Source: Candidatus Nomurabacteria bacterium (lineage in GTDB: Bacteria; Patescibacteriota; Minisyncoccia; Phycocordibacterales; UBA10002). Taken from it: a stretch of DNA of 64,000 nt. Within the stretch, counting starts at the first letter, position 1; each line of letters starts with the position of its first letter. The DNA lies in assembly GCA_943354745.1 (NCBI GenBank), contig CALRDB010000001.1:203-64202 (forward strand), given 5' to 3'. Both the position numbers and the translations under genes were made by a program. The notes under the pieces were generated by a model. The model had not been told where the DNA came from, did no database searches, and saw only the letters and a program-made list of their open reading frames with translations. Of this stretch, positions 1-64,000 are shown in pieces.

Positions 1-1
1 T

Positions 2-889
2 GGAACAACGTGGGTGTATAAACCACAGATATATGTAAGTGCGCTTGTTCCCCTAAAAGGGGTTGCGGGAGCTCCGGTATTGTTCGATGCGGTCGCGGTC
101 GGCTTGAAAAAGGAGCCCTTACCAAATGCAAAATATCTTTGGAGTTTTGGTGACGGAGGAACTGCGGAAGGGAAGAAACTTTCTCATACGTATCACTATC
201 CTGCCACCTACACGGTTTTAGTCGATGCTTCGTCTGGAGAATGGAGCGCTATGGATAGAAAGGAGATTATGATTCTTGATCCTGAGCTGGTTATCTCGAA
301 TATTAAAGAAGGTGGAGATGGGTTCATTGAGATACAAAATGAAGGGAAAAATGAAATTGATCTTTCTCTCTGGCTCTTAAAAACGAGTTCGGGTTTGTTT
401 ACGATTCCACAAGGTACGGTCATAGGTGCGAGAAAAGTAATTCCTTTTCCAGCCGCGATTACTCATCTCTTAGCGGATGCGGGGAATATCGCTCTACTAT
501 ACCCAAACGGGAATTTTGTGGTTGCTTATGTGGAAAAACAAAATACTTTGGAACCCGCACCTGTCAGGAGACAAGAATCTCAAGTTATTTTGATGTCGAC
601 ACCCAAAGAAGTTGAACCTAAAAAGTCGGTTTCTGTCCCTCCATCAAAACCAGCAGAAAAAGAGTCGATTGCTCCGGCCATGTATGTTCCTCCTGTCGCT
701 TCAAGTACAGAGCTCATCGGGGCCGTGGGGGCGGTGGATGGTCGTGGTATGATGCCCTGGCTAGGAGGAGTAGGGGTGCTTCTTGTTGTCGCTGTGGGAG
801 GGTACCTACTGATGCTTCGCCCTAAGCCGGAACAGAGCCCTGCGGATATACTAAGGAGGGAAGCGGCGAAGTTCGATATCATTGAGTAA
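2..889 (+). CDS. Cell-surface protein, 5'-partial: PKD domain, Pro/Ser/Lys-rich linker, C-terminal transmembrane anchor
   Basis: The reading frame is open back to the window edge and the first internal start is GTG at 14. It carries a PKD signature (WSFGDGGTAEGKKLSHTYHYPATYTVLV), a low-complexity stalk (PKEVEPKKSVSVPPSKPAEKESIAPAMYVPPVASS) and a hydrophobic C-terminal helix (GVGVLLVVAVGGYLLML) followed by basic residues. Confidence 0.6.
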   Translation, partial: GTTWVYKPQIYVSALVPLKGVAGAPVLFDAVAVGLKKEPLPNAKYLWSFGDGGTAEGKKLSHTYHYPATYTVLVDASSGEWSAMDRKEIMILDPELVISNIKEGGDGFIEIQNEGKNEIDLSLWLLKTSSGLFTIPQGTVIGARKVIPFPAAITHLLADAGNIALLYPNGNFVVAYVEKQNTLEPAPVRRQESQVILMSTPKEVEPKKSVSVPPSKPAEKESIAPAMYVPPVASSTELIGAVGAVDGRGMMPWLGGVGVLLVVAVGGYLLMLRPKPEQSPADILRREAAKFDIIE

Positions 890-939
890 CACGAATGCAA
901 CGAATTATCATGCGAATGCTACTAATCCACAAATCCTGT

Positions 940-983
940 ATCTTTTCTTCAGTCGCATATTCGCATAATTCGTATGTTCGTAT
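940..983 (+). promoter_or_regulatory. Tandem TCG(C/T)ATA repeats directly upstream of a GT4 gene; 19-bp inverted partner at 2812-2830
   Basis: The sequence tcgcatattcgcataattcgtatgttcgtat sits immediately before the ATG at 984, and cataattcgtatgttcgta matches the reverse complement of 2812-2830 at 18 of 19 positions. Confidence 0.35.
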
Positions 984-2111
984 ATGAAAAAGATTCTTAT
1001 TTTCACAACTGCCTATCTCCCGTTCGTCGGCGGAGCGGAGCTTGCGATCAAAGAGATAACCGATCGGTTGTCATCGAGCGAATTTTCGTTTGATTTAATC
1101 ACGCTCAATCTAGACGGAAAACAAAAGGCGGAAGAACAAATGGGGAATGTGCGAGTCATCCGGCTTTCATGCTCTAAAGTACTTTTTCCGTTTCGAGCGT
1201 CTTCTCGAGCGATAGTACTACATCGAGAAAAACCATATGATCGAATCTGGTCGGTGATGGCTTCCTACGGGGGATTCGCCGGACTATTTTTCAAGCATCA
1301 TTTCCCGAAAGTCCCCTTTATCCTCACCTTGCAAGAAGGCGATTCCTTCGCTCATATCTACCGACGCGTCTTTTTCATCTGGCCACTTTTCAAAATGATT
1401 TTTACTAGGGCTGACCATATTACCGCTATTTCAAATTACTTGGCCGATTGGGCAAGGAGAATGGGTGCAACCTGTCCTGTTGAGGTGATACCGAATGGGG
1501 TATCAATCAAGAATTTCGAGTATCAAATCTCGAATATCGAAAAAGAAGAAATAAAAGAGAAATTAAATATAAAACCAGAAGATAAAGTCATTATTACCAC
1601 CTCTCGGCTCGTGGAGAAGAATGGGGTGGGGGATTTGATTGAGTCGATGCGATATCTTCCCGAAAATGTAAAACTTATTATTTGTGGTTCTGGTTCTCTT
1701 GAAAAAAGCTATAAGTTAAAAGCTATAAGCTATAAGCTGGAAAACCGTACTCGGTTTATCGGTTTTGTGCCACATAGCGAACTTCCACAATACCTTCACG
1801 CTTCTGACATCTTCTGTCGCCCGTCGCTCTCCGAAGGTATGGGGAGTTCATTTGTAGAAGCGATGGCGGCGGGGCTTCCTGTTATCGCGACGCGCGTCGG
1901 CGGTATACCTGATTTTCTCAAGGATGGCGAGACGGGCCTCTTTTGTGAGGTACAAAATCCAAAAAGTATCGCCGAAAAAGTAACTCTGCTCTTGTCGGAT
2001 ACGGCACTTAGGGTCAAAATTATTGCCAACGCTTCCGCCCTAGTTCGGGAGGATTACGACTGGGATTTTATCGCGGGAAAGATGGAAAATGCCTTTGTTG
2101 ACAAAGAATAA
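984..2111 (+). CDS. Glycosyltransferase, GT4 family
   Basis: It has the GT-B retaining signature SEGMGSSFVEAMAAGLPVIATRVGGIPDFLKDGETGLF (E-X7-E). It also contains an internal short tandem repeat (gctataag) at 1706-1740. Confidence 0.8.
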   Translation: MKKILIFTTAYLPFVGGAELAIKEITDRLSSSEFSFDLITLNLDGKQKAEEQMGNVRVIRLSCSKVLFPFRASSRAIVLHREKPYDRIWSVMASYGGFAGLFFKHHFPKVPFILTLQEGDSFAHIYRRVFFIWPLFKMIFTRADHITAISNYLADWARRMGATCPVEVIPNGVSIKNFEYQISNIEKEEIKEKLNIKPEDKVIITTSRLVEKNGVGDLIESMRYLPENVKLIICGSGSLEKSYKLKAISYKLENRTRFIGFVPHSELPQYLHASDIFCRPSLSEGMGSSFVEAMAAGLPVIATRVGGIPDFLKDGETGLFCEVQNPKSIAEKVTLLLSDTALRVKIIANASALVREDYDWDFIAGKMENAFVDKE

Positions 2112-2224
2112 GGAAACCGTACTATATGAGTATGCAGAAGCATACAGTCATGAACGTTGTGCCGCCGGCGACCGCCCTCTAATCGGGTTGGTTGTTTCTT
2201 CGTATCCTTTGAGAACTTAGAAAA

Positions 2225-2250
2225 ACTGCCCCGATCGGGGTGGTTTTTTG
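2225..2250 (+). terminator. Intrinsic terminator
   Basis: ctgCCCCGATCGGGGtgg is a GC-rich palindromic stem followed by TTTTTTG, lying downstream of the GT4 gene. Confidence 0.55.
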
Positions 2251-2408
2251 TTATAACTTCCATAATCGGCGCATTTCTTTGTTGCTTCGCTCGTTTGCTC
2301 CCGCAATGTATAAAGCATACATTTTGGTCGCAAGTCTCACTCGCATCTCGAACTGCATCCGATTTTGAAAGTTCTAATGTATCGCTTTATCAAGTTAATC
2401 AATAACAT

Positions 2409-2744
2409 ATGGAAACAATATCGTGGAAAGAGTTTGAGAAAGTAGAGCTTCGGGTGGGGACGATTATGACCGTGGAAGATTTTCCCGAAGCGAGAAAGCC
2501 TGCGTATAAGCTGACAATAGACTTCGGCGAGTTCGGTGTTAAGAAATCAAGCGCGCAAATTACCAAGCATTACAAGAAGGCGGAGCTTATCGGGAAGCAG
2601 GTTGTCGGGGTTATCAACTTTCCTCCTAAGCAAATCGGACCCTTCATTTCAGAATGTCTGACGACCGGCTTCGCGGATGAAAATGGTGATGTAGTGCTCA
2701 CGATGCCAGAGCGACACGTTCCTAATGGCTCAAAGATGTTCTAA
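2409..2744 (+). CDS. tRNA-binding protein (CsaA/Myf-domain family)
   Basis: It is 111 aa with an OB-fold tRNA-binding domain pattern ([31 protein letters not shown]...[21 protein letters not shown]). Confidence 0.65.
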
Positions 2745-2914
2745 ACAATACGCATACATACGGCCTGCTGGCCTTTAGTATTTCGTCGCCTTCGCGCCTC
2801 AATTACAAACCCGTACGAATATACGAATTATGAAGAGTAGAAATAAATACAGCAACATAGTGCCGCCACCGTCTCCGAACCCATAACTCCGGAGCAGATT
2901 TTTTGCACATAAAA

Positions 2915-2950
2915 ACGCTCCGGTTTCGGGGCGTTTTTAATTTTCCTGTG
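2915..2950 (+). terminator. Intrinsic terminator
   Basis: AAAACGCTCCGG-TTT-CGGGGCGTTTTTAATTTT forms an 8-bp stem with one G-U pair plus a T-run. Confidence 0.55.
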
Positions 2951-3040
2951 AGAGTTCGAAGTGCTGCGGATTTTCATAGGAGCGGTAACTACACCCTCCG
3001 AAATCGCATAGTGCGATGCAGAGTTCGTTAACAACTACAT

Positions 3041-3865
3041 ATGCCTATGATACACATCAAAAACAACCTCCTTGTGATAAAGGAAGGCACCGAAAGTCTC
3101 CGAAACGGAGGACAACATCTTGACCCGGCAGTCGCTGATGATACCGTGTCACAAATCGCCGAACTGTGGGAGCGGGGAATAGTAACGGTACTCGTCACTT
3201 CCGGCGCCATAGCGATGGGCCGTTCGCACTGCCAGTCTCATTGGAGAGACGACCGTCCTTTTACAAAGAGCGCCCTCGCGAGTATTGGTGCGTGGCCTCT
3301 TCTCTCGTACTGGGGAAATGCCTTTCTCAAGTACAACTTGCTTATCGGGCAAGGCTGGGTCACCTACGCTTCGCTCAATAACATGTGGGAGCGTGGGATG
3401 TTCGTCAAAGGAGTGCGTACACTTCTTGGTTTGCGCACGGTTCCGGTCATAGACGAAAATGATTTTCTCGCCGACGAAGAGATTCGCGCGCTTGAAAAAG
3501 GTTTCGGAGATAACGACAGTCTCGCGTTCAGAGTAGCCATCCATATACAGGCAGGAGCGATTCTGTTCATTTCGGATACCGACGGCTTCTACACGGAGGA
3601 TCCGAAGCTGAATCCAGAAGCGAGGCGATACAAAACCATCAACGCACGCCGTATCCCAGCTCATCTCATGGAAGGACGTACAGCTGACGGTGTATCGCGA
3701 GGAGGTGTACAGTCAAAAATCCTTTCTGCGGCAAAATGTGCGAAAAATGGCATGTATGTCGGCGTTTCCCGCCAGTCTGTGGGGAAGCGGACGATTGTAG
3801 GCTTCATGGAAGGAAAAACGACGGGGACGTTTGTAAGGGCGCGTGGCAACACGACGCTTGCGTAG
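3041..3865 (+). CDS. proB: Glutamate 5-kinase, short form without PUA domain
   Basis: It has amino-acid-kinase family motifs that align to ProB: VLVTSGAIAMGRSH, VPVIDENDFLADEEI, GDNDSLAFRVA, FISDTDGFYTEDPKLNPEA and GGVQSKILSAAKCAKNG. Confidence 0.7.
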   Translation: MPMIHIKNNLLVIKEGTESLRNGGQHLDPAVADDTVSQIAELWERGIVTVLVTSGAIAMGRSHCQSHWRDDRPFTKSALASIGAWPLLSYWGNAFLKYNLLIGQGWVTYASLNNMWERGMFVKGVRTLLGLRTVPVIDENDFLADEEIRALEKGFGDNDSLAFRVAIHIQAGAILFISDTDGFYTEDPKLNPEARRYKTINARRIPAHLMEGRTADGVSRGGVQSKILSAAKCAKNGMYVGVSRQSVGKRTIVGFMEGKTTGTFVRARGNTTLA

Positions 3866-3867
3866 TT

Positions 3868-3903
3868 ATCAGGGGCTGTCCTAACGGATAGCCCTTTTTA
3901 TTT
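3868..3903 (+). terminator. Intrinsic terminator, followed by a TGTTATAGT promoter-like box
   Basis: GGGGCTGTCC-TAAC-GGATAGCCC is followed by TTTTTATTTGTTATAGT. Confidence 0.55.
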
Positions 3904-3914
3904 GTTATAGTAAA

Positions 3915-4006
3915 GACACGGAATCGACACAGAAGAAGAACACGGAACGGGACGGAACCATTCCGAGTCAGTTCCGTGTTGGCTTCGTTCCGCGTAAGTT
4001 CCGTGG
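3915..4006 (+). promoter_or_regulatory. Cluster of six CRCGGAAC / GTTCCGYG half-sites in an extended imperfect palindrome upstream of a GT4 gene
   Basis: CACGGAAT, CACGGAAC and GACGGAAC are followed by GTTCCGTG, GTTCCGCG and GTTCCGTG, arranged roughly symmetrically about position 3965, and the ATG is at 4013. Confidence 0.4.
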
Positions 4007-4012
4007 TTTTTT

Positions 4013-5050
4013 ATGAAAATACTTATCGCTACAGGCATTTATCCACCCGACATTGGAGGACCGGCGCAGTACGCGCGGGGAGTAGAGGAAGCGTGGAAGA
4101 AAGAAGGGCACAGTGTGAAAGTGCTCGCCTTTCGGTTTGAGCGGAGACTCCCAACGGGCGTACGGCATTTGTACTATTTTTTGCGTGTACTTTTCTCACT
4201 CCGTGGTGTTGATTTCGTCTTTTCTCCCGATACCTTTAGCGCCGCTTTGCCTGCGCTTCTCGCGTGCAAACTTTTTGGGAAGAAGATCATTATTCGAACC
4301 GGCGGAGATTTCCTGTGGGAATCGTATGTAGAGCGAACGGGGGATTTGGTGCTCCTGAAAGATTTTTATACGACAAGTGTAAACAAGTTTAATAGGAAAG
4401 AACGGATAGTTTTTGCCTTACTCAAATTTTTGTTCCGTCACGTGGGCGCCATTATTTTCAGTACGGCATGGCAGAAAGATATTTTTGAGAAGCCGTACGG
4501 GCTTGATGTGAAGAAATGCTGTATCGTTGAGAACTTTTACGGTCGTCAAGAACATTCCAACATTCTCAAGAATGTTGGAATGTCGGAGAAGGTGTTTGTG
4601 GGAGGGACGAGAGAATTGCATTGGAAGAATCTTCCACGAGTCGAAGAAGCATTTAAACGTGTACAAGAAAAGGACACGTCAATTACGTTTCATCTGCAAA
4701 CCAGCGACCGAGCGAAATTCTTGGAGGATATACAGTCCAGCTATGCGGTTATCATCGCCTCTCTTGGTGATATTTCACCCAACACGATCTTGGAAGCAAT
4801 TTCATTCGGTAAGCCATTTATTCTGACGCGCGAGACCGGACTGTATGAAAAATTGAAAGACATCGGCGTGTGGGTGAATCCCGAAGACGTGAACGATATT
4901 GCAGAGAAGATATCGTGGCTTTTAGATGAGAAAAATTACGCGGAGCAGTGTAAGAAAATAACGGGATTTACTTTTACGCACAGCTACGAGCAAATCGCAG
5001 ACGAACTACTGGAGATACATAGCAAGTTGCGGCAGTACGGTGTACGGTAG
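4013..5050 (+). CDS. Glycosyltransferase, GT4-like
   Basis: It has an N-terminal GT-B signature (MKILIATGIYPPDIGGPAQYA) and a C-terminal nucleotide-sugar binding half. Confidence 0.7.
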   Translation: MKILIATGIYPPDIGGPAQYARGVEEAWKKEGHSVKVLAFRFERRLPTGVRHLYYFLRVLFSLRGVDFVFSPDTFSAALPALLACKLFGKKIIIRTGGDFLWESYVERTGDLVLLKDFYTTSVNKFNRKERIVFALLKFLFRHVGAIIFSTAWQKDIFEKPYGLDVKKCCIVENFYGRQEHSNILKNVGMSEKVFVGGTRELHWKNLPRVEEAFKRVQEKDTSITFHLQTSDRAKFLEDIQSSYAVIIASLGDISPNTILEAISFGKPFILTRETGLYEKLKDIGVWVNPEDVNDIAEKISWLLDEKNYAEQCKKITGFTFTHSYEQIADELLEIHSKLRQYGVR

Positions 5051-5121
5051 TGCCACGCGTTACATCAAACGTCGGTCGATGCGCGTTGCGCCACCGAATA
5101 ACGAGTTACGATTCTAAAAAT

Positions 5122-6249
5122 ATGCGCGTATTAAATCTTAGTTTAGACAGTCAGGTTTTAGAGAAAGACTCCGCCGTACAGCGAAGGCTTCTTGCGTTTG
5201 CCGAGAAGATTGGCAATACAACCCCCGCCCTCGCCGACTCGGGCACCCCCTTTAATAAGGGGGAACTTACCGTTTTTGTTCCTGCCGGACGAAGCACCGT
5301 AGAGTCACTTTCACCGAATCTGACAGTGCAGGGTTTTGGGGGTCCGAAACTGTTTCAATTTTTTAGAATGTGGAGCAGGGCAGTAGAGGAAGTGAAAAAG
5401 AACCGATACGATTTGATTACCGTACAAGATTCCTTTTTCCTTGGATTTCTTGGAGTACAGCTCGGAGAAAAGTGTAAGATTCCTGTGGAAATACAGGTGC
5501 ATGGGTTTGAGAAGATGGTTGGCGGAAGGAAACAACTCGCACGTTTCGTGCTAGGAAAGGCGACGAAAATTCGTGTGGTGAGCGAGAGATTGAAAAGGGA
5601 ACTGAACTCCATATTCCATATCCCGCACTCCAAAATGTATGTTCTTCCTGTGTATACGCAGATAGATACCACGCAACGAATCTCAAAACGGAAAACCGTT
5701 CCATATCCCTTCACCTTTCTCATGGTTGGACGGCTCGTGGCCGTGAAGAACATTGGTTTGCAAATACGAGCAATAGCTGAACTCATAAAACAGATACCGC
5801 ACGTTCGTTTAGTTATCGTCGGTGATGGACCGGAGAAGGCAAGTCTAAAGTTGCAAGTTAACAGTCTAAAGTTAGAAGATAAGATATTGTTTGAGGGCAG
5901 ACAAGAAAATGTAAGCACGTACTACGGAGAAGCCGATGCGTTTTTGCTTACTTCCGACTATGAAGGATGGGGGCGTGTCGTACTCGAGGCAGCAGCCAAT
6001 AAACTCCCAAGTATCATGACCGATGTTGGGCTAGCCCAGGAAGTGATAAAAAACAATGAGAACGGATTTGTTATTTCTGTCGGTGACCAGTCTGAACTCG
6101 TACTTGCCATGAAAGAACTTATCGATAAGCCGGAACTTCGTGAACGACTTGGCGAAGCGGCGCTCCGTACGTTTAGGTCACTCCCTACTCAAGAAGTACA
6201 GATTCAGAAACAAGTTACTGAGTGGCAAACGCTTATAAGCAGAAAATAG
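5122..6249 (+). CDS. Glycosyltransferase, GT4 family
   Basis: I place the start at MRVLNLSLD; the ORF listed from 5050 is an upstream extension lacking an in-frame stop. It has the E-X7-E region EGWGRVVLEAAANKLPSIMTDVGLAQEVIKNNENGFV. Confidence 0.75.
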   Translation: MRVLNLSLDSQVLEKDSAVQRRLLAFAEKIGNTTPALADSGTPFNKGELTVFVPAGRSTVESLSPNLTVQGFGGPKLFQFFRMWSRAVEEVKKNRYDLITVQDSFFLGFLGVQLGEKCKIPVEIQVHGFEKMVGGRKQLARFVLGKATKIRVVSERLKRELNSIFHIPHSKMYVLPVYTQIDTTQRISKRKTVPYPFTFLMVGRLVAVKNIGLQIRAIAELIKQIPHVRLVIVGDGPEKASLKLQVNSLKLEDKILFEGRQENVSTYYGEADAFLLTSDYEGWGRVVLEAAANKLPSIMTDVGLAQEVIKNNENGFVISVGDQSELVLAMKELIDKPELRERLGEAALRTFRSLPTQEVQIQKQVTEWQTLISRK

Positions 6250-6250
6250 G

Positions 6251-6335
6251 TACGATCGTACCTATTTTCTTGCCACTCTCATTTAAGCAATAGTATACGG
6301 CCGTACACTATTGCTTAGTGGTAAAGAAAATGTGG
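6251..6335. repeat. Two long perfect or near-perfect palindromes in an intergenic region
   Basis: GGTACGATCGTACC is a 14-bp perfect palindrome, and AAGCAATAGTATACGG/CCGTACACTATTGCTT is a 32-bp palindrome with one mismatch. Confidence 0.5.
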
Positions 6336-6394
6336 TGGCTAACATAGCCTCTCCTTTTTCGGTTCAAGTTGTACAGCCCTTAATTTAAGGTAAA

Positions 6395-7309
6395 ATGAAC
6401 GCCATTATGCACATGGGGAAAAGAGAGTCTTCGAAACCACTTATTGGGTTTGTCGGACAAGGATTCATCGGCAAGAACTATGCCGATGATTTTGAGAAGC
6501 GCGGATTTACCGTGACGCGGTACGCCATGGAGGAACCGTACCGACAGAACAAGGAAAAAATTAAAGCGTGCGATATTGTCTTTATTGCGGTGCCGACTCC
6601 AACCACTACAGACGGGTATGACTACTCAATCATTGAAAAAGTGCTTCCGCTTATCGGCAAGGGAAAGATAGCGGTGATCAAATCGACGATGCTTCCGGGG
6701 ACTACTGAAGAACTCCAAAAACTTTTTCCCGATATTTTTGTCTTTCATTCGCCGGAGTTTTTACGCGAAAAAACCGCTTCGTACGATGCGGCACATCCTG
6801 ATCGAAACATCATTGGTGTTCCTGTCGAAAACAGCAAGACTCGTGATGCAGCGAAGAAGGTGCTCTCGGTCTTACCTAAGGCTCCGTTTGAGGCAGTACT
6901 GTCCTCTGCTGAGGCCGAACTGGTGAAATATGGAGGGAATGATTTCTTCTATGTGAAAGTTGTCTACATCAATATGCTCTATGATGTAGCGAAAAAGCTT
7001 GGCTGTCGCTGGCAGCAGGTTCGTGATGCGATGATGGCCGATCCTCGTATTGGGCCTTCTCATATGGACCCGGTACACAAAAGCGGACATCTTACGGACA
7101 CTGATGAAGGCGGGCGGGGAGCTGGAGGGCATTGCTTCATTAAAGATTTCGCCGCTTTCACGTTACTCTACGAAAAACTGGTCGGAGATAAAACAGGTAT
7201 TGATGTGCTGCATGCCTTTGTTGAAAAGAACAATGAGCTTCTACGAGCAAGTGGGAAAGACCTTGATTTGTTAGAAGGAGTATATGGAAAAAAAATGAAA
7301 CGTTCGTAA
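6395..7309 (+). CDS. UDP-glucose/GDP-mannose dehydrogenase family protein that appears C-terminally truncated and may be a pseudogene
   Basis: It has the NAD-binding motifs GFVGQGFIGKNYA, ACDIVFIAVPTP and KSTMLPGTTE and the catalytic Cys motif GGHCFIKDFAA. The ORF stops about 55 aa after that Cys, and no UDP-binding domain follows in any frame before the AT-rich spacer. Confidence 0.55.
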   Translation: MNAIMHMGKRESSKPLIGFVGQGFIGKNYADDFEKRGFTVTRYAMEEPYRQNKEKIKACDIVFIAVPTPTTTDGYDYSIIEKVLPLIGKGKIAVIKSTMLPGTTEELQKLFPDIFVFHSPEFLREKTASYDAAHPDRNIIGVPVENSKTRDAAKKVLSVLPKAPFEAVLSSAEAELVKYGGNDFFYVKVVYINMLYDVAKKLGCRWQQVRDAMMADPRIGPSHMDPVHKSGHLTDTDEGGRGAGGHCFIKDFAAFTLLYEKLVGDKTGIDVLHAFVEKNNELLRASGKDLDLLEGVYGKKMKRS

Positions 7310-7349
7310 TTACCAAGTCTCAATTATCAATTTTCAATCAATTTTTTAA

Positions 7350-7390
7350 TTCCTTACTTTTGAATCTCATAATTAGGAATTCTTTGAAAA
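7350..7390 (+). promoter_or_regulatory. AATTCCT ... AGGAATT inverted repeat (TTAGGAAT motif) upstream of the GtrA-like gene
   Basis: The sequence is taattccttacttttgaatctcataattaggaattc, and the same TTAGGAAT word recurs three times at 34716-34775. Confidence 0.35.
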
Positions 7391-7406
7391 GTGAAGATTT
7401 ATTTTT

Positions 7407-7883
7407 ATGATCCATTTACTGCGAACGTGGGAGGAAAAGTGTTTTAAAATATGTGATCGATACATACCTCGGTTTGCGCCACATCTCCGTAAACGGGCAC
7501 GATTTTTTCGGTATCTCGTCGCCGGAGGGACAGCAGCTTCGGTTGATTTCTTTTTTCTCTACACGTTTACCGAGAAGGTCGGATTACACTATCTCGTCTC
7601 GGCGGCTCTTGCCTTTGTGGCAGCATTTTGTGTGAGTTTCTTATTGCAAAAATTCTGGACGTTTCAAGACGACTCTATAGAGCGTGTTCATACGCAGGTC
7701 GCGCTGTACTTTATATTTGCTCTTATGAATCTTGGTATTAATACAGCACTCATGTACCTCTTTGTCGATGTTATGGAAATCTGGTATATGGGAGCGCAGT
7801 TCCTTGCTTCTGGTCTCATAGCCTTTGAAAGTTTCTTTATTGGTCGCTACTTCATCTTTACTAATAAGACAAGTACGACATAG
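7407..7883 (+). CDS. GtrA-family membrane protein (polyprenol-linked sugar translocation)
   Basis: It is 158 aa with four predicted transmembrane helices and RFxRYLVAGGTAASVDFFFLY, a GtrA-like signature. Confidence 0.6.
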   Translation: MIHLLRTWEEKCFKICDRYIPRFAPHLRKRARFFRYLVAGGTAASVDFFFLYTFTEKVGLHYLVSAALAFVAAFCVSFLLQKFWTFQDDSIERVHTQVALYFIFALMNLGINTALMYLFVDVMEIWYMGAQFLASGLIAFESFFIGRYFIFTNKTSTT

Positions 7884-7931
7884 GACTTTGCTGTTTCGTA
7901 TTCTCGTTTTGGTTTTGAAGCTTACTCCGGT

Positions 7932-8957
7932 ATGAAATTACTTATTGTTACGCAAAAAGTCGACGCAACCGACAGCAACCTCGGGTTCTTTATCCGTTGG
8001 CTTGAAGTATTTTCAAAAAGTGCTGAGATTGTAGTTATTGCAAACGAAGTGGGTTCTCACTCACTTCCATCTTCCGTACGTGTGTACTCGTTAGGAAAAG
8101 AGACAGGGGCGTCGCGCTTCGCAAAACTGATACGGTATCAGCGGCTTCTCCTTAAGATTCTTCCGTCCGTGGACGGTGTCTTTTTTCATATGTGCCCAGA
8201 GTACGCGATTGCGGCTCATGTACTTCCCCGGCTTTTAGGTAAGCGAACCGCGATCTGGTATGTGCATAAGAGTGTTCATCTTCCACTGCGGATTGCAGAG
8301 AAATTAGTCCAGAAAGTATTCACCGCATCGAAGGAAAGCTTTCGACTTCAAAGCTCTAAAGTCGCTATCGTCGGTCACGGGATCGATACTGAGCTTTTTT
8401 CCGGTACACAAGAAAATGGAAATGCTTTACGTCTGTTGTCGGTAAGTCGCATTTCTCCGGTGAAGGATCTCCGCACGTTACTCATTGGATTCTTTAAATT
8501 GCAAAAGAAATTTGTTGACGCTACGTTGTCTCTTGTCGGAGTACCGGTCACCGCACAGGATGCTTCCTATCAAGGAGAACTTGAGCGAGCTATACAGACG
8601 CATGGCCTTGGTACGAAAGCGCACTTCTTAGGGAAAAGACTCTATACCGATCTCCCGTTGCTTTATCATGCACACACGGTATTTGTACATGCGAGTCGGA
8701 CGGGGAGTTTGGACAAAGCCGTGCTTGAGGCACTTGCGGCAGGGCTTATTGTGGTGACCTCAAGTGAGGCTTTTACCGCTGACATTCCTGGGGTAAAGAA
8801 GTTTCGGGAGGGTGACGCCTCGCAGCTTGCTGAGGTGCTCGTCGAAGCCTCTAGTAGCGGGAAAGTCGTATATAATGAAGAGGGAAGAGAGTGGGTAGAA
8901 AAACATCATAGCCTTACGAAACTCGTCAAAAAGATACTCGCATTTTATACAAAATAA
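7932..8957 (+). CDS. Glycosyltransferase, GT4/GT1-like
   Basis: It has a GT-B C-terminal motif (GSLDKAVLEALAAGLIVVTS). Confidence 0.6.
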   Translation: MKLLIVTQKVDATDSNLGFFIRWLEVFSKSAEIVVIANEVGSHSLPSSVRVYSLGKETGASRFAKLIRYQRLLLKILPSVDGVFFHMCPEYAIAAHVLPRLLGKRTAIWYVHKSVHLPLRIAEKLVQKVFTASKESFRLQSSKVAIVGHGIDTELFSGTQENGNALRLLSVSRISPVKDLRTLLIGFFKLQKKFVDATLSLVGVPVTAQDASYQGELERAIQTHGLGTKAHFLGKRLYTDLPLLYHAHTVFVHASRTGSLDKAVLEALAAGLIVVTSSEAFTADIPGVKKFREGDASQLAEVLVEASSSGKVVYNEEGREWVEKHHSLTKLVKKILAFYTK

Positions 8958-8979
8958 TTTTTATGAACTAGTTTTTACT

Positions 8980-9669
8980 ATGTTTGAAATAGTACCGTAC
9001 AAACCGACTCTAAGGGGTGTTCTTGTGGAAGCTTTACACGGAAAAGCTGTCACAAGGACGCTCACCAACATGTTTTGGCGTGGTCGCGTTCGACTTGCCG
9101 GCAATGTCCTTGATATCGGCGGAGGCAGTCAAGGAAGTCATTATCGCTTTTTGGAACGAGACCAAACAACGGTACTCAAGGTCGCGGATATCGTCTCGCG
9201 CAACGGTACCGATTTTGTGCTTGATATCACCAAAGAAAGAGTTCCACTCTCCGACGGTTCGCAAGAGTTTGTACTCATGTTCAATATTCTTGAACATCTT
9301 TTTGAACACGGAACAGTACTCGATGAAGTAAGACGACTTCTCGCTCCGGGAGGGAAGTTTGTTGGTACCATTCCATTCTTGGTAAATGTGCATCCTGATC
9401 CTCATGACTATGTACGCTTTACCAAAGAAGCGCTTGAACGCATTTTTACTGAACATGGTTTTTCGATAACGGTAATTGAGCCGATCGGGAAAGGGCCTTT
9501 TCTTGCAGGATATGAACAGCTGGACATGCTCATACATCCATGGATGCATCTTGTATTTGTTCCGGTCATTTGGTGCCTTGATAGTCTGCTTTCCCTGCTC
9601 AGGCCGAAGAGAAACTTCACTGCTCAATTTCCTCTGGCATACAACTTCATTGTTGAAAAAAGGGTTTAA
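8980..9669 (+). CDS. Class I SAM-dependent methyltransferase
   Basis: It has motif I (VLDIGGGSQ) and a Methyltransf_11-like region (FVLMFNILEHLFEH...LLAPGGKFV). Confidence 0.7.
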   Translation: MFEIVPYKPTLRGVLVEALHGKAVTRTLTNMFWRGRVRLAGNVLDIGGGSQGSHYRFLERDQTTVLKVADIVSRNGTDFVLDITKERVPLSDGSQEFVLMFNILEHLFEHGTVLDEVRRLLAPGGKFVGTIPFLVNVHPDPHDYVRFTKEALERIFTEHGFSITVIEPIGKGPFLAGYEQLDMLIHPWMHLVFVPVIWCLDSLLSLLRPKRNFTAQFPLAYNFIVEKRV

Positions 9670-9675
9670 TATCAT

Positions 9676-11571
9676 ATGTGTTCAATCAACGGTTTTACAT
9701 GGAAAGATACGGAGCTCATTACGAGAATGAACTCGGTTACGGCACACAGGGGTCCTGATGGAACGGGTGTGTTTACTGACCAAGGTGTCTCTTTAGGTCA
9801 CAATCGTCTTGCCATCATCGACCTTACGCCGACTGGAGCACAGCCGATGACTACAAGTGATGGGCGCTATACGGTTGTCTTTAATGGCGAAATCTATAAT
9901 TTTAAGGAGCTCAGAAGTGAACTCGAGCCACACTTTCAATTTCGTTCTACGAGTGATACCGAAGTTATCTTATACGCCTACGCGAAATATGGGGCGGAAT
10001 GTGTGAAAAAGTTCAATGGAATTTTCGCGTTTGCCATTTGGGACGCACAAACGAAAGAATTATGTTTGGCACGCGATCAGAGTGGGGTAAAACCCCTTTA
10101 CTATTTTTGGGACCCTTTGACGGGGTCAGGGCAACCACGACTCATTTTTTCTTCCGAAATAAAGGCCATTCTTGAACATGACATAGTGCGTGGAGTTGAT
10201 AGTGATGCTTTCGCTCTTTATATGCGGATGCTCTATGTTCCGGAACCGTATACGATGTTTCAAAATGTTAAAAAACTTCCCCCCGCACACTATCTACTAT
10301 TTCGCGATGCGAAACTTTCTTTAAGAAAATATTGGGAAGTCTCTGATTTTTCTGATATCTCGTCAAGGGAAGAAGCTCTACAGGGTATTCGTTCACTTTT
10401 TGACGATTCGGTGAAAAGGCAGCTTGTATCCGATCGGCCAGTGGGAGTGTTCCTTAGTGGGGGATTCGATTCGAGTGCCATACTAGGTGCCGTAACAAAA
10501 CACACTTCGAGCAAAGTCAAAACCTACTCCGTTGGCTTCGATGTCGATGTGCAGCGAGAGAAATTCAACGCGGATTTTGCGCTTGCAGAAAAAACTGCGA
10601 ATCATTATCACACAGACCACCGTACGCTTATGATTTCAGGGAAAGATATCGTAAATGAGCTTCCCAAAATCGCGTGGCATCTCGATGAGCCTAATGCTAA
10701 TCCGACCGCGGGCGCCATCTATTTTCTTTCGCGCTTAGCTAAGAAAGATGTCGCTGTCGTGTTGGGAGGTGACGGTGCGGATGAACTCTTTGGGGGATAT
10801 CGGCGCTACGCACTTTCTCGTGTCATTCGGCGTTTCGGAAAACTCCCGAGTACGATACGTCACTCCATTATGTATCTTCTCCGGCAAGGGAAACGAGCGG
10901 AGATAATCGAGAAGTTCTCTTTGAATAATCCTACCGATCTCTTTCTTTCATTTCTTTCTCAAAAAGAGACCGAAGTCTCTGCTGTGATCCGAAAGGATAT
11001 GCAAACAAATCTCTTGCCGAAAAAACATTTTTCACGTTATTTTACTTCTGCAGATTTCTTAGACGATTTTGAAAAGAAATTTATGAATGTGGATCGTCAG
11101 AGTTGGCTTACCGACGAGTCACTTCTCCGGAGCGATAAAATGACCATGGCTTTTGGGCTTGAAGAGCGAGTTCCAATTCTCGATTACCGATTGGTCGAAC
11201 TTTCGGCGCGTATCCCAACAAAGTGGAAGATGACGCACTCCGGTTTACGTTCCGATTCGTTTAAAGGGAAAGATATTTGGCGCGAAGCGATATCGGAGTA
11301 TCTTCCGCGGCATGTTCTACGCGAACCTAAGCGAGGATGGTTCACGCCGATGGCAAAATGGCTTCGCACAGACCTTAGGAGTCATGTCTCTGAGATTCTT
11401 TCTTCCGCCCATCTTAACCCTGATTTCTTTAACGCAAAGGAAGTTCAAAGAATGTGGCAAGACCATCTAGAGGGTAAGAGGTATAACCTGAATCTCATTT
11501 GGGCTATCGTCATGTGGCAGTTGTGGTACGATACCTTTATAAAAAATAATGATACAGGGAAAAAACTATGA
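9676..11571 (+). CDS. asnB: Asparagine synthase (glutamine-hydrolysing)-like amidotransferase
   Basis: It begins MC(S)ING with the Cys2 nucleophile and has a PP-loop (SGGFDSSAIL). It is 631 aa and sits inside a glycan cluster. Confidence 0.8.
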   Translation: MCSINGFTWKDTELITRMNSVTAHRGPDGTGVFTDQGVSLGHNRLAIIDLTPTGAQPMTTSDGRYTVVFNGEIYNFKELRSELEPHFQFRSTSDTEVILYAYAKYGAECVKKFNGIFAFAIWDAQTKELCLARDQSGVKPLYYFWDPLTGSGQPRLIFSSEIKAILEHDIVRGVDSDAFALYMRMLYVPEPYTMFQNVKKLPPAHYLLFRDAKLSLRKYWEVSDFSDISSREEALQGIRSLFDDSVKRQLVSDRPVGVFLSGGFDSSAILGAVTKHTSSKVKTYSVGFDVDVQREKFNADFALAEKTANHYHTDHRTLMISGKDIVNELPKIAWHLDEPNANPTAGAIYFLSRLAKKDVAVVLGGDGADELFGGYRRYALSRVIRRFGKLPSTIRHSIMYLLRQGKRAEIIEKFSLNNPTDLFLSFLSQKETEVSAVIRKDMQTNLLPKKHFSRYFTSADFLDDFEKKFMNVDRQSWLTDESLLRSDKMTMAFGLEERVPILDYRLVELSARIPTKWKMTHSGLRSDSFKGKDIWREAISEYLPRHVLREPKRGWFTPMAKWLRTDLRSHVSEILSSAHLNPDFFNAKEVQRMWQDHLEGKRYNLNLIWAIVMWQLWYDTFIKNNDTGKKL

Positions 11572-12425
11572 AATTTCGAGAAGGTAAGAGTGTCGAACTC
11601 ACAGGAAAAGTGAAGGAGTGGTGGGACAAAAATCCATTTACGTATCTTATGGATAATAAGCAAATCACTCCAGATTGGGCGTTTTTTCGCAATATAGATC
11701 GAAAAATCATCAAATGGATGCCCTGGGCGCAGAAAGGGTATCCGCTTCTTTCGAACGTAATTGACTACGGAGCTCTCAAGGGTAAGAAAGTACTTGATAT
11801 TGCGGTGGGTACCGGATGGAGCACCGAGCAATTTGTCCGTAGTGGTGCCGAGGTAACTGCGGTCGATCTTACTCCAGCGGCCGTGGAACTTACTAAGAAA
11901 CGACTGGCGCTGTACAATCTGTCCGCTACTGTTCAGGTAGCCGATGCGCAGCAGTTGCCGTTTCCCGACAACACCTTCGATTTCGTACTTGCGTTTGGTT
12001 GTCTCATGCATATGCCTGATACGAAGAAGGCAATCGATGAGATTTGGAGAGTGTTGAAGCCGGGAGGACGTGCTTCTGCGATGATGTACTACAAACATTC
12101 ACTCCATTGGTGGTACTACATCTTTTTCGGGAAGGGGATAGTGCGGGGGAAATTGTTTTCAATGAGTGTGCAAGAACTCTCCAATCGCTATACCGACGGC
12201 GCATACGAAGAAGGGAATCAACTCACGAAGTTTTACAGCAAGAAGGAAATTAGAAAGCTGTTTTCTCAATTTCCCACCATATGTATACGAGTGTTTGATG
12301 TGGCAACGCCAATTAATCATCTCCCGCACCGATTCTTTCCATTGGGGATGCTTATTCCGCCTCCAATAAAGAGATGGCTCACCACTAAGGTGGGGCAGAC
12401 ACTTTGGATCGATGTACAAAAATGA
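11568..12425 (+). CDS. Class I SAM-dependent methyltransferase
   Basis: It has VLDIAVGTGWSTE and LKPGGRA motifs and overlaps the previous gene by 4 bp. Confidence 0.7.
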   Translation: MKFREGKSVELTGKVKEWWDKNPFTYLMDNKQITPDWAFFRNIDRKIIKWMPWAQKGYPLLSNVIDYGALKGKKVLDIAVGTGWSTEQFVRSGAEVTAVDLTPAAVELTKKRLALYNLSATVQVADAQQLPFPDNTFDFVLAFGCLMHMPDTKKAIDEIWRVLKPGGRASAMMYYKHSLHWWYYIFFGKGIVRGKLFSMSVQELSNRYTDGAYEEGNQLTKFYSKKEIRKLFSQFPTICIRVFDVATPINHLPHRFFPLGMLIPPPIKRWLTTKVGQTLWIDVQK

Positions 12426-13510
12426 GCACGACCAAAGTCTATATCATCGATACAAAAGACGTTCCGGAGTGGCTCCCTCTTTCGCTTGTCTTTTGGCCGA
12501 ATTACCGTTTTGAGATTCCGGAAAAACGTCTCTTTCTTAAGGAGATTATGGCTCCGTATACGAAGCCTTTTCTCGATATCGTTTCAGATATCGAGGAAGC
12601 TGATTTTATCGCCGTGCCGGTCGATTATTTTTTCGTCTTGGAGCACGCACCGGAATATCTCGCACGAGTGTATACTTTCGCGAAGGAATTAGGGAAGAAA
12701 GTACTTCTTTTTGATTATACTGACTATGTTGACCGCGTACCAAAACTCCCTGCCCACGCGGTACTTTTTCGAGTGTCGGTGTATCGACACCATAAACAAC
12801 CGAGTGAAATTGTAATGCCGTATTTTGTTGAAGATTTGGGTACGAACTATGCTATAACACCGAAAGAGCGAGGGTCCTCTCTTATTGTGGGATACTGCGG
12901 ACAAGCGCGGTTTGGAAGTATCGCAAAGAAATGGAAGGCCGTCGCAAAACGGATAGCTCAATCAATTCTTTTACGCCTCCGGCGTGATGTAAGACCGGCC
13001 GTGCATATCCGAGGTATCTTCTGGAGAAATCAAGTCATACGCGCTCTACGGAAAGGCGGAACCGAATGCCGAATCATTGAGCGCGCATTCTATTCTCTGC
13101 ACCAATCTGGGGTAGTGGCTGATCCGAAAGATATTCGGCGAGACTACGTGGAGAATTTAAAAGAATGTGATCTTGCTCTTTGCGTGCGTGGTGATGCAAA
13201 TGCATCGCAACGCTTTTTTGAGGCACTTTCAGCTTCTCGTATTCCACTCCTTCTTGATACTGACGTTGTACTCCCTCTCGAGGGTGTCGTCAGTTATACT
13301 GACTGTGTCGTTCGGATTCCTTTCGATGACATAAAGTGCATCTCACGACACGTTGATGTGTGGAGCAGTACACATGAATCTTCTGTGTTTGTGGAAATGG
13401 AACAAAAAGCTCGCAAGACATACGAGAGTTTCCTCCGTCTGGACCAATATTTCGATCTTGTCTTTGATCGAGAACGAAGTCCTTATAAAACTATTCTTTA
13501 TGACGCATAA
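12422..13510 (+). CDS. Exostosin (GT47)-like glycosyltransferase
   Basis: Its C-terminal region (LALCVRGDANASQRFFEALSASRIPLLLDTDVVLPLEGVVSYTDCVVRIPFDD) matches the GT47/exostosin core pattern. ATGA start/stop overlap at 12422. Confidence 0.5.
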   Translation: MSTTKVYIIDTKDVPEWLPLSLVFWPNYRFEIPEKRLFLKEIMAPYTKPFLDIVSDIEEADFIAVPVDYFFVLEHAPEYLARVYTFAKELGKKVLLFDYTDYVDRVPKLPAHAVLFRVSVYRHHKQPSEIVMPYFVEDLGTNYAITPKERGSSLIVGYCGQARFGSIAKKWKAVAKRIAQSILLRLRRDVRPAVHIRGIFWRNQVIRALRKGGTECRIIERAFYSLHQSGVVADPKDIRRDYVENLKECDLALCVRGDANASQRFFEALSASRIPLLLDTDVVLPLEGVVSYTDCVVRIPFDDIKCISRHVDVWSSTHESSVFVEMEQKARKTYESFLRLDQYFDLVFDRERSPYKTILYDA

Positions 13511-14621
13511 CAAAATCTTCTACATCGCAAATGTCCGCCTTCCAACGGAGAAAGCCCATGGTATGCAGATCATGAAGTCTTGTGAAGCTTTTGCTCGTGC
13601 GGGTATGGACGTTGAGCTCGTTGTTCCTCGTAGAAGAAATCTCTTTGCCGATGATCCCTTTGAGTATTACACGGTAGAGAGAAATTTTACAATCACGCCG
13701 ATCTTGGTAATTGATACCGTCCGTTTCGGACGTCTCGGATTTCTCGTTGAACTCTTTAGTTTTCTTATTGTAGCTCGGCTGTACCTGCGAGCTAAAGACG
13801 CTATTGTGTACACAAGAGAGGAGGCAGTGGGTTTTTTCTTCAAGGATTTTGTTCTAGAGATGCATGCTATTCCTGAACACGTAGGCAACCTGCGTTTATA
13901 TCTTTGGAAGAAGGCAAAGGGACTTACGGTTCTTACGCGTTTCATAAAGGATAGGCTGGTACAAAGTGGTGTTTCTGAGCAACGAATCTTCATTTCTCCC
14001 GACGCGGTGGATTTACGTTTGTTTGATCTCCCACTTTCTAAAGAAGCAGCTCGGGAGAAATTGAGTCTTCCTTTAAATCGGAAGATTGTACTGTATGCCG
14101 GCAGTTTCTTTTTATACGACTGGAAAGGCGTGGACATACTCCTTGAGTCAGCAAAGCAGTTCGAAGAGCCTCACCTTTTTGTTTTAGTTGGGGGAAGTAA
14201 AGAGGAAGTGAATAAGGCAAGGGCAAGCTGGGGTAGAGACAATATTCTTTTTCTGGGTCACCAGCCACCTCGAACTATTCCTACGTATCTTAAGGCGGCA
14301 GACGTGCTTGTGATTCCTAATAAAAAGGGGTCAACTACTTCAGAGTACTATACCTCTCCTCTGAAACTCTTTGAGTATATGGCTTCAGGGAGACCTATTA
14401 TTGCTTCGAGGATCCCATCCTTAGAAGAGGTTGTTAGCGCTAAGGAGGTGTTGTTCTTTGAGCCAAATAATGTAGAGGACCTTGTGCTTGGTATTCGTCA
14501 GATTTTTCAAGATGAATCATTTGCTCAATCGCTCGCGTGTAGTGCTCGAAAACAGGTTGAGGGGTTTACTTGGGACATGCGTATGAAAAAAGTACTCGAG
14601 AAGATAATGCTGTTATGTTGA
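13500..14621 (+). CDS. Glycosyltransferase, GT4 family
   Basis: I place the start at MTHNKIFYIANVRLPTEKAHGMQ, a typical GT4 N-terminus; the ORF listed from 13353 is an upstream extension. Confidence 0.7.
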   Translation: MTHNKIFYIANVRLPTEKAHGMQIMKSCEAFARAGMDVELVVPRRRNLFADDPFEYYTVERNFTITPILVIDTVRFGRLGFLVELFSFLIVARLYLRAKDAIVYTREEAVGFFFKDFVLEMHAIPEHVGNLRLYLWKKAKGLTVLTRFIKDRLVQSGVSEQRIFISPDAVDLRLFDLPLSKEAAREKLSLPLNRKIVLYAGSFFLYDWKGVDILLESAKQFEEPHLFVLVGGSKEEVNKARASWGRDNILFLGHQPPRTIPTYLKAADVLVIPNKKGSTTSEYYTSPLKLFEYMASGRPIIASRIPSLEEVVSAKEVLFFEPNNVEDLVLGIRQIFQDESFAQSLACSARKQVEGFTWDMRMKKVLEKIMLLC

Positions 14622-14667
14622 ACCTCTTGGCTAAACAGTTTATAGTAGGATGACGTAGTATATCTAT

Positions 14668-15288
14668 ATGAAACCTTGGGATACATTTTTTAAAGAGCGG
14701 ATGATGAGGATATTGAAAGAGAAGAAATCACTTATTGATATTGGTGGTGGTTTACGCATTTCGAGGGAAAAGGGAAATCGTTTTGAACCTAGAAATGCGT
14801 GGATTATCGAAACGATTCAAGCTAATAAAATCGAGTACAAAATTCTTGATCCGGTACCGGATTATGCTCCTGATATCGTGGGTGATATTCATAATCTGCC
14901 TTTTTTAGATGCGTCGCAGGAAGCAATTGCCTGTATTGCTGTACTCGAGCATGTCACCGACCCATTTAAGGCACGAGACGAAATGTTTCGTGTTCTCCAG
15001 TCTGGCGGAATGTGTATTATCTATGTCCCGTTCCTCTACTATTTTCATGCCGAGAAAGGATATTACGGTGATTATTGGCGGTTCACCAAAGAAGGATTAG
15101 CTCTCATGTTTAAGAATTTTTCCTCGGTTGAAATACAAGCCGTTCGTGGGGCCATCGGTACACTCATACGACTTACACCACTCGGGCGGTATCGATGGGT
15201 GGAACAGTTTGCCTACTATCTTGACCTTCTTTTTCATAAGATTTCAAGTAATCAGGTGAGTGGCTACTCTGTTTTCTTGATCAAATAA
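14668..15288 (+). CDS. Class I SAM-dependent methyltransferase
   Basis: It has LIDIGGG, VLEHVTDP and LQSGGMCIIYVP motifs. Confidence 0.65.
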   Translation: MKPWDTFFKERMMRILKEKKSLIDIGGGLRISREKGNRFEPRNAWIIETIQANKIEYKILDPVPDYAPDIVGDIHNLPFLDASQEAIACIAVLEHVTDPFKARDEMFRVLQSGGMCIIYVPFLYYFHAEKGYYGDYWRFTKEGLALMFKNFSSVEIQAVRGAIGTLIRLTPLGRYRWVEQFAYYLDLLFHKISSNQVSGYSVFLIK

Positions 15289-15289
15289 G

Positions 15290-16156
15290 ATGTCTTCACT
15301 TAAAAAAGTTCTCATAACTGGTGCAAATGGCTTTACGGGGAGAGAGATGGTGCGGGTACTTTTAGCTGACTCTTCAAAAGAGATTTATCTAACTGATCGA
15401 ACAGAGACTGAAGTGTCTTCACTTCGAGTCAAAAAGTGTGATCTATCAGACCTTCCTTCTGTTGAGGCTTGTATTGAAAAAATCCAACCGAATGAGATTT
15501 ATCATTTAGTGGGTAGCTACACCAACGTCTACGATGTGGATTATATATCTAATGTTACCACCACAAAAAACATTTTGGATGCGCTTCGCAGTTTGGGTCT
15601 GAAGACTCGCGTCCTTTTGGTAGGAAGTTCGGCGGAATATGGATTTCCTCTAAATCCTTCTAAGGGAGTTGGTGAAGATCACCCTCTTTTGCCGGTATCG
15701 GTGTACGGGCTCGTCAAAACATATCAGCACATGCTTATGGGGACGTATGTTCGTTTATACGGTCTAGATCTTGTAGCGGTTCGGCCGTTCAATCTCCTTG
15801 GGAACGGTGTTTCTCCGGTACTGTTTGCCGGAAAAATGAGGCAAGAAATACAACGGTACAAAAAAGGCGAAATCAAGAGTATTGTTACTGGGGATCTTTC
15901 GGTCGAGCGGGATTATATTGATATTAGGGAAGCGATAACGTACTATCGATTGGTCATGGAGCAAGGGGCTACGGGAGAAGTGTATAACGTAGGGAGTGGT
16001 AAAAGTATACCTCTTCGGACACTCATGCAGAACATGCTTGTATCGGAAGGATTGTCATTCAATAGTGTGGAAGAAGGAGTACATCACATACCAGGGAAGA
16101 TCGTAGTTCCTAAGATATGTGCCGACATAACAAAGATAAAGAGACTTAACGTATGA
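15290..16156 (+). CDS. NAD-dependent epimerase/dehydratase (extended SDR, nucleotide-sugar reductase-like)
   Basis: It has ITGANGFTG Rossmann and YGLVK catalytic motifs. Confidence 0.7.
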   Translation: MSSLKKVLITGANGFTGREMVRVLLADSSKEIYLTDRTETEVSSLRVKKCDLSDLPSVEACIEKIQPNEIYHLVGSYTNVYDVDYISNVTTTKNILDALRSLGLKTRVLLVGSSAEYGFPLNPSKGVGEDHPLLPVSVYGLVKTYQHMLMGTYVRLYGLDLVAVRPFNLLGNGVSPVLFAGKMRQEIQRYKKGEIKSIVTGDLSVERDYIDIREAITYYRLVMEQGATGEVYNVGSGKSIPLRTLMQNMLVSEGLSFNSVEEGVHHIPGKIVVPKICADITKIKRLNV

Positions 16157-17103
16157 CAACAAGCAAACACAAGAAAACACTCACGGTTGTTGCGCCGGTA
16201 TACAACGAGGAAGAAGTGATACGAGATTTTTATCAAGAGCTGAAAAACACGCTTCTCACTCTGTCTGAGTACCGCTCGACAATGCTCTTTGTGGTTGGAC
16301 GGGGAACCGATCGTACCTTTCCAATCCTGAAAGAAATCGCCACGGCGGACTCTTCGCTTCGCGTTCTGTACCTCTCTTCTCGTTTTGGACATCAAATGCA
16401 ATTACTCGCCGGTATCGACCATGCAGATTCCGATATCGTCATTATGATGGATTCGGATTTGCAACACCCTCCGGAAATTATTCCAACACTCCTTGCGGAA
16501 TATGAAAAAGGGAATGACGTAGTCTATACCGTTCGCGAGAAGACCTCCGATCAGGGTGTACTCCGGAAATGGTGTTCCGATATGTTCTATTGGTTTCTCA
16601 ACAAAATCTCCGATGTCCGCATAAGCGGTAATGCCGCCGATTTCAGGCTTATTTCACGAAAGGTGGCAGAGGTATTGAGACGTGAAATCCGGGAACGTAA
16701 TTTATTCCTGAGAGGGATCATACCGTGGCTCGGGTTTAATCAAATAGGAGTTTCTTTCGTCGCGAACCCTCGGCGGGCAGGGAAGAGTAAGTATTCATTT
16801 TCTCGCCTGATTACCTTTGGTCTCTCTGGGGTTGTTTCGTTCAGTAGAAAACCACTTCGCGTAGCTATCGTTGTTGGTCTCTTCGTTGCAAGTCTCGGTT
16901 TTCTGTATGCACTAACGGTTATTGCACAATCCTTTTACAATAGATCTTTACCCGCAGGCTGGGCGACCGTTATTGTGCTTTTGTCTATATTTGGCGGATT
17001 GCAACTCATTTTCTTGGGGATTCTTGGTGAATATATTGGCGCGATATTTGACGAAGTAAAGAAGCGTCCACATTATATTGTCGATCAGAAAATTAATTTT
17101 TAA
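16153..17103 (+). CDS. GT2 polyprenol-phosphate glycosyltransferase (GtrB/DPM1/ArnC-like)
   Basis: It has a GT2 N-terminal domain (VVAPVYNEEEVI, MDSDLQHPP) plus two C-terminal transmembrane helices. Confidence 0.75.
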   Translation: MTTSKHKKTLTVVAPVYNEEEVIRDFYQELKNTLLTLSEYRSTMLFVVGRGTDRTFPILKEIATADSSLRVLYLSSRFGHQMQLLAGIDHADSDIVIMMDSDLQHPPEIIPTLLAEYEKGNDVVYTVREKTSDQGVLRKWCSDMFYWFLNKISDVRISGNAADFRLISRKVAEVLRREIRERNLFLRGIIPWLGFNQIGVSFVANPRRAGKSKYSFSRLITFGLSGVVSFSRKPLRVAIVVGLFVASLGFLYALTVIAQSFYNRSLPAGWATVIVLLSIFGGLQLIFLGILGEYIGAIFDEVKKRPHYIVDQKINF

Positions 17104-17105
17104 CT

Positions 17106-17930
17106 ATGAACTGTCATATTTGTAACAGCTCCAACACTCGGGTCCTCGATTCCCGATACGAAGTGTATTTCTGTAGAACCTGCGGTCATGAATTCAGTGC
17201 CTTGCCTCCCGAACGACAGGAAACCTACAGCCCGGAATATTTTCGTGAAGCGCACAAGAAATGGTTTGAAAATCCAAACGCCGTTTTGTTTCAGTGGATA
17301 CACACCATAGTGGAGGCGACAACACGCGGAAATCCGAGTGCCGCCTCGTTTCTTGACGTTGGGTGTGGCCAAGGAGATCTCCTTCGCTACCTGCGGGATG
17401 CGGGGAGTACCGTCAAGCTTTTCGGTGTTGATCTTGTACAGAATGCCGACGAGAGAATCACCTACTATCGGGGGGATTTCGTTTCCTTCCCGTTTGCAGA
17501 ACGGTTCGATGTGATTTCCGGGCTTATGGTCATCGAACACGTCGGTGGCCCGCACCAGTTTGTGCGCAAAATCAGTTCGATACTTAAGCCCGGAGGCATC
17601 GTCATTATGAATACCGTGAACGCGGGCGGATTTTTGTACACGCTGGCACGGGTGCTCCGCAGGGCGGGTCTTCGTGGCCCGTTCGAACGGCTGTACGACA
17701 AACATCATCTTGAGCACTACCGCGTCGCCTCACTTCGTAAACTGTTCGAGCTTGAAGGGTATCGCGTCATACGCATCCGCACGCATAATTTCCCGCTACG
17801 GGCTCTTGACGTGCCGGAAGGAAACGCACTTCTTGCGCGTATCTACCGAATCGGTATCGCCTGCGTGTTTTTTCTGACATCGCACTGGGGTGGGGTACAC
17901 GAAACCATTATCGTTCAAAAAGACACATGA
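17106..17930 (+). CDS. SAM-dependent methyltransferase with N-terminal zinc ribbon
   Basis: It has CHICNS...CRTCGH followed by LDVGCGQGDL and LKPGGIVIM. Confidence 0.65.
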   Translation: MNCHICNSSNTRVLDSRYEVYFCRTCGHEFSALPPERQETYSPEYFREAHKKWFENPNAVLFQWIHTIVEATTRGNPSAASFLDVGCGQGDLLRYLRDAGSTVKLFGVDLVQNADERITYYRGDFVSFPFAERFDVISGLMVIEHVGGPHQFVRKISSILKPGGIVIMNTVNAGGFLYTLARVLRRAGLRGPFERLYDKHHLEHYRVASLRKLFELEGYRVIRIRTHNFPLRALDVPEGNALLARIYRIGIACVFFLTSHWGGVHETIIVQKDT

Positions 17931-19405
17931 GCGCGCCTGCGAAGATACGGGATCTTATACGGACACGGCCGGAAGTACTCGCGCTTTTCGGTGTCCTCTT
18001 GTTCATGAATGTATACGCCTTTTCCGGTCTCAAAGAGCGGCCGGAGTATTGGTACGATGAAGGACTTAATGTCGAACTTTCCCGGAGTGTCGCAGAGTTC
18101 GGCATTCCGGATATCGTCATCGCGCCCGATACGCTTTCGGAAAGCGGCGCGAGGATCGGATCGACCGGCTACCCAATCACCGTTCTGCTCGGAGGGGTAT
18201 TCAAAATCTTCGGTGTCGGGGTGGTGCAAGCCCGGCTGTGCATGTTGCTGTGGATGAACGCCCTGGTTATTTCACTTTTTTTTGCGATTCGGAAACGGTG
18301 GGGGAGTCAGGAGGCTATTGGTACCCTGCTTCTCTGTACCACCTTCGCTCCTTTTTACGGGAACGGTCTTACGGTCATGGGAGAAATTCCCGGTCTTTTC
18401 TTTCTCCTTTGGTCGTTTTATTTTTTTGAACAAAAGACCTATTGGAAATCCGGACTGTTGCTCGGCCTCTCGGTTGTTTCGAAGCCGTCGGTCTATCTCT
18501 TTTTTATTCCCGCGTTCACGGTCGCGCTCCTGTTCGGGAAAGAAACCGGGCGCGAAAAGTTGAAAAATCTCTGTAAACTCGGCGTTACTTCAATCGCCGC
18601 CCTTGTTCCTTGGGTGCTAATTTACCGTGACTCAGTCAGCCGTGTTTCTTTCTGGGAGGGGTTATTCTCGCACTTCAAAAATCCATACGGGGATTTCGGA
18701 TTCTCGGTCTGGGGAAATATTCAGAACAATCTCGGAGGATTCTTCCATTCGTCCACGCTTATCTATTTTTCCTTACTCACGCTCGCTGTACTCTGCGCGC
18801 TTGCCGCAGAGCGCTCGCTCGCGCGTGAACACCGAACACTTCTCGTTGTCGCGCTTGTATACCTTCCCCTTTCATTTTTTCAGTATCTGAAAAGTCTCGG
18901 ATATCTTCGCTATCTTATCGCCACAGAATTTTTACTTTTCCTTCTGTTCGTTTTAGTGCTACCGACACTTACCCGGTTTGCACTGAACTACGTCCCCTTT
19001 TTATCTGTCAGGGTTTCCCGTGCCGCGGGCGCCGTTCTCACAGTCCTCATACTCTTTCAGGCCGTTCATCTGTTTTGGTTTTCCGACCTGTACTCCGGCA
19101 GGAGCGCGGAAATGACCGTGGCATACATACAGCTTGTCTATCCTGAAGGTGTAATCGGCATTATCAATGCGCCACAGGTGGGGAGTCTTATCTCACCGCA
19201 CCGGAAGTACCAGTATCTATCAACCTTCGGTCTCACGAAGTTCGGAGTGAATCCTGTCTTTCTTGCGCCTGAGAAAATGCCCGTCGCTATCGTTACCGAC
19301 GGGAAGAACAATATACTTTCTCTCGAAGAACAGGAGTTGCTCCTAATGCGGTATGCGCCGGACGTAACATTCACCGAAGATTTTTTGGTGTACAAAAAGA
19401 AGTAA
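17927..19405 (+). CDS. Polytopic membrane protein, putative GT-C fold glycosyltransferase (PMT/ArnT-like)
   Basis: It is 492 aa with at least ten predicted transmembrane helices and lies next to GtrB-like synthases. Confidence 0.5.
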   Translation: MSAPAKIRDLIRTRPEVLALFGVLLFMNVYAFSGLKERPEYWYDEGLNVELSRSVAEFGIPDIVIAPDTLSESGARIGSTGYPITVLLGGVFKIFGVGVVQARLCMLLWMNALVISLFFAIRKRWGSQEAIGTLLLCTTFAPFYGNGLTVMGEIPGLFFLLWSFYFFEQKTYWKSGLLLGLSVVSKPSVYLFFIPAFTVALLFGKETGREKLKNLCKLGVTSIAALVPWVLIYRDSVSRVSFWEGLFSHFKNPYGDFGFSVWGNIQNNLGGFFHSSTLIYFSLLTLAVLCALAAERSLAREHRTLLVVALVYLPLSFFQYLKSLGYLRYLIATEFLLFLLFVLVLPTLTRFALNYVPFLSVRVSRAAGAVLTVLILFQAVHLFWFSDLYSGRSAEMTVAYIQLVYPEGVIGIINAPQVGSLISPHRKYQYLSTFGLTKFGVNPVFLAPEKMPVAIVTDGKNNILSLEEQELLLMRYAPDVTFTEDFLVYKKK

Positions 19406-19417
19406 TGTAATTAAAAA

Positions 19418-19448
19418 AGTAGCCGCCACTCTCGAGGAGTTGGCGGCT
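19418..19448. terminator. Bidirectional terminator hairpin between convergent genes
   Basis: AGCCGCCACTC-TCGAG-GAGTTGGCGGCT is flanked by A-runs on the left and a T/G-rich run on the right. Confidence 0.5.
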
Positions 19449-19477
19449 GTGTGTGAAATCGCTGAGCTTGTGTAGGG

Positions 19478-20137
19478 CTACCTTGTGTCCCTCTGTCTGA
19501 GGTACGCAAGTGCTTCTGCGTACGACACCAATGGCACGGGGGTGCCCGTTGTCATGTACTTTTCGATACTCTCGAGCTCCAGACCTGGGATGTCACTCCG
19601 GTCTTTAAATCTCCGTGTCTGTGAATGCTCCACGTCTGCTTCATACAGTGGCAGACGGGTTCCAACCTGGGCGAACACCTGTAGGTCTGCTCCAAGCTTG
19701 ATTATTGCGGTGATTATGGAGAGCACACACCTTACTAGGTGAAACTCAGGCGCAAGAACAATGAGTCCCTTCCAGCTTCTTTTTTGCGCGAGTTCAACCA
19801 TTGAGAACGCTTCAGTAAGCGTGGTTAGTAATTGACCGTCGAAAGGAACGAGGGAGATATGCTCCCGTTCTACACGAAGATCTTTAAGTACTCGAATCCA
19901 GGCTTCCGCTCCGGGATAGCCAGGACGGCTCGGGCCTTGGTTATCGATGATGCAGATCGTGGATGTGGCACACACTGTGAGAAACTCGGCTGCCCTGGTA
20001 AGGGAAGAACGTTGGTTATCGGGAGTCTCGGTGGGAAGGAAGAGGGGAAGTGAGTCCCCTCTTGGTACAACATCGGTGAGCACAATGGTCGTGAAGCGCT
20101 GCCGCTGCCTTTCTTTTTCGGTTGTAAAATCTGCCAC
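19478..20137 (-). CDS. DUF218 (YdcF/ElyC/SanA-like) domain protein
   Basis: It has DUF218-like motifs EREHISLVPFDGQLLTTLTEA and LIVLAPEFHLVRCV and starts at GTG. Confidence 0.45.
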   Translation of the reverse strand: MADFTTEKERQRQRFTTIVLTDVVPRGDSLPLFLPTETPDNQRSSLTRAAEFLTVCATSTICIIDNQGPSRPGYPGAEAWIRVLKDLRVEREHISLVPFDGQLLTTLTEAFSMVELAQKRSWKGLIVLAPEFHLVRCVLSIITAIIKLGADLQVFAQVGTRLPLYEADVEHSQTRRFKDRSDIPGLELESIEKYMTTGTPVPLVSYAEALAYLRQRDTR

Positions 20138-20271
20138 AATGCACCTTTCGGTAAATTGTTTGGTTGGACAACAAAGAATATTCCCACGTCTCCGCAGGCT
20201 TTGCTCAGCTGTTTTTTGAGAAGGAACAGCTCGTATTATATAAGCATATTTATTTCACTATGTCAATTAAT

Positions 20272-21645
20272 TCAGTCCGTCTTTTCTGCTTTGTTTAACA
20301 AAACTTTCGCTTTGCTGCCAATCCCATAAGCACCATATACCGCAAAGATAAGAATAAGAGCGTCCACAGGCATCCTGAATCGTGCATTAACTGCAAGACC
20401 CACTGCTATCGTCGTCAGTGCGAAATAGGCGATAAGGAGAGAGATGAAGATACCTCTGGTCCTATACTCTGGTATCTTGATATACCTAAATGCACCATAA
20501 AAGAAGCACAGCGAAATGAGTATCCATGCGATTCTTCCAAAGATCACAAAGAGTATCGGACTTGTAAGGAGTGGGACGATGAAATTGAGCGTTTTTACTG
20601 GAGATTCTAAGAAGAGGGTAAGTGCTGGACGATCCATTTGGAGAGAGGGAGAAATTTTCAATTGCTGTAAAACATCCATATAGCCGTCATGTGAAAAGAA
20701 AGTCAGAAATGTTGTGATAACGGATTTCAGTATACCCATTGGATGTTCCCTAATTATCGGGAAAATGCGCTTTTTGTATTCCTCGGCATTTGTTAGGGTA
20801 ATGTCCTCTACACTTGTGATGTTACCTTCGCCTATGTAGAACTCACGTTTGGCTTGTTCGAACCCGATGTGCTTTTCCGCCGCGAGTACCGAAGGTATAA
20901 GATATCCAAAAGGGACACTCGCATATTGGACTGATAATGACGGATTCCCAAAACGTATGAGGTTTCGAATGCACCACGGTGCAATTATAAGGAAAAAGAT
21001 TCCTCCCATGATTAACGAATGAAGACCGGCCTGCCGTGATCTTTTCAAAAGTAGGAACACTATACCGATAAGTAAAAAAGGTAGAAACTGAATAGTTGGT
21101 CGCGTAAGAGTCGCAAATGCGAAGAAACCAGTCGCATAAGCAAGGGTAGCCATCTTTTGTTCTTGTATGTAGTCTAAGAAAAAGGTAACTCCCGCAAGGA
21201 GGAGGACCGTAAATAGTGTTTCACTAATCAGTATTGTCGCCAGCAAGATATTGAGTGGTTCGAATGCGAGTAGAAGAGCAATGCTATTTGCAGTTCGTTT
21301 CCATGCAGGCAACAGTTGAAGTGAAATACGATAGGCGAGTAGTGGGATAAGACCGCCAAGGATAATCTGCGCAAAGAGGGCGATGTAGTAGTTTTTGAAA
21401 ATAAGGACAAACGCTGCTAAGAAAAGCGGATAAAAAGGGGTCCGTACGGATCCTGGAATAAAAGGTGGTTGTACTGCGTGTGAGAACCCGTTACCTAACA
21501 ATAAATTTTCTGCGATCTCATAATATCCATCAAGATGGGGAATAGGCATGACAGACTTCTGGTCTGACTGCATAAGTAATACATAAAAAAAGAGCAACCG
21601 TGCTAGAACGGCAAGAGAAAAAAACAACCACATTTTACGGGACAT
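20272..21645 (-). CDS. Polytopic membrane protein, putative GT-C glycosyltransferase (GT39/GT83 PMT/ArnT-like)
   Basis: It is 457 aa with about twelve transmembrane helices and an N-terminal loop after the first helix typical of the GT-C family. Confidence 0.55.
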   Translation of the reverse strand: MSRKMWLFFSLAVLARLLFFYVLLMQSDQKSVMPIPHLDGYYEIAENLLLGNGFSHAVQPPFIPGSVRTPFYPLFLAAFVLIFKNYYIALFAQIILGGLIPLLAYRISLQLLPAWKRTANSIALLLAFEPLNILLATILISETLFTVLLLAGVTFFLDYIQEQKMATLAYATGFFAFATLTRPTIQFLPFLLIGIVFLLLKRSRQAGLHSLIMGGIFFLIIAPWCIRNLIRFGNPSLSVQYASVPFGYLIPSVLAAEKHIGFEQAKREFYIGEGNITSVEDITLTNAEEYKKRIFPIIREHPMGILKSVITTFLTFFSHDGYMDVLQQLKISPSLQMDRPALTLFLESPVKTLNFIVPLLTSPILFVIFGRIAWILISLCFFYGAFRYIKIPEYRTRGIFISLLIAYFALTTIAVGLAVNARFRMPVDALILIFAVYGAYGIGSKAKVLLNKAEKTD

Positions 21646-21686
21646 AATATGTTTACTTTTATTTTAAGAGACACTATAATCACTCA

Positions 21687-22457
21687 ATGTCATTTTTTGG
21701 CGGAAAACCGAAGATCATAGGAATGATTCCTGCGTACAACTGCGCGCATCTCCTTAAGAAGGCGTATGAGCAAGTCCCGAAAGAATACTTTGATGATATC
21801 ATTGTGGTTGATGATGGGTCAACGGACGAAACACTCACTGTCGCTAAAACTCTCGGTGTAAAAGTGTTTACACATCCGCACGCAGGCTATGGGGGGAATA
21901 TTAAGTATGCTATCAAGCAAGCTCTCTCACTCGGAGCAGAGTATATGATTGAGATTCACGGAGACGGGCAGTATGACCCTGCCAACATCCCGGAGGCCAT
22001 AAAAAAGATACACACAGGTAACTACGATTTTCTTCTTGGTTCCCGTTTTACCTCACTCCTTCAGCCACTTCGCGACAGGATGTCACTTGTTCGGTATGTA
22101 GCAAATCTAGGCATGAGTTTTATTGATCGTCTGGTGTTACGTCTTCCACTTTCCGAGTTTCATCAAGGATTTCGTGTTTACTCGAGGAATCTTATCGAGT
22201 CAGTCGGTCTCGATCACACCAGCGATGATCATCTGTTCAGCTTTCAGATTATCGCGAAAGCCGCATTTGCACGAATGCGAGTGGGGGAGATATCTGTTAG
22301 GTGTAACTACGCCGAGGAACATACGTCTATAAATCTACGACGATCAGTTGTGTACGCAATACTTACCTTTGGCGTTCTTCTGCAGTACATTCTTGCTATG
22401 GTTGGATTTCACTCGCTGCTTTTTCGGAAAGAGAGCAAGAATCGCATCACTGCATAG
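21687..22457 (+). CDS. GT2 glycosyltransferase (dolichol-phosphate-mannose/glucose synthase-like)
   Basis: It has a GT2 signature (IPAYNCAHLLKK...IIVVDDGSTDETL) and a C-terminal hydrophobic helix. Confidence 0.7.
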   Translation: MSFFGGKPKIIGMIPAYNCAHLLKKAYEQVPKEYFDDIIVVDDGSTDETLTVAKTLGVKVFTHPHAGYGGNIKYAIKQALSLGAEYMIEIHGDGQYDPANIPEAIKKIHTGNYDFLLGSRFTSLLQPLRDRMSLVRYVANLGMSFIDRLVLRLPLSEFHQGFRVYSRNLIESVGLDHTSDDHLFSFQIIAKAAFARMRVGEISVRCNYAEEHTSINLRRSVVYAILTFGVLLQYILAMVGFHSLLFRKESKNRITA

Positions 22458-22460
22458 TGT

Positions 22461-23714
22461 ATGAGAATCAAAAGTAGTCACATAACACACCGATCAACGT
22501 GTAGAATTTGCGGAGGCATGAAACTTTCTCGAATTCTTTCGCTCGGTCCGACACCGCTTGCAAACGCGTTTCTCCTCGAACATGAGCGGCACCTTCCTGA
22601 ATCGTATTTCCCTCTTGATGTGTACGTGTGTAAAGCATGCAGTCTTGTGCAACTTATCGATGTTGTTGACCCACGTATTTTGTTTAAGGATTATGTGTAC
22701 GTGTCCTCGACGTCTCCCGTCTTTGTAGCGCATTTCGATACGTTTGCTCGACAGGTCTTTGATAGATTCCATCTCTCAGCACGTTCGCTCGTTATTGATA
22801 TCGGCTCAAATGACGGCATACTCCTCAGGCCCTTTAAACAACTTGGTGCTCGTGTACTCGGAGTAGAACCGGATCGTTCGATTGGAACGATAGCGCGGAA
22901 AGCGGGAGTAACAACCATCTCCGAATTTTTCAGTCTTATTGTCGCAAGGAAAATTCTGAAGAAGTATGGTGAAGCTTCTATTGTTACGGCAACCAATGTC
23001 TTTGCGCATGTTGATGACATTCACGGTTTGGTGAAAGGTGTCAAGCATCTCTTAACGAAAAATGGTGTATTTATCATAGAAGTGCCGTATCTGGTGGATT
23101 TTCTTGAGAAGAACCTTTTTGACACGGTCTATCACGAGCATCTGTCCTATTTTAGTGTGACCGCACTACACTATTTTTTTGAGCAGTTGGGGATGGCTAT
23201 CATTGATGTAGAGCGAGTCGCAACTCACGGCGGATCGCTTCGTGTCTTTATTGCTCGAGCAGGATCAACCCACAAGAAAGAATCTTCGGTACAGTCGTTT
23301 CTCACGAGCGAAAAAAAGATAGGACTACAAGAGGAAAAAATATACCACGAATATAAAAAGAAAATTGAGCGAAATAAGGTTACACTACATACGTTACTTT
23401 CGAAGTTAAAAGAGAAAGGTAACAGTATTGCGGGATATGGGGCTCCGGCGAAAGGGAATACGTTACTCAACTTTTTTGGAGTAGGGGATGAACTACTCAG
23501 TTATATCGTAGATGATAGCCATCATAAACAAGGGCGATATACTCCTGGGAAGCGAATACCGGTTGTATCGAGTGAAAAACTGAAGACACATCCCCCTGAC
23601 TACCTCCTTATTATTGCGTGGAACTTTGCAGAGTCAATAATGAAGAAAAACGAAGAGTTCAGAAGGCATGGCGGGAAGTTTATAATACCCGTTCCTTCGC
23701 CCAAAATTATATGA
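22461..23714 (+). CDS. NDP-hexose C-methyltransferase family (TylCIII/TcaB9-like)
   Basis: It has an N-terminal Cys zinc ribbon (CRICGG...LGPTPLANAF), a SAM fold (VIDIGSNDGILL) and the diagnostic YHEHLSYFS motif. Confidence 0.65.
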   Translation: MRIKSSHITHRSTCRICGGMKLSRILSLGPTPLANAFLLEHERHLPESYFPLDVYVCKACSLVQLIDVVDPRILFKDYVYVSSTSPVFVAHFDTFARQVFDRFHLSARSLVIDIGSNDGILLRPFKQLGARVLGVEPDRSIGTIARKAGVTTISEFFSLIVARKILKKYGEASIVTATNVFAHVDDIHGLVKGVKHLLTKNGVFIIEVPYLVDFLEKNLFDTVYHEHLSYFSVTALHYFFEQLGMAIIDVERVATHGGSLRVFIARAGSTHKKESSVQSFLTSEKKIGLQEEKIYHEYKKKIERNKVTLHTLLSKLKEKGNSIAGYGAPAKGNTLLNFFGVGDELLSYIVDDSHHKQGRYTPGKRIPVVSSEKLKTHPPDYLLIIAWNFAESIMKKNEEFRRHGGKFIIPVPSPKII

Positions 23715-23819
23715 TATGTTTGTCCCAAACGTTACTTTTTGTTATAGACGCAAGGGAAAATAGCTAGGCGGGAAAAGCGAATAAACGGAAAAGTACATGA
23801 TACTGTTTACAGTAACCAT

Positions 23820-24896
23820 ATGAAATCAACCATTATTCAGGAAGATATCGAGACCATCGCGCAATCGCTTGGGCGTGAGATTCGGGCGTTGGAGGGTAAG
23901 ACCATACTTATTTCAGGGAGTTCAGGATTTCTTGGTAGCTATTTTTCCGTTCTGCTCCAATATCTTAATAAGACAGTATTTAAGAAACCGTGTTCTGTTA
24001 TTGCCTTGGATAATCAAATCACAGGCATTTTGGCTAATGCGCTTGGAGATATAACCGACAAGCATTTTTCAATCAAAAAATTTGACATCTGCACCCCGAT
24101 TTCAATTCAAGGTCCTATTGACTATATTATCCATTTGGCAGGGATTGCGTCGCCTGTCTACTATATGAAATTTCCACTGGAAACAATAAAGACCGCAACT
24201 ATAGGCACGCAAAATCTTCTCGAGTTGGCTAGACTCAAGAAAGTAAAGAAATTTCTCTTTTTTAGTTCAAGCGAAATTTACGGCGATCCAACGCCGGATG
24301 CCGTGCCAACTAAGGAAAGCTATAAAGGTAATGTTTCTTCAATCGGTCCGAGAGCGTGTTATGACGAATCTAAACGTCTTGGTGAGACCTTTTGCACGGT
24401 GTATCACACTTTATACAACGTACCGTCTCAAATCGTTCGGCCATTTAATGTGTATGGACCAGGTATGAAGGCTGACGATCGGCGTGTAATTCCACAATTT
24501 CTATCCTGTGCTTTTGACGGAAAACCGCTTCCTGTTCACGGTAATGGACTGCACACTAGAAGTTACTGCTATATAACTGATGCTATCGTCGGGTTTCTTA
24601 AGGTGCTCCTTTCGAAAGACAGTGGTGAAGTCTACAATATTGGCAATCATAAAAGTGAAACAGATCTGGTCAGTTTGGCGAAGCTGGTAATCGAACTTAC
24701 CAAACAACCGGTTACTATCGCTAAAATACCGTATCCTCCCGAGTACCCCGCGGATGAACCAAGTCGTCGTTGTCCAAATATCGGAAAAGCAATGCGGAAT
24801 TTGGCGTTTGTACCAAAAGTAAATCTCCGCACGGGCCTCAAACGAGTAATTGCTTGTCGAGTGATGCCACATGCTCCGTTACTTCCGAAGAAATAA
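23820..24896 (+). CDS. UDP-glucuronate decarboxylase (UDP-xylose synthase/ArnA-decarboxylase family)
   Basis: It has ILISGSSGFLGS, GPRACYDESKRLGETFC, VRPFNVYGPGM and RVIPQF, which closely match UXS motifs. Confidence 0.7.
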   Translation: MKSTIIQEDIETIAQSLGREIRALEGKTILISGSSGFLGSYFSVLLQYLNKTVFKKPCSVIALDNQITGILANALGDITDKHFSIKKFDICTPISIQGPIDYIIHLAGIASPVYYMKFPLETIKTATIGTQNLLELARLKKVKKFLFFSSSEIYGDPTPDAVPTKESYKGNVSSIGPRACYDESKRLGETFCTVYHTLYNVPSQIVRPFNVYGPGMKADDRRVIPQFLSCAFDGKPLPVHGNGLHTRSYCYITDAIVGFLKVLLSKDSGEVYNIGNHKSETDLVSLAKLVIELTKQPVTIAKIPYPPEYPADEPSRRCPNIGKAMRNLAFVPKVNLRTGLKRVIACRVMPHAPLLPKK

Positions 24897-24967
24897 AACA
24901 TAAATACCAAGTTCTTGTATCTAATTACTCTTAGTTTACTTCTAGTTTTCCACACACTTTTTGTTAT

Positions 24968-25708
24968 ATGGGAAAATGGCCCAAATACATTCCTCCTCTC
25001 ACTGCAGAGCAGAAAGAGATTAGTAATGACTTCATGAAATATTGGCATGAAGTCCTTCCTAGTAGATTTGGGATTATAGAAAAGTTTAATCAAGGCTTTC
25101 CCGTGTGGAATACCAAAAATTTCACGACAACATTAGAAATTGGAGGCGGACTAGGAGAACACCTCTTGTACGAGAAACTTTCTCCTTTACAAGAGCAAAA
25201 TTATTATGCTATGGATATTCGGGAAAACATGGCAACAGAGATTCGACGTCGGTTTCCCTTGGTAAAGACTATTGTCGGAGATTGTCAGAAAAAGCAAGAT
25301 TTTCCTGATAAATTTTTTGATCGAATACTCGCCATTCATGTCTTGGAACATCTTCCAGACCTTCCTCAATGTTTGAAAGAAATGCACCGACTACTGTGTA
25401 AGGACGGTACGTTTCTTGTGGTAATTCCAACAGAGGGAAGTCTGGCATACTCTCTTGCGCGTAAGGTTTCTGCCGAGCGTATTTATCGTAAACGGTACAA
25501 AGGAACTAACTATCCTGCCTATACGTGGTTTTATACCAGGGAGCACATAAACTTCCCCTCAGAGATCTTTAAAGAGTTGGCTTTATATTTTGAAATTGAA
25601 AAATCATCATACTTTCCGTTTCGGGTCCCGTTGTTGTTTTGCAATTTAGCGGTAGGTCTTGTGCTTAAACCGAAAGTAATAAAAGAAGATGAGATGGTTG
25701 ACAAATAA
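24968..25708 (+). CDS. Class I SAM-dependent methyltransferase
   Basis: It has LEIGGGLGEH and HVLEHLPD motifs. The start is uncertain because the ATG lies inside a TGTTATATG box; MKYWHEV is an alternative start. Confidence 0.6.
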   Translation: MGKWPKYIPPLTAEQKEISNDFMKYWHEVLPSRFGIIEKFNQGFPVWNTKNFTTTLEIGGGLGEHLLYEKLSPLQEQNYYAMDIRENMATEIRRRFPLVKTIVGDCQKKQDFPDKFFDRILAIHVLEHLPDLPQCLKEMHRLLCKDGTFLVVIPTEGSLAYSLARKVSAERIYRKRYKGTNYPAYTWFYTREHINFPSEIFKELALYFEIEKSSYFPFRVPLLFCNLAVGLVLKPKVIKEDEMVDK

Positions 25709-25760
25709 TCTCTTAATGGTTCAGTTTGATTTGTCTGACAAAAAAGGTTAAAATCGCAAC

Positions 25761-26687
25761 ATGATTTCCGTAGTATTCCCAGCCTATAATGAAGAAAAAA
25801 ATTTAGCTGAATTACATCGGCGGTTGCTTGTGGTACTTAAAGCCATGAACGAACCCTTTGAAATTATAGCAGTCAATAACGCTTCGACTGATGGAACGCT
25901 TTCGGAGCTAAAAAAATTATCGCCTGTTAAGATCATTACGATTGCGTATAATATTGGTCAAACGGCAGGTCTTGATGCAGGGATTCATGATGCAGAAGGG
26001 GAGGTGATTATTACCTTAGACGCTGATCTTCAGAATGACCCCGCTGATATTCCTTTGCTTGTTGCAAAAATAAGGGATGGGTATGATGTTGTGTCAGGGT
26101 GGCGACAAGACCGACAAGATTCAATGGGTCGACGTATACTCTCGCGCCTCGCAAATTGGCTTACGTCTCGTGTAACGGGATTATACCTGCATGACTCCGC
26201 TTGTGCATTGAAGGCTTACCGAAAGGAAATGATTTCACCAATTCATCTTTACGGTGAAATGCATGTCTTCTTGCCGGCTCTGCTTTTTATGCGTGGGGCG
26301 AAAGTAGCTGAAGTTCCTGTACGTCATCATGCAAGGAAGTTTGGCATATCCAAACATTATTTCTTTAAGGCAGTCAAAGATATCTTTGATTTATTAACTA
26401 TTAAATTTTTGAGTGGATTGTCCGGTCGTCCTTTGGTTTTTTTTGGCGGGATTGGAGTCGTATCGGCACTTCTCGGATGTCTTTCAGCTATCGTTGCGAT
26501 CTATCTTAGATTGGCCGGCATCTTGCATCTTGGTCAAACACCCCTCCCCATTTTTGCCGTCTTTCTTGTTTTGGCTGGTATCTTGTTCTTTATGATGGGT
26601 TTCCTTGCGGAGCTCATGCTTCGAGTATATTTTGAGACAAATCAAAAAACTCCTTATACTATCTCTGAACGTATTGAGATAAAGTGA
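25761..26687 (+). CDS. GT2 polyprenol-phosphate glycosyltransferase (GtrB/ArnC-like)
   Basis: It has VVFPAYNEEKN, LDADLQNDP and two C-terminal transmembrane helices. Confidence 0.75.
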   Translation: MISVVFPAYNEEKNLAELHRRLLVVLKAMNEPFEIIAVNNASTDGTLSELKKLSPVKIITIAYNIGQTAGLDAGIHDAEGEVIITLDADLQNDPADIPLLVAKIRDGYDVVSGWRQDRQDSMGRRILSRLANWLTSRVTGLYLHDSACALKAYRKEMISPIHLYGEMHVFLPALLFMRGAKVAEVPVRHHARKFGISKHYFFKAVKDIFDLLTIKFLSGLSGRPLVFFGGIGVVSALLGCLSAIVAIYLRLAGILHLGQTPLPIFAVFLVLAGILFFMMGFLAELMLRVYFETNQKTPYTISERIEIK

Positions 26688-26736
26688 AATTTCTTTGTAG
26701 CTTGCTGTAATCTATTTTTTGTTGTATAAATAGGTC

Positions 26737-27744
26737 ATGATTTTAACCCGAACACCATTTCGTCTGCCACTTGGCGGAGGCTCGACCGATTTACCCGCGT
26801 ACTTCGAAAAGCACGGGGGTTTTATTTTTGCCGTTGCCATTAATCTCTATATGTATATAGGAGTAAATCGTCCTCCAGTAGATGATTTAATTCGTCTAAA
26901 ATATCGGGATAGTGAAGAAGTCTTCAGCATCAATGATCTTAAGCATAGTATTGCCAAAGCAGCGCTTAAACGGACAGGCATTGACCGTATGGTTGAAATT
27001 TCCTCAAAGGCCGATGTTTCTGATGGTACCGGCATGGGCAGTTCGGCAAGTTATCTCATCGGACTTCTTAATGCTCTGCATACCATAAAAGGGGAGAACA
27101 TATCACGAAGACATCTTGCCGAGGAAGCCTATGAGATCGCTACTCACGATCTCGGTCTCCCAGATGGTAAACAAGATTTCTACCTTGCTTCTTTTGGAAA
27201 CTTTTGTGTACTCGACATTGCGCGAAACGGGTCAGTAACCGTCTCAAACGCGAACATTTCAAAGGCAGTCCAGACCGAATTTGAAAAACGTACCCTTCTC
27301 TTTTATACCGGAGTACGCCGATCGAGTACAGAACTTCTTAAGGATCAAGAAAAGAAACTCCGGAATAATAAAAAAGATGCTGTGGAGTTAAAGCATGAGA
27401 CAAAACGTATCGGCAAAACTATTTTAGACGTATTTGAATCAGGAAGACTCAATGAGTTCGGCCGTCTTCTTGATGAGCATTGGAAACTTAAGAGAAAAAT
27501 GTCTGCAAAGATGAGTACCGATAAGTTTGATGCACTCTATGAAAAAGCAAAAAAGGCGGGAGTGCTTGGGGGAAAGATTGTTGGCGCCGGAGGCGGAGGA
27601 TTTTTTATGGTATTTTGCAAAGACGGAAAACAAAACGCGGTCCGGAAAGTTTTTAAGAAGGAAGGAATGCGTGAGGTGTCATTTTCGGTAGATTCTGCAG
27701 GTACGCAGGTGTTGGTTAATAAACCTCGGTCACACACTCTGTAA
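26737..27744 (+). CDS. GHMP-family sugar kinase (D-glycero-D-manno-heptose 7-phosphate kinase HddA-like)
   Basis: It has PFRLPLGGGSTD and a GHMP motif (GTGMGSSASYLIGLLNAL). Confidence 0.65.
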   Translation: MILTRTPFRLPLGGGSTDLPAYFEKHGGFIFAVAINLYMYIGVNRPPVDDLIRLKYRDSEEVFSINDLKHSIAKAALKRTGIDRMVEISSKADVSDGTGMGSSASYLIGLLNALHTIKGENISRRHLAEEAYEIATHDLGLPDGKQDFYLASFGNFCVLDIARNGSVTVSNANISKAVQTEFEKRTLLFYTGVRRSSTELLKDQEKKLRNNKKDAVELKHETKRIGKTILDVFESGRLNEFGRLLDEHWKLKRKMSAKMSTDKFDALYEKAKKAGVLGGKIVGAGGGGFFMVFCKDGKQNAVRKVFKKEGMREVSFSVDSAGTQVLVNKPRSHTL

Positions 27745-27748
27745 TATA

Positions 27749-29080
27749 ATGTCTAAGAAACCACTTACCATTGGCGTGGTCGGACTCTGGCACCTCGGAA
27801 GCGTCTACGCTGCCGGTCTTGCCGAGCTTGGTCACCAGGTAGTTGGCTTCGATTCCGATGGTTCGGTTGTAAAGAAGTTTGCGAAAGGGATTCTTCCGGT
27901 TAGTGAAGAAGGTCTAAGTCAGTTAACATTGAAGAATATTAAGGCGGGAAGACTTGAGTTTACGAACAGTCTTCAAAAGCTTGCGTTATGTGATATTGTT
28001 TGGATTACAATTGACACTCCTTGCGATACGCATAACCTTCCCAATACATCTTCTATTTTGAAACTCCTCTCTTCTCTCGCACCGCTGCTAAGTAATGATG
28101 TTTCTATAATTGTTTCGAGTCAGGTCCCAGTAGGAAGCGGGGACATGCTTCGCCTCCGTATTCAAAAAGCAAATCCAACACTTCGTTTTTCGTATAGCTA
28201 TCAACCGGAGAATTTACAACTTGGGAAAGCGCGGCACAGTTTTTTTCACCCTGCGCGCATTGTGGTAGGAGTTGAAACGAAAGAAACGGAAGCACTTTTC
28301 GAAAGTATTTTTAGGAACGTTGATGCTCCAAAGCTCTATATGAGTGTTCCTTCTGCGGAGATGGTAAAGCACGCGGTAAATGCATTTCTCGCCACTTCAC
28401 TTAGTTTCATCTATGACATATCTGACATGTGCGAGGTTTTCGGCGCGGACGTGCTTCGTGTTTCCGAAGCATTGAAGAGTGATTTACGTATTGGGAAGTC
28501 CGCCTACCTTGATTCTAGTATTGGATTCTCCGGCGCGACGCTTGGTCGCGATCTCTCGGTACTTGTCGATAGGTCAAGAGAAAAGAACGTACTACTCCCG
28601 GTTATTGCTGGAGCCCGGCTTAAAAATGAAAAACGTTGGCAGATGGCACTACCCATTCTTAAAAAAGAGCTCGGAGATTTGTCTAAGGTAACTATCGGTT
28701 TTCTTGGGATTGCGTACAAGCCGGGGACGTCTACCGTGCGGGATTCGCTCTCGCTCAAACTTATGCGTACACTCTCACCTCTCGCTAAGGAAATATGTGC
28801 GCATGATCCTTTGGTTCCTAAAGAGGCGGTTCTTGCCGCGGGTCCCTATCGGTTCTGCTCCGACCCCTACAAGCTCGCACAAGGCTCATCGGCGCTTATC
28901 CTCATGACCGCCTGGCCAGAGTATAGTAAGCTTGATTTTAAGAGGATTAGGCAGAGCATGAAAGGCCCAAAGCTTTTCTTTGACGCCAAAAATGCGCTCT
29001 GGCAAGAAGAGGCTCGCATAACCGCAGCTGGCCTTCGCTACATCGGCATCGGCCGTGGACGTACTAAGGTAACATCATGA
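27749..29080 (+). CDS. Nucleotide-sugar dehydrogenase (UDP-glucose/UDP-ManNAc/UDP-GlcNAc 6-dehydrogenase family), full length
   Basis: It has an N-terminal Rossmann fold (IGVVGLWHLGSVYAAGLA) and is 443 aa including the C-terminal UDP-binding domain. Confidence 0.7.
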   Translation: MSKKPLTIGVVGLWHLGSVYAAGLAELGHQVVGFDSDGSVVKKFAKGILPVSEEGLSQLTLKNIKAGRLEFTNSLQKLALCDIVWITIDTPCDTHNLPNTSSILKLLSSLAPLLSNDVSIIVSSQVPVGSGDMLRLRIQKANPTLRFSYSYQPENLQLGKARHSFFHPARIVVGVETKETEALFESIFRNVDAPKLYMSVPSAEMVKHAVNAFLATSLSFIYDISDMCEVFGADVLRVSEALKSDLRIGKSAYLDSSIGFSGATLGRDLSVLVDRSREKNVLLPVIAGARLKNEKRWQMALPILKKELGDLSKVTIGFLGIAYKPGTSTVRDSLSLKLMRTLSPLAKEICAHDPLVPKEAVLAAGPYRFCSDPYKLAQGSSALILMTAWPEYSKLDFKRIRQSMKGPKLFFDAKNALWQEEARITAAGLRYIGIGRGRTKVTS

Positions 29081-29928
29081 GACGTGCACCTATACATGTC
29101 GTCATAACGGGAGGGACCGGAGGAATAGGTAAAGCTATTGCCTCGCGTTTTTTGCGTGAGGGTGCGGAGGTGCTCGTGGTCGCGAGGAGTGCGGGAGAAC
29201 TTGAGGCGATACGGCAAGAATTTTCAACGTATGGCAGTGCGCTTACTACGGCAATGTGTGATGTATCAAAGGCAGAGGAGGTACGTTTGCTCGGAGAAAA
29301 GATACAGGAGCGCTTCGGAGAGAAGGTCGATGTGCTCATAAATGCGGCGGGAATTTACGGTCCGAAAGACCTCCTGGAAAATACCGATGAAGAAGCGTGG
29401 AAGGAAACCCTTTTGGTGAATCTCTACGGTACAATGCTTATGACGCGGCTGGTGTTGCCGTCAATGAAGAAACAAAAAACCGGCACTATTATTAATTTCT
29501 CCGGTGGCGGAGAGGGAGCGTTCCCACGTTTTAGTGCGTACGCAGCGTCAAAAGGTGGCATTATCCGTTTCACCGAAAGTGTTGCGGAAGAGGTGCGGGA
29601 CTTCGATATTTGTATTAACGCCATCGCTCCCGGAGCGGTAAATTCGGGTCTACTCGATGAGGCAATCGGGGCAGGTCCAGAGAAGGTTGGTGACGCAACC
29701 TATCTTAAATTACTTACACAGAAGAAAGAGGGAGGTGTATCTCCCGACCTCGCCGCAGAACTTTGTGTTTTTCTCGCGCGCGACACGTCAGGTGTTACTG
29801 GTCGGGTACTGAGTGCCGTGTGGGACAAACAGAGCAGTATTCTGAAACACTCCGCCGAAATTATGAACACAGACATCTATACCTATCGGCGAATTAAACC
29901 TCAAGACCGTGGTTATGACTGGAAATAA
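29077..29928 (+). CDS. Short-chain dehydrogenase/reductase (SDR)
   Basis: It has VVITGGTGGIGKAIA and YAASKGG motifs. Confidence 0.75.
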   Translation: MRRAPIHVVITGGTGGIGKAIASRFLREGAEVLVVARSAGELEAIRQEFSTYGSALTTAMCDVSKAEEVRLLGEKIQERFGEKVDVLINAAGIYGPKDLLENTDEEAWKETLLVNLYGTMLMTRLVLPSMKKQKTGTIINFSGGGEGAFPRFSAYAASKGGIIRFTESVAEEVRDFDICINAIAPGAVNSGLLDEAIGAGPEKVGDATYLKLLTQKKEGGVSPDLAAELCVFLARDTSGVTGRVLSAVWDKQSSILKHSAEIMNTDIYTYRRIKPQDRGYDWK

Positions 29929-30922
29929 AAAATATCGCATCGCTTTAATCGGGGCCGGGCGTATGGGCGCACGGTGGGCTAGTGTTATTGCTACGTCCAA
30001 AAGCGTAGCGCTCGCGCTTGTCGTTGACAAAGACGTCTCACTCGCGGAAAAAGTGGCGAAGATGTACGGAGTAACGTCGGAAGCGGACCACCAGTTGGCT
30101 CTCCGTGACGATGTAGATGCGGTAGTTATTGTCGTACCTCACAAATTCCTCTACCCACTTGCTAAAGAGGCGCTTCTTGCGGGTAAACATGTGTTCGTCG
30201 AAAAGCCGGGGAGTAAAACGGAGGAAGAGATGCGAGAGCTGGTGCGGATTGCAAAAGAGAAACAGTGTACACTTATGGTCGGGTTCAACTATCGCTTCTT
30301 TGATTCGATTCGGCAAGTCAAAGAGATTGTTCAGAGTGGGGAGATTGGAGAAATTCACGCTATTCGAATAGTACACGGACATCCCGGACGGGTCGGTTAT
30401 GAAAAAGAGTGGCGTATGCAAAAAGATCTGGCGGGAGGCGGCGTACTTATGGACCAAGGGCTCCACGTGATTGATTTGGCGCGATGGTTTTTGGAAGATG
30501 AAGTTGTGCAGGTTTCCGGTGTGACGAGTAACGAAGTATGGAAAGCCGAGGTTGAGGACACCGCTTCTCTGGTTCTCAAAACCAGGAAAGGCAATGTCGC
30601 TTCGCTTCAGGTCAGTATTTCGGAGTGGAAGCCGGTGTTCTCGTTTCAGATGAGTGGTGAGAAGGGATCTATTTCCATAGAAGGGCTTGGCAGAAAATAC
30701 GGAAACGGAGAGAGTTTTTCCGTCGGGAACTACGACAGGAAGACGGAGAAGCTACTTGAAAGACAGATAGTGTGTGACCCTGATGCGGATAAGGCTCTCG
30801 CGCGGGAGTTTGAGGCGTTTGTAGAGGCACTCTCTGCCGGCGCGTGCGAAAATCATAGTGCGAAAGATGCATTAGAGGTTTTAAAGATTATTAATGCGGT
30901 ATACCAACAAGCGCAACTATGA
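29909..30922 (+). CDS. Gfo/Idh/MocA-family oxidoreductase
   Basis: It has KYRIALIGAGRMGARW and a C-terminal GFOR domain. Confidence 0.7.
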   Translation: MVMTGNKKYRIALIGAGRMGARWASVIATSKSVALALVVDKDVSLAEKVAKMYGVTSEADHQLALRDDVDAVVIVVPHKFLYPLAKEALLAGKHVFVEKPGSKTEEEMRELVRIAKEKQCTLMVGFNYRFFDSIRQVKEIVQSGEIGEIHAIRIVHGHPGRVGYEKEWRMQKDLAGGGVLMDQGLHVIDLARWFLEDEVVQVSGVTSNEVWKAEVEDTASLVLKTRKGNVASLQVSISEWKPVFSFQMSGEKGSISIEGLGRKYGNGESFSVGNYDRKTEKLLERQIVCDPDADKALAREFEAFVEALSAGACENHSAKDALEVLKIINAVYQQAQL

Positions 30923-31614
30923 AAGCCATCGTACTCGCAGCCGGAGAAGGAAAGCGGATGTTACCACTGACACTCACAGTGCCTAAGCCCATGCTTATGA
31001 TTGGCGGGCAGACTGTCCTTGATCATATCTTTGAAGGGTTTCCGGAAGAAATTACCGAGGCAATAATCGTGGTGCGGTATCTCGGAGAGAAGATACGGGA
31101 GTATTGCGGGGATATGTTCCATGGAAGACCAGTACGCTATGTGGAAGGGAGCGAGAAGGGAAACGCGTATAGTTTTCTTGCCGCTTCACCGTTTGTTGCG
31201 CCACAGGAGCGAGTGATGGCACTGTACGCCGATGAAATGCCGAGTCGAGAGAATATGGAGAAGTGTCTTTCTCACGAATACAGCTGGCTCGTAAAAGAAA
31301 CACTTCGTCCGAAGGCGGCAGGAGTCGTGGAGCTTCGTCCTGACGGAACCATAGAGCGTATTGTCGAGAAATCGGAGAACCCTCCTTCAAATATGGCGGC
31401 AATCGGACTTATGGTGCTCCCCGGCCCCATCTTCGCCATACAGCCCGAACAAAACCACAATGGCGAGTATTATTTTACCAGTATGGCGAACAAAATCTTT
31501 CCGAAAACGAACGTCTATGCCGTTCTGACATCCGGAGGATGCTCGCTCACCAAACCTGAGGACATACCGAAGGTGGAAGCGTTTCTTGCCACGCGAAAAA
31601 ACAATCATGTCTAG
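30919..31614 (+). CDS. Sugar-1-phosphate nucleotidyltransferase (HddC-like D-glycero-alpha-D-manno-heptose-1-P guanylyltransferase)
   Basis: It has the NTP_transferase motif MKAIVLAAGEGKRMLPLTLTVPKPM. Confidence 0.65.
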   Translation: MKAIVLAAGEGKRMLPLTLTVPKPMLMIGGQTVLDHIFEGFPEEITEAIIVVRYLGEKIREYCGDMFHGRPVRYVEGSEKGNAYSFLAASPFVAPQERVMALYADEMPSRENMEKCLSHEYSWLVKETLRPKAAGVVELRPDGTIERIVEKSENPPSNMAAIGLMVLPGPIFAIQPEQNHNGEYYFTSMANKIFPKTNVYAVLTSGGCSLTKPEDIPKVEAFLATRKNNHV

Positions 31615-32740
31615 TAAAAAAACACAATCCAAAAACGAATTGGTGCTGGTTACCGGAGGTGCCGGGTTTATCGGCGGACATCTCGTCGACGCGCTTTTGG
31701 AGCATGAATATCGGGTGCGAGTGCTCGACAACCTCGCTCCTCCGACGCATAACGGGAAGTTGCCGAAATGGTTCAACAAAGAAGCGGAGTTTCAGAAAGG
31801 AGATGTCCGGAGCAAAGAGGATTGGGAAAAAGCCCTTGATGGCGTTTCGTTTGTCTTCCATCTCGCGGCGTATATGGACTTCCATCCCGACTTCAGTACC
31901 TATATTGATACGAATGCAAAGAGTACGGCGCTTCTCTACGAGGTCATCGTTGAGAAAAAATATCCGGTTAAAAAAATTATCGTCGCATCGTCGCAGTCCG
32001 TGTATGGCGAAGGCGTCTACTCGTGCACCATGGACGGTATCGTGCATCCATTGCCCCGTAGTGAAGCACAGCTAAAAGCGGGGGAGTGGGAGATGAAATG
32101 CCCAATTGACGGTGCACCGCTTATGCCGGTCGCACAAAAAGAAACCGATCGACTCTCGCCGACTATTCCGTACGGCATTTCAAAAAAGACTTCTGAAGAG
32201 TTACTTTTCTCCCTCGGACGGCTCTACGGCATTCCTTCAGTCGCGCTCCGTTACACCATCGTACACGGCGCACGCCAGAGCTTCAGACATTTCTATTCGG
32301 GAGTGCTTCGTCAAATCGCGGTGATGGCACTCGCGGGACAACCCCTCGAACTGCACGAAGACGGGAAACAGGTACGCGACTATATAAACGTGCATGATGT
32401 GGTGGACGCGCACCTCCTTGTACTTGAGTCTCCAAAAGCCGACTTCGAAGCGTTTAACGTCGGCTCAGGACGCGCGACAAAGGTTCGTGAACTCGCAGAG
32501 ATAATCGCTACAGAAGCGGGAATTCCTGCTTTCATCAAAACGTCCGGACTCTACCGCCTTGGTGCGCCCCGGCATTCACCTTCCGATAATTCAAAACTTA
32601 AGGCGCTTGGCTGGAATCCGACGCGGACCATCGCGGACGGCGTCCGCGAGTATATTGCGTGGATTCGTCAGTTCCCTGAAGCGAAACAGTTTTTGGCAGA
32701 CACGCTGCGTACGATGAAGGAAAAGAGACTTTTACGCTAA
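31607..32740 (+). CDS. NAD-dependent epimerase/dehydratase
   Basis: It has LVTGGAGFIGGHL and YGISK motifs. I place the start at MSSKK, giving an 8-bp overlap with the previous gene. Confidence 0.7.
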   Translation: MSSKKTQSKNELVLVTGGAGFIGGHLVDALLEHEYRVRVLDNLAPPTHNGKLPKWFNKEAEFQKGDVRSKEDWEKALDGVSFVFHLAAYMDFHPDFSTYIDTNAKSTALLYEVIVEKKYPVKKIIVASSQSVYGEGVYSCTMDGIVHPLPRSEAQLKAGEWEMKCPIDGAPLMPVAQKETDRLSPTIPYGISKKTSEELLFSLGRLYGIPSVALRYTIVHGARQSFRHFYSGVLRQIAVMALAGQPLELHEDGKQVRDYINVHDVVDAHLLVLESPKADFEAFNVGSGRATKVRELAEIIATEAGIPAFIKTSGLYRLGAPRHSPSDNSKLKALGWNPTRTIADGVREYIAWIRQFPEAKQFLADTLRTMKEKRLLR

Positions 32741-32749
32741 TTTTTTACT

Positions 32750-33286
32750 ATGTCAGAAAGAAAACGAGCCGTATTTTTTGACCGTGACGGAGTGATTCTC
32801 ATGGCCATCGTGATGGACGGAAGACCTCGTCCGGCGCGTAGCATTGCCGAATACAAGGCGCTCTCCGGCATTATGCCCGGTGCGAAAGAAGCGGTGGAAA
32901 AAGTGAAAGCCGCCGGTTTTCTTGCATTTCTCATTTCCAACCAGCCGGATATTGCTTACGGTGTTATTTCAAAAGCGGAATGGCAATGGATTCAGGACCA
33001 GACCAAAGACATTCCGTTTGACGATATTTTTATCTGTTTTCATCGGAGGGACGATAACTGTGACTGCATGAAGCCGAAACCGGGGAAACTGCTGGAAGCC
33101 GCGGAAAAATGGAATGTAGATCTTGCCCGTTCGTTTCTGGTGGGGGATACCAAGGACGACGTCGCAGCAGCAAAGAATGCTGGGTGCAAGAGCGTCCTTC
33201 TTGACGCTCCGTACAACAGGGAAATAGAGAGTGACATGAAGATTCAATCACTGATCGAACTTTTAGGTACCCTGCGGGAGTTTTAG
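32750..33286 (+). CDS. gmhB: D-glycero-D-manno-heptose 1,7-bisphosphate phosphatase
   Basis: It has HAD motif I (FFDRDGVI) and the GmhB zinc motif CFHRRDDNCDCMKPKPG. Confidence 0.75.
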   Translation: MSERKRAVFFDRDGVILMAIVMDGRPRPARSIAEYKALSGIMPGAKEAVEKVKAAGFLAFLISNQPDIAYGVISKAEWQWIQDQTKDIPFDDIFICFHRRDDNCDCMKPKPGKLLEAAEKWNVDLARSFLVGDTKDDVAAAKNAGCKSVLLDAPYNREIESDMKIQSLIELLGTLREF

Positions 33287-33395
33287 TTGGAGCAACAGTA
33301 TCTATCGAGGCCATCTAGGCTAAGACATCTCTTTCCATTGTTAATTTGTGAGGGTGAGTATACAATTTCTTAGGTCCATGCGGAGTTATAGAGTC

Positions 33396-34112
33396 ATGAT
33401 AACGGTTACGAAGTTAAAGGTGAAGATTTTTGCTGATGGGGCGGAAAAGGCCTCCATGTTAGACATGTCTGCAAAACCCTTTATTAAGGGATTTACGACA
33501 AATCCAACACTGATGAGAAAGGGGGGTGTGAATAATTATGCTGAATTCGCAAAAGAAATTCTCGCTTCCATTAAAGATCGGCCAATTTCTTTTGAAGTCT
33601 TTTCAGATGATTTTACTGAGATGGAACGGCAAGCAAGGGTAATCGCCTCGTGGGGGAAAAATGTGTATGTGAAGATTCCCATTACGAATACAAAAGGTGT
33701 GTCATCCCTTCCGCTCGTTATGAGACTTACTGCGAGTGGAATTAAAGTGAATGTCACGGCAATTCTTACTTTGGCGCAGGTTCAAGCAACCGTCAAAGTT
33801 CTTTCGCCACACGTTGCATCTGTCGTCTCAGTCTTTGCTGGACGCATTGCGGATACCGGAGTTGATCCTGTTCCACTTATGAAGAAGTCGAAGACACTTC
33901 TTTTGAAAAATAAAAAGGCGGAACTTCTCTGGGCAAGTACACGAGAGGTCTTTAATATTATGCAGGCAGAAAACGTTGGATGTCACATTGTGACCGTTTC
34001 GAATGATATCTTGAAAAAACTCGATAAATGGGGGTACGACTTGGAAAGACTTTCGCTCGATACAGTGAGAATGTTTTATGAAGATGGAAAACAAGCAGGA
34101 TACAGTTTGTAA
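33396..34112 (+). CDS. Transaldolase/fructose-6-phosphate aldolase family
   Basis: It has KIFADGAEKA...GFTTNPTLM. I place the start at MITVTKLKV; the ORF listed from 33348 is an extension. Confidence 0.7.
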   Translation: MITVTKLKVKIFADGAEKASMLDMSAKPFIKGFTTNPTLMRKGGVNNYAEFAKEILASIKDRPISFEVFSDDFTEMERQARVIASWGKNVYVKIPITNTKGVSSLPLVMRLTASGIKVNVTAILTLAQVQATVKVLSPHVASVVSVFAGRIADTGVDPVPLMKKSKTLLLKNKKAELLWASTREVFNIMQAENVGCHIVTVSNDILKKLDKWGYDLERLSLDTVRMFYEDGKQAGYSL

Positions 34113-34124
34113 CGTTAGCCTAGT

Positions 34125-34690
34125 TATTTTAATAAGCCCAATTCAAATCCCCCGACTCTGTCGGGGGATGTAGGGGCGTCCAGACGACACCTCGTCATGC
34201 TAGACTGTCCCAATGCGGTTTCGGAAAAGTAGCCACGCAGTATATAAAACGGAGTATCACGTCGTCTGGACTCCTCGATATCGGAGAAAGATATTCGTAC
34301 CCGGTGTACGCACCTATGTTGAAAAACTCATCGGACATCTCGATGGGCTCGACCCCGATATCGAGGTAGTAAAGGTGAACGCGCCCCTCGACCACGTGCA
34401 TATGGTCATTGTCATCCCGCCGAGAGCTTCAGTTGCCGAGGTCATGCAGTTCATCAAATCTCAAACTGGGAAACTACTTAAGGCGAGATTTCCTTTTCTC
34501 CACAAAACGTTCTATGCTAAGGAAGGCATCTGGTTGCGAGGTTACTGTGTGTCCACCGTAGGACTTAATGAAAAGGAAATCCTCGCTTACGTCAGCTACC
34601 AAGACCGCGAAGACAGGGGGCAACTGAAGCTCGACCTCAAGTAGCGGGTCGGGGAAGCCACCAGCTCTGCTGGTGGAGATTCACTTGATC
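34125..34690 (+). mobile_element. IS200/IS605-family insertion sequence (tnpA only)
   Basis: A Y1 HUH transposase ORF is flanked by subterminal hairpins: CCCCCGACTCTGTCGGGGG on the left and CCACCAGCTCTGCTGGTGG on the right. Confidence 0.7.
34213..34644 (+). CDS. tnpA: IS200-like transposase TnpA (Y1/HUH)
   Basis: It has the HUH motif HVHMVIVIPP and the catalytic Tyr region YAKEGIWLRGYCVSTVG, and is 143 aa. Confidence 0.85.
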   Translation: MRFRKSSHAVYKTEYHVVWTPRYRRKIFVPGVRTYVEKLIGHLDGLDPDIEVVKVNAPLDHVHMVIVIPPRASVAEVMQFIKSQTGKLLKARFPFLHKTFYAKEGIWLRGYCVSTVGLNEKEILAYVSYQDREDRGQLKLDLK

Positions 34691-34715
34691 TAAAGAATGC
34701 TGAAATACTCAATCT

Positions 34716-34775
34716 CAATTAGGAATTTAAAAGTTAGGATTCCCTTAAAATAATTAGTGCACTTAGGAATTAGTA
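34716..34775 (+). promoter_or_regulatory. Three direct TTAGGA(A/T)T repeats upstream of gmhA, next to the IS200 right end
   Basis: The words ttaggaatt, ttaggattc and ttaggaatt occur in turn, followed by agTATAATttttt 11 nt before the ATG. Confidence 0.35.
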
Positions 34776-34788
34776 TAATTTTTTCACT

Positions 34789-35400
34789 ATGTATTTACCA
34801 TATATAGAACAATATCTCGCTGAGACAAAGAGAATCGTCGATGGACTTGATCACGCCTCTATTGAACGAATGATTGAGATCCTAAAATCAGTACGTGATG
34901 TTCGTGGAAGATTGTTTATTCTCGGTGTTGGTGGTGGAGCAGGACATGCAAGCCACGCTGTAAATGATTTTCGCAAAATTGCCGGTATCGAGGCGTATAC
35001 ACCTATGGACAATATTTCGGAGTTTTCAGCCCGGGTAAACGATGATGGGTGGGAGAGTGTCATGTCTAACTGGCTAAAGGGAAGTTTCCTTTCCGCTAAG
35101 GACGCAATACTTGTTTTCTCAGTTGGTGGTGGAAATGCAGAGAAAAAAATAAGTCTTAATATTGTCGAAGGCGTACGATACGCAAAGGAAGTCGGCGCAA
35201 AAATACTTGGTATTGTTGGACGGGACGGTGGGTATACCAAGCAAGTTGCAGACGCCTGTGTAGTTGTACCGACAGTGAACACCGAAACCGTGACGCCGCA
35301 CACTGAAAGCTTTCAGGCTGTGGTATGGCACCTTATTGTTAGTCATCCCCTCTTTTTGAAACAAAAAGGGAAGTGGGAATCTATCGAACAGACAACATAA
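34789..35400 (+). CDS. gmhA: Phosphoheptose isomerase (sedoheptulose-7-P isomerase, SIS domain)
   Basis: It has SIS motifs GRLFILGVGGGAGHASH and ILVFSVGGGNAEKKISLN. Confidence 0.75.
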   Translation: MYLPYIEQYLAETKRIVDGLDHASIERMIEILKSVRDVRGRLFILGVGGGAGHASHAVNDFRKIAGIEAYTPMDNISEFSARVNDDGWESVMSNWLKGSFLSAKDAILVFSVGGGNAEKKISLNIVEGVRYAKEVGAKILGIVGRDGGYTKQVADACVVVPTVNTETVTPHTESFQAVVWHLIVSHPLFLKQKGKWESIEQTT

Positions 35401-35403
35401 AGA

Positions 35404-36294
35404 CTACGACTTTTTCTCCCCTATGTAGTAAATTATAGCGGACACCTCAATGGAGCGCGGAAAGAGATAAAAAATAAGATCAAGGAATCGAAGGGGTGAT
35501 AGAACGGCCATAAAGAAATACGTAGCGACGTTGTACATCGCTTCGGAAATTATTGAGAAAGGTAGCGCAAAAAAGTACATAAGTAATGTAACCAACGCTG
35601 AAGCTGGACCACCCAAGGCTCCTATTTTTTTCGGGGTAAAGTCGTAAAACTGTTGTTTCAATCCCTCGTGGGTGAGTCGTGTGTAATCGTTCGGTGATGC
35701 ATGGAACGGGACAAGAAAGGGGATACTTATATACACAAAGCCACCAGGTCTCACGACGCGTCGCATTTCCTTTATCACCTTCTCAAAGTTAGGCGTGTGT
35801 TCAATGGTGGATTCGGAAATGATCATATCCACAGAATTGTCTTTAAAGGGGAGTGTTGCTGCGTCCGCCACGATGTCTACATTTTTAAAGGGGAAAATAT
35901 CAAGATTAATAACGTCCGGATGGACTCGTGTAATTCCAGAACCTATATTAATAAGTATCTTTTCCTCTGACCGATCACCGAAAACCTTTCTAATTGTCTT
36001 GTTCGGTTTTTGTCCCAAATAAGAAATATTACCTATCGCGTACGTGAGGAATACAAAAAGTGAAGGCCATTTCTTAATGAACGCTTTTAAAAGATTTATG
36101 AATGTACCCGCTTCTTTAGTATATCGCTGGATAGTGCCGTCATCTGAAGAGGTGAAATGTAGTGCAGAATTCTTGATTGGGTAGAGGGCGCGACACGTGG
36201 GACAGTGCATCCCATTTTCGGCGGATAACATGTTCTTACTTGCACATTGTGGGCAAGAAAGTATCTCGGTAAATGTCTTCGCGTGTATGTTCAT
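35404..36294 (-). CDS. SAM-dependent methyltransferase with N-terminal zinc ribbon and C-terminal membrane helix
   Basis: It has CPQCAS...CPTC, INIGSGITRVHPDVINLD and VRPGGFVYISIP motifs. Confidence 0.6.
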   Translation of the reverse strand: MNIHAKTFTEILSCPQCASKNMLSAENGMHCPTCRALYPIKNSALHFTSSDDGTIQRYTKEAGTFINLLKAFIKKWPSLFVFLTYAIGNISYLGQKPNKTIRKVFGDRSEEKILINIGSGITRVHPDVINLDIFPFKNVDIVADAATLPFKDNSVDMIISESTIEHTPNFEKVIKEMRRVVRPGGFVYISIPFLVPFHASPNDYTRLTHEGLKQQFYDFTPKKIGALGGPASALVTLLMYFFALPFSIISEAMYNVATYFFMAVLSPLRFLDLIFYLFPRSIEVSAIIYYIGEKKS

Positions 36295-36350
36295 ATTCCT
36301 TCAAAATAAGTAACTTTACAAGTATACGGCATCAGCCTACAATGTAAAAT

Positions 36351-38132
36351 GTGGCACCTTTTTTCAAGAAACATGTAGTAGCGATAGTGTTCGCTTGCGT
36401 AATAGGTGCAATCTACGGACTACCCAACGTCCTATTTGTTCTGTCTTTGGGGGATGTCTATCAAGGTATCCCGATGATGCAAACACCAAATGAAGATGCG
36501 TATTTGGCTCGGATTCAAGAAATTCTCGATGGTCATCCTACGCTCGGTTCACCCTATTTTTTCGAATACAAAGAACAGTGGCCGATTACTCCTCCAACGG
36601 GTGAATTCTTTTACGCGCTTCCTAGTTTGTTGTTCAATCTTTCTACTTCGACCGTTTTGATAGTGAGTAAATTTATTTTACCCGCGATATTATTTTTCTT
36701 AGTTTATTTACTCGTGTTACGTCTTACGGGGGAGGAGGACATATTCAAGAAAAGTAATGCAATTGTGGGCGGTGCATGGGTCGTTCTTGGCTATGACCTC
36801 ATTGATTATCGAACTGTTTTCTCGTATCTCTTGGGGACCATCTCACCTGAATCATTTCTACTCTGGGCGCGGCCGGTTAACCCAATTCTCGGTGCTCTAT
36901 TTTTGTTTTCTTTTTTATTGTTCGTGTTGGCACTTGTCCAAAATACGAAATGGAAAAAGAGCACACTTATTGGGGCGGCCGTTTTTCTCGCACTTATGTT
37001 CGGGAGTTACTTTTTTAGTTGGGGTCTGGCGCTTTCGATTCTCGTCATGCTCGTTGTGATCTGTCTTTTTTCCAGAGAGTATGAGGTTGCGAGGACGCTT
37101 GCGCTCATTGCTCCCTTAGGTGTTTTATTCGCAGCCCCTTATTGGTATGTCGTGTGGCACGCGAGTCAAAGCCCTTGGTACGAAGCGTCGGTGCTTCGAA
37201 GTGGTCTTTTTTTAACGCATTATCCACTTCTCAACAAACTCCTCCTTGTCACCTTTGCGCTCTACCTCACTGTATTGTTTGCTGATCTTTTGTGGAAGCG
37301 AAACAAACATATTGAATATCGCTTCGAGATCTGGCATCGGTTTACGCTCGCTCTTTTGCTTGGAGGTCTATGGGTTTACAGCCAGCAAATGCTGACGGGT
37401 CGGACTCTTTGGCCGTATCATTTCGTCCAATACACCATCCCACTTTCTATGGTGGTCTGCATGGTCTTGCTTTATAACGTTGTACGAAAATGGAGTTATC
37501 TCGTTTGGTCGGCGATGGTTGGTATAATTGCCGTATCGTCCATGTGCTTTGGTGTCTACACACAAGTAAGTACATACAGAGGTTCCTACGCCCGTTACGC
37601 GCACATACAAGGCTATGCACCCTTGTTTGCGTGGCTTAACGAACAAAAGAAAGACTGCGTCGTGCTCCAAATTGACTCTGAGACAGGCATTGGAGGTCTT
37701 GATGTGGCCATCCCCGCCTTTACACATTGTAATTTGTATAATTCAGCAACCGCACCTTCGCTTTTACCAGAGGAACGAATTTGGCATAATTACTTTGTCC
37801 GCCTTTTTATGAACGGGGTTACTCCAGCGACACTTACCTCATATCTAGATGGTCATCTTTCTGAAGAGCGCACGTATCTTTCTTCTAACTGGAAAGGAAT
37901 CTTCGGTGTCAGAGAATTTCCGGACTTTAGTGACCCCTTATTGGCAAAACGGCTCATGATGGTACCCGAAAAATACCGAGAATTTTTCGGGAAAGAAATT
38001 GTAGCAGAGCTCAAAACATATCGTCTCGACTTTATCGTATCTGTTGGTCCTTTGGCGGAAATGGTTAAGAAGCGGTTGCCGGGTGTTACGCTAGTACAAT
38101 CATTTAATGACGTGCTTCTCTATAAGCTTTAA
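36351..38132 (+). CDS. Large polytopic membrane protein (possible GT-C glycosyltransferase or polymerase)
   Basis: It is 593 aa with more than ten transmembrane helices and a C-terminal soluble domain; I see no recognisable catalytic motif. Confidence 0.35.
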   Translation: MAPFFKKHVVAIVFACVIGAIYGLPNVLFVLSLGDVYQGIPMMQTPNEDAYLARIQEILDGHPTLGSPYFFEYKEQWPITPPTGEFFYALPSLLFNLSTSTVLIVSKFILPAILFFLVYLLVLRLTGEEDIFKKSNAIVGGAWVVLGYDLIDYRTVFSYLLGTISPESFLLWARPVNPILGALFLFSFLLFVLALVQNTKWKKSTLIGAAVFLALMFGSYFFSWGLALSILVMLVVICLFSREYEVARTLALIAPLGVLFAAPYWYVVWHASQSPWYEASVLRSGLFLTHYPLLNKLLLVTFALYLTVLFADLLWKRNKHIEYRFEIWHRFTLALLLGGLWVYSQQMLTGRTLWPYHFVQYTIPLSMVVCMVLLYNVVRKWSYLVWSAMVGIIAVSSMCFGVYTQVSTYRGSYARYAHIQGYAPLFAWLNEQKKDCVVLQIDSETGIGGLDVAIPAFTHCNLYNSATAPSLLPEERIWHNYFVRLFMNGVTPATLTSYLDGHLSEERTYLSSNWKGIFGVREFPDFSDPLLAKRLMMVPEKYREFFGKEIVAELKTYRLDFIVSVGPLAEMVKKRLPGVTLVQSFNDVLLYKL

Positions 38133-38136
38133 GAGT

Positions 38137-39126
38137 ATGGATATAGTTAAGAAAAAATTACGACAAGTGCTCTCTTTTAATAAACCAATTCAGGCTCTCA
38201 TTGAGGGAGTCGTTCTGGTTTACCTGCTCCAAAAGACAAAAAACAATATTGAAGACAATAAGAATAGACATATACGAGTTCGGATACTTAGGCGCGGAAT
38301 CGAGAAATTAAAAAAGGCAATGTCGGATGTTCATTACAAACAGGGAATCCTCATTGTAGGCGAAGAAGCCTACGCGTCTTTTGAAGGCATTTTCCTCAAT
38401 GTTCGCGGTACGAACCGGTATCTTAAAGTGACAGGGGATGCTTTTGGTAACGAAGGGAAGCCGATACTTGATTTTCTGCGCTCAAAAGGAGTCGAGGTTG
38501 GTACAATGATTGATCTAGGAGCTAACTTTGGGGAGATAAGTTTGTACATGAGTAAACAGTATCCGCGTGCGAAGATTTTGGCTGTTGAGGCGTCGCCAGA
38601 TAATTTCCGACTTTTGGAATCAAATATTCATTTCCAGCAATTTTCCACCGTGAATCTCTCGCTTCTTTGTGAAGCTGTGAGTGATCGAAAGGGTTTCGTA
38701 GAGATAACTAAGGGAGTAAATCCTGAAAACATCATCGCGCACCCCAGCATCCATCTTAAGGAATCAGATCTTGGGAAAAAGATAGAAACAGTCCGCGTCC
38801 CCTCTGACACACTGGAGTCAATCATGTCCCGTTTTAACTTTACCACGCTCGATTTCCTGAAGGTTGATATCGAGGGTTCTGAGCCACTCCTCTTTGAATC
38901 ACTTCGAATGTGCGCTCGAAAGATTCGAGCCATACTCATTGAGGTGGGGGATAAGGCGGATCACCACACGTACCTTCCGCTTATGCGGTTTTTATTCGCG
39001 GAATATCATGTAGCCTACGATGCTGGGACAGGAAGCAAATGGACATCATTTGAATCGTTTGAAAAAAGTATGTTATCTTCATATGCACAGGATATTTGGT
39101 TTGTTCGGGAAGAGAAGAAACTTTAA
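38137..39126 (+). CDS. FkbM-family methyltransferase
   Basis: It has DLGANFGEISLYM and LKVDIEGSE motifs. I place the start at MDIVKKK, after the stop of the previous gene. Confidence 0.65.
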   Translation: MDIVKKKLRQVLSFNKPIQALIEGVVLVYLLQKTKNNIEDNKNRHIRVRILRRGIEKLKKAMSDVHYKQGILIVGEEAYASFEGIFLNVRGTNRYLKVTGDAFGNEGKPILDFLRSKGVEVGTMIDLGANFGEISLYMSKQYPRAKILAVEASPDNFRLLESNIHFQQFSTVNLSLLCEAVSDRKGFVEITKGVNPENIIAHPSIHLKESDLGKKIETVRVPSDTLESIMSRFNFTTLDFLKVDIEGSEPLLFESLRMCARKIRAILIEVGDKADHHTYLPLMRFLFAEYHVAYDAGTGSKWTSFESFEKSMLSSYAQDIWFVREEKKL

Positions 39127-39181
39127 GACCGCTTTTTGAGTTACAAGTTGGTACTATGGGCATTTCTAGCAGATTGTACGT

Positions 39182-40303
39182 ATGGAACAGAACATAAAGA
39201 AAACAAAATTGGCCTCCTCCCGCAAAGGTAAAAAGGCACTCCTTACCGGAGTAACGGGGCAGGATGGTTCGTATCTCGCCGAACTACTTTTAGAAAAAGG
39301 GTATGAAGTGTATGGCCTCCAGCGGCGTGCCAGTATGCCGAATACCTTTCGTGTGGACCATCTCACTGGCGAAAAAAATGGGGACCGTTTTTTTATGACA
39401 TACGCCGACCTCTCTGACAGCTCAAATCTGCTTCGTGTCATTAATAAAGTACAACCCGATGAAATTTACAACATTGGCGCGCAGAGCCATGTGGGCGTGA
39501 GCTTTGATATCCCCGAATACACCGCGAACATTAATGCACTCGGTCCACTGCGGATTCTCGAAGTCCTTAGGAACCTCCACCTTCCCGCAAAATTTTATCA
39601 AGCAAGCTCTTCTGAAATGTTTGGTGACGTACTTGAAACACCTCAGAAGGAAACGACGCCATTCAATCCGCAGTCGCCGTACGGTCTTTCAAAAGTATTT
39701 GCGTTCCATATCACGAAAATTTTTCGTACCGGATACGGTATTTTCGCCTCCAATGGAATTCTCTTCAATCATGAGTCGCCACGGCGTGGATTCAACTTCG
39801 TAACTCGTAAAATCACCCTTGGCCTTTCCCGCATCAAGCTCGGTCTCTCGGGAGAACTGCATTTGGGAAATCTTGATGCGAAGCGGGATTGGGGCTTTTC
39901 TAAAGATTACGTGGAAGCAATTTGGTTGATTTTGCAGCATGAAAAGCCGGATGATTTCGTTATTGCGACGGGGGAAACGCACTCGGTCCGCGAGTTTGTT
40001 GTGGAAGCAGGGAAGCATCTTGGTATGGATATTGAGTGGAAAGGATCAGGTATTAAGGAGATTGGCATTGACTGTAAAACAGGGAAGACAGTTATTCGGA
40101 TTGATCCACAATATTTCAGACCGAATGAGGTCAATTTTCTGCAAGGTGACTCCTCAAAAGCGCGGAAAATGCTCGGCTGGAATCCGAAGACAACTTTTAG
40201 TGCCCTTGCCAAACTAATGGCGGAAGAAGATTTGCATTACGTTGAGCGTGAATCATCGCTTGGACGGCAGGATGTTTCGGCACGAAAGTTCTCCGTGAAG
40301 TAA
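39182..40303 (+). CDS. gmd: GDP-mannose 4,6-dehydratase family (possibly a GDP-manno-heptose 4,6-dehydratase)
   Basis: It has [27 protein letters not shown] and [11 protein letters not shown], the classic GMD motifs. Confidence 0.8.
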
Positions 40304-40317
40304 GTCGGTCTCACAAA

Positions 40318-40698
40318 ATGGAACATATCAGTTACAAAGGAGAACTTGTCGCAATACTCATTCGTTCCTATTCGCATGGGTCACATCCTGTTACGGCTCC
40401 CGGGGAAGTGTTACAGATGATGACAATTAAGCGCGAAGCGGGGGAGAAAGTGACACCGCACCTCCATGTTCCTCGGGAAAGAATAACCGACCGTCTTTCA
40501 GAGTGTTTAGTTGTTCAAAAAGGAAGAATTAAGGTCAGTCTCTATGGAGATGACGTAGGGCCATTTACCGTGGTGGAAGTAAGGGAGGGGGAGGCCATTT
40601 ATATCCGTTCTGGCGGTCATGCCGTTCAGTATCTTGAACCGACTGAGATACTAGAGTTCAAAAACGGACCGTATGAAGACGATAAAAGAATGATCTAA
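40318..40698 (+). CDS. Cupin-domain protein (possible sugar epimerase/isomerase)
   Basis: It is 126 aa with a two-His cupin core (VTPHLHVPRERITDRLSECLVVQKGRIKVSLYGDD) and sits immediately after the GMD-like gene. Confidence 0.4.
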   Translation: MEHISYKGELVAILIRSYSHGSHPVTAPGEVLQMMTIKREAGEKVTPHLHVPRERITDRLSECLVVQKGRIKVSLYGDDVGPFTVVEVREGEAIYIRSGGHAVQYLEPTEILEFKNGPYEDDKRMI

Positions 40699-40710
40699 TC
40701 TATCTTCTGT

Positions 40711-41892
40711 ATGCGTGTCTGCATTATTACAACGAAGTATAACTTCAAGACCTCTGGTGGTTCCGTCGGTGATATTGATTTGCGCGCGCGAGTTCTCACC
40801 AGCCTCGGTCATAAAGTTACGGTCGTCAGTGCGTTTTCAAAATTCAATAGCGACCTTCCCGAGTTTCCCTATCGTTTCCTGGCGGATGAGATTGGAAGCG
40901 CAGGCCTTCTTGGTATACAAATAGGGATATACCGTCTCCTTAAGAAATACGAATACGAGGTAGACATTTTCCATGTGGATGGGCAAGTGTTTCTCTACGG
41001 CGCTGGTCTGTATCGCCTTCTTGGGGGGAAGGCGAAGGTTCTTGGGTTTTTTAATCACTGGCCGAATGCTTGGGCCGATGAGACGGTGGGAGTTACTCAG
41101 AGGATAATTCCGATGTTGCGACCGATTAAGGCGATCAAGAAGCGAGTACGTTTTTTTCTTGAGCGATGGTTTGGGGTCCCCCTTGCCAACTATATGGATG
41201 TTATTATCTACAATACGCCCCCGCTTGCAGCAAAATTCATGAGTTTCGGATTCAAGAAAGGAGATATACTTCCGGACTTTGTTGATACCGAAGGATTGCG
41301 CAAGCAAGAGGATATGGATGTGGAAAAGATTCTCTCCCGGCAAAATCCTTCCGGAGGAATTATCACCTTATTATGTGCCGGTAGGATGTTGCCGGAAAAA
41401 GGGTTTGATATGGTTGTCCGCGCGTTTGCTCAGATTCCTCATAAAGAGAAGTACCGAGTTATTTTAAGTGGTACGGGACCGGAATTCAATTCTCTTAAAA
41501 AACTTATTTCCGACACACATCTTGAGGCGTTCTTTCAGATGCCTGGTTGGGTGGAAAGGAAGACGTTGCTTGGTTTTTTTCGTAAAGCACAAGTTTTCAT
41601 CTTTCCGAATTGGTGGCCGGAGTACGGAGCGATAGTTCTCGAGGAAGCGATGTCGTTCGGTTTGGCTAGCATTATCCCAAGCGGGGGGGCCCTTGAATGG
41701 CTTTCCGGGGGGACCGCCCGTACTTTTAAAAACAGCAGTGTAGATGATCTGGCTCGAGTGATTCAAACCCTCGGAGACAATGTCGGCTTAAGAATTACTA
41801 CAGCCCAAAACGGATTTAAGCACAGTGCCTCACTTGATTATCGGATTCTTGGAGTAAGACTAGAGAAGATACTCCAGTCATCTGTGGCTTAA
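40711..41892 (+). CDS. Glycosyltransferase, GT4 family, with its 3' end clipped by a MITE insertion
   Basis: It has a GT4 N-terminus (MRVCIITTKYNFKTSGGSVGD) and contains a G7 tract at 41683-41689. Its last codon and stop (GCT TAA) are supplied by the terminal repeat of the inserted element. Confidence 0.7.
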   Translation: MRVCIITTKYNFKTSGGSVGDIDLRARVLTSLGHKVTVVSAFSKFNSDLPEFPYRFLADEIGSAGLLGIQIGIYRLLKKYEYEVDIFHVDGQVFLYGAGLYRLLGGKAKVLGFFNHWPNAWADETVGVTQRIIPMLRPIKAIKKRVRFFLERWFGVPLANYMDVIIYNTPPLAAKFMSFGFKKGDILPDFVDTEGLRKQEDMDVEKILSRQNPSGGIITLLCAGRMLPEKGFDMVVRAFAQIPHKEKYRVILSGTGPEFNSLKKLISDTHLEAFFQMPGWVERKTLLGFFRKAQVFIFPNWWPEYGAIVLEEAMSFGLASIIPSGGALEWLSGGTARTFKNSSVDDLARVIQTLGDNVGLRITTAQNGFKHSASLDYRILGVRLEKILQSSVA

Positions 41893-42477
41893 TGGTACTT
41901 TTGTAAGGCTACAAGGCTCCGCCAAGTAATGTTTTAACCATCTTCATTTTTTGATCACGGGACAAACCCGCATGTACGGCGATTGAGTTCTTGATTTTCG
42001 TAAATGAACCGTCAAGTGAATTGGTGGTATTTGGGATATTGAGTTCGGGGTAACGTTCAAACGTGAACAAATACGGCAGATGCCGTTTAATGCTGTCCCT
42101 CGCGCTCCGTAGTTTTCGGTGCGTGTAGGTGTATCGGTTACTTTTTTCATTCAAACTCTTTTCTTTCAGGAACGTCTCCCACTTTTCCGAACGATGATAG
42201 TTTCTCGTTAGTGTCGCTACGGTTGCGTACTGAAAACAAAAATCAAACCAGAGCTTCTTTCTGATTCGAGAGAGGATATCCTTCTTCTTGGTTACTTGAA
42301 ATTGAGTGTTGCACCGGAGGCATTTGTATCCTTGTATACCTCGAAAAAATCCATTCTTTTTTACCAACAACGCCTCACAGCGAGGGCAGGAAATCGTTTT
42401 TTTTGCTCATGCTATTCAAATTACGGCTTACTAAAAGCCTATGTTAGCATTCCAGCCTTACAAAAGTACCATTAAGC
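41886..42477. mobile_element. MITE-like non-autonomous IS derivative with 25-bp perfect terminal inverted repeats and an 8-bp target-site duplication
   Basis: The left repeat GGCTTAATGGTACTTTTGTAAGGCT (41886-41910) is the exact reverse complement of 42453-42477. The direct repeat TCATCTGT flanks the element at 41878-41885 and 42478-42485. Confidence 0.8.
41909..42370 (-). CDS. Truncated transposase-like ORF (zinc ribbon plus DDE C-terminal motif remnant)
   Basis: It is 153 aa with a YKCLRC zinc finger at the N-terminus and NTTNSLDGSFTKIKNS, which resembles the C-terminal signature of ISL3/IS1595-type transposases, but has no DDE core. Confidence 0.4.
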   Translation of the reverse strand: MLVKKNGFFRGIQGYKCLRCNTQFQVTKKKDILSRIRKKLWFDFCFQYATVATLTRNYHRSEKWETFLKEKSLNEKSNRYTYTHRKLRSARDSIKRHLPYLFTFERYPELNIPNTTNSLDGSFTKIKNSIAVHAGLSRDQKMKMVKTLLGGAL

Positions 42478-42534
42478 CTCATCTGTTGCCTTGGGCTCAC
42501 ACACCTAAACGGGTAGTGCTTCTGGCTCGTGGAA

Positions 42535-44037
42535 CTATAAATATGCTTTTTGCGCAATGAGGTCAGCAAGAGGCTCTAGTTCATGGGCACGCTTTTTGAG
42601 TGTTGAACCACCTTCGATATCCCAGATTTGAACGAGGTCAACGTCGACACTAGCCTTGAACACGGCGGTTAAGTAGTCAGTTAATTCTCTTTCGTTATGG
42701 ATGAATGTTGCTAGATGTTCTTTTATTGTCTCGGCAAGAAATTCTGGCGCGATGCATTTTCGAGCCATCGATAGTTTATTGTAGGGAACATCGCCGAAAG
42801 TGATAACTGGCTTTTTAAATAGGAGTGCTTCCCAGCCGACGCTGCTTGAGATTGTAATAATCAATTTAGCCCGTGCAATCAAATCATAACTGACGACCGT
42901 GGGGGATAGCAGTCTTACGTTGGGAATCTTCTTTAGTTCCTTGTAGTATCTGCGGGATCGTTTCCCGTACATGGTTGGGTGTTCTTTCACACACAACACG
43001 TAATCGATCGGTAGCGACTTGGCGATTTGCCTAGCCAGCCATAGCTGATCGGTATAAAACGGGGCGAAAAGAGCAGTGGAATTTTCGGGTTCAAGTTGAA
43101 GCGGGTAGAATACGAAATTCTGATCCAAAGTAAGGGTGTCGTATAAATCATCAAAACCAATAAATACGCGCACCTTCTGTCTTATTTTATCGATAAAAAA
43201 ATGCCACGGCGTTATTGTACTATAGTCGCCACGTTCGGCGCCGGCCAGGTATTGGTAGGTACTAACAAAAAGCCACTGAATCGAACGCCAGAAATTTCGG
43301 GGCAAAAGAAAGCTAAATTGACGTTTCCTGTTTATGGCTCGAGTGTTGGGCGATTCACCCAACGTATAGGGGAAAGGGCTCTTTCGAAAACGCTGTAAAA
43401 ATTTTTCTGCTTCCTCGCGTTCCTTTGGGAAGTCCATTCCCCGATTTTTTATCTTTTCAAAGAATTCATCCACGTCCGATAACGTTTTGTAGTCGTCAGT
43501 TATCGAATGTTTTGTTCCGATTCGAGTAAGAGTGATGATTTGTATCGGAATGTTCCGCTTTTTGGCGATGCTGTACAGCAGGTAGCTACTTAGCGAACAT
43601 ACAATAGAGAAAATAAGTACATCGGGTTTTTCTTCATCAAGGAACTTGAGCACCGCTTTAGCCGTGCGCTGTAATATTTGTAGCATTTCTTCGTGGGAGT
43701 ATTTCGGTGTATCGTGAGGATATTGGCGCACATGCTGACCGTGGCGGATAATGCGGTCAACTTCAATATGTGGCCACAGGTAGGGAATGCCGTAGTCTTT
43801 TTCCAACTGTTTGAGGAATGCCCAATCGATTATTTCGTCTTTGTAATTTCGCAAAACATCTTCTTCTAAGACGAGTTGTGTGTAAGAAATCTCCTTCTGT
43901 TGATTCAGAAAATCAAAGCTCCGGCGCGTCTGCACGAAACCACAGAATTTTGCGGTTGGATGTTTGTGGTAGATTGAACAGGCGAGTGAGTGCGCGATGA
44001 GTGCAAATCGCCGTTGCATGAAAAAGCAAAGTTTCAT
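42535..44037 (-). CDS. Large GT-B-like 'capsule polysaccharide biosynthesis' family protein with an HP motif (candidate nonulosonate/Kdo-type glycosyltransferase)
   Basis: It is 500 aa with the C-terminal block YVLCVKEHPTMYG...LIITISSSVGWEALLFKKPVITFGDVPYN, and it is paralogous to 56951-58399. Confidence 0.45.
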   Translation of the reverse strand: MKLCFFMQRRFALIAHSLACSIYHKHPTAKFCGFVQTRRSFDFLNQQKEISYTQLVLEEDVLRNYKDEIIDWAFLKQLEKDYGIPYLWPHIEVDRIIRHGQHVRQYPHDTPKYSHEEMLQILQRTAKAVLKFLDEEKPDVLIFSIVCSLSSYLLYSIAKKRNIPIQIITLTRIGTKHSITDDYKTLSDVDEFFEKIKNRGMDFPKEREEAEKFLQRFRKSPFPYTLGESPNTRAINRKRQFSFLLPRNFWRSIQWLFVSTYQYLAGAERGDYSTITPWHFFIDKIRQKVRVFIGFDDLYDTLTLDQNFVFYPLQLEPENSTALFAPFYTDQLWLARQIAKSLPIDYVLCVKEHPTMYGKRSRRYYKELKKIPNVRLLSPTVVSYDLIARAKLIITISSSVGWEALLFKKPVITFGDVPYNKLSMARKCIAPEFLAETIKEHLATFIHNERELTDYLTAVFKASVDVDLVQIWDIEGGSTLKKRAHELEPLADLIAQKAYL

Positions 44038-44167
44038 TTTTGGAAATCCTTATAAAACATTGTATGCTAGTATCAGGTTGACTGTATATCAAACTGTTCC
44101 AGCAGTCAAAAAGTTCTGCTGGCCAGGGGTTAAAACAAGCCATTATTCACTCTAAAATATACGAAAC

Positions 44168-44863
44168 ATGAACAAACATAGTAATTTCCACATAAAGAAA
44201 GATAACGTCTTCGAGGTCAAGGAACTATTCAAGGATATTTCTAAGTTGGTGAAGGTGAAGTACAGGAATAAAACGAGTGAGCTTGATATTTTGGATTTGG
44301 GTTGTGCGTCTGGCGAATTGGCCTACTTCCTCAAAAATGATTTGCAAAGCTCTGGAAAAGTGTGGGGTTTAGACATTTCTCGAGAATTGATAAAAAACGC
44401 CAAACAACGCTTTGGCGGATCTAATGTAAAATTTTTTGCTGCAGACGCTTATAATTTTAAGACCGATGTAAAATTTGATGTGGTGACTATGACATCGGTT
44501 CTTTCTTATTTTGACGATCCTTTCCCAGCTATAAAGAATTTGCTCAATCTTTTAAAAGATGATGGTATCGCTGTAATATCCGGCATCTTTAATCCTTGGA
44601 ATATAGACGTTAAGTTGAACTTTAGGGTTCAAGGTGACACAGGGTGGGAGAATTTTCATCAGTTTTCTCTAAGTCGTATTCAGAAATTTATAACTGATGC
44701 CGGCTACGTCTGTAGGATTTCGGAACAGATTATGCCGTTTGATATTCCAATGAAGGAAAATCTTCTCAGATCCTGGACGGTAAACTTGGACGGTAACAGG
44801 TATATGATGAACGGGCTACAGTTGGCCTACAACATTCGTATACTTCAGATAACAAAAAAATAA
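44168..44863 (+). CDS. Class I SAM-dependent methyltransferase
   Basis: It has ILDLGCASGELA and LKDDGIAVISG motifs. Confidence 0.65.
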   Translation: MNKHSNFHIKKDNVFEVKELFKDISKLVKVKYRNKTSELDILDLGCASGELAYFLKNDLQSSGKVWGLDISRELIKNAKQRFGGSNVKFFAADAYNFKTDVKFDVVTMTSVLSYFDDPFPAIKNLLNLLKDDGIAVISGIFNPWNIDVKLNFRVQGDTGWENFHQFSLSRIQKFITDAGYVCRISEQIMPFDIPMKENLLRSWTVNLDGNRYMMNGLQLAYNIRILQITKK

Positions 44864-44875
44864 GAGAATATTTCT

Positions 44876-45424
44876 ATGTTTTTAAAAGAATGTATACAGC
44901 GGATTCGCTTTTGGCGTCGAGCTGACCGTATTGGTCCAGACATGCCGTGGACACACTGGCGACTCTTTTTTCCTTCAAGGATGAAGAATCTTTGTCAGAA
45001 AAGATTTCGTCACTTTGACCCGACTGCTGAAATACGCCCTGGTTCCTACATCCTCGCTTGTTCCAAGATAAGTATCGGTAAGCGCGTAGTTGTTCGTCCT
45101 GGCAGTGTATTTGAGGCCGATCCGCGAGAAGGTGAACACGGGATCACTATTGAGGATGATGTGCTTCTTTCTCCCGGAGTACACCTCTATGTGAATGACC
45201 ATGCGTTTGAAGATACAAGTATGCCAATCTTTGACCAAGATCATAAGCCATCTAAACCGATTACGATCAAACGAGGTTCGTGGATTGGTGCCAATGCTAT
45301 TATTTTGGCGGGAGTGACGATTGGAGAGAACAGTGTTGTGGGGGCGGGGAGTATCGTTACTAAAAATGTACCGCCTCGCGTTGTAGTGGCGGGTAGCCCC
45401 GCCAAGATTATACGTGTTCTGTAG
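44876..45424 (+). CDS. Hexapeptide-repeat (LbH) acetyltransferase
   Basis: It has left-handed beta-helix repeats (ITIKRGSWIGANAIILAGVTIGENSVVGAGSIVTKNV). Confidence 0.7.
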   Translation: MFLKECIQRIRFWRRADRIGPDMPWTHWRLFFPSRMKNLCQKRFRHFDPTAEIRPGSYILACSKISIGKRVVVRPGSVFEADPREGEHGITIEDDVLLSPGVHLYVNDHAFEDTSMPIFDQDHKPSKPITIKRGSWIGANAIILAGVTIGENSVVGAGSIVTKNVPPRVVVAGSPAKIIRVL

Positions 45425-45447
45425 TCTTCATCCTTTCTCGTTATCCA

Positions 45448-46209
45448 ATGAAAGATATCCGAATCATTCCACTTCTGCACATCAAGAGCGAGAACGTCGT
45501 TAAACCCGTGCATACCGAAGCTCTTCGGGTCGTGGGTTCTCCGAAGTCACTCTCGACACGCTATTACGCGGAAGGCGCCGACGAGCTCATTTATCTTGAT
45601 GTTGTCGCCAGTTTGTACCAGAGGAATTTTGATTTTGAGCTTTTGCGCAGTGTGACCGAGAATATATTTATTCCCGTGACAGTCGGTGGAGGCATCCGCT
45701 CAATTACCGATATAAACAATGCCTTGCGAGCCGGCGCGGATAAGGTGGCTATCAATACATACGCTGTACGCCACCCTGTCTTTCTTAAAGAAGCGGCAAA
45801 AGAATTCGGATCTCAATGCATAACGCTGTTCATCGAAGCAAAGCAACGTCCAGATGGTTCTTATGAAGTGTACACCGACGGTGGACGTGAGTGGACCGGT
45901 AGTGACGCAATCGAGTGGGCGAAGCAGGCGATCGATCTCGGAGTCGGTGAGATTCTTATATCCTCCATCGACCGCGACGGAACGAAGCGCGGGTATGACG
46001 TAGAACTGATACGAAAAATAAGTACATTTGCCCCCATCCCCATCATTGCTCACGGTGGAGCCGGTACCAGCGAATCGATACGTGAAGTGATCTGTGAAGG
46101 AAAAGCGGACGCAGTAGCCGTTTCCTCGGTGTTTCACTACGGAGAACTCTCAATCCAGAATGTAAAACGATATTTGGTCGAACGGGGGATTGCGACAAGA
46201 GAAATATAG
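45448..46209 (+). CDS. HisF-like cyclase subunit (WbuZ-type, glycan acetamidino formation)
   Basis: It is a (beta/alpha)8 HisF homologue (IPVTVGGGIRS...IIAHGGAGTSESI) located in a glycan cluster beside a HisH-like gene and a WbuX-like amidotransferase. Confidence 0.7.
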   Translation: MKDIRIIPLLHIKSENVVKPVHTEALRVVGSPKSLSTRYYAEGADELIYLDVVASLYQRNFDFELLRSVTENIFIPVTVGGGIRSITDINNALRAGADKVAINTYAVRHPVFLKEAAKEFGSQCITLFIEAKQRPDGSYEVYTDGGREWTGSDAIEWAKQAIDLGVGEILISSIDRDGTKRGYDVELIRKISTFAPIPIIAHGGAGTSESIREVICEGKADAVAVSSVFHYGELSIQNVKRYLVERGIATREI

Positions 46210-46282
46210 ATATTGTTTTCTGCTGATTCGCGCACTTAGATTTCACGATTATTCAAGAAGCGGAAGAAAGTAAATACACAAC

Positions 46283-46918
46283 ATGAATCACCGAATAGTC
46301 ATCATTGATTACGGAGTCGGCAATCTTTTCAGTTTGCAACGGGCCTTTCGCGCCGTTTCGGGTGAGGCTCTGATCGCGAGTGATGTTGATACGATATACT
46401 CTGCGGACGCGCTGGTCCTTCCGGGGGTCGGGTCATTTGAAGCGGGTATGCGGGGACTGCGGCTCCGCGGGCTGATTGATGTTGTTAAAAATGCCGCTAC
46501 GAAGGGCACGCCTATACTCGGTATTTGTCTGGGCGCTCAACTGCTTCTTTCTGAGGGACATGAGTTCGGTGTGCATCAAGGACTCGATATTATTCCTGGG
46601 AAAGTACTTAAGTTTGAAGGACTGACGCAAAATGAAAAAATCCCGCATGTCGGTTGGAATAACATCTCCCCGCCTGAGGAAGTAACGTGGAAGGGGACTG
46701 TGTTAGATCTCGTCGAGAAGGCTTCCAAAGTGTATTTCGTACACTCATATATCTTGGCACCGAGAAACAAAGAACATACATTCGGGTTAACAACTTACGG
46801 TGGTAAAGAGTTCTGCTCGATAGTCAAGAAAGGTAAGATAATTGGGGTGCAGTTTCATCCTGAGAAAAGCGGAGAAACAGGACTGCGAATCATTAAAAAT
46901 TTTGTTTCAGCCTTGTAA
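46283..46918 (+). CDS. HisH-like glutamine amidotransferase subunit (WbuY-type)
   Basis: It is a class I glutamine amidotransferase with PILGICLGAQLL, HVGWN and VHSY motifs. Confidence 0.7.
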   Translation: MNHRIVIIDYGVGNLFSLQRAFRAVSGEALIASDVDTIYSADALVLPGVGSFEAGMRGLRLRGLIDVVKNAATKGTPILGICLGAQLLLSEGHEFGVHQGLDIIPGKVLKFEGLTQNEKIPHVGWNNISPPEEVTWKGTVLDLVEKASKVYFVHSYILAPRNKEHTFGLTTYGGKEFCSIVKKGKIIGVQFHPEKSGETGLRIIKNFVSAL

Positions 46919-46954
46919 TAAGTCGACCGGCTTTGGAGTTATAATGGATGCCAT

Positions 46955-48139
46955 ATGGTCGTTAAATTAGATAAACAACTTGGTGTACAACCGAAGGAGG
47001 TAACTTTTTGTACTCGGTGTGTTGTATCAAACCAGAGACCCCGCACTGTGTTTGATGCCGAGGGAGTTTGTAGTGCATGCAGATATGTGGAGCAAAAACG
47101 TAGCCATATTGATTGGGAGAAACGGGAGCGGGAACTTCAGGCACTTTGTGACAAACATCGCTCAACAAATGGAGATTTCGACGTGATTGTGCCGTCGAGC
47201 GGCGGGAAGGATAGTGGATACACGGCCCATCTCCTTAAGGAGAAATATGGTATGCACCCGCTCTGTGTTACGTGGGCACCGTTTATCTACACCGATATCG
47301 GCTGGAAGAATTTTCAGGATTTCGTGAAATCTGGATTTACGGTAATAAATTGCTTTCCAAACGGTGTCGTGCATCGAAAACTCGCGCGTGTCGCCTTTGA
47401 ACAAAAAGGAGACGCGTGGGATCCGTTTACTTTCGGGCAGAAAGCGTACGCGTTTCATGTCGCGCTTAAATGGAAAATCCCGCTCATTTTTTACGGAGAA
47501 AATGGGGAAGTGGAATATGGCGGTTCGATGCAAAATGCCACTAAACCGTTTGAATCAGTTTCGGATTGGGAAGCACTCTACTTCAAAGGTTCCGGAATCG
47601 ATACACTGCTCAAAACCGGGGTTGACATGAACATTTTGTCAAAGGATGAAGCTAACGATCCTGTACTTAATCTGTACCGCCCTCCCGCGCTCCGCGATAT
47701 CGAACAGCTTGGAGCCGAAATGCATTGGCTTTCGTATTACCGAAACTGGATACCGCAAGAGAATTTCTATTACGCGCAGAAACACACCGGTTTTACGGTG
47801 AATGAGGACGGCCGTTCAGAGGGTACCTATTCAAAGTACGCTAGCTTGGACGACAAAACGGACGGATTCCATTTTTATCTCGGTTTTATAAAATTCGGCC
47901 TGGGACGAGCAACAAGAGACGCTATGATGGAAATTCGTTCGGGGCATATCACAAGAGAGGAAGGGGTCGCGCTCGTGCGTCGTTTCGACGGCGAGTTTCC
48001 CAAGAAATATCTTAAGGATTTTTTGGAGTACCTCGGTATTACCGAGAAACATTTCTGGGAAGTTGTGGACTCGTACCGTCCTCCTCATCTATGGGAAAAG
48101 ATCAATGGCGAATGGAAGCTTAAATATCAAGTAACATAA
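46955..48139 (+). CDS. N-acetyl sugar amidotransferase (PP-loop ATPase, WbuX/WbpG family)
   Basis: It has an N-terminal Cys cluster (CTRC...CSAC) and a PP-loop (VPSSGGKDSGY). Confidence 0.7.
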   Translation: MVVKLDKQLGVQPKEVTFCTRCVVSNQRPRTVFDAEGVCSACRYVEQKRSHIDWEKRERELQALCDKHRSTNGDFDVIVPSSGGKDSGYTAHLLKEKYGMHPLCVTWAPFIYTDIGWKNFQDFVKSGFTVINCFPNGVVHRKLARVAFEQKGDAWDPFTFGQKAYAFHVALKWKIPLIFYGENGEVEYGGSMQNATKPFESVSDWEALYFKGSGIDTLLKTGVDMNILSKDEANDPVLNLYRPPALRDIEQLGAEMHWLSYYRNWIPQENFYYAQKHTGFTVNEDGRSEGTYSKYASLDDKTDGFHFYLGFIKFGLGRATRDAMMEIRSGHITREEGVALVRRFDGEFPKKYLKDFLEYLGITEKHFWEVVDSYRPPHLWEKINGEWKLKYQVT

Positions 48140-48142
48140 TAT

Positions 48143-48856
48143 ATGAACGTCCTTGCGTATATTCCAGCCCGTGGCGGGTCCAAACGAATCCCGAATAAAA
48201 ACATTCGAGATTTTTGCGGCAAGCCACTTATCGCCTACGCTATCGAGCAAGGCAAGGCGCACCCGCGCGTCGACCGCGTGATAGTCGATACGGACGATGA
48301 GGAAATCGCCACTGTCGCAAAAAAATATCAAGCCGACGTCCCGTTTTTGCGTCCCAAAGAACTTGCCACCGATACCGCACAGGCGTCCGACGCGCTTCTG
48401 TATCTTTTGGAACGGCTGAAAAAGGATGAAGGATATGAGCCGACGCATATTCTGCTCTTGCAAACCACCTCGCCCCTTCGTGAAATGCGCGATATCGACG
48501 CCTGCTTCGAAATGATGGATAAAACGAATGCCGCGACGGTGCTTACGGTCGCCTCAACCCACCCCCGCATCTATTTCCTTGATTCCGAAAACCGCCTTAT
48601 TCTCGCCAATAAAGAGATACACGATTCAAGCAACATGCAGGCGTGGCCGAAAGGGTATCTCCTCAACGGCTGTTTTGTGTATATCATTACGGTTTCGGCG
48701 TTCCTACAAAATAAGAAAATCCTTGCGGACGATACCCGCGGAGTCGTTTGCGATAGGTGGCGCTCGGTGGACCTCGACGAACCGGAAGACTTTGTACTCG
48801 CAGAACTTTTGTATAAGCACAAGAAAGAAATAGAAGCTAACATAAAAAAAATATGA
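48143..48856 (+). CDS. Acylneuraminate cytidylyltransferase family (CMP-nonulosonate synthetase, NeuA/LegF-like)
   Basis: It has YIPARGGSKRIPNKN and a downstream QTTSPLR motif. Confidence 0.75.
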   Translation: MNVLAYIPARGGSKRIPNKNIRDFCGKPLIAYAIEQGKAHPRVDRVIVDTDDEEIATVAKKYQADVPFLRPKELATDTAQASDALLYLLERLKKDEGYEPTHILLLQTTSPLREMRDIDACFEMMDKTNAATVLTVASTHPRIYFLDSENRLILANKEIHDSSNMQAWPKGYLLNGCFVYIITVSAFLQNKKILADDTRGVVCDRWRSVDLDEPEDFVLAELLYKHKKEIEANIKKI

Positions 48857-49824
48857 GGTTTTTTGTCGTCGGCTTAGGCTCGATGGGGAAACGGCGTGTC
48901 CGCAACCTTCAGGCAAACGGTGAAAAAGATATCACCGGTTTTGATATTCGTCCCGACCGTATCGCGGAAGCGAAAGAAAAGTACGGCATCAAAACGGTAG
49001 ACGCACTCGCGGACATGCCTCCGAGTGATTTTGATGCATTGATTATTTCCGTGTCTCCCGATGTGCACGGAGACTACATCCGGTATGCGCTGAAACACAA
49101 AAAACACTTCTTTGTGGAGCACCCGACCAGTGACGATGGCTACAAGGAAGTCATCGCGGACAGGAGCGCCATCGTAAAGGCGCCATCGTGCACGTTCCTA
49201 TTCAACCCCGCTATAAAAATAATGAAGCAGATTCTAGAGAAGGGAACGATAGGAAAAGTGCTCGCGTTTCAATATCATATGGGACAGTATCTTCCCGATT
49301 GGCATCCGTGGGAAGATTACCGCGACGTCTATTTTTCTAAAAAAGAAACAAGCGCGTGTCGTGAAATGTTTTGTTTCGAACTTATCTGGCTCAATTCGCT
49401 TATTGGCGCGCAGGTGAAGGAGGTACGTGGCACCATCACGAAACTGACTGACCTCGACATGGATGCCGATGACACCGTCACGGCGACCCTTCTCTACGAG
49501 AACAACGTGCATGGCACTCTACTCATCGATGTCATATCACGAAAACCTTTTCGCACGCTCCGCACCCTCGGTTCCGAAGGGGTGCTTGAGTGGGAGAGGT
49601 TTGACTACGCGCTTAAAGTTTTTAACGTGGGCACCAAAAAAACCGAGGTTATTCCCATTCCCAAAGGCAATCCCGAAAAAGGCTATGTGAACGAAGAGGA
49701 GATGTATGTCGATGAGATTAAGGCATTTTTGGACGCAATCAAAGAGCGGAGGATATACCCATATTCATTCGAGGAAAACCTAAGAAAACTGGTACTGCTT
49801 GAAAACCTCAAAAAGCAGTCCTAG
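48853..49824 (+). CDS. Gfo/Idh/MocA-family oxidoreductase
   Basis: It has a Rossmann-fold start (FFVVGLGSMGKRRV) and a GFOR C-terminal domain. Confidence 0.65.
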   Translation: MRFFVVGLGSMGKRRVRNLQANGEKDITGFDIRPDRIAEAKEKYGIKTVDALADMPPSDFDALIISVSPDVHGDYIRYALKHKKHFFVEHPTSDDGYKEVIADRSAIVKAPSCTFLFNPAIKIMKQILEKGTIGKVLAFQYHMGQYLPDWHPWEDYRDVYFSKKETSACREMFCFELIWLNSLIGAQVKEVRGTITKLTDLDMDADDTVTATLLYENNVHGTLLIDVISRKPFRTLRTLGSEGVLEWERFDYALKVFNVGTKKTEVIPIPKGNPEKGYVNEEEMYVDEIKAFLDAIKERRIYPYSFEENLRKLVLLENLKKQS

Positions 49825-49860
49825 AACTAAGAGTGCCTCTTTCGGGTTATCAAAGGTATC

Positions 49861-50928
49861 ATGAAAAGAAATATCCTTAGCATTGGTAATAAAATTGTCG
49901 GAACAGGACACCCTGTGTTTATTATTGCCGAGGCTGGGGTGAACCATAACGGGAAACTCTCGCTTGCAAAAAAACTTATTGATGCCGCCGTAAAGGCTGG
50001 CGCTGATGCCGTAAAGTTTCAGACCTTCGACCCCGATACGCTTGTGACCAAGGGGGCTTCGAAGGCAACCTATCAGGATAAGAACGAAGAAACAGAGGGT
50101 GCAGGAGAAACCCAATACGCGATGCTGAGGCGCCTCATGCTCAAACGCGAGTATCATCCTGAACTCAAAAAATACGCGGAGCAAAAAGGCATTATGTTCC
50201 TCTCCACGCCGTTCTCGCTCTCCGACGCGGAGTTTTTGCGGGACCTCGGCATCGTGGCACTCAAAGTCGGTTCAAGTGATACGAACAATATCCCGTACCT
50301 TCGCACTATCGCGAAGTGGAAGCTCCCGATTATTCTTTCGACCGGCATGTCGGATTTACCCCTTCTTCACGAATCGATTACAGCGATACGGAAAGCGGGG
50401 AATAATGACCTTATTGTTCTGCACTGTACCACCAATTATCCTACGCCTATCCAAGAAGTGAATTTGCGAGCAATGCAAACGCTCGAACAAGAACTCAACG
50501 TTACTGTCGGATTTTCCGACCACACGGAAGGTATCGTTGCTCCGGTTCTTTCTGTCGCTCTGGGTGCGTCGATGATCGAAAAGCACCTGACGCTCGACAA
50601 GACCATGCCGGGACCAGATCATAAAGCTTCGCTTGACCCGAAAGGGTTTAAGGAAATGGTTACTGTTGTTCGCGATGCAGAGCAGGCACTGGGTACGGGG
50701 AAAAAGAATCTCTTTGCAAGTGAAATGGAAATAGCCAAAGTTGCTCGCAAGAGTTTGGTGACTTTGCGTCCGGTCAAAAAAGGTGAGAAGTTCACCGAAA
50801 AGAATCTTACTGTCAAACGTCCGGGGACTGGACTCCCTCCAAGAGATTTTGACAAGGTCATCGGTACAAGAGCAACAAAGGATATTAAGGCAGACTGCCT
50901 TCTCATTGTTCATGATTACTCCGCTTAA
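49861..50928 (+). CDS. neuB: N-acylneuraminate-9-phosphate/nonulosonate synthase (NeuB/LegI family)
   Basis: It has an N-terminal TIM barrel (FIIAEAGVNHNG, KFQTF) and a C-terminal SAF/antifreeze-like domain. Confidence 0.8.
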   Translation: MKRNILSIGNKIVGTGHPVFIIAEAGVNHNGKLSLAKKLIDAAVKAGADAVKFQTFDPDTLVTKGASKATYQDKNEETEGAGETQYAMLRRLMLKREYHPELKKYAEQKGIMFLSTPFSLSDAEFLRDLGIVALKVGSSDTNNIPYLRTIAKWKLPIILSTGMSDLPLLHESITAIRKAGNNDLIVLHCTTNYPTPIQEVNLRAMQTLEQELNVTVGFSDHTEGIVAPVLSVALGASMIEKHLTLDKTMPGPDHKASLDPKGFKEMVTVVRDAEQALGTGKKNLFASEMEIAKVARKSLVTLRPVKKGEKFTEKNLTVKRPGTGLPPRDFDKVIGTRATKDIKADCLLIVHDYSA

Positions 50929-52066
50929 GAAAATAGCATACATTTCCGGAACCCGAGCCGACTTTGGTCTAATGACCCCGGTGCTTCAGGTCATCGAAAA
51001 AAGAGAGAAGCACTCGCTTCAGGTCTACGCAACCGGCATGCATCTTATGCCACTCTTTGGGGAAACGATACACGAAGTTAGGAAACTATTTCCGAATGTA
51101 AGGCGTATCGAAGGAGTTTTTGAAAGTGATGAACGCGCCGGTATGGCGCGATTCGCCGGCGCGTTTCTCCCTAATGTCGTGGAAGCTCTGATTACCGAAA
51201 GGCCGGATTTTGTACTGATTTTGGGTGATCGAATAGAAATGCTCGTCGTTGCCGTTGCTTGTTTGTATCTAAGTATTCCCACCGGGCATCTTCATGGCGG
51301 GGAACGGACCGCCACCGTTGATGATGTGGCGCGTCACGCTATTTCAAAACTAGTCTCTTTGCATTTGACGACCACGGAGGATTCCGCAAAACGCCTGCGG
51401 AACATGGGGGAGGAAGAGTGGCGCATTCACATTGTCGGAGCTCCCGCCTTAGATACGATACGTCTTGCGACGCTTCCCACACGGAAAGAATTATGTGAAA
51501 GATTAAAACTTGATTCATCTAAACCTTTTATTTTACTTGTGCAGCATGCAGTAAGCGACGAGACGAAAAAAGTGGGGGAGCAGATACTGGAAACACTCGC
51601 CGCGGTAAAGTCGTTTTCACTACCGGTTGTCGCGATATATCCAAATGCCGATTCCGGTGGCATGCGAATTATCGCTGAAATCGAGAAGGAGAGAGGGAAT
51701 CCGCTCTTTTCCATTTTTCCGAACATATCACATACCGATTTCCTCGCGCTTGAACGCGAGGCGGCAGTTTGGGTCGGAAATTCAAGTGGGGCACTTATCG
51801 AATCATCTTCTTTCGGAACTCCCGTCGTTAACGTGGGAACACGGCAGAAGGGAAGAGTCCGTGGAGAAAACGTCATTGATGCCGGCTACAATAAAATAGA
51901 AATACAAAACGCTATCCAGAAATCTCTACATGACGAGAACTATAGACGGTATCTCAAGACTATTTCGAATCCCTGGGGCGACGGGCATACCGGTGAAAAG
52001 GTGGCCAACATACTTGGGAATCTTGAAGAACCGGCAAAGCTTTTATCGAAACAAATAGCGTATTGA
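50912..52066 (+). CDS. neuC: UDP-N-acetylglucosamine 2-epimerase (hydrolysing), NeuC/LegG family
   Basis: It has KIAYISGTRADFGLM, HLHGGER and NSSG motifs. I place the start at MITPLKK, giving a 17-bp overlap with neuB. Confidence 0.75.
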   Translation: MITPLKKIAYISGTRADFGLMTPVLQVIEKREKHSLQVYATGMHLMPLFGETIHEVRKLFPNVRRIEGVFESDERAGMARFAGAFLPNVVEALITERPDFVLILGDRIEMLVVAVACLYLSIPTGHLHGGERTATVDDVARHAISKLVSLHLTTTEDSAKRLRNMGEEEWRIHIVGAPALDTIRLATLPTRKELCERLKLDSSKPFILLVQHAVSDETKKVGEQILETLAAVKSFSLPVVAIYPNADSGGMRIIAEIEKERGNPLFSIFPNISHTDFLALEREAAVWVGNSSGALIESSSFGTPVVNVGTRQKGRVRGENVIDAGYNKIEIQNAIQKSLHDENYRRYLKTISNPWGDGHTGEKVANILGNLEEPAKLLSKQIAY

Positions 52067-52085
52067 TACTGTTATAGTAAGCACA

Positions 52086-52901
52086 ATGAACGGTGGTGAA
52101 CAAAAGAAAATACGGCGGGCAATCTTGCTCGGAAGGAAAGAAGGAGCAGCGGACGCTCTCTCTTTTTTGCTTGAGCAAGGTGTTACTGTTCCTTTAGTTG
52201 TTGCACAGAAAGATGAGCTAGTGGGACGTTCTCTCGCTAAAGAAGCCCAACGGAGACACATTCCGGTTTTCGGAAATACTCACGACGTCTACGCGCTCTT
52301 AGAAAAAAACGATCCGCTGGTGCAAGACATTGATCTCGTCATCTCTTTTCTATTTTGGCAGAAGATACGGGAGCCCGTCATTAAACTCGGGAAACAGGGG
52401 TGTATTAATTTCCACCCCGCCCCGCTACCTGACTATAAAGGAAGAGCAGGGTATAATACGGCGGTTCTTGATTGTCGGAAAACATTCGGAGTGAGTGCTC
52501 ACTTCATTGATGCCGAAGAATTTGATACTGGTCCGATTATCGAGGTCTTGACATTCCCGCTCGACACTAACTTAGCAACGGCGCTTTCGCTGGAACGGGA
52601 ATCGCAAAAACATCTTCTCTCACTTTTCAAGAAGGTACTAAATCGCTTCATAATGGGTTTGACAATACTGACCACACCTAACATCGGTGGATTGTATCTC
52701 AACAGCGTTGAGCTTGAAGCACTGAAACAAATTGATCCAGAGAATGATTCTGCGGAAGAAGTCGAAAGAAAAATACGGGCGTTCTTCTTCCCTCCGCATC
52801 ACGGAGCGAAGATTACAATTCAAGGGAAGTCCTTCACTCTAATTGATGAGAAAATATTGAAATGGTTAGCGGACATACTTGCGAAGCGTACTGATGTATA
52901 A
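52086..52901 (+). CDS. Sugar N-formyltransferase-like (formyl_trans_N family)
   Basis: It has INFHPAPLPDYKGRAG, which matches the formyltransferase HxSLLPxxRG motif, followed by FIDAEEFDTGPII with the catalytic Asp region. Confidence 0.6.
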   Translation: MNGGEQKKIRRAILLGRKEGAADALSFLLEQGVTVPLVVAQKDELVGRSLAKEAQRRHIPVFGNTHDVYALLEKNDPLVQDIDLVISFLFWQKIREPVIKLGKQGCINFHPAPLPDYKGRAGYNTAVLDCRKTFGVSAHFIDAEEFDTGPIIEVLTFPLDTNLATALSLERESQKHLLSLFKKVLNRFIMGLTILTTPNIGGLYLNSVELEALKQIDPENDSAEEVERKIRAFFFPPHHGAKITIQGKSFTLIDEKILKWLADILAKRTDV

Positions 52902-52915
52902 AATCACTTTTTTCA

Positions 52916-54043
52916 ATGAAACAGTACCCTCTCGCAAAACCTCATATCGGTAAAAAAGAAGAACGTGCGGTACTCGAAGTACTGCGTTCGGGTGTCTTAA
53001 GTATGGGTCCAAAAGTAGAAGCTTTTGAAAAACGTTTTGCTCGTTTTGTCGGCACTAAGTATGCCGTTGCTGTTTCAAGCGGAACTGCCGGCCTTCATCT
53101 AGCCCTTATTGGCGCAAATATCGGTCATGGCGACGAAGTGATTACCACTCCCTTTTCCTTTATTGCTTCTGCAAACGCTATTTTATATGTTGGTGCAAGA
53201 CCGGTATTTGTCGACGTCGATCCCGTGACCTATAACATGGATCCGAAAAATATTGAAGCAGCCATTACTTCAAAGACAAAAGCGATACTCGTTGTGCATA
53301 TTCTTGGGCAGGCAGCTTCAATGAACGCGATATGTGCCATTGCCCGAAAACATAACTTAAAAATCGTCGAGGATGCCTGCGAAAGCATAGGCGCCACCTA
53401 TAAGGTTGGAAAAAAGCTAGAGCAGACAGTTGGGACTTTTGGAGAGTCAGCGGTCTTCGCCTTTTATCCCAATAAGCAGATGACAACAGGGGAAGGTGGT
53501 ATGATAGTGACGAACGACCAGAAGCTCGACGCTCTCTTTCGAAGTTTGCGAAATCAGGGGCGTTCGGCCGATATGAACTGGCTGGAACACCAGCGACTTG
53601 GTTACAATTATCGTCTTGATGAAATGAGTGCCGCACTCGGACTTGTACAGCTCCAAAATATAGAGACGTGTATTCGTGAACGGCAGAAAATTGCAACGTG
53701 GTATCAAGAGTTTTTGTCTCCATACTCAGCGTGTGTCACACCCCCGGCAACCGCCGCTGAAAATACGCATACCTGGTTCGTGTACACAGTTCTCCTTCCG
53801 AAAGATGTTTCGCGCGAAAAAGTGATGAAGCGGCTTGAAGCGGAAGGCATTGCCACTAAACCGTATCTCCCTTCTATACATCTTTTCAGTTTTTATCGAG
53901 AGCAATTCGGCTTTTCCCCAGGTAACTTCCCGGTCTCCGAATTAGTTAGTAATAGGGCATTGGCGTTACCGCTCTATATCGGCCTCAAGAAGACTGAGAT
54001 AGCTTTTATTGTGAAAAAATTAATCACCTGTATTTCTAAGTAA
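52916..54043 (+). CDS. DegT/DnrJ/EryC1/StrS-family aminotransferase (sugar 4-aminotransferase, LegC/PglE-like)
   Basis: It has AVAVSSGTAGLHLAL and PLP-lysine region motifs. Confidence 0.8.
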   Translation: MKQYPLAKPHIGKKEERAVLEVLRSGVLSMGPKVEAFEKRFARFVGTKYAVAVSSGTAGLHLALIGANIGHGDEVITTPFSFIASANAILYVGARPVFVDVDPVTYNMDPKNIEAAITSKTKAILVVHILGQAASMNAICAIARKHNLKIVEDACESIGATYKVGKKLEQTVGTFGESAVFAFYPNKQMTTGEGGMIVTNDQKLDALFRSLRNQGRSADMNWLEHQRLGYNYRLDEMSAALGLVQLQNIETCIRERQKIATWYQEFLSPYSACVTPPATAAENTHTWFVYTVLLPKDVSREKVMKRLEAEGIATKPYLPSIHLFSFYREQFGFSPGNFPVSELVSNRALALPLYIGLKKTEIAFIVKKLITCISK

Positions 54044-54055
54044 TCTTTTATCTCA

Positions 54056-55102
54056 ATGGGTGCCGCATTTAAAGGTAAAAATATATTGGTAACCGGTGGT
54101 ACCGGATCAATCGGTTCGGAAATCGTCCGACAGATCTTGCCGCATAAGCCAAAAACTATCAGGGTCTTTGCTCGTCACGAAGATCGCCATTTTCAACTTA
54201 TGCAAGAGTGGGCCGGACATGAGGGTGTTATCCGCTTTATCGTGGGTGATATCAGAGACAAAGAACGGTTGGCGCTGGCCATGGAGGGTATAGATATTGT
54301 GTTCCATGCGGCTGCGCTCAAACATGTTCCGCTGTGCGAATATAATCCGTTTGAAGCCGTCAAAACAAATATTATCGGAACACAAAACGTGATTGAAACG
54401 GCTCGGAGTGCGCAGGTAAAGCAAGTCATTGGCATTTCGACCGATAAGGTAGCAGAACCGGAAAGTGTCCTCGGTGTCTCCAAGCTCATGGCAGAGAAAT
54501 TATTTTTAGCCACCTACTTTTACAAGGGCAATACGCATACAAAGTTCACCTGTGTTCGGTTTGGTAACGTGTTAGGAAGCCGCGGTAGTATTCTTTCGCT
54601 CATTAAGTCGCATGTGGTCAATGGTACGCCTGTTCCGGTAACTGATCCGGCCATGACTCGTTTCTTTATGACGATCCCCGAGGCGGTGAAATTGGTTCTT
54701 GACGCCTCGCTTCTCGGTAAGGGACAAGAAGTGTTTGTGCTTAAAATGTCTGCTGCGCGTCTCGGCGATGTGGTTAAGGCCGCTCTTTCTTACTACGCCC
54801 CTCTTGTCGGTAAAAAACCTGATGATATCCCCACCACGATTATCGGAAGACGAAAAGGAGAGAAAATGCATGAAAAGATGCTAGCGGATTATGAAATCTC
54901 AACAGCGCTCGAAACTGAGACAATGTACATCCTCACTCCTCAAGGAAATGCGTTTTCCGAATATACTACGACGTACGCGGCCTCCCCAGTGCATATTTCA
55001 AAGAAAAGTTTTTCCTCAGAATTTGCCACCAAGCTTTCTGTACAGGAATTGCGGTCTCGAATTGAAAAGGCAGACATGGATCAGGCGAAAGAATCCCATT
55101 AA
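54056..55102 (+). CDS. UDP-GlcNAc 4,6-dehydratase, Polysacc_synt_2 family (PseB/PglF/CapD-like)
   Basis: It has ILVTGGTGSIGSE, FVGDIRD, HAAALKHVP and STDKV motifs. Confidence 0.75.
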   Translation: MGAAFKGKNILVTGGTGSIGSEIVRQILPHKPKTIRVFARHEDRHFQLMQEWAGHEGVIRFIVGDIRDKERLALAMEGIDIVFHAAALKHVPLCEYNPFEAVKTNIIGTQNVIETARSAQVKQVIGISTDKVAEPESVLGVSKLMAEKLFLATYFYKGNTHTKFTCVRFGNVLGSRGSILSLIKSHVVNGTPVPVTDPAMTRFFMTIPEAVKLVLDASLLGKGQEVFVLKMSAARLGDVVKAALSYYAPLVGKKPDDIPTTIIGRRKGEKMHEKMLADYEISTALETETMYILTPQGNAFSEYTTTYAASPVHISKKSFSSEFATKLSVQELRSRIEKADMDQAKESH

Positions 55103-55109
55103 ATCTCCT

Positions 55110-56891
55110 ATGAACATTATCCGTACACTCGCTAATACGCTCTCGCTCTTTCGTCGCGCCTTTGGGGGGTACACATGGAATATTACCCTTATGGCTGTTC
55201 TCAGTTTTGTAAGTGGCCTTCTGGAGGGGCTTGGCGTTACTGCAGTGATTCCGCTTCTTTCGTTTATCGGCGGCGGCGAAAAAGCAACTGACGCCATCTC
55301 GATCGCCATTGCGGGACTATTCCGGTATTTTAATATTTCTTACACCGCAAAATTTCTTTTGTTATTTATTATTCTTCTCTTTCTAATCAAAGCGGTATTT
55401 TCTTTTTTGTCGCAACAAATCACCGCGCACATTATGGCGGATTTTGAGAAAAAGATGCGAATCAAACTTCTCGCTTCGACGTTCGCCACACGCTGGTCGT
55501 TTCTTTCTTCTCAAAAAGTCGGCCATCTGGACCAGATGCTTACGACTGAGGTTGCTGCAAGTTCATCGATTCTCTATTACCTCAGTAGTTCGATATTGGT
55601 CATCGCAAACCTCGTGGTGTACAGCGCTTTGGTCTTCAATATATCATCCAGCGTTGCTCTCCTTGCTATTTTTTCTGGGATGGTAATTTTCCTCGTTTTT
55701 CTTCCTTTGCTCCGACGCGCCAAGATTATTTCGATCGATATGGTACGGGAGAATAAGAGACTTGCTCATTTTGCGAACGAACATATTATCGGTGCGAAGA
55801 CGATTAAGGCTATGCATCTTGAACGGGCTGCACTTGAAAAGGGTGTGATGCTACTTACGATAATGCAGAAATTATATTTGAAGACCTCTCTTCTAAAAAA
55901 TATGACAACCGCTCTCATTCAGCTTTCAGGTGTCTTTTTCATCATTGGCCTGTTTGCTTTTTTGTATAAGACTTCCGCCTTTCAGTTCGCTTCTTTTGCT
56001 GTCGTGGTCTACGCTCTGAATAAGGTAATTACCAACGTTCAATACGCTCAAAATCAAGCCCATGTCATAAGTTCGCAGACACCATACTTGCAAAGTATCT
56101 TACGATATCAAGATGATGCTTCGGATAATCTTGAGTCCGACAAGGGAACCATGCCTTTTTGTTTTGAGAAAGAAATCGTCTTTTCCAAAGTACAGTTTTC
56201 ATATCGCCCGGGGGAATCAGCTCTTTCCTCTGTGGATTTTTCAATTAAAAAGGGAGAGGCAATCGGTCTCGTTGGCCCCTCCGGATCCGGTAAGACAACC
56301 ATTGTGGATTTGTTACTTCGACTTATTAGTCCAGACAGTGGAGGTATTCTGATTGATGGTAAGAATGTGACCGATATAAGTTTGGATGAGTGGCGAAGTC
56401 ACATCGGTTACATGTCTCAGGATGTATTTTTACTTAATGACACAATCGAGAATAACATTAAATTTTACAGTTCATCAGTCACCAATCACGACATGATACA
56501 CGCCGCCAAGATGGCAAACATCTATGACTTTGTGATGACGCAGCCAGATGGATTTAAGACTGAAGTAGGAGAGCGTGGTCTCGCGCTTTCGGGCGGGCAA
56601 CGTCAGCGCATCGCGCTGGCGCGTGTTCTTGCAAGGAAGCCTGAGCTTCTCATTCTTGATGAGGCAACAAGCGCACTCGACAGCGAATCGGAAGCACTTA
56701 TTCAAGAATCCATCTCCGGTCTAAAGGGAGAACTGACGGTTGTGGCAATCGCACACCGACTCTCAACAATCATGAACTCAGATCGTTTGTTTATTTTGGA
56801 AAAGGGTCGAATACTCGAAGAGGGAACTCCTTCCGAATTGTCGGTTAATGTGGAATCCAGGTTTGCCAAACTGTACAATCGTGAGGTTTAA
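55110..56891 (+). CDS. ABC transporter, fused permease/ATPase (type I exporter, MsbA/PglK-like flippase candidate)
   Basis: It has six transmembrane helices followed by Walker A (GPSGSGKTT), the signature LSGGQRQR and Walker B (ILDEATSALD). I place the start at MNIIRTL; the ORF listed from 54891 is an extension. Confidence 0.8.
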   Translation: MNIIRTLANTLSLFRRAFGGYTWNITLMAVLSFVSGLLEGLGVTAVIPLLSFIGGGEKATDAISIAIAGLFRYFNISYTAKFLLLFIILLFLIKAVFSFLSQQITAHIMADFEKKMRIKLLASTFATRWSFLSSQKVGHLDQMLTTEVAASSSILYYLSSSILVIANLVVYSALVFNISSSVALLAIFSGMVIFLVFLPLLRRAKIISIDMVRENKRLAHFANEHIIGAKTIKAMHLERAALEKGVMLLTIMQKLYLKTSLLKNMTTALIQLSGVFFIIGLFAFLYKTSAFQFASFAVVVYALNKVITNVQYAQNQAHVISSQTPYLQSILRYQDDASDNLESDKGTMPFCFEKEIVFSKVQFSYRPGESALSSVDFSIKKGEAIGLVGPSGSGKTTIVDLLLRLISPDSGGILIDGKNVTDISLDEWRSHIGYMSQDVFLLNDTIENNIKFYSSSVTNHDMIHAAKMANIYDFVMTQPDGFKTEVGERGLALSGGQRQRIALARVLARKPELLILDEATSALDSESEALIQESISGLKGELTVVAIAHRLSTIMNSDRLFILEKGRILEEGTPSELSVNVESRFAKLYNREV

Positions 56892-56950
56892 TGTCTCAGG
56901 CTTTTTTACAACAGCCACCTCTCAATAAGAATATATGAAGTAATATACAT

Positions 56951-58399
56951 ATGAGATTATTTTTTATTGGATGGTCAGGAAAGGAGTTAGGTCTTATCGA
57001 TGTTATGGTAAGGCTGAAGAAGACTCATGACATCGTCTATTGGAGCGGCGATCGAAAAGAGTTCGAGTCCTACAAACATGAACTTCCCGGAGTTATTTTT
57101 CATGAACACTTCGATGCGCTTTATGGAATTCCGGCAGAGGGGGTAGATACTACCGTCTTTCTTCCTCCTGGTGATGCGCTCCTACGGACACTTTTGGAAA
57201 CAGAATCAACTGTTCTCACTATGATGAATAAGCGATTTGAGGGGGTGCTCGTCAGCGAACGCAAGCATCTCTATTATCGTCATGTTCGTTACTGGAACGG
57301 GGTTCTCGAAACTCTTCGGCCAGACGCCATTATATTTCCCTGTGCTCCGCATACGGTATACGACTTTGTTCTTTATAGTCTAGCCAAGATAAGAGGCATT
57401 CCCTGTATCTTTTTTGAGTTGACGGTTATTGGTGGGCGATCACTCTCGATGAAGGATTTTGTCACTGGTAATGACGCACTGGCAGAAGCGACAAAAGCCA
57501 ATGCCCACACATCAGTTCGGAAAGAAGATCTTCACGTCGATATTCGGGAGTATTATGAGTGGCAGATAAATAAACGCGCAAGTCACACTCCCGCGTATCT
57601 TACAAAACAAATCGCCGACAATTCGGGGGTGCAGAAGATGATAATCAAATTAAAATCGGTTTGGTTAAATGTGTGGGTACATCGAAACTTCGGCGCGTTT
57701 GTTAAAGTCCTGACACATATTCCGCGCAAATTCATACCAAACATGAGAAAGGAGTATTCCTCCGCGACATCTCTTCCGGATTATTCGAGGCCTTTTCTGT
57801 ACGTCCCTCTTAATTATCAGCCTGAACGAACGTCAAGTCCCCAGGGAGGGTTCTTTGTGGATCAGCTCCTCATGGTTGAAATCTTGTCGGCGTGCCTCCC
57901 ATCCGATTGGCTGATCTACGTAAAAGAACATCCCGCGCAGTGGATGCACCGCGGGCCGGATTTCTTCAGTTATCGGTATAAAGGGTTTTACCAGAGTCTG
58001 GCTACATTGAAGAATGTCAGATTGGTGCCCATGGATACGAGTACCTATACACTGATGAGTAAGGCGGTAGTCGTGGCAACCGTGACCGGCACTGCGGGTT
58101 TCGAGGCTGTTATGCGTTCGAAACCGGTTATCATATTTGGATATCCTTGGTACCAACATGCTCCGGGTGTCCTCAGAGTTTCCGACGTCCCGACTGGCAA
58201 AGAGGCGCTAAAGAAAATAGCGCACGGCTTTGCTCCTTCGCAAGATGACGTGCTACAGTACCTATTCAACTTCCAGGATACGAGCTTTATCGGGTATTGC
58301 GAACCTCACGGGCACGAGGTGGCAAACATAGGCGCGGCTAAAAACACGGAACGTATTGTTAAAGCGATTGAAACAGAATTGAGTGCAGTGAGGTTATAG
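56951..58399 (+). CDS. Paralogue of 42535-44037: GT-B-like HP-motif protein (candidate nonulosonate transferase)
   Basis: It has WLIYVKEHPAQWMHRG...VVVATVTGTAGFEAVMRSKPVIIFG, which aligns with the block in 42535-44037. Confidence 0.45.
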   Translation: MRLFFIGWSGKELGLIDVMVRLKKTHDIVYWSGDRKEFESYKHELPGVIFHEHFDALYGIPAEGVDTTVFLPPGDALLRTLLETESTVLTMMNKRFEGVLVSERKHLYYRHVRYWNGVLETLRPDAIIFPCAPHTVYDFVLYSLAKIRGIPCIFFELTVIGGRSLSMKDFVTGNDALAEATKANAHTSVRKEDLHVDIREYYEWQINKRASHTPAYLTKQIADNSGVQKMIIKLKSVWLNVWVHRNFGAFVKVLTHIPRKFIPNMRKEYSSATSLPDYSRPFLYVPLNYQPERTSSPQGGFFVDQLLMVEILSACLPSDWLIYVKEHPAQWMHRGPDFFSYRYKGFYQSLATLKNVRLVPMDTSTYTLMSKAVVVATVTGTAGFEAVMRSKPVIIFGYPWYQHAPGVLRVSDVPTGKEALKKIAHGFAPSQDDVLQYLFNFQDTSFIGYCEPHGHEVANIGAAKNTERIVKAIETELSAVRL

Positions 58400-58408
58400 T
58401 AATTACAT

Positions 58409-59413
58409 ATGGCTACAGATATATTAAAAGGGAAAACAGTTCTAGTGACCGGAGGAACGGGATCTTTTGGTAAGAGTTTTGTGCGTGAATTATTCGCTCG
58501 GCATGCCGTCAAAAAAGTTATTGTATTCAGCCGGGACGAATTCAAGCAGCATCATATGGAAAAGGAGATGCAAAGCGAGAAGCGTCTACGATTCTTCTTG
58601 GGTGACATCAGAGATATGTCTCGTTTAAGGCGAGCGTTCGCTGGAGTGGATGTCGTGATACACGCTGCCGCGCTTAAGCAAGTTCCGGCACTTGAGTACA
58701 ATCCGTTTGAAGCCATTAAAACAAATGTGATCGGTACGCAAAATGTTATTGAGGCAGCTCTCGATCAAAAGATAAAAAAAGTGGTGCTTATTTCAACCGA
58801 CAAAGCGGCCTATCCTGGAAACTTATATGGCGCAACCAAACTTTGTGCTGAACGGCTCTTCGTTGCGGCTAACTCATACGCGGCAAGACAGACTATTTTT
58901 TCTGTTGTCCGTTACGGGAATGTGCTCGGAAGCAGAGGAAGCTTCGTTGAGACCTTGCTAAAAAATAAAAAGGAAGGAAAGAAAGTTACCATCACCGATC
59001 CTAACATGACACGATTTTGGATTGGTTTAGAACAAGCATACGAACTTGTTGTGTTCGCGCTTCGCCATATGGAAGGAGGAGAGATTTTCATTCCGAAAAT
59101 CCCTAGTATGAATATAGGTGATGTAGTAGAAGCTATTTTCCCTCAAGCAAAAAGAGAAATTGTCGGTCTTCGAGCGGGAGAAAAATTGCATGAGGTCTTA
59201 TTGACCGACCAAGAATCCAGGCATGCTGTGGACTTTAAGCATTATTACGTCGTTCTTCCGGAATTTCATTTCTGGTCGGGTTCTGAGCTCTATCACAACT
59301 ATTTTCAAGTCGGAAAGAAGCTTCCTCTCGGGTTTTCGTATGAAAGCGATACCAACAAAGAGCGTTTAACTATTCAGTCGTTGCGCGATCTTCTCAATGA
59401 TGAACTTATATGA
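58409..59413 (+). CDS. pseB: UDP-N-acetylglucosamine 4,6-dehydratase (inverting), PseB/FlaA1
   Basis: It is near-collinear with Helicobacter PseB over KTVLVTGGTGSFGK, HAAALKQVP, STDKAA.P.NLYGATKL, RYGNV.GSRGS, TDPNMTRFWI, GGEIF.PKIPSM and GEKLHE. Confidence 0.85.
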   Translation: MATDILKGKTVLVTGGTGSFGKSFVRELFARHAVKKVIVFSRDEFKQHHMEKEMQSEKRLRFFLGDIRDMSRLRRAFAGVDVVIHAAALKQVPALEYNPFEAIKTNVIGTQNVIEAALDQKIKKVVLISTDKAAYPGNLYGATKLCAERLFVAANSYAARQTIFSVVRYGNVLGSRGSFVETLLKNKKEGKKVTITDPNMTRFWIGLEQAYELVVFALRHMEGGEIFIPKIPSMNIGDVVEAIFPQAKREIVGLRAGEKLHEVLLTDQESRHAVDFKHYYVVLPEFHFWSGSELYHNYFQVGKKLPLGFSYESDTNKERLTIQSLRDLLNDELI

Positions 59414-60546
59414 TTCCGTACAGTCGTCAATCTGTTGATAAACAAGATGCGGTTGCGGTACAAAAAGTACTACGTTCTGATTGGCTGACACAGGGTCCTG
59501 TAGTGAAGAAATTTGAGGAAGCCTTAGTTGCACAGACAGGTGCTCGGTTCGTGGTAGCATTTTCCTCAGGAACAGCAGCACTCGAGGCTGCCTATTTTGC
59601 GGCGGGAATCAAGAAAGGTGATGAAGTTATTATGTCTCCTCTTACGTTTGCAGCAACAGCGAACGCTGCATTGTGGGCGGGAGCAAAAGTTGTGTTTGCA
59701 GATATCGAAAGCGAGACAGGGAATCTGGATCCGGATGAAGTGATAAGGAAAATTACTACAAGAACAAAGGCAATAGTGCCGGTTGATTACGCGGGACTTC
59801 CCGCAAGACTTCGCGAACTAAAGACTATCGCGAAAAACCATGGAGCCATTCTGATTGAAGATGCGGCGCATTCCCTCGGTGCAAGTTATAGCGGCAAAAG
59901 CATCGGAAGTCTCGCGGATATGACAACATTCAGTTTTCATCCCGTTAAGTCCATCACCACGGGAGAAGGTGGAGCCGTTTCAACAAATAATAAAGCTTTT
60001 TTTGAACGATTGGTACTTTTTCGCGAACACGGAATAACGAAGCATTCCGAAAATTTCGTACTGAAAAATCAAGGAGACTGGTATCACGAGATGCAGGAAC
60101 TTGGGCATAATTATCGACTCACAGATATTCAAGCTGCACTTGGCCTCTCTCAACTCAAGAAGTTGTCGGCTTTTATATCCCGCCGTCGCGAGTTGGCTGC
60201 TCGTTACCAAAAAGCATTTGCGGGTAATACGAGTGTTATTGTCCCGCTTGAGTATTCAGGGGCACTGTCCAGCTGGCATCTCTACCCACTGCGGCTTACT
60301 AGGGATAGGAAAGAACAAAAGACGACTCTTTTTAAAAAATTACGCTCTTTAGGGATTGGAGTTCAGGTACACTACATACCGGTGTACTTGCATCCGTATT
60401 ACCAAAAAATAGGGTATAAGAAAGGCCTGTGTCCGAACGCAGAAGCTTTTTATGAAGCCGAACTTTCTATTCCACTCTATCCTGATTTGTCCCGAAAGGA
60501 CCAGGATTTCGTCATCAAAACAATAAACGAATTGACGGGGTTATAG
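59410..60546 (+). CDS. pseC: UDP-4-amino-4,6-dideoxy-N-acetyl-beta-L-altrosamine transaminase (PseC-like DegT aminotransferase)
   Basis: It has IPYSRQSVDKQDAVAV.KVLRSDWLTQGP and the DegT fold, with a 4-bp overlap with pseB. Confidence 0.75.
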   Translation: MIPYSRQSVDKQDAVAVQKVLRSDWLTQGPVVKKFEEALVAQTGARFVVAFSSGTAALEAAYFAAGIKKGDEVIMSPLTFAATANAALWAGAKVVFADIESETGNLDPDEVIRKITTRTKAIVPVDYAGLPARLRELKTIAKNHGAILIEDAAHSLGASYSGKSIGSLADMTTFSFHPVKSITTGEGGAVSTNNKAFFERLVLFREHGITKHSENFVLKNQGDWYHEMQELGHNYRLTDIQAALGLSQLKKLSAFISRRRELAARYQKAFAGNTSVIVPLEYSGALSSWHLYPLRLTRDRKEQKTTLFKKLRSLGIGVQVHYIPVYLHPYYQKIGYKKGLCPNAEAFYEAELSIPLYPDLSRKDQDFVIKTINELTGL

Positions 60547-60552
60547 GAGGAT

Positions 60553-60801
60553 ATGATCCCGTTAGAGATCAAAAATGTCACTTGGTATGTTTACGTGCTG
60601 CGAAGCGAGAAAAGCGGTTATTGGTATACTGGAAGTACAAAGGATTTACGGAAACGTTTTAGACAGCACAACGAGAATAAATCAACGTATACCAACCAGC
60701 GCGGACCATGGGAGCTTATCTATTATGAATGGTGTAAAGACGAGGAAGATGCTCGGTCGAGAGAATTATACTTAAAATCCGGGATGGGGCGTTACCTGTA
60801 A
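60553..60801 (+). CDS. Small GIY-YIG nuclease-superfamily protein
   Basis: It is 82 aa with WYVYVLRSEKSGYWYTGSTKDLRKRFRQHN (GIY...YIG with conserved Arg) and a conserved Glu later. Confidence 0.65.
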   Translation: MIPLEIKNVTWYVYVLRSEKSGYWYTGSTKDLRKRFRQHNENKSTYTNQRGPWELIYYEWCKDEEDARSRELYLKSGMGRYL

Positions 60802-60833
60802 AATCGTCTAAAACGTTTCCTATCTCTAACGGG

Positions 60834-61796
60834 ATGAAGAAAGCAAAGATCCTAATTGTAGGGGCAGGTTCCATTGGTACCCGGCATATCCGGAACCTTC
60901 TTTCTTTAGGCTATCGTAATCTAGTAGTGTGTGACTCCTCAAAAGAAAAAGTAAAGGAAATTTCTAAACTCGGAATACTTCGAATGTACGAAGATGTTCA
61001 TAAAGCATTAGCTACTGAAAAGCCGGACATAGTCTTCGTTTGTAACCCCACCCATCTCCACATACCTACTGCCGCTCTTTCTCTCGATGCGGGCGCACAT
61101 ATTTTTATTGAAAAACCAATCTCGCACACCCTTCAAGGGGTTGATGCCCTTCATACTGTTGTTACTACAAATAAAAAAGTTGCGATGGTTGCGTGTAATT
61201 TTCGATTTTCGAAAGGATTCCGAAAGTTGGAAAACATTTTACGGAAGCATGTATACGGCACTCCGCTTCTGTGCAGGGTTGCCTTAGGGTATTATCTTCC
61301 AACTGCGCGTAAGGGAGTCTCGCACACGACAACCTATGCAGCAGGCAAAATAGGCGGAGGAGTAGTGCTTGATTCTGGTTCCCATGTCGTTGAGTATCTT
61401 GCCGACTTGTTCGGAAGCGTAAAAGTGAGCAATGTCGTAAAGGGTACGACTCGCACCATTGGCATAGAAGGTGAAGAAACGGCGGGGATGCTTCTCAAAC
61501 ACGCTAATGGTGTTTTAAGTTCGATATCACTTGATTACGTCTCACGTAAATCAATTCACCGACTTGAAATCCTTACCGAAAAAGGGACACTTGTATTAGA
61601 TTTTCGAGGCGATACACTGGTCTATGAAGCAGAAAATAAAACAAGGTTGCTTTATAAGGGAGATGGTGATCTGAATCTGATGTTTTTGGAGGAGGTAAAG
61701 CATTTCATGAAATGTATAACCGATGGGTCTAAACCAAAACAAGACATCTTGGAGGCGAAGAAAACATTGAAAGTGTTGTTAGGCGATATTGACTAA
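60834..61796 (+). CDS. Gfo/Idh/MocA-family oxidoreductase
   Basis: It has KILIVGAGSIGTRH and a GFOR domain. Confidence 0.65.
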   Translation: MKKAKILIVGAGSIGTRHIRNLLSLGYRNLVVCDSSKEKVKEISKLGILRMYEDVHKALATEKPDIVFVCNPTHLHIPTAALSLDAGAHIFIEKPISHTLQGVDALHTVVTTNKKVAMVACNFRFSKGFRKLENILRKHVYGTPLLCRVALGYYLPTARKGVSHTTTYAAGKIGGGVVLDSGSHVVEYLADLFGSVKVSNVVKGTTRTIGIEGEETAGMLLKHANGVLSSISLDYVSRKSIHRLEILTEKGTLVLDFRGDTLVYEAENKTRLLYKGDGDLNLMFLEEVKHFMKCITDGSKPKQDILEAKKTLKVLLGDID

Positions 61797-63126
61797 AATG
61801 AAAAAAAAGACGACAACAAGAAAGGGATCTGTGCTGTGGAATAAAGCCAAAGTGCTTATTCCTGGAGGAAGTCAGCTTCTCTCCAAACGCTCGGAGATGC
61901 TTCTTCCGGGAAGCTGGCCTTCGTATTATGAGAAAGCAAAAGGTATCGAGGTGTGGGACCTTGATGGTAAGAAGTACATCGATTTCTCGACAATGGGAGT
62001 AGGGGTGTGTACGCTTGGCTATGCCGACAGGGAAGTAAATCATGCGGTTAAGTCGGCTATCGATCGGGGTTCTAGTGCCACCTTGAACTGTCCTGAAGAG
62101 GTTGAACTTGCAGAGCTTCTCTGTGAACTTCATCCATGGGCTCACATGGCGAGATTTGCGCGAACCGGTGGTGAGGCGATGGCTATAGCGGTACGCATCG
62201 CGCGAGCCCACACGGGAAAGGAGAAAGTGGCATTTTGTGGGTATCATGGTTGGCATGATTGGTATCTAGCCGCGAATTTGGGAGATACGAAACAGCTAGA
62301 CGGCCATTTGCTTCCCGGTCTTGATCCGGCGGGAGTGCCGCGCTCTCTTAAGGGGACAGCACTTCCTTTTTCGTATAATCATATCGAGGAACTTGAACGT
62401 ATTGTTTCCGCGAACAAGGATATAGGAGTCATTGTTGTAGAACCGCTGAGACATCAAGAACCGAAAGATAATTTCTTACAAAAAGTTGCGGCTATCGCAC
62501 AGAAGAGTGGAGCGGTGTTGATATTTGACGAGATCTCCATAGGTTGGAGGCTTACGGTAGGTGGAGCTCATCTTATGTACGGCGTACACCCTGATATTGC
62601 TGTGTTTGCGAAGGCTATGGGGAATGGTTTTCCTAGCGCTGCAGTCATAGGAACAAAGCATGTTATGGACTCAGCACAAAAGACCTTTATTTCAAGTACG
62701 TATTGGACCGACCGAATTGGTTCGGTCGCGGCTCTTGCTACTATTAAAAAAATGAAGAGGGAACATGTTCCGTTACATCTAAAAAAAATTGGTGGTCTGA
62801 TAAAAGAAGGGTGGGAAATGCTCGCGAGAAAGCATTCCCTTGATATCACGGTACTTGGCCCCGAAGCTCTTGTTACGTTTGTTCTTAATTATGGGGAGAA
62901 AAGCCAAGCACTTCGAACGCTTTTCACGCAAGAAATGCTTGCCCGAGGATATCTTGCTGGAGCAAGCGTCTATGTTTCCTATGCTCATAAAGAGCGTCAA
63001 GTGAAATCGTATCTTAAAGTGGTTGACGAAGTATTTGGAATAGTAAAAAAAGCACAGGAAAGCAAATCTGTCATCCCGTTTCTTAAAGGAGAGGTTGCGC
63101 ACTCTGGCTTTAAGCGCTTAACGTAA
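61789..63126 (+). CDS. Class III PLP aminotransferase (glutamate-1-semialdehyde 2,1-aminomutase-like)
   Basis: It has LIPGGSQLLSKR and an AT-III fold. An alternative start ATG lies at 61798. Confidence 0.65.
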   Translation: MTKMKKKTTTRKGSVLWNKAKVLIPGGSQLLSKRSEMLLPGSWPSYYEKAKGIEVWDLDGKKYIDFSTMGVGVCTLGYADREVNHAVKSAIDRGSSATLNCPEEVELAELLCELHPWAHMARFARTGGEAMAIAVRIARAHTGKEKVAFCGYHGWHDWYLAANLGDTKQLDGHLLPGLDPAGVPRSLKGTALPFSYNHIEELERIVSANKDIGVIVVEPLRHQEPKDNFLQKVAAIAQKSGAVLIFDEISIGWRLTVGGAHLMYGVHPDIAVFAKAMGNGFPSAAVIGTKHVMDSAQKTFISSTYWTDRIGSVAALATIKKMKREHVPLHLKKIGGLIKEGWEMLARKHSLDITVLGPEALVTFVLNYGEKSQALRTLFTQEMLARGYLAGASVYVSYAHKERQVKSYLKVVDEVFGIVKKAQESKSVIPFLKGEVAHSGFKRLT

Positions 63127-63141
63127 TATCTTGATCACTCT

Positions 63142-64000
63142 ATGATCGTTGCAATTATTCAATCTAGAATGGGCTCGACACGCCTTCCCGGTAAGATGCT
63201 TAGAAAAATCGGAGATAAAACGCTACTCGAGCATGTAGTGCTCCGTGCGACGCATGCCAAGACAATTTCCTCTGTGGTGATTGCTACCACTGATCAGCCA
63301 GAGGATGATGTGCTTGCGAGTATCGCCAAGAAGCTCGGTGTAGTGTGCTTTCGAGGTTCAGAGCATGATGTCCTCGACAGATATTATAAAGCAGCCAAAC
63401 AGTACAGAGCGGATACCGTTGTCCGTCTTACTGGTGATTGTCCGTTCATTGATCCGGAAATCATAGACCGAGTGGTTAATGCATACCTAAAGAGTAAAAA
63501 GAAAGTGGACTATGTGAGTAATGTTCATCCTCCCACATTTCCCGATGGAATGGATGTGGAAGTATTTTCTTTTTCCGCGTTGGAGCGCGCGTGGAAAGAA
63601 GCAAAGCTCCCCTCTGAGCGCGAACACGTTACCCCGTTTTTCTACGGCCACGGACTCTTTCGTGTGAAAAATGTACGTGACCCCAACGATAACTCTGGTA
63701 TTCGTCTTACGGTTGATACGCATGAAGATTTTCGGTTGGTAAGAAAGATATATGCTGAACTTTTTACGAGCAATAGGTCTTTCGACCTCAAAGATATTCT
63801 AGCGCTGCTTAAACAACGACCGGAATTGGCACTCATTAACGGTCATCTCTTGAGGAATGAGGGATACGTGAAATCGATTCGAAAAGACAGTACAGAGGTT
63901 TACCTCGTATTGGGGGGTACTGCAAGGAAGGGGGGAGACCGTTGGTGTACGACATTGTTTGAGCATAAAGGAGATCTCGGTGATCGGCTGCGGGTCACTG
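63142..64000 (+). CDS. Cytidylyltransferase, CTP_transf_3 family (FlmC/SpsF/PseF-like CMP-sugar synthetase), 3'-partial
   Basis: It has IVAIIQSRMGSTRLPGKML and TGDCPFIDPEIID motifs, and the frame is open to the window edge. It was absent from the supplied ORF track, presumably because no stop codon falls inside the window. Confidence 0.7.
   Translation, partial: MIVAIIQSRMGSTRLPGKMLRKIGDKTLLEHVVLRATHAKTISSVVIATTDQPEDDVLASIAKKLGVVCFRGSEHDVLDRYYKAAKQYRADTVVRLTGDCPFIDPEIIDRVVNAYLKSKKKVDYVSNVHPPTFPDGMDVEVFSFSALERAWKEAKLPSEREHVTPFFYGHGLFRVKNVRDPNDNSGIRLTVDTHEDFRLVRKIYAELFTSNRSFDLKDILALLKQRPELALINGHLLRNEGYVKSIRKDSTEVYLVLGGTARKGGDRWCTTLFEHKGDLGDRLRVT

Follow-up and report, generated by a model that had tools for sequence, protein, structure and literature searches.

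Insertion sequences (IS) of the IS256 family are 1.3-1.5 kb long and encode transposases of ~400 aa. In these elements (IS256, ISCth4 and the IS1249 subgroup), the transposase combines an RNase-H fold with an all-alpha insertion domain and a CxxH motif directly after the second Asp; the family has terminal inverted repeats (TIRs) with a subterminal TGTAAA motif and produces target-site duplications (TSDs) of 8-9 bp (PMC7780238). Transposition by copy-out/paste-in via a circular intermediate is known for IS256 and ISCth4 (PMC7780238). Miniature elements are the second point of comparison. MITEs and deleted-IS derivatives (e.g. MITEAba12) are short and non-autonomous, carry the TIRs of the parent, are flanked by a TSD and have an internal deletion placed at a short direct repeat. 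As a rule, MITEs are non-coding and present in many copies. For other transposons, MITE birth through microhomology-mediated deletion has been described, as in the miniaturisation of Tc1/mariner elements to Stowaway-like MITEs (PMC3814204).

The window analysed here, a 64-kb stretch of DNA from a CPR (Patescibacteria) genome, carries a 593-bp element (41886-42478) bounded by perfect 25-bp TIRs. The element is an ordinary defective mobile element rather than a demonstrated multi-copy MITE family, and comparison with its relatives shows it to derive, by deletion, from a ~1,030-bp IS found in CPR bacteria. In outline this agrees with the original prediction of a DDE-type IS derivative that is internally deleted and non-autonomous, bears true TIRs and an 8-bp TSD and sits in a GT4 gene at its 3' end. 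As a defective IS copy the element is routine; of wider interest is the abundant, barely described IS group to which it gives access. The ends of the element and the interrupted gene are as follows:

41878-41885, no strand: left copy of the target-site duplication TCATCTGT, 8 bp, adjoining the TIR and identical to the right copy
41886-41910, + strand: TIR at the transposase-3' end of the IS, 25/25 identical to the ends of relatives
42454-42478, - strand: TIR at the transposase-5' end of the IS, exact partner of the left arm
42479-42486, no strand: right copy of the target-site duplication TCATCTGT, 8 bp, adjoining the TIR
40711-41892, + strand: glycosyltransferase gene (GT4/GT1 fold) as it stands today, 393 aa (PF00534, PF13692, PF13439)
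42487-42508, + strand: displaced original GT4 3' end (..A L G S H T *), located by in-silico removal of the element

The TIRs and the TSD are real and non-random. The window contains exactly two instances of the TIR GGCTTAATGGTACTTTTGTAAGGCT, one at 41886-41910 (+) and the other at 42454-42478 (-), and this pair is the strongest inverted repeat of the entire 64 kb. No third match was found in the window at up to 3 mismatches, and 100 shuffles gave 0 matches. The perfect 25-bp repeats had thus been correctly recognized, as had the position of the left arm; the right arm had been placed at 42453-42477, 1 nt off. The 8-bp duplication lies directly outside both ends, as predicted, and an exact adjacent 8-mer repeat has a probability of ~1.5e-5 by chance. 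The left TIR includes TGTAAG, near the subterminal TGTAAA of the IS256 family (PMC7780238). Location between two convergent genes, GT4 and a capsule-synthesis-like gene, would also suit a non-mobile inverted repeat, i.e. a terminator or regulatory hairpin with a coincidental 8-bp repeat. However, transposase-derived coding sequence lies between the arms, which are separated by 543 bp; elements of ~1 kb with the same ends occur at unrelated sites in many genomes; and the family makes 8-bp duplications, so that a hairpin of this kind can practically be dismissed. A fixed, non-mobile structure was rejected on the same ends around ~1-kb elements in many genomes together with a match to the transposase profile NF048019. 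Rfam and tRNA scans of the 64-kb window gave no matches.

When the element and one TCATCTGT copy are removed in silico, a 398-aa GT4 ORF is restored whose C-terminus reads ...SSVALGSHT* and whose stop codon lies at 42506-42508. As it now stands, the gene reads ...SSVA* and terminates at 41892, the Ala codon and the TAA stop being provided by the outer GGCTTAA of the TIR, just as the original prediction had read it. The last five codons were replaced through the insertion and the gene is now 5 codons shorter. The reconstructed empty-site sequence is ...CCAGTCATCTGTTGCCTTGG... The proposed comparison with an empty site yielded no allele without the insertion among GT4 homologues: the sole ~100% match has the insertion, and the next-closest orthologues are 65-66% identical. 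The insertion may be recent, as originally predicted, its TSD and TIRs being perfect, but it is present, in identical form, in all three retrieved assemblies of the locus (independently assembled samples). The C-termini of GT4 orthologues vary in length and sequence, and since the lost tail falls in this variable region the insertion was probably near-neutral for the gene. The element marks a tolerated insertion in a variable glycosyltransferase C-terminal tail of a CPR genome.

Full-length relatives of 1,027-1,031 bp were found in Saccharibacteria and other Patescibacteria assemblies. Their interiors are 76-89% identical to the window copy, and the 25-bp ends of the window element are 100% identical to those of L001, L002, L008, L013, L017 and L018; the terminus GGCTTAATGGTA is kept in more distant clades of the group. 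The encoded transposases match the NCBIfam profile NF048019, "IS256 family transposase, variant Zn-binding type", end to end with 238-290 bits (cutoff 150); for a reconstructed full-length transposase the match covers profile positions 2-298 of 304 and reaches 290 bits. After frame correction (166 aa), the window ORF matches the profile ends only and remains below the cutoff (131.9 bits) because profile positions roughly 60-212 are deleted. Judged by these matches, the window element derives from an NF048019 member but encodes no member protein. Weak NCBIfam matches of the full-length relatives to NF033543 (IS256) and NF033544 (IS1249) were also seen. The best PDB matches of the AlphaFold model of one relative, P0010 (pLDDT 92), are to the ISCth4 transposase (6xgw_B, TMq 0.64, probability 1.0). 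Phmmer against PDB sequences found no transposase match, so the link to ISCth4 is seen at the level of fold only. Across 46 relatives, D68, D122 and D245 never vary and C139/H142 hardly do.

The full-length relatives share with IS256, ISCth4 and the IS1249 subgroup the RNase-H fold, the all-alpha insertion domain and the CxxH directly after the second Asp, and with the IS256 family TIRs of some 25-30 bp that carry a subterminal TGTAA-like motif, as well as a TSD of 8 bp. They differ in size (~1.03 kb, with a ~310-aa transposase) and in a transposase N-terminus that bears a 4-Cys zinc ribbon of the IS1/IS1595 type. As third catalytic residue, the CPR clade has Asp (TTNSLDG) and the relatives from Aliarcobacter and Klebsiella have Glu. 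Contrary to the original suggestion, the parent family is neither ISL3 nor IS1595. No ISL3 or DDE_Tnp_IS1595 match was obtained in Pfam or NCBIfam, and Pfam gave weak zinc-ribbon matches only on the window ORF. The resemblance to IS1/IS1595 is confined to the N-terminal zinc ribbon, which matches the zinc-binding domain NF050000 of that type; IS1 likewise starts with a zinc ribbon plus helix-turn-helix (HTH), and NF033558 matches residues 8-113.

TSDs of 8 bp flank five independent insertions of the family (the window, L005/L004, L029-31, L046 and L048). Several full-length copies lack them; these lie on short metagenomic contigs, apart from one on a closed Aliarcobacter plasmid. One 3' flank is joined to different 5' flanks across assemblies (L018 vs L052/53), which points to, and does not prove, chimeric or recombined copies. 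The group comprises 2,758 clusters at 50% identity, in CPR bacteria and also on Aliarcobacter plasmids. Relatives on Aliarcobacter and Klebsiella plasmids are labelled "hypothetical protein" in RefSeq, and no description of this IS group was found in the literature.

The interior of the window copy consists of a shortened transposase frame with these features:

41909-42406, - strand: remnant transposase frame of 165 codons plus stop (zinc ribbon, HTH-like region, then the C-terminal ~90 aa)
41909-42370, - strand: 153-aa ORF with a TTG start, from the mechanical ORF list
42311-42388, - strand: 4-Cys zinc ribbon, CPRC...(17 aa)...CLRC (NF048018, NF050000)
42178-42187, - strand: deletion junction, a single copy of the 10-bp repeat GAAAAGTGGG that is found twice, 438 bp apart, in full-length elements

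The 153-aa minus-strand ORF with a CxxC ribbon, named in the original prediction, exists and holds the second CxxC only. The first CxxC lies upstream of it in the same frame, which is open to 42406 and has no start codon there. The complete ribbon matches NF048018 (IS256_N_4Cys) with 32.7 bits (cutoff 27) and NF050000 with 35.4 bits (cutoff 28), and is followed by the HTH-like region and the C-terminal ~90 aa with TTNSLDG. By tblastn, the remnant aligns to two stretches of a reconstructed full-length relative, residues 3-77 and residues 221-311. At the DNA level, alignment columns 319-756 are absent from the window copy, a deletion of 438 bp (146 codons) that is in frame. The two BLAST HSPs (q1-302 and q293-593) share 10 nt at the junction, and the junction-spanning sequence of the 593-bp form is CGTTCGGAAAAGTGGGAGACG. 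D68, D122 and CxxH are inside the deleted segment and only the third acidic residue is retained, in keeping with the earlier remark that the ORF lacks a DDE core. The element is a clean example of how an IS can be miniaturised in a single step by a short direct repeat within its transposase gene. The dN/dS of the window copy against full-length copies is 0.07-0.11, and the changes private to the window are mostly synonymous (11 synonymous, 4 non-synonymous); both indicate a transposase gene that was under selection until recently. Exact look-up of the 153-aa ORF found it not on record in public assemblies because gene callers skip the remnant. Short homologues of 135-172 aa (P0051, P0055, P0041, P0044) were considered as parallel deletions and proved to be C-terminal fragments of full-length genes.

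Very probably, then, an IS of the zinc-ribbon IS256 type inserted at this site and was reduced to a defective copy by internal deletion. A ~1,030-bp element would have transposed into the last GT4 codons, duplicating 8 bp of target, presumably by copy-out/paste-in if the route of the family applies. The in-frame deletion of 438 bp between the 10-bp direct repeats, perhaps through slippage or microhomology, would have removed Asp-1, Asp-2 and CxxH and spared the two TIRs, the N-terminal zinc-ribbon/HTH part and the last ~90 residues. The outcome would be a 593-bp copy incapable of moving itself. With neither an empty site nor a full-length parent of >90% DNA identity at hand, the insertion and the deletion are reconstructed rather than observed, and we infer their order. 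Deletion in situ after insertion is somewhat likelier than transposition of an already short element, as no other short copy is known.

The original prediction favoured a true MITE, a 593-bp form that would have arisen elsewhere by the same deletion, been mobilised in trans by a full-length family member able to recognise the 25-bp ends, and inserted short. The perfect TSD, the MITE-like size of 593 bp and perfect TIRs that exactly match those of autonomous copies with interiors 11-24% diverged all suit this reading; with ends identical despite diverged interiors, the transposase of any clade member should recognise the window TIRs. The element also resembles MITEs and deleted-IS derivatives in its small size, parental TIRs, TSD, lack of a functional transposase and deletion at a short direct repeat. 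It differs from typical MITEs in its long open frame (165 codons, atypical of a MITE), its occurrence as one copy and the lack of evidence for mobilisation. Multiple dispersed short copies, which are characteristic of MITEs, were not found in the window, the JGI contigs or the GTDB representatives. The window has no second copy at up to 3 mismatches, and TIR pairs 570-600 bp apart are missing from JGI metagenome contigs, where the window's own genome is absent. All TIR pairs in GTDB representatives and JGI contigs, neither of which includes the window's genome, are 1,027-1,031 bp apart. The same deletion was seen in 0 of 1,416 homologues among called proteins, a set to which the window's own short ORF, not being gene-called, does not belong. 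No full-length copy of >89% DNA identity was found, the best being 84-89% identical. The suggested search with the 25-bp repeat therefore recovered full-length relatives with identical ends and neither a second short copy nor a master copy. These negatives are weak, since the window's genome lies outside both DNA collections and the short ORF is not gene-called. With one short copy known, a one-off deletion in situ explains the data equally well, and mobilisation in trans is a possible and rather unlikely origin. A single short copy likewise gives no support to the claim of a new repeat family in this genome. With its frame of 165 codons intact and its TIRs perfect, the element could also be one that is still selected or still mobilisable.

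The remnant could have been retained as useful, a core-less zinc-ribbon/HTH protein that binds the TIRs and inhibits or regulates transposition (domesticated or dominant-negative), on the same logic as IS1 InsA or the Tn5 inhibitor. In favour of this, the deletion keeps the frame exactly, so that 165 sense codons remain together with the leader ATG and the A8 site described below; the private substitutions are mostly synonymous (11 to 4); and three independently assembled samples share the identical insertion. But a simply recent deletion predicts the same pattern, and one in three deletions is in frame by chance. Moreover, the ORF is called as a gene in no assembly, other genomes yielded no orthologous short gene, and expression requires a frame change. 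A promoter/terminator scan gave nothing above shuffle expectation and no promoter-like site within the element. A beneficial role is improbable, and a defective IS copy remains the preferred reading.

The frame change concerns the very start of the transposase gene, where two further features are located:

42375-42410, - strand: frame-0 leader ORF, MSKKNDFLPSL*, with the sole ATG; the transposase frame is +1 to the leader
42397-42404, - strand: A8 run, putative slippage or frameshift site, kept in 9/9 diverged clade copies

In IS1, a -1 frameshift at A6C produces InsAB' in addition to InsA. In IS1447 (IS3 family), transcriptional slippage occurs on an A-run (PMC6211511). The present group is like both in having an A-run in the transposase gene where a frame change yields the transposase, and unlike IS256 in that the transposase frame of most members is +1 from the ATG; the window copy further differs from IS256 in having no catalytic core. 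In contrast to IS1/IS3, the run is at codons 3-5, upstream of every domain. The effect of a shift would therefore be confined to how much of a single protein is made, with no fusion of two functional ORFs. The change needed would be +1 (or one A lost in the mRNA) instead of the -1 of IS1.

An ATG frame and an A5-A8 run followed by the zinc ribbon and the rest in +1 were found in about 14 sampled lineages. The A8 run is varied to A7G in L016, and equivalent A5-A8 runs are present in other clades. Among the exceptions, the required shift is -1/+2 in one lineage, and two lineages, being in frame, need none (MNKKKCPVC... and MFKMRCRVC...); the in-frame representatives start M-x-K-K-C-P-x-C. Invariance of the AAA/AAG codons in the A-run is suggestive and not significant alone, 8 of 23 all-Lys columns being invariant. 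The +1 offset at a conserved A-run suggests conserved recoding. One A could be lost by RNA-polymerase slippage, or the ribosome could slip +1 on AAA AAA N. ATG, A8 run and zinc-ribbon/HTH module are all still present in the window remnant, which could therefore be expressed by the same route. We consider it an even call that a recoding throttle operates upstream of all domains in most sampled lineages and that the remnant is still expressible as a catalytically dead TIR-binding protein. A UGA-recoded genetic code was rejected as the source of the frame problem, the +1 frame having no start codon even with TGA read through. No report of recoding in IS256-type elements was found in the literature.

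If confirmed, this would be a new recoding position and logic among the ways in which IS elements limit their own transposase, and the conserved +1 offset would account for the mis-annotation of these genes. Relatives on plasmids of cultured bacteria make the idea directly testable; an altered form of the A8 run proposed as a control is AAGAAGAA. Gene callers systematically shorten the transposases of this IS group, and 69 of 89 N-complete cluster representatives have no room for the first CxxC.

The element at the 3' end of the GT4 glycosyltransferase gene is bounded by a 25-bp terminal inverted repeat (TIR) and an 8-bp target-site duplication (TSD):

41878-41885, left TSD TCATCTGT, directly outside the TIR
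41886-41910, plus strand, TIR arm GGCTTAATGGTACTTTTGTAAGGCT, exact 25-mer match
42454-42478, minus strand, TIR arm GGCTTAATGGTACTTTTGTAAGGCT, exact 25-mer match
42479-42486, right TSD TCATCTGT, directly outside the TIR

Since TCATCTGT adjoins both TIR ends, the element is 593 bp long; the original prediction had recognized the inverted repeat and the duplication but placed the right arm one base too low. The 25-mer occurs exactly twice in the 64-kb window and forms its top inverted repeat. No further match with three or fewer mismatches was found in the window, and none in 100 shuffles. The GT4 gene as it stands ends SSVA*, inside the TIR. In silico removal of the element and one TSD copy restores, as had been foreseen, a 398-aa glycosyltransferase ending SSVALGSHT* (stop at 42506-42508). 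Identity to the next GT4 orthologues is no more than 65-66%, and these differ in the length and sequence of their C-terminal tails; losing five residues is thus, judging from these sequences, probably harmless.

The insertion lies between convergent genes of a glycan-synthesis cluster comprising a methyltransferase, GDP-mannose dehydratase, a 126-aa protein, the GT4, a capsule-synthesis-like protein, a second methyltransferase and an acetyltransferase. GC content falls to 0.35-0.38 in the methyltransferase gene at 44168-44863, versus about 0.45 in the neighboring genes of the cluster (region 44000-44900), and this gene may have been separately acquired. Searches for tRNA, tmRNA and Rfam families (gathering threshold) gave no match across window positions 1-64000. 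Homologues of the GT4 and relatives of the IS occur in metagenome-assembled genomes (MAGs) of the Parcubacteria group, Niyogibacteria, Taylorbacteria, Saccharibacteria and other Patescibacteria, including some from groundwater samples.

The predicted 153-aa ORF is present on the minus strand of the element. Its frame is open upstream as far as 42406 and the first CxxC is coded there, so the module is a four-cysteine ribbon, CPRC-x17-CLRC. Within the ribbon codons VKKNG lies an in-phase A_AAA_AAG heptamer (42356-42362, minus strand), a classical -1 slippery motif; it is unchanged in 9/9 copies of the clade, which may simply reflect a conserved KKNG motif. Pfam gives weak zinc-ribbon matches to the ORF and nothing more. 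The NCBIfam model NF048019 (IS256 family transposase, variant Zn-binding type; 304 positions) matches with E = 2.9e-38 and 131.9 bits, under its cutoff of 150 bits, and aligns at both profile ends only. A search of 5.8 billion proteins returned 1,416 homologues, the nearest of which (216-288 aa) are 80-97% identical over about half of the query only. The window protein runs ...HRSEKW straight into ETFLKEK..., whereas ~146 residues, absent in the window protein, separate SEKW from CEKW in the relatives.

DNA relatives were taken from the loci of two homologues (P0012 and P0006) and from terminal-22-mer scans of GTDB representative genomes and JGI metagenome contigs. Assemblies of Candidatus Saccharibacteria and other Patescibacteria contain full-length elements of 1,027-1,031 bp, each of which ends in a 25-bp repeat identical to the window TIR. 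Compared with these, the window copy lacks 438 bp, or 146 codons in frame, which bears out the core reading of an internally deleted IS derivative. BLAST segments q1-302 and q293-593 share 10 nt (window 42178-42187); full-length copies have this 10-mer, GAGAAGTGGG, at two places, coding ..SEKW.. and ..CEKW... A single 10-mer at the junction is the signature of deletion between short direct repeats, and slippage or microhomology at the two copies would have removed the 438 bp. The closest full-length copies show 84-89% DNA identity, dN/dS between them and the window copy is 0.07-0.11, and changes private to the window copy are 11 synonymous versus 4 non-synonymous. Sequence comparison indicates that the gene in the window lineage evolved as that of a working transposase until not long before the deletion. 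Clade copies also decay by other routes, as solo-end remnants in other CPR genomes attest: a solo 3' TIR in Parcubacteria GW2011_GWC2_48_17 (L010/L012, LCPL01000013), and a 5' TIR plus about 60 bp followed by an unrelated signal-peptide gene (L009/L014).

The original prediction saw a new MITE family mobilized in trans, a reading that is unproven. There is no second GGCTTAATGGTACTTTTGTAAGGCT pair in the window, JGI metagenome contigs hold no TIR pair spaced 570-600 bp, and all TIR pairs found outside the window are spaced about 1,030 bp; no short copy other than the window element turned up in the window or in the GTDB and JGI sets, a negative weakened by the fact that neither set includes the window's own genome. 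No homologue among called proteins has the same deletion, though the window's own short ORF was never gene-called. The insertion is base-for-base the same in three assemblies of the locus (ENA ERZ27280297, ENA ERZ27280223 and Logan ERR5863107), and no allele without it was found among retrieved assemblies and GT4 homologues. Because one copy only is known, deletion in situ, after insertion at the GT4 site, is somewhat favored over deletion before insertion.

The parent is an IS256-type element whose zinc ribbon is IS1-like. The frame-corrected, full-length L002 transposase (312 aa) matches NF048019 with 290 bits (profile 2-298 of 304), and the homologues P0010 and P0097 with 238 and 251 bits. 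IS1249 and IS256 models match the relatives' transposases weakly, and the IS1 model matches them in the zinc ribbon/HTH region alone. An alignment of 46 relatives shows D68, D122 and D245 to be invariant and C139 and H142 nearly so (P0010 numbering). The AlphaFold model of P0010 (mean pLDDT 92.1) places D68 and D122 on an RNase-H-like beta-sheet and D245 at the start of a helix, with an all-alpha insertion starting at CHFH. Its only strong PDB matches are to ISCth4 transposase, with probability 1.00 for each of 6xgw_B (TMq 0.64) and 6xg8_A. ISCth4, of the IS256 family, combines a DDE triad with a C/DxxH motif that sits in an alpha-helical insertion domain; its TIRs contain TGTAAA and its TSDs are 8 bp long (PMC7780238). 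The window TIR has the similar TGTAAG. The suggested ISL3/IS1595 affinity gives way to this assignment, since no ISL3 or IS1595 DDE model (Pfam/NCBIfam) matches the window ORF or its relatives. Having lost D1, D2 and the CxxH, the window copy cannot be autonomous. Its TTNSLDG motif (about 42008-42028, minus strand) corresponds to the D245 site of P0010; at this third catalytic position the CPR clade invariably has Asp (DDD), and L050 and L051 have Glu (TTNxxEG).

As a defective IS copy the window element is ordinary; the part worth pursuing is the recoding-like architecture of its IS group. The sole ATG (42410-42408, minus strand) opens a 12-codon ORF, MSKKNDFLPSL* (11 sense codons plus stop; 42375-42410), while the zinc ribbon and all downstream of it lie in the +1 frame; from its upstream stop to the first Cys, that frame contains no ATG, GTG or TTG. 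Overlap between the two frames falls in an A8 run (42397-42404, minus strand). The offset was examined in L001, L002, L008, L013, L015-L018, L022, L029, L033, L034, L036, L037, L040-L048, L050 and L051. The ATG/A-run/+1 layout is kept in 9/9 diverged clade copies (dS 0.7-1.2), with A8 in eight and A7G in one. It recurs in the P0007, P0097, P0077, P0087, P0119 and P0110 clades, in four IMG/VR lineages (L040, L042/43, L046 and L048) and on the Aliarcobacter cibarius plasmid pACIB. Most sampled lineages share this layout and lack an in-frame start, the run being A5-A8 at codons 3-5. The +1 frame of L036 and L050 opens within the A-run, so a shift must take place there. L041, with one A more, is the only lineage offset the other way; L045 and L047 are in frame (N-termini MNKKKCPVC and MFKMRCRVC), and the Klebsiella plasmid copy has an in-frame TTG available. 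An exhaustive profile search gave 2,758 clusters (50% identity). Of the best 150 representatives, 89 have a complete N-terminus; only 20 of these have room for the whole ribbon, and those inspected among the 20 start M-x-K-K-C-P-x-C.

This pattern looks like conserved recoding at codons 3-5, by transcriptional slippage or ribosomal +1 frameshifting. IS1447 makes its transposase via A-run slippage, for which seven A's are enough (frequency about 16%; PMC6211511), and conserved frameshifts have been inferred in ISMich2 and other Mutator-related IS (PMC3942029). No description of the frame offset in this IS group was found in the literature. With a +1 offset and no in-frame start, gene callers and RefSeq truncate these genes or label them hypothetical. 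The relatives on plasmids of cultured bacteria, L050 (A. cibarius pACIB, NZ_CP043858.1:195263-196330, annotated only with a 208-aa internal ORF) and L051 (Klebsiella pneumoniae p90CM2-MCR-253k, NZ_CP071820.1), are labelled 'hypothetical protein'; they would make convenient experimental models.

Five independent insertions of the family have 8-bp TSDs:

Window insertion (transposase orientation), ACAGATGA
L005/L004, two contig ends of MAG CAZOIN01, TCGGGGGA
L029-L031, P0097-clade element in an SpvB/RHS gene, 19-25-kb contigs, GAGAAATA
L046, TAAAAGTG
L048, TTCTTTCC

The L029-L031 element (1,015 bp, 28-bp TIR) splits a large SpvB/RHS-repeat toxin-like gene (1-1176 and 2329-3813), the same insertion being present in three assemblies. 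TSDs are missing from several copies on 1-5-kb metagenomic contigs, from L032 (30-kb contig) and from one closed Aliarcobacter plasmid copy; TSD-less full-length copies include L008, L013, L016, L017, L018, L032, L036, L037, L038 and L050. Their flanks, read outward from either end, are similarly A-rich (nAAAAT-like). L018 and L052/53, from different assemblies, have the 3' flank in common and differ in the 5' flank; L052/53 show a near-duplication at 6/8 positions (AAAGATCA/GAAAATCA). We infer that most TSD-less or mixed-flank cases are chimeric assemblies or recombination between copies; a target preference could also be the cause of the A-rich and mixed flanks. L008 (3560-3620, 4650-4704) is a full-length copy within a reverse-transcriptase-like gene (..RYADDFVIL, then the IS, then EKERFCIEKMLGLG..), which is in frame across the insertion with no TSD.

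Follow-up and report, generated by a model that had tools for sequence, protein, structure and literature searches.

Two PF05159 proteins beside nonulosonate modules of a Candidatus Nomurabacteria contig are candidate nonulosonate transferases

The proteins encoded by two genes, here called A and B, in a 64,000-nucleotide stretch of Candidatus Nomurabacteria DNA (the window) are candidate transferases that most likely attach nonulosonates to cell-surface glycans. With a probability of roughly 0.7, both are cytoplasmic transferases of the KpsC/KpsS/WbbB kind that use the CMP-nonulosonates made by two adjacent pathways. The first-pass annotation of this DNA had put them forward as nonulosonate transferases, and this proposal is supported by their PF05159 and KpsC matches and by a linkage to nonulosonate genes that is conserved across many patescibacterial loci. 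The rule that a PF05159 protein encoded beside a nonulosonate module is a transferase has been published, and KpsS1 has been proven to be one; A and B are therefore read as CMP-nonulosonate transferases. Since the rule is already in the literature, the idea itself is not new, and the novelty is confined to the present branch.

Gene A (42535..44037, minus strand; 500 aa) and gene B (56951..58399, plus strand; 482 aa) are real and complete ORFs, as they had been called initially. A contains a PF05159 match over its C-terminal domain, and B has the same C-terminal motifs and fold. The homology of the two proteins is well above chance, with 25% identity across 299 residues in BLASTP (E 6e-23) and a probability of 100% in an hhalign comparison of the A-family and B-family alignments (E 3.3e-40; 349 columns, A 132–499 and B 118–478). 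The original description, in which the two proteins aligned convincingly only in the C-terminal block, was too narrow, as the last beta-alpha-beta unit of the N-terminal domain and the C-terminal helices are also alignable; only the first ~120–130 residues and the helical middle align poorly. B is an ancient paralogue of A. Promoter and terminator scans around A gave counts no higher than the shuffled expectation.

Both proteins scored above the gathering threshold of PF05159 (Capsule_synth), the Pfam family against which the first-pass annotation had suggested checking them (41.9 bits for A and 42.0 bits for B; gathering score 20), and the profile was matched by 30/30 A-family and 30/31 B-family members. 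The match is restricted to the C-terminal domain (profile positions ~144–268 of 310). KpsC, also named beforehand for comparison, was the only PDB sequence match of either protein (E 4e-6 for A and 7e-8 for B; E 2e-9 in a profile search). The AF2 models (pLDDT 88.4 for A and 89.7 for B; pTM 0.88 each) adopt the modified GT-B fold of KpsC and WbbB, and Foldseek searches of the PDB returned generic GT-B matches only. E. coli CFT073 sequences were used as the KpsC and KpsS references and also stood in for KpsS1. The alignment of A with a profile of KpsC-N, KpsC-C, and KpsS had a probability of 97.6% (hhalign, E 4.6e-12, 114 columns), and the alignable region comprised 76 columns for KpsC-N and 88 columns for KpsS (26% identity, probability 92%). 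Similarity to GT107 (KpsC/KpsS) does not extend over the whole catalytic module, and the N-terminal domain is not alignable. An early suggestion of kinship with the GT52/GT80 sialyltransferases found no link in these searches, in which GT52, GT80, GT38, and GT42 provided neither a family HMM match nor the closest fold match for A or B. The scores for NF046086 were 33.3 bits for A and 15.2 bits for B, from the C-terminal block only (cut-off 200 bits).

The hhalign alignment pairs Q314, E318, and H353 of A with Q156, D160, and H194 of KpsC, in which Asp160 is the nucleophile and His194-Pro forms the CMP-phosphate/general-acid site (PMC10148158). The QLEPE motif of A (Q314-L-E-P-E318; 43084..43098, minus strand) is thereby aligned to QXXXD of KpsC/KpsS, and its counterpart in B is N-Y-Q290-P-E292 (57812..57826, plus strand). 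The VKEHP motif, V-K-E-H353-P354 in A (42976..42990, minus strand) and V-K-E-H327-P328 in the translation of B (57920..57934, plus strand), aligns with K-V-H194-P of KpsC, a motif characteristic of GT107. In contrast to GT107, in which QXXXD provides a nucleophilic Asp, the position of A E318 is occupied by Glu in A, in B, and in all homologues inspected (all 240 of the close homologues and all 136 of the wider representatives). The Q-P-E of the B motif is invariant across the B family, and the Gln position of QXXXD is variable (Q/H in the A family; H/N/Q/S in the B family). Glu318/292, Arg360/342, and Tyr365/347 (A/B numbering) are invariant or nearly so, and a G..EA....KPVI.FG block is found in both proteins. 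The VKEHP His is retained in 228 of the 240 close homologues (~95%) and in 105 of the 136 wider representatives, and is replaced by Asn in 21 of the latter. The His-Pro pair on which the first proposal was built is thus present in A, in B, and in most homologues, and its general absence from homologues, which had been named as grounds for giving up the assignment, was not observed. However, the His is less conserved than had been assumed; the strictly invariant residue lies outside the pair and is the Glu that occupies the site of the nucleophilic Asp in KpsC. In the B family, a further acidic residue (E/D) is found at B156, at the end of a strand where KpsC has Glu66 (a placement by visual comparison of the sequences and the predicted strand, not by alignment), and the aligned position of the A family is variable. 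As a guess, B156 might act as a general base from the N-terminal domain.

The window contains two nonulosonate modules. The first, of NeuB/NeuC type (legionaminic-like; 44168..55102, plus strand), is divergent from A and encodes a methyltransferase, a hexapeptide acetyltransferase, WbuZ/HisF, HisH, a WbuX amidotransferase, a cytidylyltransferase (48143–48856), a Gfo/Idh oxidoreductase, a NeuB-type synthase (49861–50928; above cut-off), a NeuC-type epimerase (50912–52066), a formyltransferase, an aminotransferase, and a 4,6-dehydratase. A fused TMD-NBD ABC exporter (MsbA/PglK/HepA-like; 55110..56891, plus strand) ends 59 bp upstream of B, and the second, pseudaminic-type module (58409..64000, plus strand) begins 9 bp after B. 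It comprises PseB, PseC, a small GIY-YIG ORF, a Gfo/Idh oxidoreductase, a class-III aminotransferase, and a cytidylyltransferase+DUF218 fusion (63142–64000, plus strand) that is cut by the window end; beyond this point, the parent contig encodes a PseH-PseI fusion and a Wzy_C+TPR protein. PseB, PseC, and PseI (445, 495, and 410 bits) all exceed their equivalog cut-offs, and the second cytidylyltransferase scored best against KdsB-type models, though below cut-off. A is adjoined by a GT4 glycosyltransferase (40711..41892, plus strand). A polytopic membrane protein of 593 aa with ~9 hydrophobic segments and no Pfam/NCBIfam match is encoded at 36351..38132 (plus strand), and many further glycosyltransferases are present in the same island. 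The NeuB-type, NeuC-type, and two cytidylyltransferase genes reported at first were all recovered, together with PseB and PseC. In agreement with the earlier statement that the locus has no recognisable sialyltransferase or Maf-type transferase, no Pfam family of either kind matched any gene of the window (39182–48856 was covered by an NCBIfam scan only).

The linkage to nonulosonate genes recurs in other loci. Of 35 full-flank A loci, 26 have a nonulosonate synthase or cytidylyltransferase no more than 10 kb away, and of 24 full-flank B loci, 19 have a nonulosonate synthase in this range, which leaves nine A loci and five B loci with no nonulosonate gene there. Nonulosonate genes are the neighbour common to both families; the other A- or B-specific neighbours differ. 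The gene most often found directly next to an A-family gene encodes a GT4, which is present in 45/80 A-anchored loci (in many cases at a distance below 100 bp) vs 1/80 B-anchored loci. Homologues of the 36351..38132 membrane protein are present in 23/35 A-anchored loci of at least 20 kb vs 0/21 B-anchored ones, which makes it a possible membrane partner for module A. In one Giovannonibacteria contig, the order Leg-module, ABC, B, Pse-module is repeated, and in a Harrisonbacteria contig, an ABC exporter occurs together with a tandem pair of PF05159 genes and with two synthases accompanied by cytidylyltransferases. DUF218, as a domain or as a gene, is repeatedly found adjoining the cytidylyltransferase. 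We also considered an inversion of A to the minus strand by an adjacent IS256 fragment, which was rejected: in locus L169 of a Giovannonibacteria contig, A is likewise divergent from HisF-HisH-WbuX-cytidylyltransferase-Gfo, with no IS called nearby. The first-pass annotation had put the two proteins forward for transfer of the legionaminic-type and pseudaminic-type sugars. A one-to-one correspondence, with A serving the Leg-type and B the Pse-type sugar, was dropped after synthases had been typed across loci, as both families adjoin both types (NeuB-type 17 and PseI-type 5 among the 35 A loci; 13 and 7 among the 24 B loci). Neither family tracks one synthase type, and therefore no sugar specificity can be assigned to A or B.

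The same neighbourhoods bear on an unlikely alternative, in which A and B are polymerases or a KpsS/KpsC-like initiator/extender pair, one of them adding the first nonulosonate (or another ulosonate) to a lipid (e.g. phosphatidylglycerol) and the other extending it, so that the product would be a glycolipid primer or a homopolymer for ABC export rather than two heteroglycan caps. Such a division of labour exists among their relatives, as KpsS primes and KpsC extends the ABC-exported poly-Kdo linker (PMC12887879, PMC10148158). It also agrees with the indifference of A and B to the Leg-type or Pse-type synthase, with the constant proximity of an ABC exporter to B-like genes (no more than 10 kb away in 24/24 full-flank loci and no more than 500 bp away in 47/80 loci), and with the tandem PF05159 pairs that adjoin the exporter in several loci. 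However, A (with GT4 and the membrane protein) and B (with the ABC exporter) mostly belong to separate modules, and only 3/35 and 4/24 loci contain both of them within 10 kb. The exporter is of the fused MsbA/PglK type and not of the KpsMT type, and the many glycosyltransferases of the island suggest a heteroglycan.

It is very unlikely that A and B share the fold but use another donor (CMP-Kdo, or a CDP-polyol phosphate in the manner of TagB/TagF), with the nonulosonate linkage reflecting mere co-location in the island. A match to CDP-glycerol glycerophosphotransferases, named at the outset as an outcome that would overturn the assignment, did not materialize: PF04464 (TagB/TagF; gathering 22.1) remained below cut-off for A (18.6 bits), gave no match for B, and was matched by 1/30 members of the A family and 0/31 of the B family. 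Genes for the synthesis of CDP-glycerol or CDP-ribitol were absent from the window, as was a Kdo-8-P synthase (KdsA) from the window and the downstream 6.5 kb, where the synthases are NeuB-type and PseI, confirmed above cut-off; the nonulosonate genes shared by both neighbourhoods also speak against co-location alone. Least probable of all is that A and/or B are GT-B nucleotide-sugar hydrolases or epimerases, with B, for example, as the missing PseG-like UDP-sugar hydrolase, given that Epimerase_2 (PF02350, UDP-GlcNAc 2-epimerase/NeuC; gathering 30.6 bits) was below cut-off for A and had 0 B-family matches, that KpsC is the sole sequence match and the motifs of the CMP site can be aligned, that B-like genes also lie beside NeuB/NeuC-type modules, where PseG is not needed, and are most tightly linked to the exporter rather than to PseB/C, and that the DUF218 beside the cytidylyltransferase offers an alternative PseG substitute.

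Several observations weigh against A and B as CMP-nonulosonate transferases: the short alignable stretch with KpsC/KpsS, the Glu in place of the nucleophilic Asp, the variable Gln, the Asn that replaces the His in some representatives, the generic Foldseek matches, the loci with no nonulosonate gene in range, and the KdsB-type best score of the second cytidylyltransferase. For A and B as such transferases, the aligned motifs and gene order suggest the following scheme. The donors would be CMP-nonulosonates from the NeuB/NeuC legionaminic-like and PseB/C/I pseudaminic-type pathways. The CMP-sugar would be held by the C-terminal Rossmann domain, and the leaving CMP phosphate would be protonated by the K-E-H-P histidine. 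The invariant ..P-E glutamate (A E318, B E292), at the site of the nucleophilic Asp of KpsC, may form a covalent sugar-enzyme intermediate in a retaining reaction, or may be a catalytic carboxylate that acts otherwise. Acceptor choice would be set by the divergent N-terminal domains. B would probably act on a lipid-linked glycan that is moved over the membrane by the adjacent ABC exporter, and A would work with GT4 and the conserved polytopic membrane protein as a second assembly module. Patescibacteria are generally held to be without an outer membrane. A more specific version, which we consider possible but doubtful, is that A and B represent one or two new glycosyltransferase families, found almost only in Patescibacteria, in which Glu replaces the Asp nucleophile found in every known KpsC/WbbB/KrkA-type enzyme and which transfer Leg-/Pse-type sugars. 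An argument against the broader assignment as well, made in PMC12887879, is that Kdo-like retaining transferases may not readily take legionaminic acid, sialic acid, or other sugars whose C5 substituent is equatorial. If this version were true, the KpsC-type fold would handle C5-equatorial nonulosonates after all, and the nonulosonate of the B module could be a cap or primer that licenses ABC export. A WbbB/KpsS-like logic would then operate in ultra-small bacteria, and sialic-acid-like surfaces would be common in the lineage.

The A and B families together comprise 4,808 cluster representatives (50% identity) at E ≤ 1e-30, and all homologues with a taxon-level name are from Patescibacteria. 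Searches of one paper collection for CPR with pseudaminic or nonulosonic acids gave no match, and those for Patescibacteria with legionaminic acid gave an unrelated mention only. No characterised member of either family was found, in line with the earlier impression that these proteins are poorly characterised; they are nevertheless recognisable as PF05159. Transfer of Leg and Pse is the least known step in bacterial sialic-acid-like glycosylation, with a handful of transferases assigned and KpsS1 the one PF05159-type nonulosonate transferase proven so far. The A/B branch is very large, has an altered active-site carboxylate, and is linked to patescibacterial nonulosonate pathways. If the assignment is correct, it would provide new enzymes toward Leg/Pse glycoconjugates and a test of KpsC-type double-displacement chemistry on nine-carbon sugars with a Glu nucleophile. 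It would also point to sialic-acid-like surfaces on many ultra-small episymbiotic bacteria.

When A and B are compared with characterised systems, the closest functional precedent is KpsS1 of A. baumannii (relatives KpsS2 and Gtr59), which also combines PF05159 with a neighbouring nonulosonate module. Acinetobacter PF05159 proteins next to such modules (Gtr59/KpsS1) have been assigned as transferases (PMC4487303), and KpsS1, as cited in PMC12887879, is a biochemically proven retaining Pse5Ac7Ac pseudaminyltransferase that defines GT118 and reportedly shares ~30% identity with E. coli KpsS. The GT118-like adjacency is reproduced here, as B lies 9 bp before PseB-PseC with PseI downstream and A lies beside the NeuB/NeuC-type module. 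However, A/B do not reach this level of KpsS identity (26% over 88 columns against E. coli KpsS as proxy), and KpsS1 acts in proteobacterial Wzy-dependent capsule units, whereas the host of A/B is a Patescibacterium. KpsC and KpsS (GT107, PF05159), the retaining beta-Kdo transferases of group 2/3 capsules, can be aligned with A/B over ~75–125 residues. They have the Asp nucleophile in QXXXD, use CMP-Kdo, and work with KpsMT, whereas A/B (~500 aa) have Glu at that site with a non-conserved Gln, different N-terminal domains, no Kdo pathway nearby but NeuB-type and PseI synthases instead, and, beside B, the fused exporter. The WbbB N-terminal domain (GT99) and KrkA (GT140) are also retaining beta-Kdo transferases having QXXXD with Asp, and their similarity to A/B was not significant (WbbB, E 0.087 against the A profile). 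The Tannerella forsythia enzymes Tanf_01245/TFUB4_00887/BFO_1060 (NF046086) transfer Pse or Leg derivatives in protein O-glycosylation, share the HP block, and are described as TagB-like with DXD and D/E-D/E-G motifs (PMC5420450). Like A and B, they adjoin a CMP-Pse or CMP-Leg locus and carry the HP motif.

A (500 aa; 42535–44037, minus strand) and B (482 aa; 56951–58399, plus strand) are both encoded by complete ORFs, and their paralogy is real. The two proteins share 25% identity over 299 residues (BLASTP, E 6e-23), and a family alignment built for A (30 homologues) matched the one for B (31 homologues) with an hhalign probability of 100% (E 3.3e-40), residues 132–499 of A being placed on residues 118–478 of B. 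The first-pass annotation had proposed this relationship but regarded only a C-terminal block as alignable; the family match shows that homology reaches well past that block, and only the first ~120–130 residues and a helical middle part are poorly comparable.

Both proteins exceed the gathering score of 20 for the Pfam model PF05159 (Capsule_synth), with 41.9 bits for A and 42.0 bits for B. The match is confined to the C-terminal domain, and the model is passed by 30/30 A-family and 30/31 B-family members. The assignment that was named as speaking against a transferase of this kind, CDP-glycerol glycerophosphotransferase (PF04464), stayed below cut-off and was found in 1 of the 30 A-family members. 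None of the NCBIfam models claims A or B above cut-off; the top match, which reaches 33 bits where the cut-off is 200, is the BFO_1060 family of Tannerella transferases of Pse/Leg derivatives (PMC5420450). Sequence matches in the PDB were to KpsC chains only. The AlphaFold models are confident, with pLDDT values of 88.4 and 89.7 (pTM 0.88 for both), and Foldseek returned generic GT-B matches only.

To compare active sites, KpsS and the N- and C-terminal domains of KpsC, all from E. coli CFT073, were aligned and used as references. The joint alignment of A and B matched this alignment with an hhalign probability of 97.6% (E 4.6e-12, 114 columns), pairing Q314, E318 and H353 of A with Q156, D160 and H194 of KpsC. 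The nucleophile of KpsC is Asp160, which belongs to the invariant QXXXD motif and becomes covalently linked to Kdo; Glu66 serves as base, and the CMP phosphate receives a proton from the histidine of the HP motif (PMC10148158). The position of the KpsC aspartate is occupied in A and B by a glutamate that follows a proline (QLEPE in A, NYQPE in B), and this glutamate is kept without exception by all 240 close homologues and all 136 wider representatives, while the glutamine of the equivalent motif varies. The HP pair, which the first pass had relied on as a hallmark, does occur in each protein as VKEHP; its histidine, however, is kept in 228/240 close homologues and 105/136 wider representatives (Asn in 21), so the glutamate is the more constrained feature. 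The strand end at the KpsC Glu66 site, which was placed by eye, is acidic in 109/120 B-family proteins, and the A family has no such conservation.

The families of A and B are both large. Word-index searches yielded hundreds of 40–62% identical proteins of 470–510 aa, all annotated as hypothetical, and every homologue with a taxon-level name was from Patescibacteria/Parcubacteria. In an exhaustive profile search, 13,400 cluster representatives scored E ≤ 1e-3, and 4,808 of them E ≤ 1e-30. The 80 best A-family genome loci are all from MAGs, mostly labelled Patescibacteria. Some third-party (TPA_asm) loci, e.g. L005, L006, L009 and L027, are titled 'uncultured Gammaproteobacteria' or 'Saccharibacteria'; these titles are probably placeholders, because gene content and best matches resemble Parcubacteria loci. 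For MurB, encoded on the parent contig, all named best matches are from Parcubacteria/Patescibacteria, which points to a patescibacterial origin of the window.

The entire 64-kb window is a glycan island, with glycan synthesis genes filling nearly all of it (1–64000), almost all on one strand; if the genome has the small size of about 1 Mb that is typical of Patescibacteria, the island takes up a large share of it. Its glycosyltransferases include at least five GT4, three GT2, a GT47-like gene and two PMT_2/ArnT-like membrane transferases. About 10 SAM methyltransferases, an AsnB-like amidotransferase, Gmd, UDP-glucose dehydrogenases and heptose-nucleotide genes (GHMP kinase, nucleotidyltransferase, HAD phosphatase and SIS isomerase) are also present. 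A PKD/lamin-tail ORF at 14–889 (plus strand; its true 5′ end may precede the window) probably encodes a surface protein, which might itself be glycosylated. Two small ORFs are a 219-aa one without a family match (19478–20137, minus strand) and a 126-aa one (40318–40698, plus strand) with a sub-threshold WbuC-type cupin match (31 bits, cut-off 42). Mobile-element remnants comprise an IS200-like Y1 transposase (~34200–34650, plus strand), a C-terminal fragment of an IS256-family transposase (Zn-binding variant) between GT4 and A (41909–42370, minus strand), and an 82-aa GIY-YIG ORF between PseC and the next gene (60553–60801, plus strand), a second one lying past the window.

Divergent from A is a NeuB/NeuC-type module (44168–55102) with methyltransferase, acetyltransferase, a WbuZ/HisH/WbuX amidotransferase set, cytidylyltransferase, Gfo oxidoreductase, NeuB-type synthase (444 bits, cut-off 400), NeuC-type epimerase, formyltransferase, aminotransferase and dehydratase. 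A fused ABC exporter (55110–56891) separates this module from B, which is followed by PseB and PseC (both above equivalog cut-offs), an oxidoreductase, a class-III aminotransferase and a cytidylyltransferase–DUF218 fusion. The contig extends past the window and there encodes a PseH–PseI fusion (PseI 410 bits, cut-off 340) and, directly after it and ~2.1 kb beyond the window, a 729-aa Wzy_C (O-antigen ligase/O-oligosaccharyltransferase-like) and TPR protein (16672–18861 of parent contig L085), a candidate for the last step, in which the exported glycan would be attached to protein or cell wall.

To compare neighbourhoods, the window proteins were searched against two sets of 80 loci, genome loci anchored on A and metagenome loci anchored on B, and neighbours were counted, unless stated otherwise, within 10 kb in full-flank loci (A, n = 35; B, n = 24). 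A nonulosonate synthase is found in 21/35 A-anchored and 19/24 B-anchored loci, and a synthase or cytidylyltransferase in 26/35 A-anchored loci. An ABC exporter is present in 10/35 and 24/24, respectively, and within 500 bp of the B-like gene in 47/80 loci; GT4 is present in 21/35 and 1/24, and across all A-anchored loci in 45/80, often <100 bp away. Nonulosonate genes are thus common to both families and the remaining partners are family-specific, the B family being tied almost obligately to a fused MsbA/PglK-type exporter. In several loci, a tandem pair of B-like genes adjoins the exporter. A 593-aa polytopic ORF (36351–38132, plus strand), whose product has about nine hydrophobic stretches and is soluble in its C-terminal part, matches no Pfam or NCBIfam model; homologues (25–56% identity) lie within 10 kb in 32/80 A-family and 1/80 B-anchored loci, and in 23/35 and 0/21 loci of at least 20 kb. 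As a possible partner of A, this protein may act as a membrane glycosyltransferase, polymerase or ligase of an unrecognised type. Gene order is strikingly conserved: one Giovannonibacteria contig shares the window order (Leg-type module, ABC, B, Pse-type module), a second has A divergent from HisF-HisH-WbuX-cytidylyltransferase-Gfo with GT4 on the opposite side, and in a Harrisonbacteria contig ABC is accompanied by two tandem PF05159 genes and by two synthases with cytidylyltransferases. Across the compared loci, the two families did not sort cleanly by sugar, with A beside Leg-type and B beside Pse-type pathways.

The evidence best supports A and B as glycosyltransferases of the KpsC/KpsS/WbbB kind that use CMP-nonulosonates, and so supports the first-pass interpretation as a candidate function. 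Family-model searches of the locus found no Kdo-8-P synthase, Maf or sialyltransferase families, as the first pass had stated for the latter two. Under this reading, the donor and acceptors, the stereochemistry and the parts played by Glu and His in catalysis are all inferred. Each protein would work on the cytoplasmic side of the membrane, in an assembly module of its own: B would modify a lipid-linked glycan that is then passed to the ABC exporter, and A would work alongside GT4 and the polytopic membrane protein. The role proposed for B has parallels in ABC-dependent pathways, where WbbB acts in capping and KpsS/KpsC in priming; a less well-supported possibility is that A and B are themselves a KpsS/KpsC-like initiator/extender pair, or polymerases. 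It is less likely still that A and B have the fold of these enzymes but use another donor. A hydrolase or epimerase, e.g. a PseG substitute, is a further unlikely alternative, the Epimerase_2 match being sub-cut-off and not found in the B family. The pseudaminic-type modules carry no recognisable PseG. DUF218 is fused to or beside cytidylyltransferase in the window (63142–64000; 13733–15073 of the parent contig L085) and in several Patescibacteria loci (L167, 19009–19641; L168, 17237–17905; L170, 2107–2703), and may substitute for the UDP-sugar hydrolase step.

In the literature searched, nothing joined CPR with pseudaminic or nonulosonic acids, and Patescibacteria and legionaminic acid appeared together only in one unrelated paper. 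In Acinetobacter and other bacteria, the PF05159 proteins Gtr59, KpsS1 and KpsS2, whose genes lie beside nonulosonate modules, have been assigned as the transferases (PMC4487303). Since this rule is already published, A and B are not a new kind. KpsS1 is cited in PMC12887879 as a retaining pseudaminyltransferase that defines GT118. The likeness of A and B to GT118, with E. coli KpsS standing in for KpsS1, covers 88 columns and is as narrow as that to GT107, which is restricted to ~75–125 residues. A and B fail the family-defining tests of GT107 both through this narrow similarity and through a Glu at the nucleophile position, where GT107 has Asp. Neither family has a characterised member, and they would probably be given a family number of their own. 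Kdo-like retaining transferases, it has been suggested, may not adapt to C5-equatorial sugars (PMC12887879); if A or B transfers a legionaminic-type sugar, it would be a counter-example.

Follow-up and report, generated by a model that had tools for sequence, protein, structure and literature searches.

Gene array and its conservation

The window analysed is a stretch of 64,000 nucleotides from a Candidatus Nomurabacteria genome. Between positions 44168 and 56891 it contains 13 open reading frames, all on the plus strand, and Pfam and NCBIfam family searches match them to the families named in an earlier sequence-only reading. Family calls rely on curated model cut-offs, and the E-values of the matches are far below chance expectation. 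The open reading frame list and the gene calls on identical contigs place every gene of that reading on the plus strand and at the start given for it. The gaps between genes range from -17 to 73 nt and make up a single co-directional array. That reading closed the array at 56891; its genes hold, but the array continues to at least 63126 with gaps of at most 59 nt. It also lacked two flanking PF05159 genes, a downstream Pse pathway, and the CPR host. By its SecA, this host resembles Taylorbacteria. This separate, true Pse pathway is immediately downstream of the operon, and its genes have model scores reciprocal to the operon pattern, in which NeuB and NeuC pass and PseI, PseB, and PseC fail.

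Related loci were defined as 23 non-self loci with a formyltransferase homologue of at least 45% identity, mostly from Patescibacteria, and a wider comparison set comprises 85 non-self loci. The genes for NeuB, NeuC, the formyltransferase homologue, the aminotransferase, and the dehydratase directly follow one another, separated by -17 to 19 nt. The order NeuC-formyltransferase-aminotransferase is kept in 16 of the 23 related loci, spanning several candidate phyla, and the last two genes are adjacent in all but one (22/23). The tightly packed array is a widely conserved operon of CPR/Patescibacteria.

Core enzymes and configuration of the sugar

The operon fairly probably encodes the synthesis of a CMP-activated 5,7-diamino-3,5,7,9-tetradeoxynon-2-ulosonic acid by a NeuC/NeuB route, with N-formylation replacing N-acetylation of the 4-amino group. 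All steps of this pathway are read from family membership and synteny. The first enzyme is a short Polysacc_synt_2 UDP-GlcNAc 4,6-dehydratase of 348 aa (54056..55102, plus strand; PF02719, 4e-98), which would convert UDP-GlcNAc to a UDP-4-keto-6-deoxy sugar. It reaches 298 bits with the PseB model, under the cut-off of 408. Its PDB matches are 6bwc (1e-76), which we take to be B. thuringiensis Pen, PseB (6e-68), FnlA (4e-63), and PglF (3e-47). Pen, PseB, and FnlA are L-series-forming dehydratases. Since the enzyme is nearer to these three than to PglF, the sugar may not have the Leg configuration, and the "legionaminic" stereochemistry proposed at first was over-read from the sequence. The active-site motif, TDK with LGVSK, has Leu where the SDR Tyr is expected. 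All dehydratase homologues linked to the formyltransferase gene have Met or Leu at this position, whereas true PseB has Tyr; PglF has Met. The DegT-family PLP C4 aminotransferase of 375 aa (52916..54043, plus strand; PF01041, 6e-121) would aminate C4 of the UDP-4-keto-6-deoxy sugar. It remains below the cut-offs of the PseC model (323 bits against 423) and the LegC model (296 against 420), shares 35% identity with the downstream true PseC, and has GDP-perosamine synthase as its best PDB match (3e-79).

The CMP-nonulosonate synthetase of 237 aa (48143..48856, plus strand; CTP_transf_3, 3e-24) would provide the CMP-sugar. It obtains 166 bits with the PseF model, short of the cut-off of 206, and its best PDB matches are NeuA enzymes (1e-27). 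Its stop is overlapped by 4 nt by the gene of a Gfo/Idh/MocA oxidoreductase of 323 aa (48853..49824, plus strand; Pfam GFO_IDH_MocA and C3 domain), and this pair is common to 12 non-self loci. The pair recalls ElaB-ElaA of the 8-epi-Leg system, where the Gfo/Idh/MocA protein ElaA is a C8 oxidase beside the CMP-transferase ElaB (PMC13656337). By analogy with ElaA, the enzyme could possibly oxidise a hydroxyl of the CMP-nonulosonate. The product may keep its 7-formyl and 5-amidino groups but be a non-legionaminic stereoisomer (8-epi, 4-epi, acinetaminic-type, or 8-keto), its configuration determined by a dehydratase that inverts, by action of the Gfo/Idh/MocA enzyme on the CMP-sugar, or by both. 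We regard such an isomer as possible though rather unlikely: the weight lent to it by the order of the dehydratase matches and by the conserved, overlapping gene pair is reduced by the Met/Leu in place of the PseB Tyr, by a next enzyme of NeuC/LegG type and not PseG, by family searches of the operon ORFs that find no ElaC-like SDR reductase, and by a PDB search in which the Gfo protein has no informative match and no detectable match to ElaA.

The hydrolysing NDP-sugar 2-epimerase of NeuC/LegG type, 384 aa (50912..52066, plus strand), would remove UDP and invert C2; it scores 371 bits with TIGR03568 (cut-off 236). The NeuB/LegI-type nonulosonate synthase of 355 aa (49861..50928, plus strand; NeuB and SAF domains) would then condense the sugar with PEP to a 5-acetamido-7-formamido nonulosonate. 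It scores 444 bits with TIGR03569 (cut-off 400) and 315 bits with the PseI model (cut-off 340), and the PDB ranking does not separate PseI, SpsE, and NeuB. Across the operon, NeuB and NeuC are above their NCBIfam cut-offs and the PseI, PseB, and PseC models are all below theirs. Among solved structures, the PDB search ranks 5xvs, the hydrolysing 2-epimerase of A. baumannii for GDP/UDP-diNAcBac, as nearest to NeuC (9e-58), with human GNE weaker at 5e-45. Both results uphold the original proposal of a NeuC/NeuB-type route instead of a Pse route.

An improbable alternative divides the genes into two modules: the dehydratase, the aminotransferase, and the formyltransferase would supply UDP-2-acetamido-4-formamido-2,4,6-trideoxyhexose for direct use in a glycan, and Neu5Ac, or Neu5Am via WbuX, would arise from UDP-GlcNAc through NeuC, NeuB, and the CMP-synthetase. 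TIGR03568 and TIGR03569 carry Neu enzyme names and make no distinction between Neu and Leg, and a SugarBase preprint suggests acetimidoyl-Neu species. Moreover, neither NeuB nor NeuC lies within 10 kb of the formyltransferase homologue in Thermoleophilaceae loci, so the formyltransferase set can stand alone. Nevertheless, the contiguity of the five core genes, their order in related loci, and the closeness of NeuC to a diNAcBac-specific LegG-type enzyme instead of GNE argue for one pathway.

Proposed acylation of the 4-amino group

The sugar N-formyltransferase-family protein has 271 aa (52086..52901, plus strand; Formyl_trans_N, 4e-16), and its Asn108, His110, and Asp147 triad is invariant in an alignment of 32 homologues. 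The top Foldseek matches of its AlphaFold model (pLDDT 94) are WbkC (TM 0.77/0.85) and ArnA, both 4-amino-sugar formyltransferases. In the PDB sequence search WbkC is also best at 6e-12, with PseJ at just 1e-4. In Thermoleophilaceae the homologue has a dehydratase homologue in its vicinity, and often one of the aminotransferase too; this context without NeuB or NeuC fits a formyltransferase working at the nucleotide-sugar stage. The gene tables of five related modules (L004, L008, L091, L092, and L093) contain no Hexapep or GNAT gene within the module. Together with the conserved core order, this lack of another N-acyltransferase suggests that the homologue most likely performs the 4-N-acylation, at the position that later becomes N7 of the nonulosonate. 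The formyl group would be transferred from N10-formyl-tetrahydrofolate, the presumed donor, to the C4 amine of a 4-amino sugar nucleotide. The closest solved relatives of the formyltransferase and the aminotransferase act on GDP-perosamine, so the substrate details of both are extrapolated. In the closest homologous loci, L006 and L007, a PIG-L deacetylase gene adjoins the formyltransferase gene, and a deacetylated N5 might therefore be the formylation target in some relatives. Formylation of the 4-amino intermediate, earlier offered as "possibly", is made firmer by the triad, the WbkC/ArnA-like fold, and the synteny.

The left-handed beta-helix (LbH) acetyltransferase of 182 aa (44876..45424, plus strand; Hexapep, 4e-15) was previously counted in the core set, which the comparison does not support. 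It is of the LacA/Maa type: its NCBIfam top matches are maltose, galactoside, and WbbJ O-acetyltransferases, its best PDB matches are LacA (1e-20) and Maa (2e-18), and the NeuD/PglB model aligns to just its C-terminal 49 residues. Of the 85 non-self loci compared, L025 alone has a homologue. It is probably an accessory O-acetyltransferase, and was rejected as the pathway N-acetyltransferase. A conventional Leg5Am7Ac as in Legionella, with the 4-amine acetylated by the LbH or an unlinked enzyme and the formyltransferase homologue inactive or in another role, is likewise improbable: the operon does carry an LbH gene whose lower-ranked PDB matches include sugar N-acetyltransferases (7s43; 3mqg, presumably WlbB), but syntenic operons nearly all lack it, always have the formyltransferase homologue, and keep the catalytic triad of the latter.

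Predicted amidination, decoration, and export

Three proteins should convert an acetamido to an acetamidino group, as originally proposed, judging from their family matches and from the PP-loop and glutaminase residues in place. The WbuX-family PP-loop N-acetyl-sugar amidotransferase of 394 aa (46955..48139, plus strand) scores 357 bits with TIGR03573 (cut-off 203), carries SGGKDS as its PP-loop (residues 82-87) and a CxxC...CxxC motif at the N-terminus, and is 77% identical to its homologue in L008. The HisH-type class I glutaminase of 211 aa (46283..46918, plus strand), in the WbuY role, scores 205 bits with TIGR01855 (cut-off 105), and its catalytic triad is intact (Cys82 in GICLG, His192/Glu194 in FHPE). 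The HisF-like, WbuZ-type barrel protein of 253 aa (45448..46209, plus strand; His_biosynth, 1e-62) scores 264 bits with WbuZ and 288 bits with hisF, both slightly below cut-offs; it has His and Glu, respectively, where the cyclase carries Asp11 and Asp130. It would be the ammonia-channel partner, delivering ammonia from HisH to the adenylating WbuX, which would amidinate N5, the sole acetamido group left after 7-formylation. The expected product would be a zwitterionic 5Am7Fo sugar.

The class I SAM methyltransferase of 231 aa (44168..44863, plus strand; Methyltransf_31, 7e-19; also Methyltransf_12/25/11) has homologues in only 2 non-self loci, and the homologue sits between HisH and WbuX in L008 and L093. 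PtmH N-methylates an acetamidino group, and the present enzyme may act likewise or O-methylate. It and the LacA-like acetyltransferase would be strain-specific decorators (N-/O-methyl, O-acetyl).

The fused TMD-NBD ABC exporter of 593 aa (55110..56891, plus strand; ABC_membrane and ABC_tran) has its true start at 55110 according to gene calls on identical contigs, and its stop at 56891. It matches the HepA family (351 bits), MsbA (312), and PglK (213), all under cut-offs. One PF05159 (Capsule_synth, KpsS/KpsC-like) protein of 500 aa (42535..44037, minus strand; 41.9 bits, cut-off 20) is divergent from the operon, with a homologue at the same position in Niyogibacteria L008. The second, of 482 aa (56951..58399, plus strand; 42 bits, cut-off 20), has a weak sequence match to KpsC structures (7e-8) and is conserved immediately 3' of the ABC gene in related loci; the pairing occurs also in L006, L008, L019, L020, and L091. 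The two are 25% identical and are likely candidates for nonulosonate transferases. KpsS1 is presumably a PF05159 member too. PMC11040635 describes it as a Pse-specific glycosyltransferase. The MsbA/PglK/HepA-type half-transporter would flip or export a lipid-linked or polymeric glycan. Its type and its KpsS-like partner make a glycoconjugate a likelier cargo than the free sugar, which leaves the suggested "dedicated exporter" of the sugar unsupported.

The product of the operon is most likely a sialic-acid-like nine-carbon surface sugar with a formyl group for one acetyl and an amidine for the other. PMC11040635 cites PseJ for Pse5Ac7Fo. Halorubrum PV6 (PMC6137143) and Kuenenia (bioRxiv 10.64898/2026.04.20.719630) also have predicted formyltransferase genes within their Leg-type clusters. 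The operon would vary a known nonulosonate pathway and is not a new kind of system.

Gene content and biosynthetic route

Thirteen co-directional genes occupy positions 44168-56891 on the + strand, with gaps of -17 to 73 nt according to the ORF list and the gene calls on identical contigs. Two metagenomic contigs, L001 and L089, show 0 mismatches to the window, and 13,167 bases were compared for the one that reaches secA. Pfam and NCBIfam searches match each of the 13 genes, so that all the families named in the sequence-only reading are present. The order is a methyltransferase (44168-44863), a hexapeptide acetyltransferase (LbH, 44876-45424), a HisF-like protein (45448-46209), HisH (46283-46918), the amidotransferase WbuX (46955-48139), a CMP-synthetase of the CTP_transf_3 cytidylyltransferase family (48143-48856), a Gfo/Idh/MocA oxidoreductase (48853-49824), NeuB (49861-50928), NeuC (50912-52066), a Formyl_trans_N protein (52086-52901), a DegT aminotransferase (52916-54043), a Polysacc_synt_2 dehydratase (54056-55102), and a fused ABC exporter (55110-56891). 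The ABC gene start at 55110, which gives 593 aa, is different from the longest-ORF start.

The operon very probably makes a 5,7-diamino nonulosonate by the NeuC/NeuB route. The earlier preference for this route over the pseudaminic (Pse) one is borne out by the model scores. NeuB reaches 444 bits with TIGR03569 (cut-off 400) and NeuC reaches 371 bits with TIGR03568 (cut-off 236), whereas the Pse models all stay below their cut-offs in the operon: PseB 298 (408), PseC 323 (423), PseF 166 (206), and PseI, matched by NeuB, only 315 (340). The Pfam and NCBIfam searches found no PseG and no PseH/GNAT among the operon ORFs 44168-56891, and since every one of these ORFs is assigned to another family, no PseG-like candidate is available there. 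The Pse genes downstream of the operon score reciprocally, as their GNAT-PseI fusion has 410 bits with the PseI model (cut-off 340) and 272 with NeuB. The best PDB match of NeuC is 5xvs, the A. baumannii hydrolysing GDP/UDP-diNAcBac 2-epimerase (9e-58), and human GNE follows at 5e-45.

The configuration of the product is a separate matter. The PDB ranking of NeuB leaves PseI, SpsE, and NeuB unseparated, and the aminotransferase has GDP-perosamine synthase (3e-79) as its nearest solved relative and lies equally far from PglE and PseC. The dehydratase matches 6bwc (1e-76), PseB (6e-68), FnlA (4e-63), and PglF (3e-47); 6bwc was deposited as 'polysaccharide biosynthesis protein CapD', and we take it to be Pen of B. 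thuringiensis. With the LegB model the dehydratase scores 71 bits against a cut-off of 475. Rankings against solved structures for these three enzymes were rejected as decisive for stereochemistry. In its active site, the dehydratase keeps the Thr-Asp-Lys motif, and the SDR Tyr is replaced by Leu. Its homologues linked to the formyltransferase gene all carry Met or Leu at this position, while the neighbouring true PseB has Tyr, which excludes a canonical PseB active site. Met occurs at this position in both the retaining PglF and the inverting CapE, and the motif thus fits retention or inversion. 'Legionaminic-type' is the best guess for the route, and a legionaminic (Leg; D-glycero-D-galacto) configuration of the product has a little under an even chance.

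The formyltransferase homologue and the N-acyl groups

The formyltransferase homologue (Fmt, 52086-52901, 271 aa) matches PF00551 with 59.6 bits (cut-off 26). Among solved structures its sequence is closest to that of the GDP-perosamine N-formyltransferase WbkC (6e-12), and its match to PseJ is remote (E about 1e-4, 25 bits, residues 71-166 only). The AlphaFold model of the protein (pLDDT 94) again finds WbkC as the best Foldseek match (E 8e-18, TM 0.77/0.85), followed by ArnA (TM 0.72), and it matches the two-subdomain fold of solved sugar N-formyltransferases, with a WbkC-like C-terminal subdomain. WbkC and ArnA formylate 4-amino sugar nucleotides. Across 32 aligned homologues, Asn108, His110, and Asp147 are invariant, as is the segment HPAPLPDYKxRAGYN, in which HPAPLPDYKG of Fmt corresponds to the folate motif HPxxLPxx[KR]G.

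A search with the Fmt sequence alone found no relatives in species genomes, and a family-profile scan of GTDB species genomes confirmed 184. Loci of the best 80 of these were kept, and synteny was determined by tblastn with the window proteins. In 23 non-self loci, mostly from Patescibacteria, the homologue is at least 45% identical to Fmt; the aminotransferase gene directly follows it in 22 and the NeuC gene precedes it in 16. Almost all of the operon, with its gene order kept, is found in the complete Niyogibacteria genome CP066691 (locus L008), namely PF05159 (-), HisF, HisH, methyltransferase, WbuX, CMP-synthetase, Gfo/Idh/MocA, NeuB, NeuC, Fmt, aminotransferase, and dehydratase, and the ABC, GIY-YIG, and PF05159 genes there lie a few genes beyond the dehydratase. 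The pairing of the CMP-synthetase and Gfo/Idh/MocA genes, which in the window overlap by 4 nt at the CMP-synthetase stop, is likewise conserved in related loci. No hexapeptide or GNAT acetyltransferase lies within the module in the Pfam-annotated gene tables of five related loci. In Thermoleophilaceae, NeuB and NeuC are missing around the Fmt homologue, which is found close to a homologue of the dehydratase and, in many loci, also of the aminotransferase; this supports action at the nucleotide-sugar stage.

The acetyltransferase LbH had been counted among the pathway enzymes in the sequence-only reading, and this assignment fares poorly. LbH matches the maltose, galactoside, and WbbJ O-acetyltransferase models, and its match to the NeuD/PglB model covers 49 C-terminal residues only (65 bits, cut-off 161). 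Among solved structures it is nearest to LacA (1e-20) and Maa (2e-18), and in the alignment with LacA, whose GH motif is conserved, a His of LbH lies opposite this motif. Among the comparison loci, tblastn detected an LbH homologue in just one other locus, and the syntenic operons lack it. LbH is the sole acetyltransferase of the operon, which has no 4-N-acetyltransferase of the PglD/LegH type, and it is an accessory protein, probably an O-acetyltransferase. From the synteny, the conserved catalytic residues, and the module without an acetyltransferase, the Fmt homologue is the only candidate for 4-N-acylation. Its synteny with the dehydratase and the aminotransferase predicts N10-formyl-THF-dependent formylation of an NDP-4-amino sugar, and N7 of the nonulosonate should then carry the formyl group, which is fairly probable.

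Formylation of N7 would leave a single acetamido group, that at N5, on which the WbuX/HisH/HisF-type trio would act to form an acetamidino group. An acetamidino group at N5 is likely, slightly more so than the formyl group at N7, and the predicted product would be a 5-acetamidino-7-formamido sugar. WbuX matches TIGR03573 with 357 bits (cut-off 203) and has the PP-loop SGGKDS at residues 82-87 and an N-terminal CxxC...CxxC arrangement. HisH scores 205 bits (cut-off 105), and its Cys82, His192, and Glu194 are present. The HisF-like protein scores 264 bits with WbuZ (cut-off 300) and 288 with hisF (cut-off 295), so that the WbuZ equivalog is formally just below cut-off. In at least 12 related loci the HisH/HisF pair also accompanies WbuX, and this linkage, together with the substituted cyclase residues of the HisF-like protein (Asp11 to His, Asp130 to Glu), rules out a role of the pair in histidine biosynthesis; the HisF-like protein instead suits a function as WbuZ, or in 'acetamidino modification'. 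HisF-like homologues linked to such clusters typically have Glu at position 130. His at the Asp11 position is common to the window and the Niyogibacteria proteins, while the other cluster-linked homologues mostly keep Asp.

The PtmH protein of C. jejuni N-methylates an amidine (SugarBase preprint). In the L008 locus and in the Yanofskybacteria locus L093, a homologue of the operon methyltransferase lies between the HisH and WbuX genes, and this position suggests that the methyltransferase may N-methylate the amidine in the manner of PtmH.

Several Fmt relatives have further neighbours. In L006 (1034-3285) and L007 (8562-10813), the closest homologous loci, in which the Fmt homologue is 67% identical, genes for a WbqC-like protein and a PIG-L deacetylase directly precede the Fmt gene. 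These relatives may formylate a deacetylated amine, and the pairing resembles the arrangement reported for Kuenenia. In L004 (1-2611), with an Fmt homologue 64% identical, a type V CRISPR-Cas locus lies about 5 kb from the nonulosonate module and encodes a Cas12-like protein with REC1/RuvC/NUC domains, Cas4, Cas1, and Cas2.

Export, flanking genes, and the downstream Pse pathway

The ABC exporter, in which TMD and NBD are fused, scores 351 with HepA, 312 with MsbA, and 213 with PglK, all under the cut-offs. Two genes with PF05159 (KpsS/KpsC-like) flank the operon at 42535-44037 (-; 41.9 bits) and 56951-58399 (+; 42.0 bits; cut-off 20 for both), and their products are 25% identical to each other. 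The match of a PF05159 protein to KpsC structures is weak (7e-8). KpsS1, an enzyme of the KpsS name, is described as a Pse-specific glycosyltransferase (PMC11040635). The ABC gene lies just upstream of the PF05159 gene in related loci, and this pairing and the HepA/MsbA/PglK likeness make a dedicated exporter of the free sugar less likely. Transfer of the CMP-sugar to a lipid-linked or polymeric acceptor, with subsequent export of the conjugate, is the likelier scheme. In a Yanofskybacteria genome, a protein with a faint MptE-like match (PF01973) follows the homologous operon (L093 14797-15690). PF01973 is presumably the Maf/DUF115 family that is linked to flagellin nonulosonate transfer, and the protein may be an alternative type of transferase to PF05159.

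The gene array runs unbroken past the operon into a second pathway of the Pse type. PseB (445 bits, cut-off 408) and PseC (495 bits, cut-off 423) are encoded at 58409-60546. Beyond the window, the same contig carries two fusion genes, one of a cytidylyltransferase with DUF218 (446 aa) and one of GNAT with PseI (521 aa), then a gene for a Wzy_C/TPR protein, and after these the MurB and SecA genes. The set as a whole, at 58409-64000 of the window and 7576-15211 of L089, comprises PseB, PseC, a GIY-YIG ORF, a Gfo/Idh/MocA protein, a class III aminotransferase, and the two fusions. No PseG-like gene was seen in this set, and DUF218 may, speculatively, substitute for PseG. Small GIY-YIG ORFs of 82-96 aa lie in or beside nonulosonate clusters of different genomes of Patescibacteria (CPR), at 60553-60801 (+) of the window, 18588-18869 of L008, and 18691-18981 of L089. 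SecA, about 6 kb past the window end (L089 19364-20963), is 83-85% identical to that of Candidatus Taylorbacteria, which places the host among the Patescibacteria.

The other scanned ORFs of the window are almost all glycan-related, including GT4 and GT2 glycosyltransferases, methyltransferases, AsnB-like proteins, and Gmd, and glycan genes appear to fill more than 70 kb of a genome of probably about 1 Mb. Within this island, the ORFs at 36351-38132 (+, 593 aa) and 20272-21645 (-, 457 aa) have no Pfam match. Genes for a HAD phosphatase, a transaldolase/FSA-family protein, and a SIS-domain protein are grouped at 32750-35400 near an FkbM methyltransferase and Gmd, and may form a separate sugar-phosphate branch, heptose- or ketose-derived. 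A GT4 gene and the upstream PF05159 gene are separated by a truncated IS remnant; this 153-aa ORF (41909-42370, -) matches only profile positions 213-298 of 304, the C-terminal third, of an IS256-family Zn-binding transposase. Promoter-like sites in the window do not exceed the shuffled expectation (24 found, 27.8 expected). Terminator-like sites do (36 against 20.3), and most lie inside genes and set no operon boundary. Rfam and tRNA scans of the window gave no hits.

Fusions of ATP sulfurylase and APS kinase with a pyruvate-kinase-like domain, and sulfotransferases, adjoin the homologous operons at L008 13546-16711 and L093 1-2534. They hint at sulfated glycans in these CPR genomes, and such sulfate-activation and sulfotransferase genes are absent from the window.

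Significance and comparison with known systems

Taken whole, a NeuC/NeuB-route 5,7-diamino nonulosonate with both N7-formyl and N5-acetamidino groups is moderately favoured. A wider proposal is more tentative and falls on the doubtful side of even. It holds that the operon shared by CPR bacteria makes an undescribed zwitterionic 5-acetamidino-7-formamido nonulosonate, N-methylated or O-acetylated in some strains, that a previously uncharacterised subfamily of sugar N-formyltransferases, to which Fmt belongs, has displaced the PglD/LegH acetyltransferase, and that the sugar reaches the surface by way of a KpsS-like transferase and an MsbA-like exporter. Surface nonulosonic acids are central to recognition and immune evasion and to the binding of phages or hosts, and the charge of these sugars depends on their N-acyl groups. 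For a 5-amidino/7-formyl sugar the net charge would be zero, and no chemical description of it was found in the literature. To our knowledge, almost nothing has been described of the surface chemistry and host-attachment determinants of CPR bacteria. The operon is conserved in many CPR lineages, and if the proposal is true, sialic-acid-like sugars would form a large and conserved part of the surface of these ultra-small episymbionts. In the open full-text literature, nothing was found that links Patescibacteria/CPR with nonulosonic or pseudaminic acids, a broader query returned general CPR papers only, nothing relevant was found on 7-formamido legionaminic acid, and nothing of use on the lga genes of A. 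baumannii. Among the source names shown, many members of the Fmt family are called 'methionyl-tRNA formyltransferase', and correct naming of this widespread subfamily would improve glycan-pathway prediction in metagenomes.

N7-formyl Pse made via PseJ, predicted formyltransferases in Leg-type clusters, and the amidotransferase trio are already known. New are a distinct Fmt subfamily that takes the acetyltransferase's place in a pathway of the NeuC/NeuB route, the link of this subfamily to the amidotransferase, the conservation of one operon across CPR lineages, and the second, Pse-type pathway alongside. The UDP-route Leg pathways of L. pneumophila and A. baumannii (Lga) follow the same logic of dehydratase, aminotransferase, 2-epimerase, NeuB, and CMP-synthetase, and the L. 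pneumophila Leg5Am7Ac pathway also shares the WbuX/HisH/HisF-type amidotransferase for the 5-acetamidino group. However, these pathways have a PglD-type acetyltransferase where the operon has a formyltransferase-family enzyme, and their dehydratase is PglF- or LegB-like, whereas that of the operon, with its CPR host, is PseB/Pen-like.

In Anoxybacillus kamchatkensis, PseJ is described as placing formyl instead of acetyl on the UDP-4-amino intermediate to give Pse5Ac7Fo (PMC11040635). As is predicted for the operon, a formyltransferase-fold enzyme replaces the N-acetyltransferase and the formyl group is at N7 (PDB 6ci2/6ci4). On the other hand, the PseJ system belongs to the Pse branch, while the operon has NeuC and NeuB, and Fmt has 271 aa with a WbkC-like C-terminal subdomain against 192-217 aa for the crystallised PseJ chains. 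Predicted formyltransferases also occur in the Leg-type clusters of Halorubrum sp. PV6, which makes 5-N-formyl-Leg (PMC6137143), and of Ca. Kuenenia stuttgartiensis, which has a deacetylase as well and a product with formyl and a free amine (bioRxiv 10.64898/2026.04.20.719630). By description, both resemble the operon in having a formyltransferase gene among legB/legC/legG/neuB/legF-type genes, with N-formylated nonulosonates detected. In contrast, the formyl site is N5 in Halorubrum and predicted to be N7 in the operon, the Kuenenia deacetylase has no counterpart in the operon, and an amidotransferase such as the operon's trio is not described for either cluster.

The ElaB-ElaA-ElaC systems of A. 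baumannii KL49 and V. vulnificus, the CMP-Leg5,7Ac2 8-epimerases, share with the operon a CMP-transferase gene directly followed by a Gfo/Idh/MocA gene. ElaA is proposed to oxidise C8 of CMP-Leg5,7Ac2 in the 8-epi-legionaminic system (PMC13656337). The operon, however, has no SDR partner of the ElaC type, and among solved structures in the PDB its oxidoreductase has no informative match to ElaA. Finally, the operon has a PP-loop amidotransferase in common with the C. jejuni PtmG/PtmH system, which makes Leg5Am7Ac and N-methyl-acetimidoyl Leg, and with WbuXYZ/WbpG of E. coli and P. aeruginosa. The likeness to PtmG/PtmH extends, by gene position, to the methyltransferase, which sits within the amidotransferase genes of related operons.
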